From Macrostomum lignano (taxonomy: Eukaryota): DNA of 64,000 bases. Made by a program: the position numbers and the translations under genes. The stretch covers positions 17,320-81,319 of the forward strand of contig NIVC01003711.1 in the NCBI GenBank assembly GCA_002269645.1. Reading direction: 5' to 3'. Shown piece after piece: positions 1 through 64,000 of this stretch. The notes beneath the pieces were generated by a model that was not told the DNA's origin, ran no database searches, and was given only the letters and a program-made list of their open reading frames with translations. Numbering within the stretch: position 1 is the stretch's first letter; every line of letters begins with the position of its first letter.

Positions 1-1677
1 CATGCTGCAATGTCATAAAGAAAAGAGCTAATCTAATGCACTGTGGAGATACATGTATTGATACATGTACATGTAGAAACATCAGTTTTTCTCGAATAGT
101 TCTCGAGCATGAAGCTTTGAGTTCGGTTTGAGTTATGATAATCGCTTAGTGTCTGGGTGAGTCCTGCATGTCAATTTTCAGCGACAGAGAGCAAGCAGAA
201 GTACTCGAAATCGAATATCAATCTAATGCATTGTGGAGATAGGGAAGCACCAGTTTTTGGCAAATTGTAAAAAATCCTTTCAATCTGTAGCCGTAATTTT
301 TTTAAGTCGGTTTATCTCGTGGGTGATGTTTTTTCTGTAAAATTTCATGGCGTTTGGTGCTTTAAAAGCAGAGATTTTTGTTCTTTCCGAACATCGATCT
401 TGAATATTGCTCGGGGAATCCCTGCATCTTGTAACAGATTCATTTTTAGCAACAATGAAATCAGTAATAACAAAGATAGACACTAAGGTACTATGTAGTT
501 GTAATATTTGATAAAATGCCTAAGAGTAAAAGGCAAGTCCATAGAAAAATAAAAAAGGGTTTACTCAAATATCTTTGCTAATATTTTTTGGTCTCCTATC
601 ATTTTATTTTTCAAATCCCTTGTAAAGATAAGTGGCTATTTAGTTGCTATGTGGCTTTGCCAATAATAGCCCTTTCTGGTTGCAATAAATATTGCTTTTA
701 GGGACTTCTAGAAATTAAGTTATATAAATTAGTTCCAGTTTTAGTAAGATCATACTTTTGTTTTTGAGAGTGCTAATTTCAAATTTAGGCTTTGTTTCTA
801 CATTGCTTTTTTTTCAAAATTCATGTTGCCTAAAACCAGGGTATAGGGAATGGGAGCTTTAGGATTCTATGGTTATTGCCCTTCCTAGTTACAATATATA
901 TTAATTTTTTAAATAGGGCTAAGTATATTTCTCAAATACTCTTTTATCTATGCTACATAGGCTGGGTTGTTTTTTTTCGTCCATAACTTGGGTGCGATTT
1001 CGCACCCTGTGCTAGATTTCAGGGTGCGATTTTCAAGACCAGGATGCGCTGCACGTCCATAACACTAAATTGTAAAACCCGCATCACATCCTTGCAAAAA
1101 ATTGGGTGCACTTTTCGCACCCTGAGTCAAATTTCAGGGTGCGATTTTTAAGACCAGGATGCTATTCGCACCCATTCGCACAAAAAAACCCAGTACATAG
1201 GACCTGACTAGTATGCTCTTAATTTGACACTGTCTAGTACATAAATTAAAAGTTGAAAAATAAACATTTTTTTATAATTTGTTTATATTTGCTTATGCTA
1301 CTAAGTATAAGCAACAAATATACTTAGTTATAGATAGTTATTTTTATAAGATAAAATTTTACAAGAAAAGACAATTATGATGTAAGACAAATTATTATTT
1401 ATTTTAGTAAATAGCATATAACCTTAAAAATATCTGTTTGAATTCTATTAGTTGAGTTTTTTGTTAGCAGTTGCATAATAATAGAATGCATAGCTTTCTC
1501 AAACTCATCTTATATTACAGTTACATTAGGAGGCATACAATTGTATAAACAGACCAGAATCCTTCCAAGAATACATGAATACTTCTTTCATTTTTTAGAG
1601 CCTTCAATAAAAGGGATTCATTTTAATTTTTTAATATCTACTAAACTTAATAAAACAACAACCCCCACCATGCCCAG

Positions 1678-3760
1678 GCGACATCGGCAACTACTACTAT
1701 GGCCAGGGCCACCCCATGAAGCCGCACCGCATCAGGATGACGCACAACCTGCTGCTCAACTACGGCCTGTACCGCAAGATGGAGATCTACCGGCCGCACA
1801 AGGCCACGGCCGAGGAGATGACGCGTTTCCATAGCGACGACTACATCAAGTTCCTGCGCTCCATCCGGCCGGACAACATGCACGAGTTCAACAAGCAGAT
1901 GCAGCGCTTCAACGTCGGCGAGGACTGCCCCGTGTTCGACGGCCTGTACGAGTTCTGCCAGCTCAGCACGGGCGGCTCCATCGCCGGCGCCGTCAAGCTG
2001 AACAAGGGCGCCACCGACATTGCCATCAACTGGGGCGGCGGCCTTCACCACGCCAAGAAGTCCGAGGCGTCCGGCTTCTGCTACGTCAACGACATCGTGC
2101 TGGCAATCCTGGAGCTGCTCAAGTACCACCAGCGGGTTCTGTACGTCGACATCGACATCCACCACGGAGACGGCGTCGAGGAGGCCTTCTACACCACCGA
2201 CCGCGTCATGACCGTCTCGTTTCACAAGTACGGCGAGTACTTTCCCGGCACCGGCGACCTCAAGGACATCGGGGCCGGCCGGGGCAAGCACTACGCTGTG
2301 AACTTTCCGCTGAGGGACGGCATTGACGATGAGGCATTTGAGCAGATCTTTGCCCCCGTCATCACCAAGGTCATGGAGCACTACAGGCCCTCCGCCACCG
2401 TTCTGCAGTGCGGTGCCGACTCTCTGGCTGGGGACCGCCTTGGCTGCTTCAACCTGTCGCTGAAGGGCCACGGCCGCTGCGTCCAGTTCATGAAGAAGTT
2501 CGACACCCCCCTGCTGTTGCTGGGTGGCGGCGGCTACACCATCAGGTGAGCTGGTTGTCTCATCTGGGATGCTGGGTGCCTCATCTGGGATGCTGGGGCC
2601 TCATCTATTGTAGGATGCTGGGGGCCTCATCTGGGATGCTAAGTGCCTCATCTGGGATTCTGTCTTGATGCCTAATCTTTGATGCTGTGCCTCATGCTAA
2701 GTGTGTCATCTGGGATACTGGGTGACTCTTCTGGGATGATGGGTGCCTTATCTCGGGTGCTTCTAAGTGCTTCATCTGGGATGCTGGGCGCTGCGGCCAA
2801 CTGATCCCAAAATCATCCCCAATTCCTTGACACGTGACCAGCTGATCCCAAAATCGCCCCCAATTCCTAGAAACGTGGCCCGCTGCTGGACCTACGAGAC
2901 GGCCATCGCCCTGGGCCAGGAGATTCCGAACGAGCTGCCCTACAATGACTACTTTGAGTACTTCGGGCCGGACTTCAAGCTGCACATTCAGCCGTCGAAC
3001 ATGTCCAACCAGAACACGCCCGAGTACCTGGAGAAGATCAAAACTCGGCTGCTGGAGAATCTGCGAATGCTGCCGAACTCGCCTGGGGTGCAGATGCAGG
3101 GTGCGTGTCTGGCGCTGCCTGCGGTTCTTTGCTAATGGCTTTTTAATTTGGGATGGGGGTGCATAAAGAAGATAAACTCTTGATTTGATATACACTGTGA
3201 ATTAAGTAGAATCTCCTGCCATAAAATCCCATCCATTGGAATCCCCATCAGTAGAATTCAGTAGGTTATAGTGAAAGGAATGCCAGTTATCCCTGTGGTT
3301 GATTTCTCCTGTTTTTACTTTAGAGTTGCATATTGCTACTAACGAGTAGCAAGTATGAGATTTGTTGCACTAAAATCCCATTAATATTTTAAATTTTACT
3401 TTGAAGAATTTCATATTGCTATAAGTAGCAAGTTGAGCATTTGCAATCAGTAGTTTCCATTCCCCAACGCCGCCAGACATCCCCGAAGACGGCATGGCGG
3501 TTGACGAGGACGTCGCCCAGGAGGAGGCGGAGCAGGACCGCGGCAAGCGGGACGAGCAGCGGGTGAGCATCCGCTCCTCAGACAAGCGCGTCTCCGGCGA
3601 CAACGAGCTCAGCGACAGCGAAGACGAGGCCGGCGATGGCAGGCGCGACTCGAGGTCGCACAAGCGGCAGAAGCGGGACAGCCGGGGCGAGACGGCCGCC
3701 GCCTCTGCCGCTGGCAAGGCCGCCGAGAACGGAGACGGCACAGCGGCCAAGACCGACTGA
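1678..3760 (+). CDS. HDAC1: Class I histone deacetylase (HDAC1/2, Rpd3 family), 5'-partial; exons 1678-2545, 2871-3100, 3477-3760
   Basis: Translation [26 protein letters not shown]...[16 protein letters not shown]...[14 protein letters not shown]...QCGADSL...GGGGYTIR|[10 protein letters not shown]...PGVQMQ|DIPED...LSDSEDE matches HDAC1/2, with catalytic His pair, Zn ligands and Tyr intact. Canonical AG/GT boundaries keep frame (868+230+284 nt plus 1 nt from an upstream exon = 461 codons). The first coding exon was not found in 1-1677. Confidence 0.96.
2550..2800. repeat. Degenerate ~21-bp tandem repeat (CTCATCTGGGATGCTGGGTGC) in an HDAC intron
   Basis: Repeated CATCTGGGATGCT core read directly. 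Confidence 0.7.
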
Positions 3761-4785
3761 TGCTTGTGTGTGTTTGTCATCTGTTTAACAGCTCATACTG
3801 AACTATTCATTCTCGCGATTGTGTTCAATGTCTGTTTCATGTTCTATTGGGCTTTTGTTGTCATTTTGTTCAACCAAAATCACAGATGCTAAAATAATTA
3901 GATGGGCCAATCAGGCATATATACTTTACGTTCAGTAGCAAAGAAGAATACATAAGCTATTTTATAAAAATAAAGCCAGCTGAAATGACTTTGATAAGCT
4001 CGGAAGCCCAAGCTTGCAGGCGTAAAAAACTTGCTAATTGGTTCGGCAATAATGTACATTAGCCAGGCTACTGAATGTACATGGCAGCTTTTGGCGGGAA
4101 TTCCGAGAAAGGCAATTAAAGTTAGGGCGGGGCGAGGGTAAGTGCGGAAAAACGCGGCTGGATGGTTTAAGCTGAGGGGGGGGGTAAGAGCAAATAAAAT
4201 GGGCCTTGACTTTAAAAATACATTAAAATGCTAGTTTAACTTGCTACTGAACTGAAAGTAGTTTGCACGAAAATGTGCTGAGTGGCCCATCTAGTTTTTC
4301 TAGTATCTGTGACCAAAATTAAACGCTCGAAAATAAAATGGCAGCCTCAGGCTTGCGTTTTTTCAAGTTCGCAATTTCTACCTTGCAAACTGAACATTTT
4401 TGTCGGCGCATTTTTATTGGAGATTTTCGGATACCGATGCCCGCGCGAGTTGAAGTAGTGAAATTAGATCTGATGCATGCTATGGCGGCTTTTTATGTAA
4501 TTTATATCCCTAATTTATATCCCTATCTACCCAATAAGTGTAGCTAACGTGTATTATTAGGTTTGCAAACACGCAGCTGTGTGTTAAAAAATGTTCACCC
4601 GCCCTTCCCCACGGCTACTGTAGCAACAGTGTCAACCAACTGCTAATATAAATACACGAGTAATTGTCGGAATCTGAACAAGTTTAACAATACTGTCATC
4701 GTGTGCAATTAATGTTGTTATAACCCGACTCGAATTCGACTGGAGAACAATTTAATAATGCATTTTTAAGTTTATTTGCATAATT

Positions 4786-5740
4786 CATACCAGCTACATG
4801 TACATGCAGATGTACATGTATTTGTACATGCTATTTAAGGGAAGCTTAAGATGCCCATACCAGCTACATGCAGATGTACATGTATTTGTACATGCTATTT
4901 AAGGGAAGCTTAAGATGCCCATACCAGCTACATGCAGATGTACATGTATTTGTGCATGCTACTTAAGGGAAGCTTAAGATGCCCATACCAGCTACATGCA
5001 GATGTACATGTATTTGTACATGCTATTTAAGGGAAGCTTAAGATGCCCATACCAGCTACATGCAGATGTACATGTATTTTTGCATGCTACTTAAGGGAAG
5101 CTTAAGATGCCCATACCAGCTACATGCAGATGTACATGTATTTGTGCATGCTACTTAAGGGAAGCTTAAGATGCCCATACCAGCTACATGCAGATGTACA
5201 TGTATTTGTGCATGCTACTTAAGGGAAGCTTAAGATGCCCATACCAGCTACATGCAGATGTACATGTATTTGTGCATGCTACTTAAGGGAAGCTTAAGAT
5301 GCCCATACCAGCTACATGCAGATGTACATGTATTTGTGCATGCTACTTAAGGGAAGCTTAAGATGCCCATACCAGCTACATGCAGATGTACATGTATTTG
5401 TGCATGCTACTTAAGGGAAGCTTAAGATGCCCATACCAGCTACATGCAGATGTACATGTATTTGTGCATGCTATTTAAGGGAAGCTTAAGATGCCCATAC
5501 CAGCTACATGCAGATGTACATGTATTTGTGCATGCTATTTAAGGGAAGCTTAAGATGCCCATACCAGCTACATGCAGATGTACATGTATTTGTGCATGCT
5601 ATTTAAGGGAAGCTTAAGATGCCCATACCAGCTACATGCAGATGTACATGTATTTTTGCATGCTACTTAAGGGAAGCTTAAGATGCCCATACCAGCTAGA
5701 TGCAGATGTACATGTATTTTTGCATACACTTAAAAGAAGC
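4786..5740. repeat. 64-bp tandem repeat, ~14-15 copies
   Basis: Unit CCAGCTACATGCAGATGTACATGTATTTGTGCATGCTACTTAAGGGAAGCTTAAGATGCCCATA recurs every 64 bp (e.g. 4861, 4925). Confidence 0.95.
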
Positions 5741-7269
5741 TTAGGATGTGACAAACTCACAACTTGATAATAATTTAGGAGTACGTTCAACGAAAACTTA
5801 AAAAGCTTCCGTTACAATGACTATTTATGTTACTTATATATGTATGTAACAGTGTACGTTAATTGTACTTTATATGTACGTGTTTATACTTTGTAAATCA
5901 TTTTAACACTTGTGTATGCAAAATCAACAAGCATGCCCCTGACACAAATCAGATGTAAATTAGACGGTAAATTAACTAGTGAGGTAATTAAATCGTTACT
6001 TTTGCTGAAAAAAATTCATGGCAGAAGAGCTGTGTGCACCCTGGCGCACTTTAAGCGATATAACGCCGACATTGTCACACAACCGACGAGAGTCCGAGGA
6101 CCACTGTGTAGTATATAATATTAAGTGACCCAGATCTAATGCAATCATAGATCCTATCTCCGCAGACCGGTGAATTTTTTCCAGGAAATTGGCCTTCTAT
6201 AAAAATTACACGATCTTTCAGTTTCCCTGAGCAGGCACACAAGTGCGCGGATACGTACAGTACGCAGTCATACGCACAGGCACACTCTCACACAGGAGTG
6301 TACAGCTACCCTAACTTTATTTATCGTTAGGCATGTACACTTCACTGTGCGTTGGGGGGTTGGCCCCCAAGCATGAGCAGAGCTACTGAGCCAAGCCGAG
6401 ATTCCAATTAAGCCCTCAAGATCGCAGCACCACCATATCGCCGCGCCAGAGATCAGACAGGCGCTCAACTCCGTTGGTGCTGCGAAAGACGAGGGCCAGC
6501 CGATCCAGGAGGTAAAATTGCTCCGGAAATTCGCCACTGAGCCTGCAGACACCGCCCGGCCGCGATGCCTGTACGGTTCCGATAGCAGGTACGTGTAGAC
6601 TCTGGACAGTAGTCCGCCCTGGTCTGCGAGACCAGGATTTGCTGTTTGCGAGGACCAACGTAGTGCGCCATAAACGTCCAGGAGGTGGCCCTCCAGAGCC
6701 GGTTGAAACTTGTGGTGGTGCCGGATTGCATGGATCACTAGTGGAACGCCTGCTGGACCACGATCGCGCCTCGACTTCCTCCAGAAGGCGTTTTGGTCCT
6801 CTGGGCGGTCGGAGGCGATGGTGGCAATGGCGATCTAGCTGTCTGTGAGGATGGCGGCGTTGCTGGCCGCGCAGGTGATGACATCCTGGAGGGCCAATCG
6901 GATGGCAATGAGCTCCACTTAAAAGATCTAGGCTGTACCAACGGCCGGTGCATGTTGGTGAGCCTGCCACCAGGTCCACCAGGATCAATCCCAGCGGGAC
7001 CTTAATTCCAGCTCTCGTGTCCCAGCCCAGCAAGTGTCTAGAGCTGCTCGGAGGCCTGCTGGATATGGAGCTGTTTTTTATGTTGTTGCTGTTGTTTCTG
7101 TGGGTTTTGTTTCGCAGTCCTTGTAAAACTAAAAAAAGGAAAAGGCTGCAATTTATTCTGCAACCAGGCAATCTCACAGCTTTTTGAGGACAAAATGCAT
7201 TTTTCAAAATCTCAGTCAATGAAAGCCCAGTCAGCGAATCTTTTTCAGACGCCATTCCCTTTTATTATT

Positions 7270-7500
7270 ATCCCTTAGCAACCATTCCCTCTCAGCACCA
7301 CTCCCCACAAGCTTCATCCCCTCAGCATCATTCCCTCAGCATCATCCCCTCAGCATCATCTCCTCAGCATCATCTCCTCAGCATCATCCCCTCAAGCATC
7401 ATCCCCTCAGCATCATTCCTTTTCATCATTCCCTAAGCATCACTCACCTCAAACATAATTTCCTCAGCATAGCATCCCTTCAGCATTATTCTTGCAAATT
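7270..7500. repeat. Degenerate short repeat (CAGCATCATCCCCT)
   Basis: Repeated CTCAGCATCAT core. Confidence 0.6.
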
Positions 7501-7536
7501 TTTGCACTTACTTTCATATACGGCAGTCTTTTTTTA

Positions 7537-7850
7537 GCGGTTGTGAAGTTTCGCGGTTATAAAGTTTCGCGGCTGTGAAGTTTCACGTTTATGAAAGTAT
7601 GATATTTAGCGGTTGTGAAGTTTCGCGTTTGTGAAGTTTCACGTTTATGAAAGTATGACATTTAGCGGTTGTGAAGTTTCGCGTTTGTGAAGTTTCACGT
7701 TTATGAAAGTATATGACATTTAGCGGTTGTGAAGTTTCGCGTTTGTGAAGTTTCACGTTTATGAAAGTATATGACATTTAGCGGTTGTGAAGTTTCGCTG
7801 TTGTGAAGTTTCGCGATTGTGAACTTTCACGTTTATCATGGAAGTGGGTG
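7537..7850. repeat. ~55-58-bp tandem repeat with internal TGTGAAGTTTC subrepeats, ~5 copies
   Basis: TTTAGCGGTTGTGAAGTTTCGCGTTTGTGAAGTTTCACGTTTATGAAAGTATGACA repeated. Confidence 0.85.
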
Positions 7851-9977
7851 ATTTAGCTTATGAAATTTCCCGTTTGTGAAAGCAACCCCTTCAAGCATCA
7901 TCACCTCAGCATCGTCACTTTAGCAAACTCCCCCTCAGAATCAGTGGCTCGTGAGCAACATACCCTCTCAGTATCAACCCCCAGCATCAAAAATCTTATA
8001 TTAGCATCATTCCCATTCAGAACTATTCCTTATACTCATTCAAATAATTCCCACAGTGCCAATCAAAATCATAATTTATGCCAAATAATTCAGTAATAAT
8101 AAGAGAGTTTTTGTTATGCTTCAAAAAGGTTTTAAAATATAATAAAAACTAAATTTCTTGAATCAACATCTTAATTCTTGAAATTTTCTCTTCAGCCTTT
8201 CCATGGTGGCTCAAAATTAAACTCTCAATAATTTGGTCACAAGTAGACTTCAACAACACCACTCACTCTTCTAGCATAGATCCTAAGCCTAGTGTCCCTA
8301 CAGTACAGCTGTTCCGCCTACTTAAAGATTTAAGTTTAAAACTTTACTTTAAACTCTTTCCCTCTAAAACTTATGTTATTTTGGTGAAATTAAGTTAAAA
8401 AGTTGTCACTTGTCAGTTAAAATTAAATTCTACTATTAAATAGTTACTTTTTAAAAGATTTGCCCAGAATTATTTCGCTGATAATTGACTTGCTCTTTCC
8501 GCATAAAATTTTACATGTATATTCAATTTACTTTGAATTATAAATCCATTTATGCTACTTTTATATTTCTCGTCATTGCATGGACAACTATAATTGTTTC
8601 TCACAAGCGCAACTCAATCTTAAGTCACTCTCCTGCCCTGAGTTGTTAAAACACAATCTCGATTACCCTCTAGTAACGAGTTCCTTTCCATTAATTACAT
8701 TTATTCTAATCAATCATCCAAAATTCCTATAAATTGTCGCTTGACAAAAATATAACGGATTTACGCTAAATCGCACTTGCCATTTCTATCGCTCACAAGA
8801 GTTGCATATGCATGTAGCCTAAACTGAATAAAAAATCCACATTCAACCTGAACTTAGCTTCTTTTCTAAAAATACCATCTCAGTTTGATTATCATTGAGT
8901 ATAAAAATATTATACATAAACTGCAGATATATTTAGCGTAATATAACGTAACATTGATCTTAATAAATAAAGACACTAGTGAAGAAAAATATTTCTTAAG
9001 TTCTTTTTACTTAATAAAAATTGCAAATTTAAAAAATCCTTTTAAATGCATATGCTTGAACTACCTTTGTTATAACAACTGCAGCACGAATTTGCTGACA
9101 AAATGTTTTTGAAGTTAGCGTCTTTCCAAGAGTACCTCGACATTAGGGAACGGAGCAAAAATTCAATCTGTGCATAAGGTTCTGGTAAATATCGCTAGTA
9201 ATTGTTTGCCTTTTTGCTATCTTAAAAGATTAAAAATATGGTAAAAAAACTCAAATTTAATTGTGTTTAGCATCAACGCTATTACATGTATATCTAGATA
9301 TTTTATATTTATCCATCCAAGTACACGTACATACTGATACTGCGTGAGAGAATCGATTCATTAGATTTGAATATTATTATTCGAATGACCTTATATTGAG
9401 GTAACAATAAAAACTCAATATGAAGTTTTGGAATTTTTTATAACTGAAGCAAACTATTTAAAATGTTACAGCCTACTCAAATTTGTTGCATTTATATTTC
9501 TAACTATTGTGGTATAACTAGCTATTAAAAAAATTCAAATATAGCACAAGCATTGATTTACATGTTAAGCTGTTTGTTTTCTTCGCATTTACATGAAATT
9601 TAAACACACAAGCAAGTAAGAAAATAGTTTGAAATATAGCTTGCTATAGTCCTACTAAAGAATTTAAGATCATTAGAGCTGTACAAAAGAAACCAAAAGT
9701 ATTGCTTATAAAACTCATCAATTTTATTACAATGCTTATCACTTCAGAGTTTTATTCTAACTCCGTGGTACACAAGGTAGATCTCAAAAGTCTAAATTAG
9801 CTCTTAGCTATATACATTGTTACCTAGATATCTGTTCAGTAGAATTTTATTCCAGATTATTACTGCAGATTTAACTTTGTATATTTCATTTTGTTTTTGC
9901 AGAAAAACTTTTGATTTGCCATTGCTGACTTATTTCCATTGCCTCTGTTTATGCGCATAAGCCTGTCACATTTATTC

Positions 9978-20980
<11,003 letters not shown>

Positions 20981-21129
20981 GCAATGATGGAGACTTCTGA
21001 TTAGTGATGTCAGATGGACACTGGGTAGAGTTGCTATGGGGATTCCCTGAGATTCTATAAGGGTTATTTATTTTACAAAATCTGGTGGCATCCCTCATGA
21101 GAGCTCTTTATGAGATTTCATCAGAGCTA

Positions 21130-21260
21130 TGGGAGGTTTTTTAATACTTATCCATAAGATTTGATGAGAATTATGCATAAGATTTGATGAGAATTGTCCA
21201 TAAGATTTGATGAGAATTGTCCATAAGTTTTGATGAAAACTCTCCGTAAGATTCAATGAG
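21130..21260. repeat. 23-bp repeat (TAAGATTTGATGAGAATTGTCCA) in the probable CPEB 3' UTR
   Basis: ~5 degenerate copies. Confidence 0.7.
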
Positions 21261-23694
21261 AATTCTCTATGAGATTTGATAGGAATTCTCCGCAACATTG
21301 ATAGAAATTCCATTTGTTTCTCGTAGCTATTCTCCCTAAGGTTAATGATCTCCCAGAATTAAATTTCAAGTTCTTCATAATTTTTGCTCCAACAATCAGC
21401 TTGGCGTTGTCAAAGAAGCACTTGTGTGCCCAAAGCTGTGTCAATCAAGTGGCCGCCGGAAACGCACGCTTTTCTTCTATTTTTCCTGTTTTTTAGCCCG
21501 TTGTTTTTAGCCGTCAAAAGCATTGTGCCCTTTTTAAACAGAAATATTTTTGCTTTTTAAAGAGTTTTTAGTAAATAAATAAAATCCTCCTCAACTACTC
21601 ATTTAGCCAACTGTTTGTCTGGCATGGAATGGCGGTTTTTCCATGGGTTTTCCATAGAAGCCCCTTGGTTCTGATTTGCAGATATTCATATTCTATGCAG
21701 TAAGCAGTTACCTTTTAGCCAAGCGAAAGTCAATTGTTTTAACCAATTAGCTGCATTCGTTTTAACCTTTTAGCAGATTGTGACTGACAATAATTTGCTG
21801 GCTAGTTGTCGCACAATTTTATACTAACAGTAGTATAATCAGCTTATAACATTTTATATTCCTTGTTATGCATTGTGCCGGAATCCAAGATGTTGCCTAG
21901 TTGCTGTTGTTGGTGTTTGCATTACTATTCTGTCAGTAAACCACGCGCAGTTACTGAAGACTGGTGTGTTCTTCAGCTTCCCTGTCCTTTTGCGGTTGCA
22001 TATTGATGTTTTATTATGATTTCTTCCTCTTGTGTTGCCTCTGGGCTTTTTCTGCTATTTTTCTATTTCACTAATAAACAGACCAAAGCGCTGTGTCGCG
22101 GACCAGCAGAATAGCAGTGGAATCCAGACTTTCCCCAGCTATAGTATTAGAGAGACAATTACAGGTGATTCCAAACGGATAAAGCACTGGTTGATAATAT
22201 TTTAGCTTGAAATATTTTTGTATTCGTAGCGTTTCAATGTCGTTTTTGTTATACTGCTAAATTTTTGTATAAATCCAGAAAATAGCCGGCTATATAAAAA
22301 GACTATAAAAAGCACACTTTATTTAAACAACTGCCCAAGTTTGGATTGCTGTGTTTTTTACAACTAACCTCTGCAGTTACATAATTTGTACTCTTGTAGT
22401 ATTGGTTTTTACAGAACCTCCCTGCTGTAATAGCATTTCCTATTTTACCAAATCCTGCACTTTGATCGCATCTCTGCCCATCGCTTTGGGGTTCAAAGAT
22501 ATTTTCGTGTTTAAATTGGCGCGAAAATTTCAGACTCTTAGTTCTATTATGATTTCGGATGATGATTATCGAATTTAAATTAACAAATGTCAATGTTTGG
22601 ATTTTCTTAAAATTTGAAATCAACACGACGTAAAGAAGTTGTTATTAACAAAGACACAAAGACACAAACAACTTCAATTTTGTCCCGTGTCCCTACTTGA
22701 ACATGTTCTACTTTAATTATTCAATAGTGAAGCAATGTCGGCTCTTCGCTCTTAATAATTATTGCGTGAATTCATTTTATTGGCAGGTTTGGTTTTTCGT
22801 TAGTTTTTGTCATTGAAACCATTGGTGGCCCAACCGCAACTCTCTTTCTCCTTTCAGAACTCATTTTGGTGATTGGACACTATTATACAATTCAAATGCT
22901 TTATAATTTGTGGCTTCTTTCCTTTTTTGTGTTCGTCTTTTAAATAGAATTTAAACACACAAAAAACAATTGAGTAAAATTGCTGTTTGTCCTGTGGCTG
23001 CACATTGTGAATTATCAATGCAGTTTGCGACTTTCTCATTTACAAATATTACATTATGCTGCAAGACTAAATGAATTTAAGAGACACATTCAAGGTTTTT
23101 ATTCATGCAGATTTTGTTTTTTTCATACATCCAGAAGAAGGTTAAAAGATTATAAGCTTTATTATGTAAGAGTACTCGTAGTTTATGATGAACTTCCGGT
23201 TTAATGCGCTTTTTAATTATTGGGACACGAATTAAGGACTACCAGTGGTCCTTGACACACACGGAAGTGGATTGGATAAATAGGCTATTCTTCAATACAA
23301 TGGACAACTTAATACTGCTACAGAAGGCCGCAATTACAACCTGGATGAGAAAAAATTCCAAACCCGATTAACTTAACAGAATGAAAGTGGCACCGTAATA
23401 AATTAGGAATGAAAAACACACCAACACTGAAGAAATGGGTAATTGATTTCTTAGAGTTTTATCACACTGCAAGCATTGTATGCGAATATTGTACAGAAGA
23501 GGGTGTCTGACAAATATGAATTATAGAATTATTACTCATGGAGAAAAATGCCAAAAATTTTTTTGTCTGAATGAAAATGTCAGCACGCCTACTAATTAGT
23601 AGGCGGATTAGTAAGGAAACGGGTCAAAGCAGAAAACAGAGATAAATTGATTGATCTATGGTGGGGGCTGACAAACCTTGAACGGCATCCCTAA

Positions 23695-24020
23695 ATCCCA
23701 TAAGCCCTAAATCTCACAAGCCCTAAATCTCTCAATCCATAAATCTCACCATCCCTAATCTCACAAACCATAAAAACTACAATCCCTAAATATCTCAATA
23801 ACTAAATCCCACCATCCCTAAATCCCACAATCCCTAAATCTCAAAAACCCTACATCTCACCATCTCTAAATCTCACAAGCCCTAAATCTCACAAACCCTA
23901 CATCTCACCATCTCTAAGTCTCACAAACCCTAAATCTCACCATCTCTAAATCTCACAAGCCCTAAATCTCATAAACCCGAAATCTCACCGTCTTTAAAGC
24001 TCACAAACCCTAAATCTTAA
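23695..24020. repeat. Degenerate ~15-20-bp repeat (CCCTAAATCTCACAA)
   Basis: Direct reading. Confidence 0.75.
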
Positions 24021-24136
24021 AACCGAAACTACAATGTTATTCTACCTTTTAAAAATCAAAACCCTACAAATTCACAAAAGGCTTATAAAAACCCGACCCC
24101 ATCCAGACCTAGAGCAGGTCAGCTGATTTCACTCGC

Positions 24137-24281
24137 TACTAAAAGTACTAAAGTACTAAAAGTACTAAAAGTACTAAAGCACTAAAAGTACTAACAGTAC
24201 TAAAGTACTAACAGTACTAAAGTACTAACAGTACTAAAAGTACTAAAGTACTAAAGCACTACTTAAGTACTAAAATACTAA
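24137..24281. repeat. 8-9-bp repeat (AAAGTACT) just downstream of the AF9/ENL stop
   Basis: Direct reading. Confidence 0.85.
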
Positions 24282-24305
24282 GTGACTGATAGGCGGCGCC
24301 GTAGC

Positions 24306-27300
24306 TCAGGAGGCGCTGTCTGGCATGAGCAGATCGATCAGGCGCTTCACACAGTCTGGCCTGAGCCGGGCCAAGTCGAAATTTGCATAGTCTTTGTCTT
24401 TATTAGTCAGCGCCTCGGATTCGGCCAGCACGGAGGCGAGAAGCTGCAGTCGGTCTGGATCGTCAAGCGAAGCGGCCAGCAGGCACAGCTGGAATCTCTG
24501 GTCGTATTCCTCCCGGCTCAGGCCAGACTGCGCCGACCACTGGTACTTGGGGTGGCGGGCCAGGGCAGAGGACTCGGCAGCCATGGCAGCAGCCGAGATC
24601 GGTATGGAGGCAGCCGCCAGGGGCGAGGAATCCGCCGACGAGCTTGGCGGTTCGGCGCCAGCTGCCGGCCGGAAGCCGGTGCTCTCGACGCTAACCTGCG
24701 ACATCAGCTCCGGATCGTCTTTGGGCCCAGCGGCCGACTGCAGATAGGGGCTGAGCATTGGCGGCTCAGCCTCCAGCATTGGCGGGGGCTGAGCTGCCTG
24801 AGGCTGGGTGGAAACTGCAGCCTGTGGCGCTTGCAGAGCCGCCACCTTCGCTTCAATTCCTACAGTGTTGTCAACCGGCTGAAGCTGGTCGGAAACTGTG
24901 ACAGCAACGGGGGCGGCGGTTGCCGGGGCGGCCAAGGCGGAAGCTTCAGTGACGTCGTCTCCGTCCGGCTCGTCGTGGCGTCGGCGCTTTTTCTCTTTAC
25001 CGCCCTCGTGTCGATGCCGGCGCCGTTCGTGCCGCTTCCGCTCGGCGTCGCTGTCGGAGTCGCTGCGGCTTCGCGGCGCGCGATGATGATGGTGGTGGTG
25101 GTGCCGGTGGTGCTTCTCTTTCTTTCGTTTCTCCTTTTTTCGCTTTCGTCGATCGTCCTCGCTTTCGGTTGTTAAGCCGGGGGCGCCGCTGCCGCTTGGC
25201 TGCCAGCTGGCGGCGGATTCCGAGTAATTCGCTGGCGGCTGCTGCGCAACCGACGTTGGCGAAGACTTCATTGAATCGACGGCAACGTGCGGTGCAACAA
25301 CGGCCACCATAGCTGGTGGAGCGGCTGTTGGCGGAGCGGACCAGCCCTGCTGCTGCTGCTGTGGAGGGGGGTTCAGTGTGTAGGAGGCATCGGCCGGTGG
25401 CAGAGCAGAGACGGACGCCTCGGCTTTGACGGCAACTGGCGGCGGCGGCGGTACCGCGCCGGGCGAAGATTTAATCGGACTTTTGGAGATTTTCAGCACC
25501 AGCTTCTCGTTTTTCATTTCGTCGGTGCGCAGCTCGGCAACTCGGGGCGGCGCTGGTGGCGGCGGCGGCGGCGCCAACTGCTGCTGCGACAAGTCGAACT
25601 CGGAGACGGCCGGTGATGCCGCCACTGCTGGTTCGGTTTTGACGGCTGCCGGCTGCTGCTTGGGCCGAGCCGAGTAGCCACCGGTGCCGCTGGATTCTCG
25701 AAGCTTCGCTTTGTTTGGCGAGGCCAGCCGACTGCCAACGATGCTCCTGCCGCTGCCCGCCGCCGCCAACTGCGACTGCTGCTGTGGAGACTGCGGCAGC
25801 GAGCCGGAGTGGACAGCCAATTGGTTGGCCAACTGCTGCTCGTCAGTTGAAGAAGCCGGCGACGCGAAGGTTTGTTCATCGGCTGGCAGCAGCGCCGCAG
25901 CCGCAGCCTTGGACTTGCTCTTGGACCGCACCAGGCCGCTGTTGCCCGACCCTCCAAGCTTGCTGGTCTTGGCTGGCTTCACCTCGGCCGGGCCTAGCGG
26001 CGAATCCTCGGCCGGATCCACCACAATCTGGTCAGTAATCAATTAGAGGGGCATTGATAGTGAGCCCAGGTAGCACAGGTAAAATAGGAAAGAAGTGACT
26101 CTGGACGACTCTAAAACTACAAGATGCCCCGGTTCAATTGGACAAAAAGTTGTCAGTTGCCTTAGAGCCACTTGAAGCGTTTTATTAGCTGTGACTCTGA
26201 CAGTGACAGGACGATATAACGACTCTGGGGCCGTAAAGTCGTAAGACAACGATTCTACAACTCACGTGACGCGATTGTGACGCAACAGTCGCTAAAGTCA
26301 CTAGTGAGTTGTTTGCAATCACTCTGTAGCGACTCTTGTCACAGTATAGTTTTAAATGGGGAGCGCAGTTGTAAATAGTGAGCACATTAGAGCACTTCAG
26401 GCATACACAATGAGCAGGTCAGGTTACTTACCCCACCAGCCCGGATAAGCTTCTCCCTGAACTCCGGGGGTCGCGGATTCGCGATGGAAAACGATTTGAT
26501 AGACTTGCAGTTAATATCTTTGTCAAGCATGAGAAACACTTCGTATTCAAAGCCGGCCATTGAATTGTTGAAGTGCAGCTCGATTTTCATTGGAAACGTG
26601 CCAAATGCTTTCTCCTCAATTTCGAATGGAGGCTGGCTAACAACCCGCATGGGGTCGGGAAAGGTTGGGTGCAGCTGGAACACCACTCGTTCAACAAAGG
26701 ATTCTAACTCTCCATGGCGGCCGCAGACCCAAACTTTCCAGACGTGTGTGGCATTTTGTACACTGGAATTTGGCAGCACCGGCTGAGTTGGTGCAGATGA
26801 GAGTCGCTTAGCCCAGTGGCCAATCTCAATCTCAATCTTTATCTGTGGGTGCCATTTAGTTAGCCATTCTTGATTGCATACGCTTTTAAAATAAATCATA
26901 AGTAATCAATCAATTTTAAGTATTAATTTTAAGAATCTATTTATAGTGGTATTTATATAAAAGCATTAGCAAGTTAGTAAATGTTAACTATTGTTCTAAA
27001 ATAATCTACAAAATGATACTAATAATATACTGCATTGATAGTGCTATACCTTTTCCCCATTTGCTTGGTTTTCTAAGAAACTTTTAATGATTTGAGTCAT
27101 AAATAATTGATTTAAATGGGTTGTCATGCATTTTGGTATCTCAATTTGCTTTTTAATATCCTAGTTTGTATTTGCCTATGTCCAACAATAAACTTTATCT
27201 AAAAATAGGGTAAGTTGTAAGTTTTTTGACAGATTGAATCAGTGATTTATTTTCTAATTCATTCTTTGAATCTATTAGGATAAATTTTAAAATATATAGA

Positions 27301-28736
27301 TCTATGAACATTGGGTGTCTATCAAAAAAGTGCCAAGGGTCATTCTCTAGGATATAAGAGCAATATCTAGGCCATAGACTAGATCATGCTGAGTGCATGC
27401 CCAAACAAAAATTGAATAGTTAAAAATGTACACCAAAAAATGGACCTAGATATTGCTCTCTAGACTCTAGACTCTAGTCTCTAGACCAACCTCGCACATT
27501 GTGGTTCCTTCAAAAAGAAAGCCAGTATCAAATAGTAAGAGTTCCGAGTAAATGTTATAAGATTGTTTTCCGAGTTATTCATTTGCAGAAGAGAAGTGAA
27601 GTGGCAGAGAACACATACAGTATATACTACTGAGAAGTGGAAGTAGTAAGAGACTATGAAGTAGATCCTAAATTGATACATGAAAGAATAACCAGAGGCT
27701 GTGACCCTCTGATCTCGGTAATGCCCAGGATTGGAAGTACATGCAATACATATACCAGTAAGCCAATACTGCTCAGGCCAGAATAACAGTAAACACTACT
27801 AGAAAAATAGTAAACGCTACCGGAATAACAGGAGAACAATACAAGGCGATTTCTTAGTTTCCCGCGTTAAATTATTTTTTTGCCTTTTTCAGCTGATCAT
27901 GGCCGGACGACCTCAGGCACGCCGTTTCATCGTTGACCTACACCTTCTGAGGCCCACCATTGAGCTCTGCGACCTCGACGTGAACCATCGGGAGCTGACT
28001 GTCCTCACTGGTGAGACGGGAGTGGAGTGGCTCGCTACATATGGCCTACTGCGAAATTCAATGGAGTGCCCTCATTGCGCACTACTACCCCGCTGTCTGA
28101 CATCCCTGACATCCCATCTATGGCCCCTGGACTTTTATATATGGACTTGGACTTCTTATTGCTTAATTGCTTATTGCTTGGACTTACAAAATAATTTAAC
28201 GCGGGAAACTAAGAAATCGCCCAATACAATTGTAAGGGCTAAATAGTATTCTAAGAACAATATACTCAGAAAAATTCTCAAATAGATACTCAGACAACTA
28301 CTTAGATATATACTCAGACTAATTCCAAGAAACATTTCTCAGACTTATTCTAAGATTAATAAACTCATAATTTATTAATAAAATAGTCTTGGTGGCACTG
28401 GCAGGCAGCAGCTACCAACATTAAGACATTTAACATAGAAAGAAGTATAACCCCTAGTACAACTTGGTGGCATTGTGGAATCATTTATAAAGACAGAAGT
28501 TAAGCCCTTTGACAACTTTAGTGACAGCTGTGGAATCATTTGTAGAGACAGAAGAATCAGCCCTTCGACAACTTTGGTGGCAGCTTTAGGGTATTCAATA
28601 ATAGGAATTAGAAAAGTAGCCCTACAACACTAGGCTTATTCAATTTATAATTTTAATAGAGCTCATTGTACTAAGACACAAAAAGAAACAATTTTAAAAG
28701 CCGCCAACTCACCTTCTCCTTCATTTTGCTAGTCAT
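24306..28736 (-). CDS. MLLT3: AF9/ENL-family YEATS-domain protein (MLLT3/MLLT1/ear-like, ~718 aa); exons 28736-28713 (predicted), 26842-26432, 26027-24306
   Basis: YEATS domain IKIEIEIGHWAK...THVWKVWVCG...FVERVVFQLHPTFPDPMRVVSQPPFEIEEKAFGTFPMKIELHF...FREKLIRAGG aligns by eye with AF9. The C-terminal NFDLARLRPDCVKRLIDLL resembles the AF9 AHD (FDLCSLDKTTVRKLQSYL). All junctions are phase 0 with GT/AG. The 24-nt first exon ATG ACT AGC AAA ATG AAG GAG AAG|GTGAG is inferred. Confidence 0.88.
27550..28629 (+). mobile_element. Old solo-LTR/remnant related to the adjacent gypsy LTR (left boundary unresolved), interrupted by the Merlin element, in AF9 intron 1
   Basis: 28440-28629 carries the same CCC-NNNN-ACA-ACT(T)-TGGTGGCA units and AGACAG(G/A)A spacer motifs as U5 of the full element, ending CCCTACAACA at 28629. 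No matching TSD was found. Confidence 0.6.
27845..28221 (+). mobile_element. Non-autonomous Merlin (IS1016-like) DNA transposon deletion derivative, 377 bp
   Basis: Perfect 34-bp TIRs starting GGCGATTTCTTAG (27845-27878 / 28188-28221) and an 8-bp TSD CAATACAA (27837-27844 / 28222-28229). The internal ORF from 27899 contains EWLATYGLLRNSMECPHC, resembling the Merlin transposase N-terminal CxxC region. Confidence 0.85.
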
Positions 28737-28782
28737 GATGATTGATGTTTTTCAAATGTCGAATAGATAGAACCTACGAGGT

Positions 28783-28790
28783 ATTTATAG
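28783..28790 (-). promoter_or_regulatory. Possible TATA box for the AF9/ENL gene
   Basis: TATAAATA on the minus strand ~47 nt upstream of the predicted ATG at 28736. Confidence 0.35.
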
Positions 28791-29528
28791 CCTATACGAA
28801 TGTGGCCTTTATAAATATAGCCTTCCTGTTAGTTAGTAGTAGAAAGAATCAAAATAATCCTGGTTCAAAATCAACTGATTAGTCATATATGATATACTTA
28901 ACTTACTGCAGTTGCGCTATGCGCGGCTCTGGCGACTCTGCAGGCCTCTGCTACTAAAAATTACGACTTCTTTGAAAAGAACTTTTTAAATGGGAGCGTT
29001 GCGTGTTTTGTTTTTTTGACATGAAGAAAAATATGGCAATCCAGTTAGGAATTCTATAATTATTAATGTTTATATTCACTTAGGCCCAGCCTAGTCTTTT
29101 TTTAATACATATAAAATACGTGTACTACTAACTTTAGATTTACTCTACTAACTGCTTCATCACAAAAATTTAAATTACACTGAAACGCTTTTTATTTGTG
29201 TACTTTATTTTTTATCGGATTCTTTACTTTTTGTCTTGTTTTATATACTATTGAGCTGACCTATACAGGTACTGTAGTAAAAAGATGCATCCGGCGTGTC
29301 CAGTAAGGTCGCTGGGCCAGTGAGGTCGGTGGGCCTGCCGCTTTTTAGCAGAGGCCCTGAAAATATTGCAAGGGGGCAAGCGAATTTTTGCCAAAATACA
29401 GTCTCACCCAGACCCACTCACTCTCACTTCTAACCTTCCGAGATACGCGCCTCATCTTACAGGTTCTGCCGACTTCTGTAGAGTAGAGCACTTCCTTTCC
29501 GAGCATATTTCATTATTTCCTATAATAT

Positions 29529-30344
29529 TGAGGCAGGCCCGATGTGTTTAATATTCACGTAACCATGATTTTAAATTTCCGCCAAACTACGCTTAACAAC
29601 GCATTTTTGTTAGAACGAAATCTTTGTTTTAATGGGTTTGTTTTATTCGGGAAAATTATTTTGTTAAACCGCTATAAAGAAATTTGTTTATTCACGACCC
29701 GCGCACCCCACCTCCCCCTTTTTGAGACTATAAATACAAGCGATTGCGGGCAATTTCCCCTTTGCCCGCCGTTTCCTCGATTCGGTCAAGAAAAGCAAAA
29801 CGTGTTGTCTTAGTCACTGGAAAGCAAGACAGGAGAGAAAGCTGTAAGAGGCCAGAAAAGCCGTAAGAGGCCAAGAAAGCCGTGAGAAGCCAGAAAAGCC
29901 GTAAGAGGCCAAGAAAAACTGTAAGAAGCCAGAAATAGACGGTTGACGAGTCGGGCAACTCCTTCCCAGGGAGCCCGCAACTAAATATAGGGAATTAATA
30001 GTAGTAATAATAATAGTAGTGAGATTCATAACTACATGTAGACCAGTGTTTGCCGCTCGACACTGCTACCAGGGCGACTTGCATAGATTCAAGGAGTCCT
30101 TAGATTAGAATTCTAGACTTGATATTTTCTAAGAAGCAGCAATTGACTAAGCAATTTTATGGAGTAATAACTATTCTAAATTACAACAACTTGATTCTGT
30201 AGTGTGATTATAAACTAAGAAGTGTATAGCCCTGGTATAACTTGGTAACAGCGGTGGGATATTAACAGACAGGAATACCCCCTAGAACAACTTGGTGGCA
30301 GCGGTGGGATATTATTAGAGAGGACAGGAGTTTCCCCTAGAACA
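29529..30344 (+). repeat. 5' LTR (TATA box TATAAATA 29729-29736; ~19-bp internal tandem 29839-29935; internal PBS copies)
   Basis: Direct repeat of 38335-39150 at offset 8806. Confidence 0.97.
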
Positions 30345-30347
30345 ACT

Positions 30348-30359
30348 TGGTGGCAGCGG
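30348..30359 (+). promoter_or_regulatory. Primer-binding site complementary to tRNA-Leu 3' end
   Basis: TGGTGGCAGCGG 3 nt after the LTR end. The reverse complement of the conserved metazoan tRNA-Leu(AAG/TAG) 3' end is TGGTGGCAGCGGTGGGATTCGAACC. Confidence 0.85.
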
Positions 30360-30393
30360 AAAGGGATTGGAATCCGACTAAGTCGACCGCTAA

Positions 30394-30493
30394 AGCAAAT
30401 AACGTGAGAGTACAGCAAATAACGTGAGAGTACAGCAAATAACGTGAGAGTACAGCAAATAACGTGAGAGTACAGCAAATAACGTGAGAGTAC
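30394..30493. repeat. Five perfect 20-bp tandem copies (AGCAAATAACGTGAGAGTAC) in the gag leader
   Basis: Copies start at 30394, 30414, 30434, 30454 and 30474; the gag ATG is at 30495. Confidence 0.95.
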
Positions 30494-30494
30494 A

Positions 30495-31397
30495 ATGGCA
30501 GCACTTAATGACGCTATAGGTTTATTAGCAGAGGAGCTTAGGAACAGGCTAGAACTAGGGCCTATGAGGCATGTAAAGATCCAAAAGTACACTCCCAGCC
30601 AGGATGTACGAATTTGGTTGACTGCATTCGATCAAAGGTGTGATCAGGAAGGAATAGATCAGGAGCACAGGAAAACTGAACTTCTAGCTAACCTAGATCT
30701 GTCAACTGCATTCGCTGCAGTACAGCGATTAAATTTACCCGAGGATTTGACGTATGAGGAATTTAAGGAGAGATTGGTGGAAAGATTTGGCCGGATTGGT
30801 AGCTCATCTGAGTGCAGAGAAGAGTTCAGAGGTAGGATGCAGGGTAGAAACGAGGCAACCGACGTGTTCGCCGATGCTTTGATCGAACTAGCAGCTAGGG
30901 CGTTCCCAAATATGAACGCAGAACAGCGTGAAGAGGAAGTAATCGAGCAATTTATCAAGGGAGTAAGAATTTCCTCCGATACCCGGGAGAAACTTATTTT
31001 TGCTCAGCCCACTAGCCTGCAGGAGGCCAGACGCATGCTTAGGAGAATAGAAGCAGCCTGGCATATGTCGCATAAGAACGGTGTCAGAGTCGTGAGAGAC
31101 GAAGATGATGAGAAGAGCAAGCTAGAAAAGCTAATTAAGCTGCAGAAAGCTGAGCTCGAAGAGCAGAAGAAGTTAATTCAGGAACTGCAAACTGAAAAGC
31201 AGCAGCAGCCGCCAGTTACTCAGACTAGGCCGCAATACTATCAGCCAAGAGTTCAGGCGTTCCAGCCACAGCTTCGCCCGCTGATGCAGCAGCAGATAAG
31301 GAGGCAGATTCCGTGGAAGCCAACACAGAATGTAGTGCGACCTGGCTTTAACAACCAGAGTCGATTCCCTGCCCGCAACCCCAATCAGGGAAACTAG
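30495..31397 (+). CDS. gag: Retrotransposon Gag (capsid-like, no CCHC knuckle)
   Basis: 300 aa ORF after the PBS. Motifs (DVRIWLTAF...LTYEEFKERLVERFG...FRGRMQGRNE...FADALIELAARAFP...EQFIKG) are typical of Ty3/gypsy capsid. Confidence 0.9.
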   Translation: MAALNDAIGLLAEELRNRLELGPMRHVKIQKYTPSQDVRIWLTAFDQRCDQEGIDQEHRKTELLANLDLSTAFAAVQRLNLPEDLTYEEFKERLVERFGRIGSSSECREEFRGRMQGRNEATDVFADALIELAARAFPNMNAEQREEEVIEQFIKGVRISSDTREKLIFAQPTSLQEARRMLRRIEAAWHMSHKNGVRVVRDEDDEKSKLEKLIKLQKAELEEQKKLIQELQTEKQQQPPVTQTRPQYYQPRVQAFQPQLRPLMQQQIRRQIPWKPTQNVVRPGFNNQSRFPARNPNQGN

Positions 31398-31461
31398 GAT
31401 TCGAGGGTCGATATTCGAGGCCACGTCCCTCTAGGAAACCCCAAAGCGAAGCTCAGGCCTC
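31388..31461 (+). promoter_or_regulatory. -1 programmed ribosomal frameshift signal (G GGA AAC plus predicted H-type pseudoknot)
   Basis: In-phase heptamer 31388-31394 immediately before the gag TAG. The -1 frame is open into pol. Stems GAGGGTCG/CGTCCCTC and GAGGCC/GGCCTC. Confidence 0.8.
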
Positions 31462-34400
31462 TCATTTCTCCCGCAAACCCGTTTTCAACCCACTCCCTGG
31501 AGGATGGCGACAAGTCCCATTTTCCAGGAATTCAATGCGTAATGCACCAATGCGTAATGCACCAACGCGTAATGCACCCATGTATAGAGCACCAATGCGT
31601 AATGCACCTGTAAACAGCGCGTCTCCCATCGCGCTATCTCCTAATATGTTTGAGTTATTGGCGTCAGAGCCCAGTGAGTCAGATGCAAAAGCATCAGCAT
31701 CCGAGTTGACAAAGTCCCCAGTGACTAAGCCAGCAAATGCAAAGCAGAAGGCGAGAAAATCTCGCAAAGCGAAATATCGAGAAGCTAAGAAAGCAGCTGA
31801 GAAAGCAAAAGTTGATTTGATAAGCGAGAAAAGTAGCGAAGCAATTGTCTTTGGAGACATTGAAGGTCAAGAAATTGACTTCTTGCTTGACACCGGAGCC
31901 GGAAACTGCTTCCTAAGCAAGTCAGTATGGTCCAAGGTGATCAAGACAGAGCAAATCCGAGAAACCAATAAGAGAGTTACCACATTTGATGGTTCCTCAG
32001 TGCAGCTAGAAGGAGAAGCTAGTGTGTCTGTAACCTTTGGAGATATCCAAATTGATACCAGCTTTTTGCTGTGCAGCTATGAATGTGATAACATTCTTGG
32101 CATGGACTTCTTCCTTTCCCACTGTAAGAGCATTGATTTAGACAATGGCATGCTTGTACTAAAAAGAGGCCTCTGTGTGCCTATGCAGTACACTCGCCAA
32201 GCAGTTAGAATTTGCCGAGTTTATACTCGAGAAAAGGCAGTAGTACCTGCTAATAGTGCATTGAGAGTTCCCATTAGGCTAGCGAAAGACCATGAGCCCA
32301 ATCATGGCACTCCTATGACAGTAGAAGTGATCGGAGAAGGCGTGAGAGCCAAGGAATTGACAGTAGAGATGGTTCCGACATTGGTCACCATGAGAGACGG
32401 CAGTGCCATCGTGGAGATCGTGAATCGACACTCTGTCGACGTGAGACTGCCGAAGTCGACATTGATTGGTCTGGCCAAGCCCATGAGAGCCAAGGACCTC
32501 GTCTACTGGTCAGCATCGCCTTCCGCCGCCGAATCAGCTTCGCCGACAATTGCCGAAGATGCCGCACAACCCGCCGGACGTGTCAATCAAGCTCAGGCAA
32601 CTGAAGATGCTTGGGTGAGCGAAATTAGTATTGGTGCCGATTTATCTGAAAGTCAGCGAAAAGCAGTAATTGATCTCGTGAGAGAGAATAGAGAAGCATT
32701 TTCCCAGCATGATTTAGACATGGGATTGACTCATCTAGTCACTCATGAAATTTCCCTGAAGGACGAGACCCCTGTTAGAATCCCTACCCGCCGCATCCCC
32801 CCTCATCTCCAAAAGCAAGTCGACGCCCAGCTAGACGACATGCTAGCTAAGAATCTCATCCGCCCCTGCTATTCTACCTATTCTACCCCATTAGTCATTG
32901 TGCCAAAGAAGGATGGCACCATCCGAATAGTGAGTGATTTCCGAGTGCTCAACTCTAGAGTTAACTATTTTCCCTATCCCCTCCCCAATATTCAAGAAAC
33001 TTTTTCTAATCTTACTGGCAGTAGGTACTTTAGTAGTTTAGATCTTAACTCAGGTTATTGGCAAGTGCCTATAAAGGAAGAGCATAAGTTCATGACCGCG
33101 TTCTCTACTTTGACGCGAGGACAGTTTGAGTACCAGGTTATGGCGCAAGGGTTATCCAACGCGCCCGGTACATTTCAAAGACTGATGAACTTAGTGCTAG
33201 CCGGAATCCAGCATAAGTTTGCAATGTCGTATATTGACGATATAGTTACTTACTCGAAGCAATTTGAGGAGCATTTATCCCATCTAAGAGAGGTGTTTCA
33301 GAGATTGATCACCGCAGGTTTAAAGTTGAGAGCGAAAAAGTGCAACTTATTTCACTCTGAACTCAAGTATCTAGGCCATGTGATAGGTAGAGATGGCATT
33401 CGCACAGACGAAGCCAAGATTGAAGCCATTAGAACCTGGCCAAAGCCAAAGGAAGTAAAGGAATTGAGAAGCTTTTTAGGATTGTGCAATTACTACAGCA
33501 GATTTGTCAAAAATTATGCTGAAGTAGCGCATCCTCTTTTCCAACTGACTCGTAAGGGAGTTCAAAACTTCCAAGCAAAATGGACAGCAAAGCATGATGA
33601 AGCGTTTGAGCTATTGAAAACCCGTATGATGAGTACTGACGTGTTAGCATACCCTGAGTTCATAGACAATGAGAAGGTGAAGATGGTTCTCGATGTAGAC
33701 GCCAGTGATGGACGCATAGGTGCCTGTTTAGGACAAATCCAATCAGACGGTGTCGAGAGACCAATCGCCTACTTTAGTCGCGCTATGAAGGAGTCAGAAA
33801 AACGCTATCCCATAACTCGCAAGGAGTTGCTAGCTCTAGTAGATGCCATGAGGCATTTCCGCTTCTATCTAATAGGAAAGAAATTTCTAGCTAGGACCGA
33901 CCATAAGGCTATACTTTGGTTATTAAGGCAGACAGAAGCCCAGGGCATTTTAGGCAGATGGATTGAGCGCCTCAATGAATTTCAATTCGAAATCGAGCAT
34001 AGGAGTGGCGCGAAACATTCAAATGCCGATAGCTTGTCCCGAAGGCCAGCCGAGGCTGCCCAGCCAGATTGTAAAGCCAATGAGAAGGCGGAAGCCGAGA
34101 AGAAGAATCAAGAGATGAGCGAAATCCCCAGCAAAGGCGTAAGAGCCGAAGTGAACCAAAAGATAAGCGCAGATAAAGAGAAGTATATCCCCAGCGAACG
34201 CGTGTGTGCACAGCAGAACCAGAATGGGAAGGCTAAGGACAGCATAAGCAATCTGACCCAGCCCCCCACTGAGCAGAGAGAGGGAGAGACCAACCCCCCC
34301 CCCCCCGAGTCACAGAGGAGCAAAATAGTCTCTGGTGAGAAGAGTGTAAGGATTGACAGTGTGAAAACACAGAGCTCCTGCGTTATGCAATCGAGCAGAG

Positions 34401-34591
34401 TCACCCCACAATCTGAGCACAGTGAGGAGTATGGCACGCTGAAGGTTGGAGCATTATTAGTTGACTTCCTACCTAACCCCCTGCGGAGAGAGCAGATTAT
34501 TAATGCCCAGCGCGAAGACCCCAATATTAGTACTTTGCTGAGTTGCAAGCTTGAAGAAAAAGAACCCCCCCGCCGAGCAAAAGAGCATTAG
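31394..34591 (+). CDS. pol: Pol: aspartic protease, reverse transcriptase, RNase H (entered by -1 frameshift; ORF track starts at 31535)
   Basis: FLLDTGAG (PR); SLDLNSGYWQV, QGLSNAPGTFQR and SYIDDI (RT); VLDVDAS, KELLAL and RTDHKAI (RNase H). Confidence 0.95.
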   Translation, partial: LGFEGRYSRPRPSRKPQSEAQASHFSRKPVFNPLPGGWRQVPFSRNSMRNAPMRNAPTRNAPMYRAPMRNAPVNSASPIALSPNMFELLASEPSESDAKASASELTKSPVTKPANAKQKARKSRKAKYREAKKAAEKAKVDLISEKSSEAIVFGDIEGQEIDFLLDTGAGNCFLSKSVWSKVIKTEQIRETNKRVTTFDGSSVQLEGEASVSVTFGDIQIDTSFLLCSYECDNILGMDFFLSHCKSIDLDNGMLVLKRGLCVPMQYTRQAVRICRVYTREKAVVPANSALRVPIRLAKDHEPNHGTPMTVEVIGEGVRAKELTVEMVPTLVTMRDGSAIVEIVNRHSVDVRLPKSTLIGLAKPMRAKDLVYWSASPSAAESASPTIAEDAAQPAGRVNQAQATEDAWVSEISIGADLSESQRKAVIDLVRENREAFSQHDLDMGLTHLVTHEISLKDETPVRIPTRRIPPHLQKQVDAQLDDMLAKNLIRPCYSTYSTPLVIVPKKDGTIRIVSDFRVLNSRVNYFPYPLPNIQETFSNLTGSRYFSSLDLNSGYWQVPIKEEHKFMTAFSTLTRGQFEYQVMAQGLSNAPGTFQRLMNLVLAGIQHKFAMSYIDDIVTYSKQFEEHLSHLREVFQRLITAGLKLRAKKCNLFHSELKYLGHVIGRDGIRTDEAKIEAIRTWPKPKEVKELRSFLGLCNYYSRFVKNYAEVAHPLFQLTRKGVQNFQAKWTAKHDEAFELLKTRMMSTDVLAYPEFIDNEKVKMVLDVDASDGRIGACLGQIQSDGVERPIAYFSRAMKESEKRYPITRKELLALVDAMRHFRFYLIGKKFLARTDHKAILWLLRQTEAQGILGRWIERLNEFQFEIEHRSGAKHSNADSLSRRPAEAAQPDCKANEKAEAEKKNQEMSEIPSKGVRAEVNQKISADKEKYIPSERVCAQQNQNGKAKDSISNLTQPPTEQREGETNPPPPESQRSKIVSGEKSVRIDSVKTQSSCVMQSSRVTPQSEHSEEYGTLKVGALLVDFLPNPLRREQIINAQREDPNISTLLSCKLEEKEPPRRAKEH

Positions 34592-36197
34592 CTCAGAATT
34601 TAAGCAGTTGGGCAAATCCTACGAGAAAATGAAAATCGAAAGCGATATGCTTGTTATTGAAGAAGAAGGAGTAAGCAAAATTGTGTTGCCAGTGTCGCTG
34701 GACAAATTAGTGCTGGCTGATCTACACGATAGCCCACTAGCAGGACACTTGGGTCGTGACAAGACAGTGCAAAGAGTTAGGGAGAGATTTTGGAGACCCG
34801 GCTTAGTGACAGCCATTGAGAAGTACATATCTGAGTGTATTCCGTGTTTGGAAAGCAAAAGAGGATGCCCTGTTCAGGCTCCAGTGCAGTCATTCCCAGT
34901 CAACGAGGCATTTCATCGCCTACATATCGATATCATAGGCCCCATTTCGAAAGAAAGCAAGAGAGGCCATCGTTATGTACTGACTGTAATTGATAGTACT
35001 ACCCGCTACCCATTCGCGTTCCCGATCCGTAATCAGAAGTCTGATACCGTGATCAAGATCTTACAGGAGCGAATTTTCAGTGAATATGGTCAATGCCATT
35101 GGATACATACTGACAATGGGAAAACCTTCACAAGCAGACAGTTTAAAGCGTTTTGCGAAGCATACAATGTCAAGCACACCTGTACCACCCCGTACCATGC
35201 CCAAAGTAATGGCTTGGTAGAGAGGTTTAACAAGCAAGTGAAATCCATCATTACCTGTTTAATTAAGAAGGACCATAGCAATTGGGATTTAATGATCCCA
35301 GCAGCGCTTGTTGCAGTGCGCACTAGTGTGAATCAAACCACAGGCTATTCACCCCATTTCCTGTTATTCGGAAGGGAGCCAGTTTTGCCACTAGACAGTC
35401 AAATTCGCCAGCCAAATCAGTACTCAGGCTATCCAGCCTATGTCGCAGATCATGCCGAAAGGCTAGAAATTGCCAGAAAAATCGTGAGAGATAAGCTCGA
35501 GAAAGTTGCTGATAATAGAAAGAATATTGCTGAAACAGCCAAGCAGCCTAAGGAAGTACCAGTAGGGAGTTTAGCGTTATTAAATAACCCGCAGTTAGAC
35601 AATGAGGAGTCTAACAAATTTCACAGAAAGAAGAGAGCCGCCTATAGAGTGATCGAACAGATCTCAGATGTAGTGTTTAGAGTGCAGAAAGAAGAGGATG
35701 GTGAGCTTGTAGGGAATAAATTATTAGTGCATAGGGACAATTTAACACTAGTTCCTAATTCGACCGCAGAATTACCAATTAAGGGAAGCCAGCAGGAGAG
35801 GCACCGGAAGAAAAATCAGTCAAGGAGGGAACCTAAAGCTAAGGGAAGCCACCCGCCGAGGAAGCATAAGGAGATAGTGATTAGTGAAGAGTCTGAGTAT
35901 GACACTGAATCTGAGGATGAGCGAGTGCAATGGCAATGCCAAATGAGAGAGTCCGAAACGGAACCAGCAACTGAGAGCGAAGATGAGAGCCAAGAGTCAG
36001 AGAGTGCGGTAGAAGAAGGAGGAATAATGAGCAATGCAGAAGACGCCAGAGAGAACAATGAGATTGAGCATGAGCACGAGGAAGCTAATTCAGAGAGGAG
36101 ATACAATACACGCAGGCAGGTCAGGCCCCCCAAGTGCTATTGTTGCTTGAAGCGGCTGGCCACTGTGCTGTCTTTGTTGAACAATCTCAGTTTCTGA
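34551..36197 (+). CDS. pol: Integrase portion of pol, offset +1 from RT-RH at a C7 run
   Basis: HHCC (LHDSPLAGHLG...CIPC) and DDE (LHIDIIGP, HTDNGKTF, SNGLVERFN), with an acidic tail ending RRYNTRRQVRPPKCY. Confidence 0.92.
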   Translation: MKKKNPPAEQKSISSEFKQLGKSYEKMKIESDMLVIEEEGVSKIVLPVSLDKLVLADLHDSPLAGHLGRDKTVQRVRERFWRPGLVTAIEKYISECIPCLESKRGCPVQAPVQSFPVNEAFHRLHIDIIGPISKESKRGHRYVLTVIDSTTRYPFAFPIRNQKSDTVIKILQERIFSEYGQCHWIHTDNGKTFTSRQFKAFCEAYNVKHTCTTPYHAQSNGLVERFNKQVKSIITCLIKKDHSNWDLMIPAALVAVRTSVNQTTGYSPHFLLFGREPVLPLDSQIRQPNQYSGYPAYVADHAERLEIARKIVRDKLEKVADNRKNIAETAKQPKEVPVGSLALLNNPQLDNEESNKFHRKKRAAYRVIEQISDVVFRVQKEEDGELVGNKLLVHRDNLTLVPNSTAELPIKGSQQERHRKKNQSRREPKAKGSHPPRKHKEIVISEESEYDTESEDERVQWQCQMRESETEPATESEDESQESESAVEEGGIMSNAEDARENNEIEHEHEEANSERRYNTRRQVRPPKCYCCLKRLATVLSLLNNLSF

Positions 36198-36235
36198 GTG
36201 GAGGAGAAGGAAGGAAGGAGAAGGAGGAGTGAGAG

Positions 36236-36468
36236 CCAATGAGAGGAGGCGTAGAAGTGAAGGGATTTCGAGGCCGTGGATAGGAGGAGAGAGGCGAAGA
36301 GACCGACAGCCAATAAGGAAGAATCATCAGCCAATGAGAGAAGACCTGCCATTTAAACAAATAATTGTTTGTTTGAATAAGCTTGAAACATGATGCCCCC
36401 CAAAGTGGAATGTTTGCAAACCTATATAAGCGAGATCCCTGACGCAATCAGTTCCTCATCCTCAACAG
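36236..36468 (+). promoter_or_regulatory. Internal promoter signals (3x CCAAT, TATA, Inr) overlapping a branch point/acceptor upstream of ORF3
   Basis: AGCCAAT(G/A)AG with CCAAT at 36236, 36310 and 36331; TATATAA 36423-36429; TCAGTT 36448-36453; CTGAC 36439-36443; pyrimidine tract plus CAG ending 36468. Confidence 0.6.
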
Positions 36469-36523
36469 AGCAATAAGGCAGCAATTAAGTAGCAATAAAG
36501 AAGCAGTCAAGAGCAAATCCGTT

Positions 36524-37966
36524 ATGAATAAAGAAAACGAAGAGTTAAATATTTTAGCAGACGGTAGTGAATTTGACGATCTATTAAAAGAGCTTGAAGG
36601 GCCTTGGCCCATGCAGCAAGATGAGCAAACTGAGCAACCAGAGCCAGAGCGTTCAGCGCAGCAAAACGAGCAAGAACAGCTAGCTGAGGCTCCGTCGCAG
36701 CCGCCTGCTACGCAGCAGCCTGCTCCGACGCTGGCACCGCCGTCAGAGCCATTACGGGAGCGTCAGTCAGCTGACCTGCCCGGGCCCTCGCAGCCACCGG
36801 AGCCCTCCACCAAGCCAAAGCGACCTGCTGCAGAAACGGATCAGGGTACACAAGCGAAGAGGCCGGCCCCGTCAAGGCTGCCAGTGTCCCAGGATCCGGC
36901 AGCAAGACAGGAGCTCGTTAGAGTGAAGTCGGTGCAGTCCGTGGTGGTAAAACCGACGGTTATGCAGAGGCACCCGGCTGGCGCGCGGCCCACACTGATG
37001 TTAGCTGCCCCGCCTCAGCAGCAGCGGCCGGCTCAGCGGTCGCAGCCTCGACGTGTGGCGTCGCGAGCAGAAGTCCGACAGCAGCTGCCAGTGCACCGCA
37101 GGCTGGCTCCGCGGCCGCCGCCGCAGCAGCGCCGGCAGTCGCCGCCGCAGCGCCGCCACCAGTCTCCGCCACGGCACCGCCACCAGTCGCCGCCGCAGCG
37201 CCGCCACCAGTCTCCGCCGCAGCACCATCAGCAGCCACCGCCGTCTCAGCCTCATCAGCAGCCACCGCCGTCTCAGCACCATCACCAGTCTCCGCCGCAG
37301 CACCATCAGCAGCCACCGCCGTCTCAGCCTCATCAGCAGCCACCGCCGTCTCAGCACCATCAGCAGCCACCGCCGTCTCAGCCTCATCAGCAGCCACCGC
37401 CGTCTCAGCACCATCAGCAGCCACCGCCGTCTCAGCACCATCAGCAGCCACCGCCGTCTCAGCATCATCAGCAGCCACCGCCGTCTCAGCATCATCAGCA
37501 GCCGCCACCGCAGACTGCAGTGCCACCACAGGCGTCAACCTGCCGTGCAGCTGCAAGTTATTTGTTCGCCCCCGGCAACCAAGACATCCAAAGGCTTGCT
37601 GCGATGGGCGCCGACTTCAGCGCCATCATGGACGGTTTGTCGCCAGAACAGCAGGCAAGAATGAAGCGACTGATTGCTGCCCTGAAGGAGTATCTAATGC
37701 GAATCGGCCACTTGCGGTTGGACCGGCCGCTGCCACAGCGGGCCCAGGTCCGGCCAGCCTGCATTGTGCTTCGCCAAGAATTCACGCCTGAGCAAGCTGT
37801 CGCGGCTTGGCGCCGCGCCGTGAATTACGTACTTCATGACCTGAATGCGGCTGGCCAGCCGTACTTTCGCACGCTGCTTATCATAGAGATTAAGTGGCTC
37901 GCCGAGCAAGTCGGATGGCCTCTACGCGACCTTTTGCCGGACGAATTTAATCTGAATGATAATTAG
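36524..37966 (+). CDS. Accessory ORF3 of the retrotransposon, unknown function, not env-like (480 aa)
   Basis: Intact ATG-to-TAG ORF between INT and PPT. It has an acidic N-terminus, a QPPPSQHHQ repeat core and a ~140-aa predicted-helical C-terminus, with no visible signal peptide or TM segment. Confidence 0.8.
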   Translation: MNKENEELNILADGSEFDDLLKELEGPWPMQQDEQTEQPEPERSAQQNEQEQLAEAPSQPPATQQPAPTLAPPSEPLRERQSADLPGPSQPPEPSTKPKRPAAETDQGTQAKRPAPSRLPVSQDPAARQELVRVKSVQSVVVKPTVMQRHPAGARPTLMLAAPPQQQRPAQRSQPRRVASRAEVRQQLPVHRRLAPRPPPQQRRQSPPQRRHQSPPRHRHQSPPQRRHQSPPQHHQQPPPSQPHQQPPPSQHHHQSPPQHHQQPPPSQPHQQPPPSQHHQQPPPSQPHQQPPPSQHHQQPPPSQHHQQPPPSQHHQQPPPSQHHQQPPPQTAVPPQASTCRAAASYLFAPGNQDIQRLAAMGADFSAIMDGLSPEQQARMKRLIAALKEYLMRIGHLRLDRPLPQRAQVRPACIVLRQEFTPEQAVAAWRRAVNYVLHDLNAAGQPYFRTLLIIEIKWLAEQVGWPLRDLLPDEFNLNDN

Positions 37967-38334
37967 GTGACTATAATTGAACTGTCATGTACTGTTATTT
38001 TTTCGCATTGCATGCATACCTATTTAGCCTTCACTAATTTGCATGGATACTTATTTAGCCAAAATTCTTGTGTGCTCAACTTTGTGCAACTTTATATTTA
38101 GCCAAACATCTTTTTGTACGCTCAACTTCGTGCCATTTTAATAATAGCCAACCTTGCTCAATTCTTCCACTAACTATATTACTGATATTACCATGTTGTG
38201 TGCTGTTTTAATGTTTTAGTGTCAGCCAATTTTATCTAGTGCCTACGTTTTGTGATTAAAAGCCCCTTTTGCACTTTAACTACACATTTATTCACTCACT
38301 AGTTTATTCATAAATATGTAGAAGGGAAGCCAGT

Positions 38335-39150
38335 TGAGGCAGGCCCGATGTGTTTAATATTCACGTAACCATGATTTTAAATTTCAGCCAAACTACGCTT
38401 AACAACGCATTTTTGTTAGAACGAACTCTTTGTTTTAATGGGTTTGTTTTATTCGGGAAAATTATTTTGTTAAACCGCTATAAAGAAATTTGTTTATTCA
38501 CGACCCGCGCACCCCACCTCCCCCTTTTTGAGACTATAAATACAAGCGATTGCGGGCAATTTCCCCTTTGCCCGCCGTTTCCTCGATTCGGTCAAGAAAA
38601 GCAAAACGTGTTGTCTTAGTCACTGGAAAGCAAGACAGGAGAGAAAGCTGTAAGAGGCCAGAAAAGCCGTAAGAGGCCAAGAAAGCCGTGAGAAGCCAGA
38701 AAAGCCGTAAGAGGCCAAGAAAAACTGTAAGAAGCCAGAAATAGACGGTTGACGAGTCGGGCAACTCCTTCCCAGGGAGCCCGCAACTAAATATAGGGAA
38801 TTAATAGTAGTAATAATAATAGTAGTGAGATTCATAACTACATGTAGACCAGTGTTTGCCGCTCGACACTGCTACCAGGGCGACTTGCATAGATTCAAGG
38901 AGTCCTTAGATTAGAATTCTAGACTTGATATTTTCTAAGAAGCAGCAATTGACTAAGCAATTTTATGGAGTAATAACTATTCTAAATTACAACAACTTGA
39001 TTCTGTAGTGTGATTATAAACTAGGAAGTGTATAGCCCTGGTATAACTTGGTAACAGCGGTGGGATATTAACAGACAGGAATACCCCCTAGAACAACTTG
39101 GTGGCAGCGGTGGGATATTATTAGAAAGGACAGGAGTTTCCCCTAGAACA
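38335..39150 (+). repeat. 3' LTR
   Basis: Direct repeat of 29529-30344, preceded by the purine tract AGAAGGGAAG. Confidence 0.97.
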
Positions 39151-40226
39151 ATATTATCTTGTCAATTTGGGTTACTAGGCCTGCCTATCATGTCATGAGT
39201 TACTTACTTGACTTAGCTGCAGGGGGCTACGTGCGTCCGGAAACAGCGAGGAGGCGTTGCCGCCCATATCGCTAACCCCTGGCGACCATGTCATGAGTTA
39301 GACATGACATGCATGACATGAAAATTTGTATTTAACTTCTTTAAAAATGTTAAATAGCAGAAATATGATATAGTATTCAATATAAAAAATATTTTGCACT
39401 TCTTCAAATTTGTTTCTTGAATTTAAAAAGCTTGAATTTGAATATTAAAAAACAAATGTAAACTAGGTGTAGCTACCCAAATTTGAATTGAGTTTGGTTT
39501 AATAGATAAAAGTTCACTTTGCACAAAAATTATTTTGTATTATACTTGGAAGCCCTATTTTATATTAGACCTAATTCTAAAGGTTATTGTTGTAAATCAA
39601 CATAGTTTATATAGAGATTCTAATAGGATCATGTAAAGTACTAAAAAACTTGATAAGTTGATAGTTAGTATATAATTCTATGTGTAACAATGCCTTTAGA
39701 CCTATTATACTTTGAGTGAAAAAAATTAAAAGTTTTTATTGTATCTCTAATAGTGCTAATATGATAGATATATTAGGGCCCAATAGTGATGGTTATCACT
39801 GTCTATTTTAAAAGGCCTAAAATTGAAATAAAACACATTTTTGCTAAAAGGATCTATGTCTATTTGACTTTTAGCAATAGACAATGAAATTTCCCACAAT
39901 GGGTTTGTTTTTATACTAAAATTAGACTATTATGATTGAGCTTAAACAATATTTATATATAGATATTAGATAGGATCAATCAACTTCTTAGGCATTGTAC
40001 CCAAGATTCTAGGACTTGACTTTAGGATAATCAAGAAGTAATCGGGTATCTGGTTTAATTTTGAATTAATTATAGATGTTGGATAGCAACAAAGTTTTCA
40101 GGATTGAGATCCTTGTCGTAATCCTAAAATATCTTTTAATAACTTTTTCAACCTACTTACAGACAGTAGTAATAAGCAGTACTTGATTTACTAAATGTCA
40201 CCCCATCCTATTGCACATTCAATCAG

Positions 40227-42020
40227 CTGTTCCAGTCAGTGCGCAGCGTGGCCTTTTTGCGCCATGCTGCAGTCCAGCAGCTGAGCACTGCTCCAGCTCC
40301 ATCAGCAATGGCTTCCCATTCAATGCGCTCAGTGAACTCATACGAGTATGGCGGCTTAGAGAAGCTGCAGCTCACCGACACCATGAAGGTGCCAGTGCTC
40401 CGCCAGCCGGACGATATTCTGGTGCGGGTGCACTGCAGCACTGTGCAGCCGATAGACATCGCACTGCTTTCCGGCTACGGCTCTGTTCTGCTGCCCCTCG
40501 CTGCTCGAGCTGCCGCCTGCGGCGCCGAGCCTGACGCTGTTCCGCCAGCGCTGCCACTAATTCTCGGCCGCGACTTCTGCGGCGAGGTGGTCGCGGCCGG
40601 CCCGGACTGTCCGCCAGAGCTGCGCCAGCCCGGCCGGCTGGTTTGGGGCGCCAGGGCGCCGTTCGAGTCTGGCTGCCACGCCGAATTCGCCCTGGCCAGC
40701 GCCCGGCATGTCCGGCCCGTGCCGGACGGCGTGGACCCGGCCGCTGCCGCCTGCGTCCCGTATCCGGGCCTCACCGCGCTGGCCGCCATGCTGGAGGCTG
40801 GCCTGCCCACGCCTGCCAGCAGCTTCAACTGGCCGCTGAGGTGTCGGAGTTCTCGGCCGGACCCTGCTGTGCTGGTCCTGGGCGCCAGCGGCGGCGTTGG
40901 CTTGCTGCTGCTTCAGCTCATTCGATGCCTGCTGCCTGCCTGCCGCCTTGTTGTCACCTGCCCGGCTAGGTGAGCTTTTACTGCCTCCCTTAATCCCTTG
41001 GTCTTTTAGTGTCTCCTTAATCTCCTGGCCTTTTACTGCCTTCCTTTAATCCTCTGGTCTTTTAGTGGCTCCCTTAATCTCTTGGTCTTTTAGTGGCTCC
41101 CTTAATCTCTTGGTCTTTTAGTGGCTCCCTTAATTCCCTGGTCTTTTAGTGGCTCCCTAATCCCCTGGTCTTTTAGTGGCTCCCTTAATCTCTTGGTCTT
41201 TTAGTGGCTCCCTTAATCTCTTGGTCTTTTAGTGGCTCCCTTAATCCCCTGGTCTTTTAGTGGCTCCCTTAATCTCTTGGTCTTTTAGTGGCTCCCTTAA
41301 TCCCCTGGTCTTTTAGTGGCTCCCTTAATCTTTTGATTCTTCAGTGGACTGCCTTATCCGCTGATTCCTTAGTATAGTCTCTCTAATCTCCTGATGCTTC
41401 AACGACAGCCAGTTAATCCTGTTCAATTAATCAAAGTAAATAGAATCTCCAACCCAGTTGTGCTACTGTCAGTAGTGCAGCTGAGCTGCTCAGCAATAGT
41501 ATTAAAATCAAAATAAACCCGAACTTTCAGACACGTCGCCGACCTGCCAGCTGCCGTGAATGGCTGCCAGCTGGACTCGGTGCTGGCATCCGGCGGCCAT
41601 GACTCCGCCGCGACCCTGCAACAGCTGACCGCAGCTCCGGCTACTTTCGATGCCATCATCGACCTGACTAGGGATGCCGCCAGTCGGCGCCGCCTGCTGC
41701 CGACCCTGCGGCCGGGGGGCCGTCTGGCCACCGTGAGCAGCCCGCTGCTACGCCTGTTCGACCAGCGCGGCGTCGCTGGCGGCGCCCCGGTCGCGGCGCG
41801 CGCCTTCGCCTCGGACCGGGCCGCCGGAATCCGCTGGGCCTTCTTTGCCCAGTCCGGCGCCAATCTGGACTATTTGGCGCGGCTGTTGGCGCTGGGCCGG
41901 CTGGCGCCAAGGATTGACCGGCGATTTTCTATGAGCGGCGAATTTCGCACCGCCTTCGAGCTGGCAGCCGGAGGCGACGGTCGCGGCATGGGCAGAGTGG
42001 TGCTGGACGTTGCCAGCTGA
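40227..42020 (+). CDS. RTN4IP1: Reticulon-4-interacting protein 1-like mitochondrial NADPH oxidoreductase (MDR/quinone reductase family); exons 40227-40969, 41531-42020; start unresolved
   Basis: DDILVRVHCSTVQPIDIALLSGYG, PLILGRDFCGEVV, AAACVPYPGLTA, VLVLGASGGVG and RWAFFAQSG...GRGMGRVVLDV follow RTN4IP1. The phase-2 intron AG|GT...CAG|A keeps frame (1233 nt). Confidence 0.88.
40980..41345. repeat. ~30-bp minisatellite (GGTCTTTTAGTGGCTCCCTTAATCTCTT) in the RTN4IP1 intron
   Basis: Direct reading. Confidence 0.9.
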
Positions 42021-42204
42021 GGCAACTGCTGACTACTGGTTGATTTGCGTCTATGCTCTTTGCTCTTGAATACAAATATTATTAGATTGTTGAACTGGCA
42101 TTTCGTTTGGCATTTTTCTGTCATAAACTGATTAAATTGGACCCAGCAGTGCGTTGTTAAGCTTGAATTTTATTAGTTCATTTTTGGTTTGTGAGCGGGA
42201 ACAG

Positions 42205-42722
42205 CACTCTCACTGAGCAGGTACTGCACTCACTGAGCTGGCACTGCACTCACTGAGCAGGTACTGCCCTCACTGAGCAGGTACTGCACTCACTGAGCAG
42301 GTACTGCACTCACTGAGCAGGTACTGCACTCACTGAGCTGGTACTGCACTCACTGAGCTGGTACTGCCCTCACTGAGCAGGTACTGCACTCACTGAGCAG
42401 GTACTGCACTCACTGAGCTGGTACTGCACTCACTGAGCAGGTACTGCACTCACTGAGCAGGTACTGCACTCACTGAGCAGGTACTGCACTCACTGAGCAG
42501 GCACTGCACTCACTGAGCTGGTACTGCACTCACTGAGCTGGTACTGCCCTCACTGAGCAGGTACTGCACTCACTGAGCAGGCACTGCACTCACTGAGCTG
42601 GTACTGCACTCACTGAGCTGGTACTGCCCTCACTGAGCAGGTACTGCACTCACTGAGCTGGTACTGCACTCACTGAGCAGGTACTGCACTCACTGAGCTG
42701 GTACTGCCCTCACTGAGCAGGA
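42205..42722. repeat. 20-bp minisatellite (CACTCACTGAGCAGGTACTG), ~26 copies
   Basis: Direct reading. Confidence 0.95.
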
Positions 42723-44955
42723 ACTCATTCATTCGAATTCAAAATACTCTCTTCAATGTGCCACGTCGGCTACATAGCAACCAAAATCGAGGTGCTTGAC
42801 ACTGGAAGCCGGTTTTCGCTTCCGGCGATAGTAGATAGGACCTTCTGTACTTTAGAAATAAAAACTAAGCAAGCATGTGTTTGTCAAGGTTTTACACACG
42901 CTCCAAATAATAATTCAAAATCTAAATTACGACTTGTAGTTAGCTCAACTTGAAATGCATTGTCATATGGTCTAGCCAACAAGTGAAACAATATAATGAG
43001 AATTTCTGCCATAGACAACTGCCATAGACAAGTTAACGCGTGTAGTCACTGGATTGAACACGATAATTCGATGCTTGACGTTTTTTATTGAAGTCGCTGT
43101 TCCGACTGCCTTACGTTTTGAGTCCACGGAGGTACCGGAGATAAACATTGAGGTCCCCCGCAGAATCCTTATCATCAGATGGTTCGACGATGGCTATCGA
43201 CGTCTCGTTAGTCGCAGACGACGAACTGGCTCCCAGTTCATTTGCCTTTCGCTTGCTGCTAGTTAGGTAACTAAAGAAAGTATGCATGGAAGTATTATTT
43301 AGAATACATACTTGAATACATTTACTTTCAAGTAAAGAATATAATACAAATACGAGTATAAGAACTTACCGCTGGACAGTTTTGCTTTTTGATATCTTCT
43401 CCAAGCGAAAACCAGCTTCATGCAAATAAAAAATGACAATAGGTCGAACGTTGTGCCCGGTATAACGTTTAGCAGACTTAGCAATTTCTGCTTCAGTCAA
43501 GCCAGTAATACAGGGAATACAGGGGTGGGGAATTGAAACAAATGAAGCATGGTGTTGAATGAAGACATTCTAATTTGAGCCAGCGTGCAAGAATGCTTTG
43601 GAAGTCGCCATATGCGTGCAGAAATGCAAGTGTCTATGGTAAAAGCACCTTGAATTTACATGTGCACTCCGTGCGGGAATGTCAATCGTGCAAGAATGTA
43701 ATGCGCAATGTTTCTATATTTAGCATAACAGCCATAGACTACAAGCATAGTCTTCTTTCCATCGTGCAAGAATGTTCAGACTAGCTCGCGCATATTTTTT
43801 CTATGGTTCAAGTCTAACTCCACACCCCCGCTCCACTCTTGTCTACTTTAGCCACACATGTTGGATCAAATAAGACTGCACACGAGGGTTTTTACCATAG
43901 ACGCACAAGTCAAAGTGCTAGATTCCTCCACTGCGACAGCTTTGCAGCTCAGCTCTTTCAGCAGTCCCTCAACTCTTTTTAACCGTTGTACTGGACGAAT
44001 TACCATGGACTAATCATGGATGCTTATCGATTCATCAGCGTGCATCATAATGCTTGTCTGTCGTTGACTGTTGGTTAGCCATACTGTTGGCTATTTAATA
44101 TGGCAATGTGATAGAAGCACGTCTTGCGCGTGCACCATCTCTCCATTGAGCTCTTGGTAGCAAGTGAAACGGGATGTCAGCTTTTTGGTCCCAGTGGGAA
44201 TAAAAAGGGTATTGGGGATATTTTGCAAACTTTAGCCTTTCAAGGAGGGAAGCGGTGGGTTTTCATAAATTTCTCTATCATTGCATTGAGGCTTGAGTTG
44301 TCACGCCTGTCTCTGTGGGTAATTCAAGCTGCATCCAGTAGTAATTTTCCTATAAATATCTCAAGTCCAGGCCAGTGACAGCGATTTGGACCAAACACGC
44401 CTTGGTTTAAAAGCTTAAACGTTGAAAACAAATTAATCTCAATGAATTGAATCTTTAACATCAAACTTCAAAACCTTTGCCCCGTCGCCGTCCTCTCGCT
44501 GTCGGCGACCCCTGTTGCCAAACAAATTCAGAAAATTCTCAATTCACCTGAAAAAATCAATTTCTGCAATCTCAGCAATTTTACCTGCAGTATTCGAGGT
44601 TGAGCCAGCTGAAACTCTGCATGCAAAGTCAAGCAAACAAAGGCTCGGATTGTCACAATGTAAAATCCAACAGAAAATTTCTGACGCCGTGTCCAGAGCG
44701 CTATGGAATCGGCAAGCAGAAAAGCGGTGTTCAAGTCAGCTGACCATCGATCCCCGAGCAAACACCGGCAGCAGCCATGAGCATCAATTTGCGCACCTGC
44801 TGGTTGCCAACAAATTCTGTTGCCAAATGTTTGAACGCCGAGTTGCCAGGTGGTCAAGCAGTCCAGGTTCATAAAAAGCACCCCTGGCCAGCGACCAGAG
44901 TCCATCAAGTCGACTCGATTTCTCACTGCCGGACATCCAGACTCTCTGACTCAAG

Positions 44956-45624
44956 ATGAAGCTGCTGCTGCTGCTCACCGCCCTGGTGGCCACCGCCCTG
45001 GCCTGCGAGAACCCGCCCAGAGAGGGAGCCATCGGAGTGGCCGGTCTCGGCTACCACAACGGCACCTACCTCAAGCTGCTGGGAGGCATCGCCGGCTCCA
45101 AGGAGAAGAAGAAGGTGGCCGCCTACTTCAAGGTGAAGTCCCAGAACTACTCCGGACACCACTACACCATGTTCGACTTCGAGGCCGGCGTCGGCTACTA
45201 CGCCTGGGGCACCAGTGCCGCCAACGCCCGGTGCGTGAAGATCCCCGTGAGCCACGCCAAGTACTTCCTCACCCTGTGCCCCAAGATGTGGCCGAACAAC
45301 CGCGTGGTGGCCCGCTCCACCGTCACCAGCCGCAAGGTGCCCATCAGCGTGCACTGCGGCCGCATGACCAAGGGCGACCTCTCCATCAAGCTGGGCGGCG
45401 TCATCGATGACCGCTGCGTGCCGATCCTCATCAAGAAGAAGTACAGGAAGAACGGCCAGTGCTCCGGCGGTATTCTCTTCTTCTTCGGCTTCCACCAGCC
45501 CAAGGACAAGTACTTCGAGCTGCCCGAGCTGTGCGCCAGCGCCAAGTTCTACAAGCCGAAGCGCGGAGAGGGCAGAAAGCCGTGCAGCGAGAAGACCAAG
45601 GGCCTGCCGACCCCCGACAGCTAA
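44956..45624 (+). CDS. Secreted ependymin-related (EPDR-like) protein, 222 aa, intronless
   Basis: Signal peptide MKLLLLLTALVATALA followed by Cys. The ependymin-like Cys pattern includes ARCVKIP, DDRCVPI and LFFFGF...YFELPELC. There are N-glycosylation sequons NGT and NYS and host-like GC3-rich codons. Family assignment is by motif recall only. Confidence 0.65.
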   Translation: MKLLLLLTALVATALACENPPREGAIGVAGLGYHNGTYLKLLGGIAGSKEKKKVAAYFKVKSQNYSGHHYTMFDFEAGVGYYAWGTSAANARCVKIPVSHAKYFLTLCPKMWPNNRVVARSTVTSRKVPISVHCGRMTKGDLSIKLGGVIDDRCVPILIKKKYRKNGQCSGGILFFFGFHQPKDKYFELPELCASAKFYKPKRGEGRKPCSEKTKGLPTPDS

Positions 45625-47116
45625 ACTGCTGGACTGACCTTGGACTGGGGATTTTCCACTGCAGCAATGCTGAGTACCGGCGTATGGCTGGTTAACTAGC
45701 AGAAATACACGAGACCTGCTGCTGCAGCTGCGAACCGCATTTGCACCATCGTGCTGCCTGAGTTGTCTTTGCCTCATTTTGCTCAACTGTGCTGGATATC
45801 ATATGGCAGTGTTTTGGGATTGCTTGAAGGTTAAATCCAATTGAAAGTTGCAGGGCACTCTGACTGCAGACCTCACAATGATGTCAGTCAAGCATTTAGA
45901 GCATGGTCAAAAAGTTTTGAAATCTACTTGCAGGGAGTATTCGTCATCTCGTTAATTGGTAATTGTGGCTAGCAAGGGGGATTCTGGCTTATTGGCAGCT
46001 CGCTGCTGCTGCATTAAAAGCAGTTTAATAAACAATAAGCCGATTGAGAAAACTTGCTAGGCATAAATTTGGAAACACCAGAAAAAAGTTGATAAAAATC
46101 AAAAGCTGCGACTTTGAGCAACGCTAGTTGAGCTCTGTTTATTCAGCACAATGGAAGACATTGCAAACTGATGAGTTTAAACAAAATAAGAAACTGCTGC
46201 ATATAGTCAATAACGAACAATTAAACAAGGATCTCACTTTATATACTTATTTCAGAAGGAATAATAGTAAGGAAAGCATTGGAACTCTAAAGCAATGACC
46301 AAAAGGAATTAACGATTGCTAAACACTAGCAGTTAAACAAATATCTCACTTTATAAGCTTATTTCAGAAGCAATTAGCATTTAAATTATTGCAGATTTTT
46401 ACAATTATCAAAATATGGCATTTGTATCAGAAGAGATCATAAAGAACATAGAGATGTTGGATTGCTAAAACAATGACCAAAATGAATTAACGTTTACTAA
46501 AATTGTGTTTATTAAATCGGAAACATCGACAGAAAAATTTTCACACAATCGAATAACAGACTCCGAATGTTCAAAAAGTAATTTGAGAACGTACTCAAGC
46601 GGCAGGATGGTGCGCTTTGATACACCCGGGAAACGCAAAACTCTTTACAAATTCAATCAAATATACCATCAAATGTCCAATCAAGTTTCAAATCAAGTAT
46701 CAAATCAAATATCCAATCAAATATTCAATCGCACTGCAGCTTCGCTTGTGCCCTCTGAAAATCCTGACAGAAAAGTTACTCTACCAAAAAATTTCTCCCC
46801 CAAAACTTTTTCTGCGGTTTTTTTGCGGCATTTTTTACTTAAGTTCGGAAGACTTCGGCTTGGTTAAACTGAAGTGTACGAATTTGGTCACATCAGATAG
46901 CTGAATAAATTTCCACAACTCGAGTGTAAAATCACTGGCTTAGGAGCTATTGTAGTGCTGGCAATTAAGCCCCTTGGGCAATTAATACTTATGCTTTTAA
47001 TCCTTGGGCAATTTGATCCCAACTAGTTTCAGCCTGTGACAAAGCAATCGCCTCTGACTTCAAATTCCAATAATCAATCAATTCAGAGTCCAATATCACT
47101 GCCGGTGCCAACTTGC

Positions 47117-49924
47117 TCAGAGGAAGAACAGCCGGTCGCAAATCTGCGGGCTCGGCTCCTCCATCAGATTCTGGCCGACCAGGTACGCCAGCCTGTGGGC
47201 GTAAAGGCAGGGCGCTGGAACACGTATAGTGCCGGGCCAGTTAAAGTACAGGTGGGTCAGCTTGTACGTCAGCTGCTGCACCTGGTCCGGCTTGATGTTG
47301 GCATCATTCATGTCTTCGATGACGTTGTAGTGAGTCGGCGTGACCGTGCCCTGGTTCACGTACTGCGACACCAGGAAGAAGTCCACGAAGTTCGGCATCG
47401 TGATCACGTCGTCCAGCACGGTGCCGGGGGCCGGGTTCCTCAGCTGGCTGCCCAGCTTGCGGAACATGCGAGAGCTGACCAGCTTCTTCACCACAATGGC
47501 CTTGAAGCCGAGGCTGCTCATGCGCTCGCCGTAGATTTTCGACAGCGACTGCTTCAGCTGGAGCAGCTCCGAGTTCTTCACCTGCAAATATGATAACATA
47601 AATTATAATAATGCACTTGGCGCCAATTTCAGACAACTACTTGAGCAAAAGCTCACCTCCTCCAGCATAGAGTCGCCCACACCGTCGCGGTACAGGATGA
47701 TCCGGGTAGGCAGGTCGCCGTTCTTCTCTCTGAATTTCTGCAGGGCCAAGTTGAAGCCGACCTCCAGCCTGTTGTGCAGCTCGGCTTTGCCTCCCTTTAC
47801 GATGGGCGAGTACGAGTAGTACTGGGTGAAGGTCTCGTTCAGCGAGAACACAATGCCTTGCACCGAGACGCTCTGCCGCTTGTCGTGATAAGTGTCCATC
47901 CCGACGATCATTGTGCGCTTCATCGGGATGCTCACAGCCCAGGCAACGCCGCCCAGCTTGCAGGAGATCTGCAGGGCCACCTTCGTGGCAACCGACATCA
48001 CCTTGGCCGGGTTGCGGATAGTCTTGGTCAGGACGCACTGGCTCGGCACCGGCTTGTTTACATAGCACAAACGCTTGATGGAGTCGTAGCGCTGCTTCTT
48101 GTTGCTGGGCAGCAGGCAGAACACCAGGTCCAGGCCTTGGTCGATGTTTTCCTCAATCGTCTTCACCCACAGCTGGTCTCGGTCCTGAGCCACTGCCAGC
48201 ACGTAGGGCTCGCCGAACGACATGCCGAGTGACTGCGAAGCCCGACTCAGCTTCTGGCAGAAGTCGGCGGCCGCCTGCTCGTCTCGCTGGGAGTACACAA
48301 AAATCCAGTTCTTGCAGTTCACCGGCTGAAACATGCCGTTGCCCTTGAGAGCATTGTCCCAGTCAGCGCGCTCAGAGTCCACCCTGATGGGTTTAGTCAT
48401 CTGGACAGTCTCCGGAGCCAGCTGGGGGGCGGTGGCCTCCACAGCGTTGGGCGCTACCGCCAGGCCGAACTCTCCCAGCACCCGCTGGCACTCCCGGTTT
48501 TGGGCCATTGTGCTTGCAAATTTTAGCAGCTTGCCGCACCGAGTTGACGGGTCAATCCGAGTGAAGGTGGCCAGGTCCTTCATCAGGTTTCGGTCGGCCC
48601 GCATCTCATCAGTCAGACCGGTCATAAAGCAAACCTCTGGAGGCAGAAGAACGTTCTCAGCCTGCTCTCGGCGGCCTCCCTTAGTCGGCGGCAGGTCTCG
48701 CTTGCGCGGCTTCGACATCAGAAGCGGCTGCCCACTGTCCGACAAATTGACATTGTACGTCTGGGCGAAGTACTGGGCCAGCGAAATCTCCTCGCTCTGG
48801 CGAGTGCTCTTATTGTACCTGGGGAAGGTCTCAGTTACTCGCTTATCCCATTCGATTGCGTCAATACGGTACGTCTTGTTGTTGTGCCGCGTGAGCACTA
48901 TCTGCCCCACCAAGGCGTCGGTGGCTGCGGCCTGGAAATTGCCGGGATTGCGATTGTACATGTCGTACATCACATCCAGAACCGTGCTCATGTGGATGAT
49001 CTTGTGCGACACGTCAACATGCAGCATCAGAGGTCCGTCAGACGGCTTGATGGCCATCTCGAAACCGGGCCACACCTGGTAAAGGCGATCAAAGTGGAAT
49101 TTTTTGTCAAATTCACAAAGTTAACTGCCACAGCAGAGCAAACCGCTTACCTCCATGCGATGCTGTGGAAGCTTCGTCGCTTGGTTGGGGTAATAAAAGT
49201 TTCTGCCGACCATTTGCATGTTGAGGTGGCTCTGGGTTTTTCCAAGCACTACGTTCATCAAGTGCAACCACTGAGGCGTGTTCTTTTCGATGACGCCAAC
49301 CTGTCTAATTGCAACTTCGCCGCTCCACGACTTGATGCTGGCAGCAAACTTTACTCCCTCGGCAGGCGCCAGGGGCTGCTTGGTGTACAGGCAGCCGCCA
49401 TCGTAAACAAACGGCTTTGGCACCTGCTGGGCATCGTTCAGCAGCTTCTCGCGCAGCGGCTTCGCGCCCAGCATCGGGCGAAAGTCGGCGGCCAGCTGGT
49501 AGGCGCACCATTTGTCCTCGGTGTTGATCCGAACGAAATTCGTCATCACCTGCACCGGGGCTCCGCTGCTGCCCTTCTTGCCCGCAGCTCCCTCGGGCCG
49601 AACATTCGCCATCTGGAAGCGCAGCAGCTTTCGTTGTAGGCCGCCTCGCTCGCCGCTGGCTTCGCCGCCAACTCGCAGGCGGGCCATGCGCTCAGACAGC
49701 TGGCCCGGATCTCCGGCCTGCTGTGCAGCACCGTTACATTCAGCAGCGTGAACCCCAGATGGAGCAGCAACACCAGCTTGAACACTCAGGCCTGGTGGCG
49801 GAGCCGGACAAGCAGCTGCGATGGGGGCAGGGGCTTGGACTGAGCTGGCGCCAGACGTAACCTCCTCAGGGCGAGGGCCTGCGCGCCCTCGAGCCCGACC
49901 ACGGCCTTTAATCTGTTGCGACAT
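47117..49924 (-). CDS. piwi: PIWI-clade Argonaute (~885 aa); exons 49924-49151, 49075-47657, 47581-47117
   Basis: N-terminal GRGRARGRA; PAZ region (VLTRHNNKTYRIDAIEW...YFAQTYNV...QPLL); MID (KQRYDSIKRLC...PSQCV...KVALQISCKLGG); PIWI (GMDTYHD, YRDGVGD, GTVTPTHY, WPGTIRVPAPCLYAHRLA, DRLFFL). Two ~75-bp phase-0 GT-AG introns. Confidence 0.97.
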
Positions 49925-49977
49925 GACAGTTGCTGAAAGACGTGTGCAAAGTACAAAGTGAAAGTGTGATGATACAC

Positions 49978-50573
<596 letters not shown>

Positions 50574-50789
50574 GGGTTGTTACGAGCTGCTTCTAGTAGA
50601 GATTTTGCCGGCTGGCTGTGTCATGGGACTGGCTGGCATTCACCTGCGTGTGGGCAGATCAGCGGGCAATGCTGTACGCATAAGCAGCAGTTATTGCATA
50701 TAGAAGCGCGAAAATCACTGACAGAATCTGCGATAACTGCTTTAATTTGCTTTGCATGCTCACCTGTTGTTCCTTGGTGATCAGCTGTG

Positions 50790-51500
50790 TCTAGATTCTG
50801 CTTCCGTGTCTATATGCTGCTTCCGTGTCTATATGCTGCTTCCATGTCTATATGCTGCTTCCGTGTCTATATGCTGCTTCCGTGTCTATATGCTGCTTCC
50901 ATGTCTATATGCTGCTTCCGTGTCTATATGCTGCTTCCTTGTCTAGATGCTGCTTCTATGTCTATATGCTGCTTCCGTGTCTATATGCTGCTTCCTTGTC
51001 TAGATGCTGCTTCCATGTCTATATGCTGCTTCCGTGTCTATATGCTGCTTCCGTGTCTATATGCTGCTTTCGATTCTAGATGCTGCTTCCGTGTTTAGAT
51101 GCTGCTTCCGTGTCTAGCTGCTGCTTCTGTGTCTAGATGCTGCTTCCGTGTCTAGATGCTGCTTCCGTGTCTATATTCTGCTTCCGTGTCTATATGCTGC
51201 TTCCGTGTCTATATGCTGCTTCCGTGTCTAGGTTCTGCTTCCATGTCTAGATGCTGCTTCCATGTCTATATGCTGCTTCCGTGTCTAGATGCTGCTTCCG
51301 TGTTTAGATGCTGCTTCCGTGTCTAGCTGCTGCTTCCGTGTCTAAATGCTGCTTCCGTGTCTAGATGCTGCTTCCGTGTCTATATGCTGCTTTCGATTCT
51401 AGATGCTGTTTCCGTGTCTAGATGCTGCTTCCGTGTCTAGCTGCTGCTTCCGTGTCTAGATGCTGCTTCCGTGTCTATATGCTGCTTCCGTGTCTAGATG
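50790..51500. repeat. 19-bp minisatellite (TATATGCTGCTTCCGTGTC / TAGATGCTGCTTCCGTGTC)
   Basis: Direct reading. Confidence 0.93.
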
Positions 51501-52854
51501 GTTTTTCCGTAACTGCTTTGTAGATACAACTAGCAATCTAGCGCCCCCCTTCGGGGTGGCCAATAAGCAAGGGACGAATCCTTTAAAATGAAAAAAAATT
51601 CTTAGGGAGGGGGGCTAGGAATCGAATTCTCATTTTAATTCCAGGCTTATGTACCAATAAAACATGTTTGTGCAGAATTTTATAACAGACATTGAAATTC
51701 AACCATACTTGCCTTCTTTCAGAGCTACTTCTACCAGTATGCTTCAGTACGCTACCAGTACCCTTGTAAGCCTTGACATGTCAGCAATCCCCCCCCACAA
51801 GCCTTAACATATCAACTCCCCCCCTTGACATCTCAGCAATGCTCCCACAAGCCTTGAAATCTTAAAAAATCTGTCTATTTTCTAACCCTAACCCTAACCC
51901 TAACCCTAACCCTAAAGCATTGAAATTTCAGTAATTCTCTCTAAGAGTCTATAGCACTACTACAGCATTATAGCGATTCCCTGCAAGCCTCGACATCGTA
52001 GGGATTCCCAAATGAATCTCTTAACTTTGACATGAAGCTTCTTTTTTTTTACATTACGCTTTTTCTATCAGCGATCCCTCCCGTGAGGAGCCAACAAATA
52101 ATGTAATAACTTTTTTCCAATAAACTACATGTAGCTTCTGACATTAGCCTTGACATCTCATTTATTCCCCCGTGAGCCTTGACATCTCAGCTATAGATAG
52201 ATAGATAGATTCCCCTCGTAAGCCTTGACATGTCAGCGATGCCCCCCATAAACCTTGAAATCTAAAAAATCCCCTGTTAACCTTGAAACGCGCTAAAATC
52301 TAACCCTCAACCCAAACCTGACGTAAACCTAACTTTCACCAAACCTAAAGCCTTGAAATCACAGCAATTCTTCTCCCCTAAGCCTTGGCATTTAAGTGAT
52401 TCCTTCTTTAAGAATCACAGCACTATAACGATTCCCTCCAAGCTTTGACATCGTAGCAATTCCCAAATGAATCTTTTAACTTTGACATGACTTTTATTTT
52501 ATGTATACATAGTGCTCCTTTTATTTTTACATTACTCTTCTTCTATCAGCGCCCCCCCACCGTGGCAAGCCAACAAAGAATGCAATAAAAAACTTAAGTA
52601 AAGTACATGTACTTTGAAGTAGCTTCTGACTTTTGCTTTAACATCTCAGAAACCCCCCTGTAATCTCAGTTATTCTCTGTGAGCCTTGACGTCTCAGTGA
52701 TTCTCCCCAGCACAGCACAATAGCTTCATTTAATTTTTACATGACACTTGTTTCATGTCTGACATGACGCTTCTTTTGATTTTTACGTTACGCTTCTTTT
52801 ATTCTTCCATGATGCTTCTTAATTTTTTAAATGACACACTTTCATTAGTTTTTA

Positions 52855-53410
52855 TATGAGGCTTCTATAATTTTTTCATGACGCTTCTATGTTAACATGA
52901 CGCTTCTATGCTTGTTTACATGACGCTTTTATGATTGTTTACATGACGCTTCTATGATTGTTTACATGACGCTTGTATGATTGTTTACATGACGCTTCTA
53001 TGATTTTTTACATGACGCTTCTATGATTTTTACATGACGCTTCTATGATTTTTACATGACGCTTCTATGATTTTTTCATGACGCTTCTATGATTGTTTAC
53101 ATGACGCTTCTATGATTTTTACATGACGCTTCTATGATTTTTTACATGACGCTTCTATGATTGTTTACATGACGCTTGTATGATTTTAACATGACGCTTC
53201 TATGATTGCTTGCATGACGCTTCTATGATTTTTTTATGACGCTTTTATGATTTTAACATGACGCTTCTATAATTTTTTTACATGACGCTTCTATGATTGT
53301 TTACATGACGCTTGTATGATTGTTTACATGACGCTTTTATGATTTTAACATGACGCTTCTATGATTGTTTACATTACGCTTCTATGATTGTTTACATGAC
53401 GCTTCCATAA
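52855..53410. repeat. 22-23-bp minisatellite A (ACATGACGCTTCTATGATT(G)TTT)
   Basis: Direct reading; same family as 58000-61295 and 62995-64000. Confidence 0.93.
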
Positions 53411-53459
53411 TTTTTTTTGTCTTGGCGTTAAAAAGCTTTAATTAAAAAAACTCTACTCT

Positions 53460-53528
53460 CTAAAAATTCGAACCATCGTCCCTGCATTTAGCAGTTTAGT
53501 CTGTTTACCTCTAGGCTAGCTCTCCTCT
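53460..53528 (-). other. tRNA-derived (SINE-head-like) Pol III promoter module, copy 1
   Basis: A-box-like TAGCCTAGAGG (53518-53508) and B-box GGTTCGAAT (53474-53466), with CTGCTAA between them. The acceptor and T stems do not pair. Confidence 0.5.
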
Positions 53529-53569
53529 CATGAATTTTAGTCATTACCCCTAAATAGAAAATATTCCCA

Positions 53570-53812
53570 AGACAGCAAGCATCCCCCCAGTAGCAAGCAT
53601 CCCCTAATACTCCTAGCAAGCATCCACCCAGATAGCAAGCATCTGCAGATAGCAAGCATCTTGCAGATAGCAAGCATCTTGCAGATAGCAAGCATCTTGC
53701 AGATAGCAAGCATACCCCAAATAATGTAGAAGCATCCTTCCAGATAGCAAGCATCCTGCACATAGCAAGAATCCCTAAATAGCAAGCATCCCTGGATAGA
53801 AATAATCCTATA
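53570..53812. repeat. Degenerate 18-bp minisatellite B (GCAGATAGCAAGCATCTT)
   Basis: Direct reading. Confidence 0.8.
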
Positions 53813-53829
53813 CATGTAGCCAAGCTTAT

Positions 53830-56260
53830 CAAGCGCAGTAATCCTTGGCTATCGAGTGCAGTAATCCTTGGTTTATTAATAGCAACAATCCATGGCTTAT
53901 CGAGTGCAGTAATTCTTGGTTTGCCAAGTGCAGTAAGTAATCCTTGGTTTATTAATAGCAATAATCCATGGCTTATCGAGTGCAGTAATCCTTGGTTTAT
54001 TAATAGCAATAATCCTTGGCTTATCGAGTGCAGTAATCCTTGGTTTATTTATAGCAATAATCCTTGATAAATCAAGTGCAGTAATCCTTGGTTTGCCAAG
54101 AGCAATAGTCCTTGGTTTATTGAGTGCAGTAATCCTTGGTTTATTAATAGCAATAATCCTTGGCTTATCGAGTGCAGTAATCCTTGGTTTATTAATAGCA
54201 ATAATCCTTGGCTTATCGAGTGCAGTAATCCTTGGTTTATTAATAGCAATAATCCTTGATAAATCAAGTGCAGTAATCCTTGGTTTGCCAAGAGCAATAG
54301 TCCTTGGTTTATTGAGTGCAGTAATTCATGGTTTATTAATAGCAATAATCCTTGGCTTATCGAGTGCAGTAATCCTTGGTTTGCCAAGTGCAGTAATCCT
54401 TGGTTTATTAATAGCAATAATCCTTGGCTTATCGAGTGCAGTAATCCTTGGTTTATTAATAGCAATAATCCATGGCTTATCGAGTGCAGTAATCCTTGGT
54501 TTGCCAAGAGCAATAGTCCTTGGCTTATCGAGTGCAGTAATCCTTGGTTTGCCAAGTGCAGTAATCCTTGGTTTACAATAATCCTTGGCTTATCGAGTGC
54601 AGTAATCCTTGGTTTATTATTAGCAATAATCCTTGGCTTATCGAGTGCAGTAATCCTTGGTTTATTAATAGCAATAATCCTTGGCTTATCGAGTGCAGTA
54701 ATTCTTGGTTTATTAATAGCAATAATCCATGCCTTATCGAGTGCAGTAATCCTTGGTTTATTAATAGCAATAATCCTTGGCTTATCGAGTGCAGTAATCC
54801 TTGGTTTGCCAAGTGCATAATCCTTGGTTTATTAATAGCAATAATCCTTGGCTTATCGAGTGCAGTAATCCTTGGTTTATTAATAGCAATAATCCATGGC
54901 TTATCGAGTGCAGTAATCCTTGGTTTGCCAAGAGCAATAGTCCTTGGCTTATCGAGTGCAGTAATCCTTGGTTTGCCAAGTGCAGTAATCCTTGGTTTAT
55001 TAATAGCAATAATCCTTGGCTTATCGAGTGCAGTAATCCTTGGTTTATTAATAGCAATAATCCTTGGCTTATCGAGTGCAGTAATCCTTGGTTTGCCAAG
55101 TGCATAATCCTTGGTTTATTAATAGCAATAATCCTTGGTTTATCGAGTGCAGTAATCCTTGGTTTACAATAATCCTTGGCTTATCGAGTGCAGTAATCCT
55201 TGGTTTATTAATAGCAATAATCCATGGCTTATCGAGTGCAGTAATCCTTGGTTTATTAATAGCAATAATCCTTGGCTTATCGAGTGCAGTAATCCTTGGT
55301 TTATTAATAGCAATAATCCATGCCTTATCGAGTGCAGTAATCCTTGGTTTATTAATAGCAATAATCCTTGGCTATCGAGTGCAGTAGTCCTTGGTTTATT
55401 AATAGCAATAATCCTTGATTAATCAAGTGCAGTAATTTTTGGTTTGCCAAGAGCAATAGTCCTTGGTTTATTGAGTGCAGTAATCCTTGGTTTATTAATA
55501 GCAATAATCCTTGGCTTATCGAGTGCAGTAATCCTTGGTTTGCCAAGTGCATAATCCTTGGTTTATTAATAGCAATAATCCTTGGCTTATCGAGTGCAGT
55601 AGTCCTTGGTTTATTAATAGCAATAATCCTTGATTAATCAAGTGCAGTAATTTTTGGTTTGCCAAGAGCAATAGTCCTTGGTTTATTGAGTGCAGTAATC
55701 CTTGGTTTATTAATAGCAATAATCCTTGGCTTATCGAGTGCAGTAATCCTTGGTTTACAATAATCCTTGGCTTATCGAGTGCAGTAATCCTTGGTTTATT
55801 AATAGCAATAATCCTTGGCTTATCGAGTGCAGTAATCCTTGGTTTGCCAAGTGCATAATCCTTGGTTTATTAATAGCAATAATCCTTGGTTTATCGAGTG
55901 CAGTAATCCTTGGTTTACAATAATCCTTGGCTATCGAGTGCAGTAATCCTTGGTTTATTAATAGCAATAATCCTTGGCTTATCGAGTGCAGTAATCCTTG
56001 GTTTATTAATAGCAATAATCCATGGCTTATCGAGTGCAGTAATCCTTGGTTTGCCAAGAGCAATAGTCCTTGGCTTATCGAGTGCAGTAATCCTTGGTTT
56101 GCCAAGTGCAGTAATCCTTGGTTTATTAATAGCAATAGTCCTTGGTTTATTGAGTGCAGTAATCCTTGGTTTATTTAATAGCAATAATCCTTGGCTTATC
56201 GTGTGCAGTATTCCTTGGTTTGCCAAGAGCAATAATCCTTAGCTTATCGAGTGCAGTAAT
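53830..56260. repeat. Minisatellite C: 24-bp monomers in a 48-bp dimeric higher-order repeat (AGTGCAGTAATCCTTGGTTTATTA + ATAGCAATAATCCTTGGCTTATCG) with variants
   Basis: Direct reading; the 16-aa periodicity of the spurious ORFs confirms the 48-bp period. Confidence 0.93.
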
Positions 56261-56329
56261 CTAAGTGTTTTTATTTAGTCCTTTAATAAAAGCTTTTAAT
56301 AAAAAAATTTTTACTACTACTTTTAAACT

Positions 56330-56393
56330 ACTTAGATTCGAACCCAGGTCGCTGCATTAGCAGTCTGGTCTGCTCAGCTCTAGGCTAGCTCTC
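56330..56393 (-). other. tRNA-derived module, copy 2
   Basis: TAGCCTAGAGCT...GACTGCTAAT...GGGTTCGAATC on the minus strand. Confidence 0.5.
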
Positions 56394-57999
56394 ATCGAAG
56401 TTATCAGTGAATTTGTACCACTTATATAATTCAACACTCACACCAAGTCAGGTAGAGTAAAAAGTCACGCGAAGCAGTTATGACATAATCAATTTCTTAG
56501 GCAAGTCAGTACCAGTGTCTATGAAAGCTAACAATATGGTTACGTAATATAAATTCAGTACTGCACTATACTTTCACACTCAAAGCTGTGACGCAATTCA
56601 ATTGAGTGTCAAATTCAGCCAGTACACAGACGATAAATAAAGTGTATTGTGATGCAATCTATTTCAGAATCAGAATTCAACCAGTCAGTTTTTTCTCTAG
56701 CATTTTTACAGTGCGTTTCAAGTCGAAATAGCTGCTTGACCTTTGCAAAAAAGCATGTTTTTCGAATATTTAATCCCTTTAGCATCGAGCAATTTCTTAG
56801 CCACGATGCATGTACCGTCACGGAAAAAATTTCTGATCGAATGGTGCAAGTTTGAACAAAATCGGTTGAGCCATTTTTTGCTAAAATCGATCACACACAC
56901 ACACACATACCGACAGACCATTTTTAGTATATGGACTAGCAATCTACGCCCCCCGTTGGGGAGCCAAAGAAATGCAATACACGTTTTTTTAATAAGCTAC
57001 ATGTATCCTTGAAATCTTAAAAAATCTCCTATCAAACCTTGTAAGCCTTGACATGTCAGTAATTCCCCCCCACAAGCTTTAACATATCAACTTCCCCTTG
57101 ACATCTCAGCAATGCCCCAATAAGCCTTGGAAATCTAAAAATATCTGTCAACCTTCTAACCCTAACCCTAACCTAACCCTAAAGCATTGAAATTTCAGTA
57201 ATTCTCTTTAAGAGTCATTATAGCACTACTACAGCATTATAGCGATTCCCTGCAAGCCTCGACATCGTAGGGATTCCCAAATGAATCTCTTAACTTCGAC
57301 ATGAAGCTTCTTTTATTTTTTACATTACGCTTTTTTTAATCAGCGATCCCTCCCTGAGGAGGCATCAAATAATGTAATAAAAAGTTTTCAATAAACTACA
57401 TGTAGCTTCTGACTTTAGCCTTGAAATCTCATTTATACCCCGTGAGCCTTGACATCTCAGCTATTCCCCCGTAAGCCTTAACATGTCAGCGATGGCGCCC
57501 ATAAACCTTGAAATCTAAAAAATCCCCTGTTATTCTGTTAACCTTGAAACGCCGATAAAATATAACCCTCAACCCAAACCTGACCTAAACCTAACTTTAA
57601 CCCAACCTAAAGCCTTGAAATCTCAGCAATTCTTCTCCCTAAGCCTTGACATTTTAGTGATTCCTTCTTTAAGAATCACAGCACTATAACGATTTCCACC
57701 AGCTTTGACATCGTAGCAATTCCCAAATGAATCTTTTAACTTCGACATGACTTTTCTTTTATGTATACATAGTGCTACTTTTATTTTTTACATGACTCTT
57801 CTTCTATCAGCGCCTCCCGTGGCGAGCCAACAAAGAATGCAATAAAAAAATTGAGTAAAGTACATGAACTTTGAATTAGCTTCTGACTTTTGCTTTGACA
57901 TCTCAGAAACCCCCCCCCGTAATCTCAGTTATTCTCTGAGAGCCTTGACGTCTCAGTTTTTCTCCCCAGCACAGCATTATAGCTGCATTTAATTTTTCA

Positions 58000-60900
58000 T
58001 GACACCTTTCATGTCTGATATGACGCTTCTTTTATTCTACTATGATGCTTCTTAATTTTTTAAATGACACTTTCATTAGTTTTTAAATGAGGCTTCTATG
58101 ATTTTTTCATGACGCTTCTATGATTTTTACATGACGCTTCTATGATTTTTAGATGACGCTTCGATGATTGTTTACATGACGCTTATATGATTTTTTACAT
58201 GACGCTTCTATGATTTTTAATGACGCTTCTATGATTTTTACATGACGCTTCTATGATTTTTTACATGACGCTTCTATGATTTTTAACATGACGCTTCTAT
58301 GATTTTTACATGACGCTTCTATGATTGTTTACATGACGCTTCTATGATTTTTTAAATGACGCTTCTATGATTTTTATATTACGCTTCTTGATTTTTTACA
58401 TGACGCTTCTATGATTTTTACACGATGCTTCTATGATTTTTACATGGCGCTTCTATGATTGTTTACATGCGCTTCTATGTATTTTTTATATGACGCTTCT
58501 ATGATTTTTTAAATGACGCTTCTACGATTTTTTACATGACGCTTCTATGATGTTTTAGATGACGCTTCTATGATTGTTTACATGACGCTTCTATGATTTT
58601 TACATGACGCTTCTATGATTGTTTACACGATGCTTCTATGATTTTTTACATGACGCTTCTATGATTTTTTACATGACGCTTCTATGATTTTTACATGACG
58701 CTTCTATGATTTTTACATGACGCTTCTATGATTTTTACATGACGCTTCTATGATTGTTTACATGACGCTTCTATGATTTTTTCATGACGCTTCTATGATT
58801 GTTTACATGACGCTTCTATGATTGTTTACATGACGCTTCTATGATTTTTAAATGACGTTTTGATTTTTATATGACGCTCTATGATTTTTTAAATGACGCT
58901 TCTATGATTTTTATATTACGCTCTTACGATTTTTTACATGACGCTTCTATGATTGTTTACACGATGCTTCTATGATTTTTTACATGACTCTTCTATGATT
59001 TTTACATGACGCTTCTATGATTGTTTACATGACGCTTATGATTTTTTACATGACGCTTCTATGATTGTTTACATGACGCTTCTATGATTGTTTACATGAC
59101 GCTTCTATGATTTTTTACATGACGCTTCTATGATTTTTACATGACGCTTCTATGATTTTTACATGACGCTTCCATGATTTTTTAATGACGCTTCTATGAT
59201 TTTTATGACGCTTCTACGATTTTTACATGACGCTTTATGATTTTTTACATGACGCTTCTCTGATTGTTTACATGACGCTTCTATGATTGTTTACACGACG
59301 CTTCTATGATTTTTTACATGACTTCTATGCTTTTTACATGATGCTTCCACGATTTTTTACATGACACTTCTAGATTTTTACATGACGCTTCTATGATTTT
59401 TAATGACGCTTCATGATTTTTACATGACGCTTCTATGATTGTTTACATGACGCTTCTATGATTTTTAAATGACGCTTCTATGATTTTTATATGACGCTTC
59501 TATGATTTTTTACATGACTCTTTTATGATTTTTACATGACGCTTCTTGATTGTTTACATGACGCTTCTATGATTGTTTACACGACGCTTCTATTATTTTT
59601 TACATGACGCTTCTATATTTTTTACATGACTCTTCTATGATTGTTTACATGACGCTTCTATGATTGTTTACATGACGCTTCTATGATTGTTTACATGGCG
59701 CTTCTATGATTGTTTACATGACGCTTCTATGATTGTTTACATGACGCTTCTATGATTTTTAATGACGTTTTGATTTTTATATGACGCTTCTATGATTTTA
59801 ATGACGCTTCTATGATTTTTATGACGCTCTTACGATTTTTACATGACGCTTCTATGATTGTTTACACGATGCTTCTATGATTTTTACATGACTCTTCTAT
59901 GATTTTTACATGACGCTTCTATGATTGTTTACATGACGCTTATATGATTTTTACATGACGCTTCTATGATTGTTTACATGACGCTTCTATGATTGTTTAC
60001 ATGACGCTTCTATGATTTTTAATGACGCTTCTATGATTTTTATATGACGCTTCTATGATTGTTTACATGACGCTTCTATGATTTTTACATGGCGCTTCTA
60101 TGATTGTTTACATGACGCTTCTATGATTGTTTATGACGCTTCTATGATTTTTAATGACGCTTCTACGATTTTTTACATGACGCTTTATGATGTTTTAGAT
60201 GACGCTTCTATGATTTTTTACATGACGCTTCTATGATTTTTACATGACGCTTCTATGATTGTTTACATGACGCTTCTATGATTGTTTGCATGACGCTTCT
60301 ATAATTTTTACATGACGCTTCTATGATTGTTTACATGACGCTTCTATGATTTTTTACATGACGCTTCTATGATTGTTTACATGACGCTTCTATGATTGTT
60401 TACATGACGCTTCTATGATTTTTAAATGACGCTTCTATGATTTTTACATGACGCTTCTATGATTTTTTACATGACGCTTCTATGATTGTTTACATGACGC
60501 TTCTATGATTGTTTACATGACGCTTCTATGATTGTTTATATGACGCTTCTATGATTTTTAATGACGCTTCTACGATTTTTACATGACGCTTTATGATGTT
60601 TTAGATGACGCTTCTATGATTTTTTACATGACGCTTCTATGATTTTTTACATGACGCTTCTATGATTGTTTACACGACGCTTCTATGATTTTTTACATGA
60701 CGCTTCTATGATTTTTACATGACGCTTCTATGATTGTTTACATGACGCTTCTATGATTGTTTATATGACGCTTCTATGATTTTTTACATGACGCTTCTAT
60801 GCTTTTTACATGACGCTTCTATGATTGTTTACACGATGCTTCTATGATTTTTTACATGACGCTTCTATGATTTTTACATGACGCTTCTATGATTTTTTAC

Positions 60901-61295
60901 ATGACGCTTCTATGATTATTTCATGACGCTTCTACGATTTCTGCAGGACGCTTCAATGATTTTTACATGACACCTCTATGATTTTTACATGACGCTTCTA
61001 TGATTTTTACATGACGCTTCTATGATTTTTTATATGACGCTTCTATGATTGTTTATATGACGCTTCTATGCTTTTTACATGACGCTTCTATGATTTTTTA
61101 CATGACTCTTCTATGATTGTTTACATGACGCTTCCATGATTGTTTACATGACGCTTCTATGATTTTTACATGACGCTTCTATGATTTTTTACATGACGCT
61201 TCTATGATTGTTTTCATGACGCTTCTATGATTTTTTAAATGATGCTGCTATGATTTTGTAAATGACGCTTCTATGATTTTTTAAATGATGCTTCT
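58000..61295. repeat. Expanded minisatellite A array (~3.3 kb)
   Basis: Direct reading. Confidence 0.96.
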
Positions 61296-61357
61296 TTTTA
61301 AAAAGTCTTTTAGTTTTCCTGACGTTGAAAAGCTTTAATTAAAAAAATTATACTCTA

Positions 61358-61420
61358 TGAAAATTCAAACATCGTCACTGCATTTAGCAGTTCAGTTGTT
61401 CACCTTTAGGCTAGCTCTCA
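61358..61420 (-). other. tRNA-derived module, copy 3 (B-box degenerate)
   Basis: TAGCCTAAAGG...AACTGCTAAAT...GTTTGAAT on the minus strand. Confidence 0.4.
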
Positions 61421-61893
61421 TCGTTTTGATAACATCAAATTTTGCACTTATATAACTCAACACTTTTAAATCCAAGCATAGAGTAAATCACACGAAGCAG
61501 TTATGACATAATCAGTTTCTCAGTCAGTCAGTATCAGTTAACAATATGGTTACGCAATTTAAATCAAGTCTGGTGCCTACGCTTCCACACTGCATTTTCA
61601 ATTCAAGTCGGAGTTACAATTCAGTTATGATGCAATATATTTCAGAGTCAGAATTCAACAGTCAGTTTTTTCTCTAGCATTCTTACAATGCATTTCAAGT
61701 CAAAGATTGCTTGACCTTTGCAAAAAAGCATGTTTTCGAATATTTAATGCCTTTAGCATCGAGCAATTTCTTAGCCACGATGCATGTACGTCACGGGAAA
61801 ATTTCTGATCGAACAGTGCAAGTTCGAACAAATCGGTCCACATTTTTCTCTAATCTATCACAATATATAACATCACATTTTTAGTATATAGGA

Positions 61894-64000
61894 CTAATAG
61901 CAATCTACGCCCCCCGTTGGGGAGCCAAATAAATGCAATACACGTTTTTTTAATAAGCTACATGTATCTTGAAATCTTAAAAAATCTCCTGTCAACCTTG
62001 TAAGCCTTGACATGTCAGTAATTCCCCCCCACAAGCTTTGACATATCAACTTCCCCCTTGACATCTCAGCAATGCCCCAATAAGCCTTGGAAATCTAAAA
62101 TATCTGTCAACCTTCTAACCCTAGCCTACCTAACCCTAACCCTAGCCCTAACCCTACCCTAACCTAACCTAACATTGAAATTTCAGTAATTCTCTCTAAG
62201 AGTCACTATAGCACTACTACAGCATTATAGCGATTTCCTGCAAGCCTCGACATCGTAGGGATTCCCAAATGAATCTTCTTAATTTCGACATGAAGCTTCT
62301 TTTATTTTTTACATTACGCTTTTTTATCAGCGATCCCTCCCCTGAGGAGGCATCAAATAATGTAAATAAAAAGTTTTCATAAACTACATGTAGCTTCTGA
62401 CTTTAGCCTTGAAATCTCATTTTATACCCGTGAGCCTTGAACATTCAGCTATTCCCCCCGTAAGCCTTAACATGTCAGCGATGGCCTCCATAAACCTTGA
62501 AATCTAAAAAATCCCCTGTTATTCTGTTACCTTGAACCCGATAAAATATAACCCTCAACCCACACCTGACCTAAACCTAACTTTAACCCAACCTAAAGCC
62601 TTGAAATCTCAGCAATTCTTCTCCCCTAAGCCTTGACATTTTAGTGATTCCTTCTTTAGAATCACAGCACTATAACGATTTCCACCAAGCTTTGACATCG
62701 TAGCATTCCAAATGAATCTTTTAACTTGAACATGACTTTCTTTTATGTATAGCTCGTACATACGCTCGTGTGCTACTTTTATTTTTTACATGACTCTTCT
62801 TCTATAGCGCCTTCCCGTGGCGAGCCAACAAAGAATGCAATAAAAAAATTGAGTAAAGTACATGAACTTTGAAGTAGCTTTGACTTTTGCTTTGACATCT
62901 CAGAAACCCCCCACGTAACTCAGCAGTTATTCTCTGAGAGCCTTTACGTCTCAGTTTTTCTCCCCACAGCATTATAGCTGCATTTAATTTTGATTTTTAT
63001 GATTTCTATGATTTTTAAATGACGCTTCTACGATTTTTACATGACGCTTCTATGAATTTTTTACATGACGCTTATATGATTTTTTACATGACGCTTCTAT
63101 GATTGTTCATGACGCTTCTATGATTTTTTAAATGACGCTTCTATGATTGTTTACATGACGCTTCTATGATTGTTTACATGACGCTTCTATGATTTTTTAC
63201 ATGACGCTTTCTATGATTGTTTACATGACGCTTCTATGATTGTTTACATGAGCTTCTATGATTGTTTACATGACGCTTCTATGATTTTTACGTGACGCTT
63301 TTATGATTTTCACATGACGCTTCTATGATTTTTAAATGACGCATCTATGTTTTTATATGACGCTTCTATGATTTTAATGACGTTCTATGATTGTTTACAT
63401 GATGCTTCTATGATTTTTTAAATGACGCATCTATGATTTTTTTACATGACGCTTCTATGATTCTTTTACATGACGCTTCTATGATTGTTTACATTGACGC
63501 TACTATGATTTTTTACATGATGCTTCTATGATTGTTTACATGACGCTTCTATGATTGTTTACATGACGCTTCTATGATTTTTTCATGACGCTTCTGTGAT
63601 TGTTTACATGACGCTTCTATGATTGTTTACATGATGCTTTTATGATTGTTACATGGACGCTTCTATGATTGTTTACATGACTCTTCTATGATTGTTTACA
63701 TGACGCTACTATGATTTTTTTACATGATGCTTCTATGATTGTTTACATGACGCTTCTATGATTGTTTACATGGACGCTTCTATGTTTTTCATGACGCTTC
63801 TATGATTGTTTACATGACTCTTCTATGATTTTTTACATGACGCTTCTATGGTTGTTTACATGACGCTTCTATGATTTTTACATGACGCTTCTATGATTTT
63901 TTATATGACGCTTCTATGATTTTTTTAATGATGCATCTATGATTTTTATATGACGCTTCTATGATTTTTACATGGACGCTTCTATGATTGTTTACATGAC
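61894..64000 (-). mobile_element. Third Helitron-like unit Z (3' part only; continues beyond the window)
   Basis: Same hairpin and arm sequence as unit Y from 61898. The terminus reads CTATTAG instead of CTAG. Confidence 0.6.
62995..64000. repeat. Minisatellite A array, runs off the window
   Basis: Direct reading. Confidence 0.95.

Follow-up and report, generated by a model that had tools for sequence, protein, structure and literature searches.

A candidate internal promoter for a third gene in a young Ty3/gypsy retrotransposon of Macrostomum lignano

Internal promoters in described retroelements and the element carrying ORF3

LTR retrotransposons are usually taken to depend on the promoter in their LTR and on host factors. 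Among the closest described systems with a second promoter are the Oikopleura elements Tor3b and Tor4b, in which env is transcribed from the internal promoter Penv, as demonstrated by 5' RACE, northern blot and reporters or LTR-less constructs, while the sister element Tor3a uses splicing instead (PMC4402516). Similar to Tor3b and Tor4b, the Macrostomum lignano element described here is of the Ty3/gypsy type and has a third open reading frame in sense orientation, ORF3, whose putative internal promoter would lie, as in Tor4b, in the intergenic space after pol. In contrast, the Tor third ORF encodes a transmembrane Env glycoprotein, which ORF3 does not, and the Tor promoter was shown by experiment whereas that of ORF3 is deduced from sequence (PMC4402516). 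Foamy viruses likewise combine an internal promoter with the accessory product Tas/Bel2, Tas regulating viral transcription, and, as proposed for the ORF3 element, their internal promoter precedes accessory ORF(s) adjoining the 3' LTR (PMC7828637); however, they are Retroviridae with an env, whereas the ORF3 element is Ty3/gypsy. In maize, gene23 of Grande, an accessory gene of a Ty3/gypsy element, lies between pol and the 3' LTR and, as proposed here for ORF3, has its own promoter and encodes a nuclear protein, but gene23 and the additional ORFs of plant elements are antisense and plant-specific (PMC7264820), and no homology of gene23 to ORF3 was detected. The ORF3 arrangement would work like the Tor, Grande and foamy virus systems but does not appear to be a member of their families, and since an internal promoter for a third ORF is already known in Ty3/gypsy elements, it is the cargo rather than the mechanism that is new. 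An internal Pol II promoter for an accessory gene had been called unusual for Ty3/gypsy in a preliminary description of this DNA, a fair remark although Tor3b/4b env and Grande gene23 are precedents with promoters of their own; Tor was the only animal Ty3/gypsy precedent found in our literature searches. If true, there would be few parallels in animals for a second promoter that drives a non-Env gene, conserved and fast-evolving, in dozens of young copies. Moreover, M. lignano is open to transgenesis, and LTR reporters as well as 5'-enriched RNA libraries exist for it (PMC5730564, PMC12801592), which makes the promoter and a possible transactivator function of ORF3 testable together.

The element lies in a stretch of 64,000 nucleotides (the window; Table 1) and is a young Ty3/gypsy LTR retrotransposon with LTRs, a primer-binding site, presumably of the tRNA-Leu type, a polypurine tract, a target-site duplication and the order PR-RT-RH-INT. 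Among solved structures its reverse transcriptase (RT) is closest to Ty3 (Ty3-G Gag-Pol, E 1e-41, versus 1e-22 for foamy virus RT), and its two LTRs show 4 differences. In this copy the integrase is separated from the rest of pol into a second frame, the split falling near 34542-34591. The U3 of the 5' LTR contains repeated TTTGTT words. No canonical heat-shock element (HSE) was found within the window's element, and five motifs looked for in the HSE-family supplement of PMC12801592 were not present in it. Several repeats were observed in and around the element: tandem 19-bp units in the LTR (29836-29935), 50-55-bp units at the end of the LTR in which PBS-like sequence recurs (30230-30359), and five 20-bp units before gag (30391-30494), each with a donor-like GTGAG. 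On the same strand, degenerate copies of the 50-55-bp units are also seen ahead of the element (28440-28606) and may be what is left of an older related LTR. Further upstream lie a small MITE-like element whose inverted arms, perfect over 34 nt, are 309 nt apart (27845-28221) and a long array of 18-bp tandem repeats (about 17400-19700; 111 registers listed).

Table 1. Features of the ORF3 element in the window, and the solo ORF3 cassette
Feature	Position	Strand	Basis or remark
5' LTR (TG...CA)	29529..30344	+	LTR comparison; 4-bp target-site duplication just before, 29525-29528
TATAAA inside 5' LTR	29729	+	sequence
Primer-binding site	30348..30359	+	sequence
gag	30495..31397	+	weak PF03732 match, E 0.015
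Protease, RT, RNase H	31352..34591	+	domain matches; best PDB matches include Ty3 Gag-Pol
Integrase with acidic tail	34542..36197	+	domain matches
Pure-purine run, 30 nt	36200..36229	+	sequence; after integrase stop
Three AGCCAAT (NF-Y-type) boxes	36234, 36308, 36329 (span 36234..36335)	+	sequence; CCAAT cores at 36236, 36310, 36331
Inverted AAACAA/TTGTTT pair	36355..36370	.	same word enriched in LTR U3; motif defined post hoc
TATATAA with conserved downstream block including CTGAC	36423..36445	+	best-conserved island of the intergenic DNA
CTGAC	36439-36443	+	sequence; within the TATA-downstream block
TCAGTT (Inr-like)	36448-36453	+	A at 36450, 27 nt after first T of TATA
Two candidate start sites, A36450 and A36458	36448..36458	+	CA-dinucleotide recurrence; predicted
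Pyrimidine run and CAG	36452..36468	+	CAG at 36466-36468; acceptor-like, not kept beyond near family
ORF3, 480 aa	36524..37966	+	open reading frame after integrase
ORF3 acidic N-terminus	36524-36643	+	composition
ORF3 Q/P/H-rich repeats (linker)	about 37063-37539	+	composition
ORF3 conserved helical C-terminal domain	37589-37963	+	conservation, predicted fold
3' polypurine tract	38320..38329	+	sequence
3' LTR	38335..39150	+	LTR comparison; 4-bp target-site duplication just after
Solo cassette	L092:4459-5169 (G000:C846:44212-44565; also C3012, C2203)		clade B TATA module and ORF3 C-terminal domain

Promoter-like and acceptor-like motifs between integrase and ORF3

Upon rechecking, the motif positions given in the preliminary description were all borne out. 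When positions 36198-36524 were subjected to 5000 dinucleotide shuffles, three AGCCAAT boxes recurred in a fraction of 0.0002 and three RRCCAAT in 0.0016, the TATA and Inr spacing in 0.0002 (strict) to 0.003 (loose), and three RRCCAAT together with TATA and Inr in 0/5000, although these p-values are optimistic because the patterns were picked after viewing the sequence. A branch point plus AG was found in 0.21 of the 5000 shuffles, and adding the pyrimidine tract reduced this to 0.016, so that the splice reading of the motifs is weaker in the shuffles than the promoter reading. These and the comparative data below suggest that ORF3 is probably driven by an internal RNA polymerase II promoter and not by splicing. 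The three CCAAT boxes and the TATA box would form this promoter, NF-Y binding the former and TBP the latter, and the ORF3 mRNA would be unspliced, with its start about 27-35 nt downstream of TATA and its end likely in the 3' LTR, which would supply its poly(A) end. In the window's family the promoter would act independently of the LTR. Support for the promoter comes from the motifs, from the fixed spacing at which they recur in diverged families, from an ATG-free leader, from purifying selection on ORF3, and from a cassette that is kept without pol or LTRs.

Within the near family, nine copies of the region with 84-100% identity were available, and TATATAA, TCAGTT and CAG are kept in 8/9. The exception is L009, the 84% sister copy, with TATTTAA, TCAGGC and a CAG displaced 2 nt downstream; another copy (L008) has lost the middle CCAAT. 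For diverged relatives, the 36/41 stretches with a recognisable ORF3 start (L040, L058, L073, L077 and L079 being left out) were reduced to 16 groups at 70% identity across the upstream 300 nt, and one representative each was compared with 400 shuffles; the resulting figures are descriptive, since the groups are related and the search windows were fixed after viewing the data. TATAWA was present at -115..-65 from the ORF3 ATG in 7/16 groups (shuffle mean 0.84, 0/400 reaching 7), although it was also raised further upstream in AT-rich stretches (7/16, shuffle mean 3.17, 8/400), and AGCCAAT occurred at -330..-140 at 10 sites over the 16 groups (shuffle mean 0.62, 0/400). Against the promoter reading, RCCAAT is also frequent in gag-pol, at 2.0 per kb over 15 elements, the promoter window having 3.5 per kb. 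In clade A, to which the window belongs, CCAAT boxes and TATATA were found in 4/4 groups, with the nearest CCAAT 72-92 nt upstream of TATATA. The consensus Pol II promoter has CCAAT at 60-100 nt and TATA at about 30 nt ahead of the start. This layout is kept in position at the motif level, both elements occurring jointly in clade A only; canonical TATA was absent from the search window in 9/16 groups, and in clade C only TAAATA-like variants, at differing distances, are found there. Where intergenic regions could otherwise not be aligned, the best-scoring local matches were the AGCCAAT block and the TATA block. The purine-rich block ahead of AGCCAAT is also present in L042 and L045. In addition, L041 and L042 carry CCAAT in both orientations, as expected of a DNA site rather than of an RNA signal. 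From TATA+25 to the ORF3 start codon, 18/21 elements are free of ATG, while 1-6 ATGs precede the TATA in 21/21. Two positions with a recurrent CA dinucleotide correspond to the predicted starts in the window, namely +26..28 from TATA (6/9 groups, background 0.28; A36450) and +34..37 (22/24 TATA-bearing elements; A36458). When 17 further element-type stretches were inspected, they were mostly of the same families or truncated and hence not a held-out test; the only new intact family, L095, has the TATA module.

The preliminary description had placed a splice or trans-splice acceptor on top of an internal promoter with an Inr. The comparison backs the promoter at the motif level, where TATA and AGCCAAT recur, but neither the exact Inr TCAGTT nor the superimposed acceptor. 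TCAKTY was found in 1/16 groups (shuffle mean 1.1), as was the exact TCAGTT; branch point plus AG (6/16, shuffle mean 4.9), pyrimidine tract plus AG (4/16, 2.9) and the trans-splice acceptor motif [CT]TNCAG at -100..-6 (2/16, 2.3) are likewise at chance level. It therefore seems unlikely that the ORF3 mRNA is cis-spliced from an LTR transcript onto the CAG at 36468 in the manner of an env. This route is used by Tor3a (PMC4402516), and it would accommodate the presence of CTGAC, an 11/12 pyrimidine run and CAG in the window, the donor-like GTGAG/GTAAG words in the LTR and 5' leader, and the sister copy L009, which changes the window's AG yet has a CAG 2 nt further on. CTGAC itself occurs in 3/16 groups (shuffle mean 0.83, 20/400 shuffles), but the block holding it stays at a fixed distance from TATA and reads CAGAG, TAGAG or CTGAG in other elements, variation of a kind that a branch point would not tolerate. 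Moreover, cis-splicing leaves the conserved TATA and CCAAT boxes unexplained.

Assembled contigs over 29590-36939, from three runs presumed to be RNA (X1, X2 and X3) and one of unstated kind (X16), count weakly against an abundant spliced form, as contigs cannot show starts or levels. Neither splice joints nor clustered starts were found among the listed contig pieces of the four runs, although contigs drop rare forms, and none of the 15 loose ends listed falls at 36469. An X1 contig (from 35952) and an X2 contig (from 36031) bridge integrase, promoter and ORF3, which is what genomic RNA or DNA would give; since both run through, the end of one X3 contig at 36460 was given no weight.

The absence of a listed end at 36469 also speaks against spliced-leader (SL) trans-splicing, by which ORF3 would be cut from the genomic RNA in an operon-like manner. 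About 30% of M. lignano genes are trans-spliced (PMC8629364), but we consider this route very unlikely for the window, whose site at 36468, CAACAG, does not fit the acceptor motif of the species, [T/C]TNCAG (PMC8629364). The reading draws more from clade B, where 5/7 TATA-less elements have TTTCAG at the would-be TATA start versus 0/12 TATA-bearing ones, a contrast that comes from two lineages only. In the TATA-less clade B families L059, L064, L065, L074 and L104, TTTCAG lies about 100 nt before the ORF3 ATG and matches the SL acceptor motif (PMC8629364). A switch from promoter to trans-splicing in these lineages would be possible.

Lastly, the motifs might be the passive remnant of a captured host promoter or of a replication signal (a central polypurine tract), with ORF3 translated from genomic RNA or hardly at all. 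The bridging contigs presumed to be RNA and the 30-nt purine run after the integrase stop are compatible with such a remnant. However, the motifs persist where the flanking DNA is unalignable, the purine run differs from the 3' polypurine tract, several ATGs lie upstream of TATA, and ORF3 is under purifying selection, all of which make this explanation quite unlikely relative to an active internal promoter.

Spread, evolution and possible role of ORF3

ORF3 is a real, clade-wide gene. With its last 141 residues, 150/150 scored candidates matched out of 278 candidates in the genome, giving at least 150 matches, and most of the 40 matches taken as 10-kb stretches were gag-pol-ORF3 elements; these stretches had been picked by long open frames and a spread of scores, a choice biased towards intact copies. 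Purifying selection was shown by comparison of the window with L040, in which 66 synonymous and 24 nonsynonymous codon changes were counted in 141 codons. An ORF3 profile matched 7 of 1.84 billion protein representatives, the last (E 6e-4) probably spuriously; 6/7 look like true members, and the 5/7 that are named all come from M. lignano. One representative, P0001, is identical to the ORF3 frame of L071, while another, P0002, shares at most 46% identity with anything in the genome (G000), so that the family is likely present in another species as well.

In trees of 25 elements, clades B and C were recovered with both RT plus integrase and ORF3, whereas clade A had weak support in the former and was not a clade in the latter. 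Between L064 and L072, synonymous divergence (pS) is 0.028 in RT but 0.66 in ORF3, which is far more diverged, and whereas gag-pol is 95-100% identical, the stretch that begins with the promoter and takes in ORF3 and the LTR is about 45-55% identical. This pattern indicates that a putative ORF3-LTR module was exchanged between gag-pol backbones by recombination, although linkage alone would make ORF3 and the LTR travel together. The pairs with gag-pol 90-100% identical and ORF3 and LTRs about 50% identical are L064 with L072 and L075, and L046 with L060.

The predicted protein shows no relation to described families in the collections searched. Pfam returned 0 families for the whole ORF3 and, for 25 members, four single-member matches at E about 0.02; the best E in a PDB sequence search was 0.1, and the Atlas gave no usable match. 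Foldseek of the C-terminal domain against PDB and BFVD gave nothing at E 0.001, and in the VIA fold comparison the best Z was 7.2, so that all scores stayed below 8 and in the range of generic helical bundles. Word-index protein searches yielded 0/307 and 1/8000 candidates, and 0/10 exact ORF3 sequences were present in the protein collection. No published description of ORF3 or its promoter was found in our literature searches, and the accessible main text of PMC12801592 does not contain 'ORF', 'internal promoter' or 'splic'. An Env identity was ruled out, since ORF3 has no transmembrane or other hydrophobic segment (maximum KD19 0.68), signal peptide, N-glycosylation site or Pfam match.

The product is likely a nuclear regulator. 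Its first 40 residues in the window include 13 D/E and 2 K, and an acidic N-terminus was found in 35/35 other ORF3 starts (7-19 acidic versus 0-8 basic residues). Bulky hydrophobic residues interspersed in an acidic stretch are typical of acidic activation domains, and the ORF3 N-terminus has such residues. The Q/P-rich linker contains a KPKRP cluster, and the C-terminal 125 residues, for which five helices are predicted (pLDDT 92.6), are basic in 25/25 rows (+1 to +9). This anatomy of acidic activation tail, disordered linker and basic helical domain tentatively suggests that ORF3 could be a transactivator, while the main alternative is an adaptor with an anti-silencing or other host-interacting role. 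The likeness to foamy virus Tas lies in this activator-like anatomy, transactivation by ORF3 being putative, and searches of Pfam, PDB sequences, Foldseek PDB/BFVD and VIA brought up no match to Tas. The acidic domain of Tas is C-terminal, and Tas binds both viral promoters; in ORF3 the acidic part is N-terminal. A candidate site for a factor common to the internal promoter and the LTR is the AAACAA/TTGTTT pair of the window. The motif TTGTTWWA, defined post hoc, is enriched in the LTR U3 of clade A (12 against 0.7) and clade B (9 against 0.8); in the internal promoter the same post hoc motif is enriched in clade A (4 against 0.3) but not in clades B and C (0 and 1). Binding by a host protein, for example of the Forkhead type, would fit equally well.

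Elements without pol and the solo cassette

Seven of the 40 stretches contained elements that lack pol while retaining LTRs, a gag remnant and ORF3. In six with intact ORF3 (L059, L066, L067, L069, L071 and L074), about 640-880 nt upstream of the ATG align with autonomous partners, although the upstream region may have been kept only through linkage to the 3' end. Non-autonomous elements of 5-7 kb (LTR, diverged gag remnant, ORF3, LTR) were seen in L059, L066, L067, L069, L071, L073, L074, L100 and L103-L105, and many of the pol-less elements have LTRs that are 99-100% identical.

Moreover, one ORF3 copy, the solo cassette, stands outside any recognisable element. It was recovered in L092-L094, which represent one locus on three contigs with flanks 95-98% alike, and is intact in all three; a protein of 118 aa (P0005) maps to the same locus on the three contigs. 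In the 30 kb around it (C846), no match to gag, PR, RT, RNase H, integrase or LTR was found, and it matches the elements only at the TATA module (L092:4459-4671), in the clade B and not the window's version, and at the ORF3 core, the acidic tail and the linker being absent. The cassette nests in clade B (100/99) and was thus likely derived from an element rather than being the donor. Its protein corresponds to the NCBI gene model BOX15_Mlig026206, from an annotation built from RNA-seq (PMC5730564), which suggests that it may be expressed without an LTR, although the gene model could stem from host-promoter read-through. Four gene ids looked up for expression were absent from the accessible supplements of PMC12801592, PMC5816591 and PMC7806878. 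The LTR-less host copy is a possible case of domestication, and the interest of the system lies mostly in this copy and in the uncharacterised ORF3 family.

Taken further, these data might describe an independent foamy-like circuit, which we regard as doubtful: the internal promoter would drive a new helical transactivator that binds a TTGTT-type site in its own promoter and in the LTR, promoter-ORF3-LTR modules would be swapped between near-identical gag-pol backbones, some lineages would have replaced TATA by a trans-splice acceptor, and the host-kept LTR-less copy, lacking the activation tail, would be a possible dominant-negative brake. Near the solo cassette, a peroxiredoxin-like host gene (L112:3222-3905, minus strand) and one resembling an ETS-domain factor (L113:4877-6271, minus strand) were noticed by eye.

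Follow-up and report, generated by a model that had tools for sequence, protein, structure and literature searches.

ORF3 in the env position of a young Ty3/gypsy element

The window analysed here, a stretch of 64,000 nt of Macrostomum lignano DNA, contains a Ty3/gypsy LTR retrotransposon in which LTRs, a primer-binding site (PBS), a polypurine tract (PPT), a target-site duplication (TSD) and the pol order PR-RT-RH-IN are all present, and which carries a further reading frame, ORF3, between the integrase stop and the PPT and 3′ LTR (Table 1). The element is young, as its two LTRs differ at 4 positions (99.5% identity), and its 4-bp TSD, together with the 40 families in Table S1 of PMC12801592, makes it a candidate member of the Gmr1/Osvaldo cluster. 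We infer that pol is reached from gag by a −1 frameshift at the slippery heptamer, and the pol frame of the window copy is broken between RNase H and integrase. The PBS is presumably of the tRNA-Leu type. A first-pass annotation had described an intact 480-aa ORF in the env position, a frameshifted gag-pol with a PBS array, and a regulator-like layout with a promoter-like region upstream; the ORF was located on the forward strand, both the slippery heptamer and the PBS array were present, and the layout was supported by three CCAAT boxes, a TATA box and an Inr-like motif.

Table 1. Features of the element and of ORF3 (positions in the window), and loci of pol-less relatives
Feature	Position or locus	Strand	Remarks
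5′ target-site duplication, ATAT	29525..29528	.	3′ copy at 39151-39154
5′ LTR, TG...CA, 816 nt	29529..30344	+	TATA box, 19-nt tandem repeats
Primer-binding site	30348..30365	+	
gag, 300 aa, without CCHC knuckle	30495..31397	+	weak Retrotrans_gag match, E 0.015, below Pfam cut-off
Slippery heptamer G-GGA-AAC at gag/pol overlap	31388..31394	+	
pol, PR-RT-RNase H part	31535..34591	+	frame interrupted after RNase H
pol, integrase part (H2C2, rve, p58_C)	34629..36197	+	
Predicted internal promoter	36236..36453	+	CCAAT x3, TATATAA at 36423, Inr-like TCAGTT at 36448
ORF3, 480 aa, non-env accessory gene	36524..37966	+	
Acidic N-terminal segment, amphipathic D/E-D-L-L-x-E-L pattern	36524..36613	+	
Basic KRP clusters (predicted NLS-like) and recurring linker motifs (R-x-x-L-L helix, SVV)	36812..37003	+	
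Q/P/H repeats, 24/27-nt	37117..37512	+	
Conserved C-terminal helical domain, 6 helices	37550..37963	+	
Polypurine tract	38318..38334	+	
3′ LTR, 816 nt	38335..39150	+	U3 moves with ORF3 between backbones
Pol-less loci	L061, L067, L068, L070, L072, L074, L076, L081, L108-L110, L115, L116, L120, L121		

In the predicted internal promoter the Inr-like motif lies 25 nt past the TATA box, which is itself 101 nt upstream of the ATG; by sequence, 12 of the 27 ORF3 representatives have a canonical TATA at 72-111 nt before the ATG, and the other 15 have none in that position. A conserved GAACAC..GATGCGGTCCAG element precedes ORF3 in one subclade and in a host-like copy of the domain described below, and no family-specific motif stood out as common to the LTR and the internal promoter. 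The motif TTTGTT[TA] is enriched in the U3 only (44 occurrences vs 10.2 expected, present in 24/26 U3s), and E2F-like sites were found in 10 of the 26 (14 vs 3.4 expected); with the factor assignments that we presume for these sites, this suggests that the U3s are promoters for proliferating cells. No heat-shock element was found in the 26 U3s.

At its 3′ end the 5′ LTR bears two additional LTR-end/PBS-like units. Arrays of such units form the LTR ends (window positions 30225-30365 and 39030-39150; L031-L122), with 1-6 units per LTR in the 31 LTRs counted and varying PBS sequences, and their spacers recur across families in differing order, which resembles a template-switch record. At 28300-28620, 900 nt upstream of the element, a related family has left part of an LTR end together with a PBS array, and a 377-nt MITE-like element with perfect 34-nt terminal inverted repeats occupies positions 27845-28221. 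Rfam gave 0 matches within 29400-39300. Four host-like ORFs in the window encode what we take, by eye, to be HDAC1 (1716-2549), a CPEB-type RRM protein (9951-11894), a YEATS protein (24306-26899) and a Piwi protein (47117-49924), the last of them 8 kb from the element.

The ORF3 protein and its C-terminal domain

The last 143 aa of ORF3 had at least 150 matches in the genome at 32-100% identity (150 of 150 scored candidates matched; 278 in a first look). From these, 60 larger regions were picked for long open frames and diversity, with 20 more around the 109 matches of another search, and the domain was present in 79 of the 80: 51 have an upstream pol, 15 only a divergent gag-like ORF, and 13 neither, three of the last representing one host-like locus that carries the domain alone. 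Comparison of 27 full-length ORF3s (279-480 aa) indicated a common layout of acidic N-terminus (net charge −7 to −11 in 27/27), P-x-R-x-x-T-R-P motif (weak in the window copy), K-R clusters, R-x-x-L-L helix and domain, in which a disordered linker is followed by a basic folded domain (pI 8.0-10.9); the basic K-R motif was scored in 21/27. The Q/P/H repeats, which in the window comprise 9 QPPPSQ and 5 QSPP units at 27/24-nt spacing, differ in copy number among close copies and in sequence in every family, and among the 27 versions they are not a conserved functional part. The C-terminal ~120-aa helical domain of ORF3 is under purifying selection.

Window ORF3 has neither a TM segment nor a signal peptide, because its highest 19-residue hydropathy is 0.68 and its first 30 aa carry a net charge of −7. 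No TM segment was found in any of the 27 representatives (maximum 19-aa hydropathy 0.27-1.11), the window copy has no N-glycosylation sequon, and its single RMKR, at aa 379, falls within the helical domain without being conserved. An env protein or class I-III fusogen was rejected for want of a signal peptide or TM anchor and of env-family similarity in Pfam or PDB sequences, and a FAST-like fusogen of the sORF2 kind was rejected on length and the missing TM segment.

The domain was modelled by AlphaFold2 as a six-helix bundle (pLDDT 91, pTM 0.85); a diverged ORF3 member gave a similar helix pattern and is elsewhere disordered except for an N-terminal helix and one short linker helix. Foldseek returned no match at E<=0.001 against PDB (two models) or BFVD (one model). 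The best VIA-align scores, Z 7.2 and 7.8, were to 4heh_B (rmsd 2.5-2.7, 78-88 aligned), and since the neighbours are generic helical bundles (B12-cap, MIF4G/MA3/W2, Gle1) within background, they indicate neither a known nor a new fold. A homodimer prediction, run without an alignment, scored 0.01, which speaks neither for nor against a dimer.

Sequence searches likewise gave no named relative. Pfam yielded nothing at cut-off for ORF3, 32 aligned domains or 8 sister-clade ORFs, and PDB sequences gave a best E of 0.08, with no similarity to DNA-binding families in either. ORF3 had no match among 5.8 billion proteins by phmmer/hmmsearch (near lengths only), ESM Atlas gave no usable match or scores under 0.9, and an exact look-up of 10 proteins found none. 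A domain profile against 1.84 billion proteins gave 8 matches, of which six were credible, five labelled Macrostomum lignano and one a Logan protein, and P0001 among the six matches the ORF in locus L072; P0007, a repeat protein, and P0008, TPR-like, were dropped as spurious.

These results can be set beside the first-pass annotation of the protein. Its view that signal peptide, TM segment and furin-like architecture are lacking agrees with the hydropathy, the charge and the unconserved RMKR; the acidic N-terminus that it noted recurs in all representatives, its Q/P repeats could be counted, and the C-terminus that it predicted to be helical has a confident fold without a structural match at the above threshold. 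The other copies that it proposed to look for are widespread, and the known env or fusogen that it named as counter-evidence was found in neither Pfam nor PDB sequences.

Below 74% RT identity, the next elements match at 59-62%, and all 8 sampled (L123-L130) have a 175-278-aa non-env ORF after integrase; sister-clade ORFs had 76 and 66 genome matches. Over 107 columns, those of L127-L129, which begin 3-4 nt past the integrase stop without a TATA, can be aligned to the ORF3 domain with a pairwise E of 0.0037 and a probability of 8.9%, which is suggestive of remote homology. The other five showed no detectable relation to the domain, and profile comparison gave E 0.75 with A4, a second sister-clade ORF, and E 0.063 with L124. 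L131 and L132 (RT 81%) are rearranged and uninformative.

Exchange, selection and derivatives of ORF3

Identity between elements was mostly 90-100% over gag-pol and fell to ~50% from the ORF3 start through the U3 in 4/4 pairs plotted. Identical RT proteins occur with very different ORF3 domains, three backbones carry 3 to 10 ORF3 types, domains were <60% identical in 36 of the 47 pairs whose gags are >=85% identical, and ORF3s of 98-100% aa identity occur with gags only 62-68% identical in DNA. At the level of genomic copies, these comparisons demonstrated that ORF3 and U3 are exchanged as a cassette between near-identical gag-pol backbones. The pattern argues against ORF3 being part of the particle or partnering Gag or integrase in integration targeting, for instance by supplying RNA binding to a knuckle-less Gag: the missing CCHC knuckle and the R/S/P-rich stretches of ORF3 would suit such a role, but identical RT and near-identical gag and integrase pair with domains <60% identical, and near-identical ORF3s pair with a full Gag or a truncated mini-Gag, so that we regard it as very unlikely.

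The domains were >=71% identical in all 8 pairs with U3 cores >=75% identical, three of which have an unrelated start of the 3′UTR; among 14 pairs with similar domains (>=70%), 6 have U3 cores <75% identical, among them two copies of the window family whose domains are identical. Physical linkage alone accounts for five of the 8, ORF3 and U3 being neighbours, and the other three may reflect easier recombination between close relatives. A matching of ORF3 to U3 is therefore suggested only, given this linkage and the six dissimilar U3s. Over 23 elements, which are not independent, U3 follows ORF3 (rho 0.46) better than gag (0.26), and the R/U5 leader with its tandem repeats follows gag (0.76) better than ORF3 (0.52).

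Selection on the domain was assessed from pairs of copies. Eleven pairs at 74-85% aa identity had pS 0.68-0.81 and pN 0.08-0.15, and pN/pS was 0.11-0.51 in all 22 pairs tested, well below the value near 1 that the first-pass annotation had named as counter-evidence; JC-corrected ratios over 47 mostly distant pairs, where both rates are saturated, had a median of 0.60 and a maximum of 1.05. Among the 8 closest copies ORF3 is intact in 4 and the full-length pol is unbroken in only 1, so ORF3 is not preferentially broken, and many of the frame breaks may be assembly errors. Base composition sets ORF3 apart (GC 0.63, GC3 0.63) from gag and pol (GC 0.45-0.48, GC3 0.47-0.50), the four host-like ORFs of the window having GC3 0.69-0.92. 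GC3 of ORF3 exceeds that of RT in 19/19 families with synonymous sites saturated, so that the excess is being kept up and cannot serve to date a capture. Of the idea that a GC-rich ORF3 records capture from the host, the GC above gag-pol stands; recent capture is unsupported, given the excess in all 19 families and a lone host-like copy that groups with one element subclade. That ORF3 is a passenger without a current role, a captured host exon or decayed env, could draw on this composition and on the four broken copies; purifying selection at saturated synonymous distance largely refutes it, and the confident fold of two diverged members, the lack of excess breaks over pol and the missing TM segment in all 27 representatives also speak against it, which leaves it highly improbable.

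The 15 pol-less loci carry near-identical LTR pairs, ORF3 and a 191-197-aa mini-Gag, which consists of the Gag N-part, a hydrophobic helix (hydropathy 1.5-1.95) and a C-x2-C-x11-H-x-C motif. The mini-Gag is broken or shortened in 4/15, and its substitution rates (pN 0.12-0.20, pS 0.57-0.77) indicate purifying selection. In three of these elements the 3′ 2.6-2.9 kb is 94-97.5% identical to that of a full-length partner. TR-GAGs are non-autonomous plant LTR elements that keep LTRs and a gag-derived ORF, as the pol-less relatives do, but the latter carry the truncated mini-Gag with its helix and motif, and ORF3. A 701-aa transposase-like ORF is inserted in one pol-less element (L110:4748-6850).

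The codon tree of the domain is ~8x longer than those of RT, gag and integrase from the same elements (85 vs 10-13). Such a rate suggests host conflict, and ORF3 might generally antagonise a host protein of defence or cell state (PIWI/piRNA, a chromatin repressor, a cell-cycle regulator), with no preference for its own LTR and via short motifs and a protein-binding helical bundle. The short linear motifs that recur in the disordered chain and the coexistence of up to 10 ORF3 types on one backbone fit this reading, which we nevertheless consider unlikely: a freely shared factor would be easily lost by pol-less elements, yet intact ORF3 is kept there. This argument is weak, because the loci were found through ORF3, so that retention is not quantifiable, and because the whole 3′ end was taken from full-length partners.

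The host-like locus (L103:8213-8569, L105 and L106; P0005) consists of the domain alone, 118-119 aa in three syntenic copies and 42% identical to the nearest element, preceded by a TATA and the internal-promoter motif of one subclade; gag, pol or an LTR pair were not found in the 8 kb upstream. In a midpoint-rooted tree it groups, on a long branch, with one element subclade, and it is therefore probably element-derived. Between its copies, pS is 0.011-0.044 and pN 0.004-0.008 (1-4 synonymous and 1-2 non-synonymous differences per pair), a thin indication of selection. Gene-model names are attached to it and to two other ORF3 relatives; as far as the available part of PMC5730564 describes it, the species annotation was built from RNA-seq, so that the names would be an indirect hint at transcription if they are linked to that annotation.

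ORF3 as a putative regulator of element expression

Extra non-env ORFs in LTR elements are of a known kind, and what is new here is that one system joins a predicted internal promoter to swappable ORF3-U3 cassettes, satellites with a mini-Gag and a host copy of the domain alone. We found no description of ORF3 in the literature searched, and supplements, bioRxiv files and the group's earlier classification paper may mention it; the text of PMC12801592 has no word starting with 'ORF', and four gene ids of ORF3 relatives are absent from the supplements examined (PMC12801592, PMC5730564 and PMC5816591).

Among the roles considered, that of a nuclear regulator of expression agrees best with how the protein is built, with the promoter-like region and with the coupling to U3. 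We tentatively favour ORF3 as a nuclear activator or anti-silencing factor of the element's own transcription, made from the internal promoter in the manner of foamy-virus Tas. The internal promoter between integrase and ORF3 would give a separate mRNA, and the basic motifs would bring the protein into the nucleus; the helical domain would dock on the element's promoter chromatin, directly or via a host factor, and the acidic N-terminal helix would recruit co-activators and raise LTR-driven gag-pol RNA, as Tas does. The differing ORF3-U3 cassettes would then be alternative expression modules sharing one enzyme backbone. Weighing against this reading are the missing similarity of the domain to DNA-binding families, the 15 representatives without a TATA in the expected position, the lack of a motif common to both promoters, the similar domains that occur with dissimilar U3 cores, and the leader that follows gag better than ORF3. 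According to the available part of PMC7390438, Tas has an internal promoter, called unique to foamy viruses among retroviruses, and an acidic activation domain, and activates the LTR. ORF3 resembles Tas/Bel1 in being an accessory gene that occupies the 3′ part of its LTR element, with a second internal promoter (predicted here) and an acidic segment apart from a folded domain. It differs in that the acidic segment is N-terminal in ORF3 and C-terminal in Tas, that its element is a Ty3/gypsy without env, and that its transactivation is putative; no match to Tas was found in Pfam or 1.84 billion proteins.

Alternatively, and rather less probably, ORF3 would be an RNA adaptor like HIV Rev or the CERV protein of C. 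elegans Cer1 that binds the full-length RNA and acts in its export, stability or translation. An N-terminus LKRLQDELSL in one subclade fits what we take to be the leucine-rich export-signal spacing, MDDSLDDFI in another resembles what we take to be the UAP56-binding motif, R, S-P and T-P abound in the linkers, and the folded domain is basic. Early regulatory genes in Rev-type systems keep a higher GC3, and that of ORF3 is above that of RT in all 19 families. CERV is a precedent for such a protein in a Ty3/gypsy element (PMC10309623, from the part available). On the other side, the free exchange of ORF3 over an unchanging gag-pol RNA means that a response element, if there is one, has to lie within the cassette, and no sequence link to CERV was found. 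A weaker point is that no splice joint, of the kind that would make export of unspliced RNA necessary, was seen in contigs of 4 runs (4 studies), which are of unrecorded kind, none on record as RNA, and cover 28-30/30 bins from gag to mid-ORF3.

Beyond Tas, the putative regulator has partial parallels, taken here from the available parts of the papers cited. CERV is likewise an accessory protein encoded by an LTR retrotransposon; it is lineage-restricted, evolves fast, and combines an NLS-like motif with novel folded domains set in a flexible chain. Its mRNA, however, is spliced and has exons in common with gag, and its folded domains number three (PMC10309623), whereas ORF3 is an ORF of its own downstream of pol and has a single folded domain. 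The anti-silencing protein VANC of VANDAL is a TE-encoded, fast-diverging factor associated with family-specific tandem repeats in non-coding parts, but it belongs to a plant DNA transposon and acts on DNA methylation (PMC5735166), and the repeat-bearing leader here follows gag better than ORF3; it had no match to ORF3 in Pfam or 1.84 billion proteins. Bdelloid rotifer ORF3s (PMC5408684) and plant additional ORFs (PMC7264820) are also family-specific, lie between pol and the 3′ LTR and undergo modular exchange, and the non-autonomous rotifer TelKA2n keeps ORF3 without most of pol (PMC5408684). The rotifer ORF3s are GDSL, DEDDy, TM or coiled-coil proteins, typically from spliced messages (PMC5408684), and the flatworm ORF3 has no Pfam match to any of these classes. 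The sORF2 of Drosophila MDG1-group elements (PMC11952523) is another extra ORF in an LTR retrotransposon, but both it and env are membrane proteins, unlike ORF3.

A broader scenario, speculative and on balance improbable, is that an animal Ty3/gypsy clade without env arrived independently at a two-promoter circuit of the foamy-virus kind, in which a new helical-domain transactivator and its matched U3 make up cassettes that are interchangeable between shared enzyme backbones. Pol-less satellites with a membrane-anchored mini-Gag would exploit these cassettes, and the host would keep the domain-only copy, in which the acidic activation segment is missing, to serve as a dominant-negative repressor.

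Few accessory proteins of animal LTR retrotransposons have been characterised, CERV and sORF2 being rare worked-out cases, and the present system offers a new protein domain of which dozens of variants occur naturally, each of them tied to a promoter of its own. LTR-reporter transgenes already work in this flatworm, according to the part of PMC12801592 available. The system lends itself to asking how a retrotransposon gains expression in the face of silencing in stem or germ cells, what makes regulatory cassettes diversify when pol becomes homogenised, and whether such regulators are converted by hosts into inhibitors.
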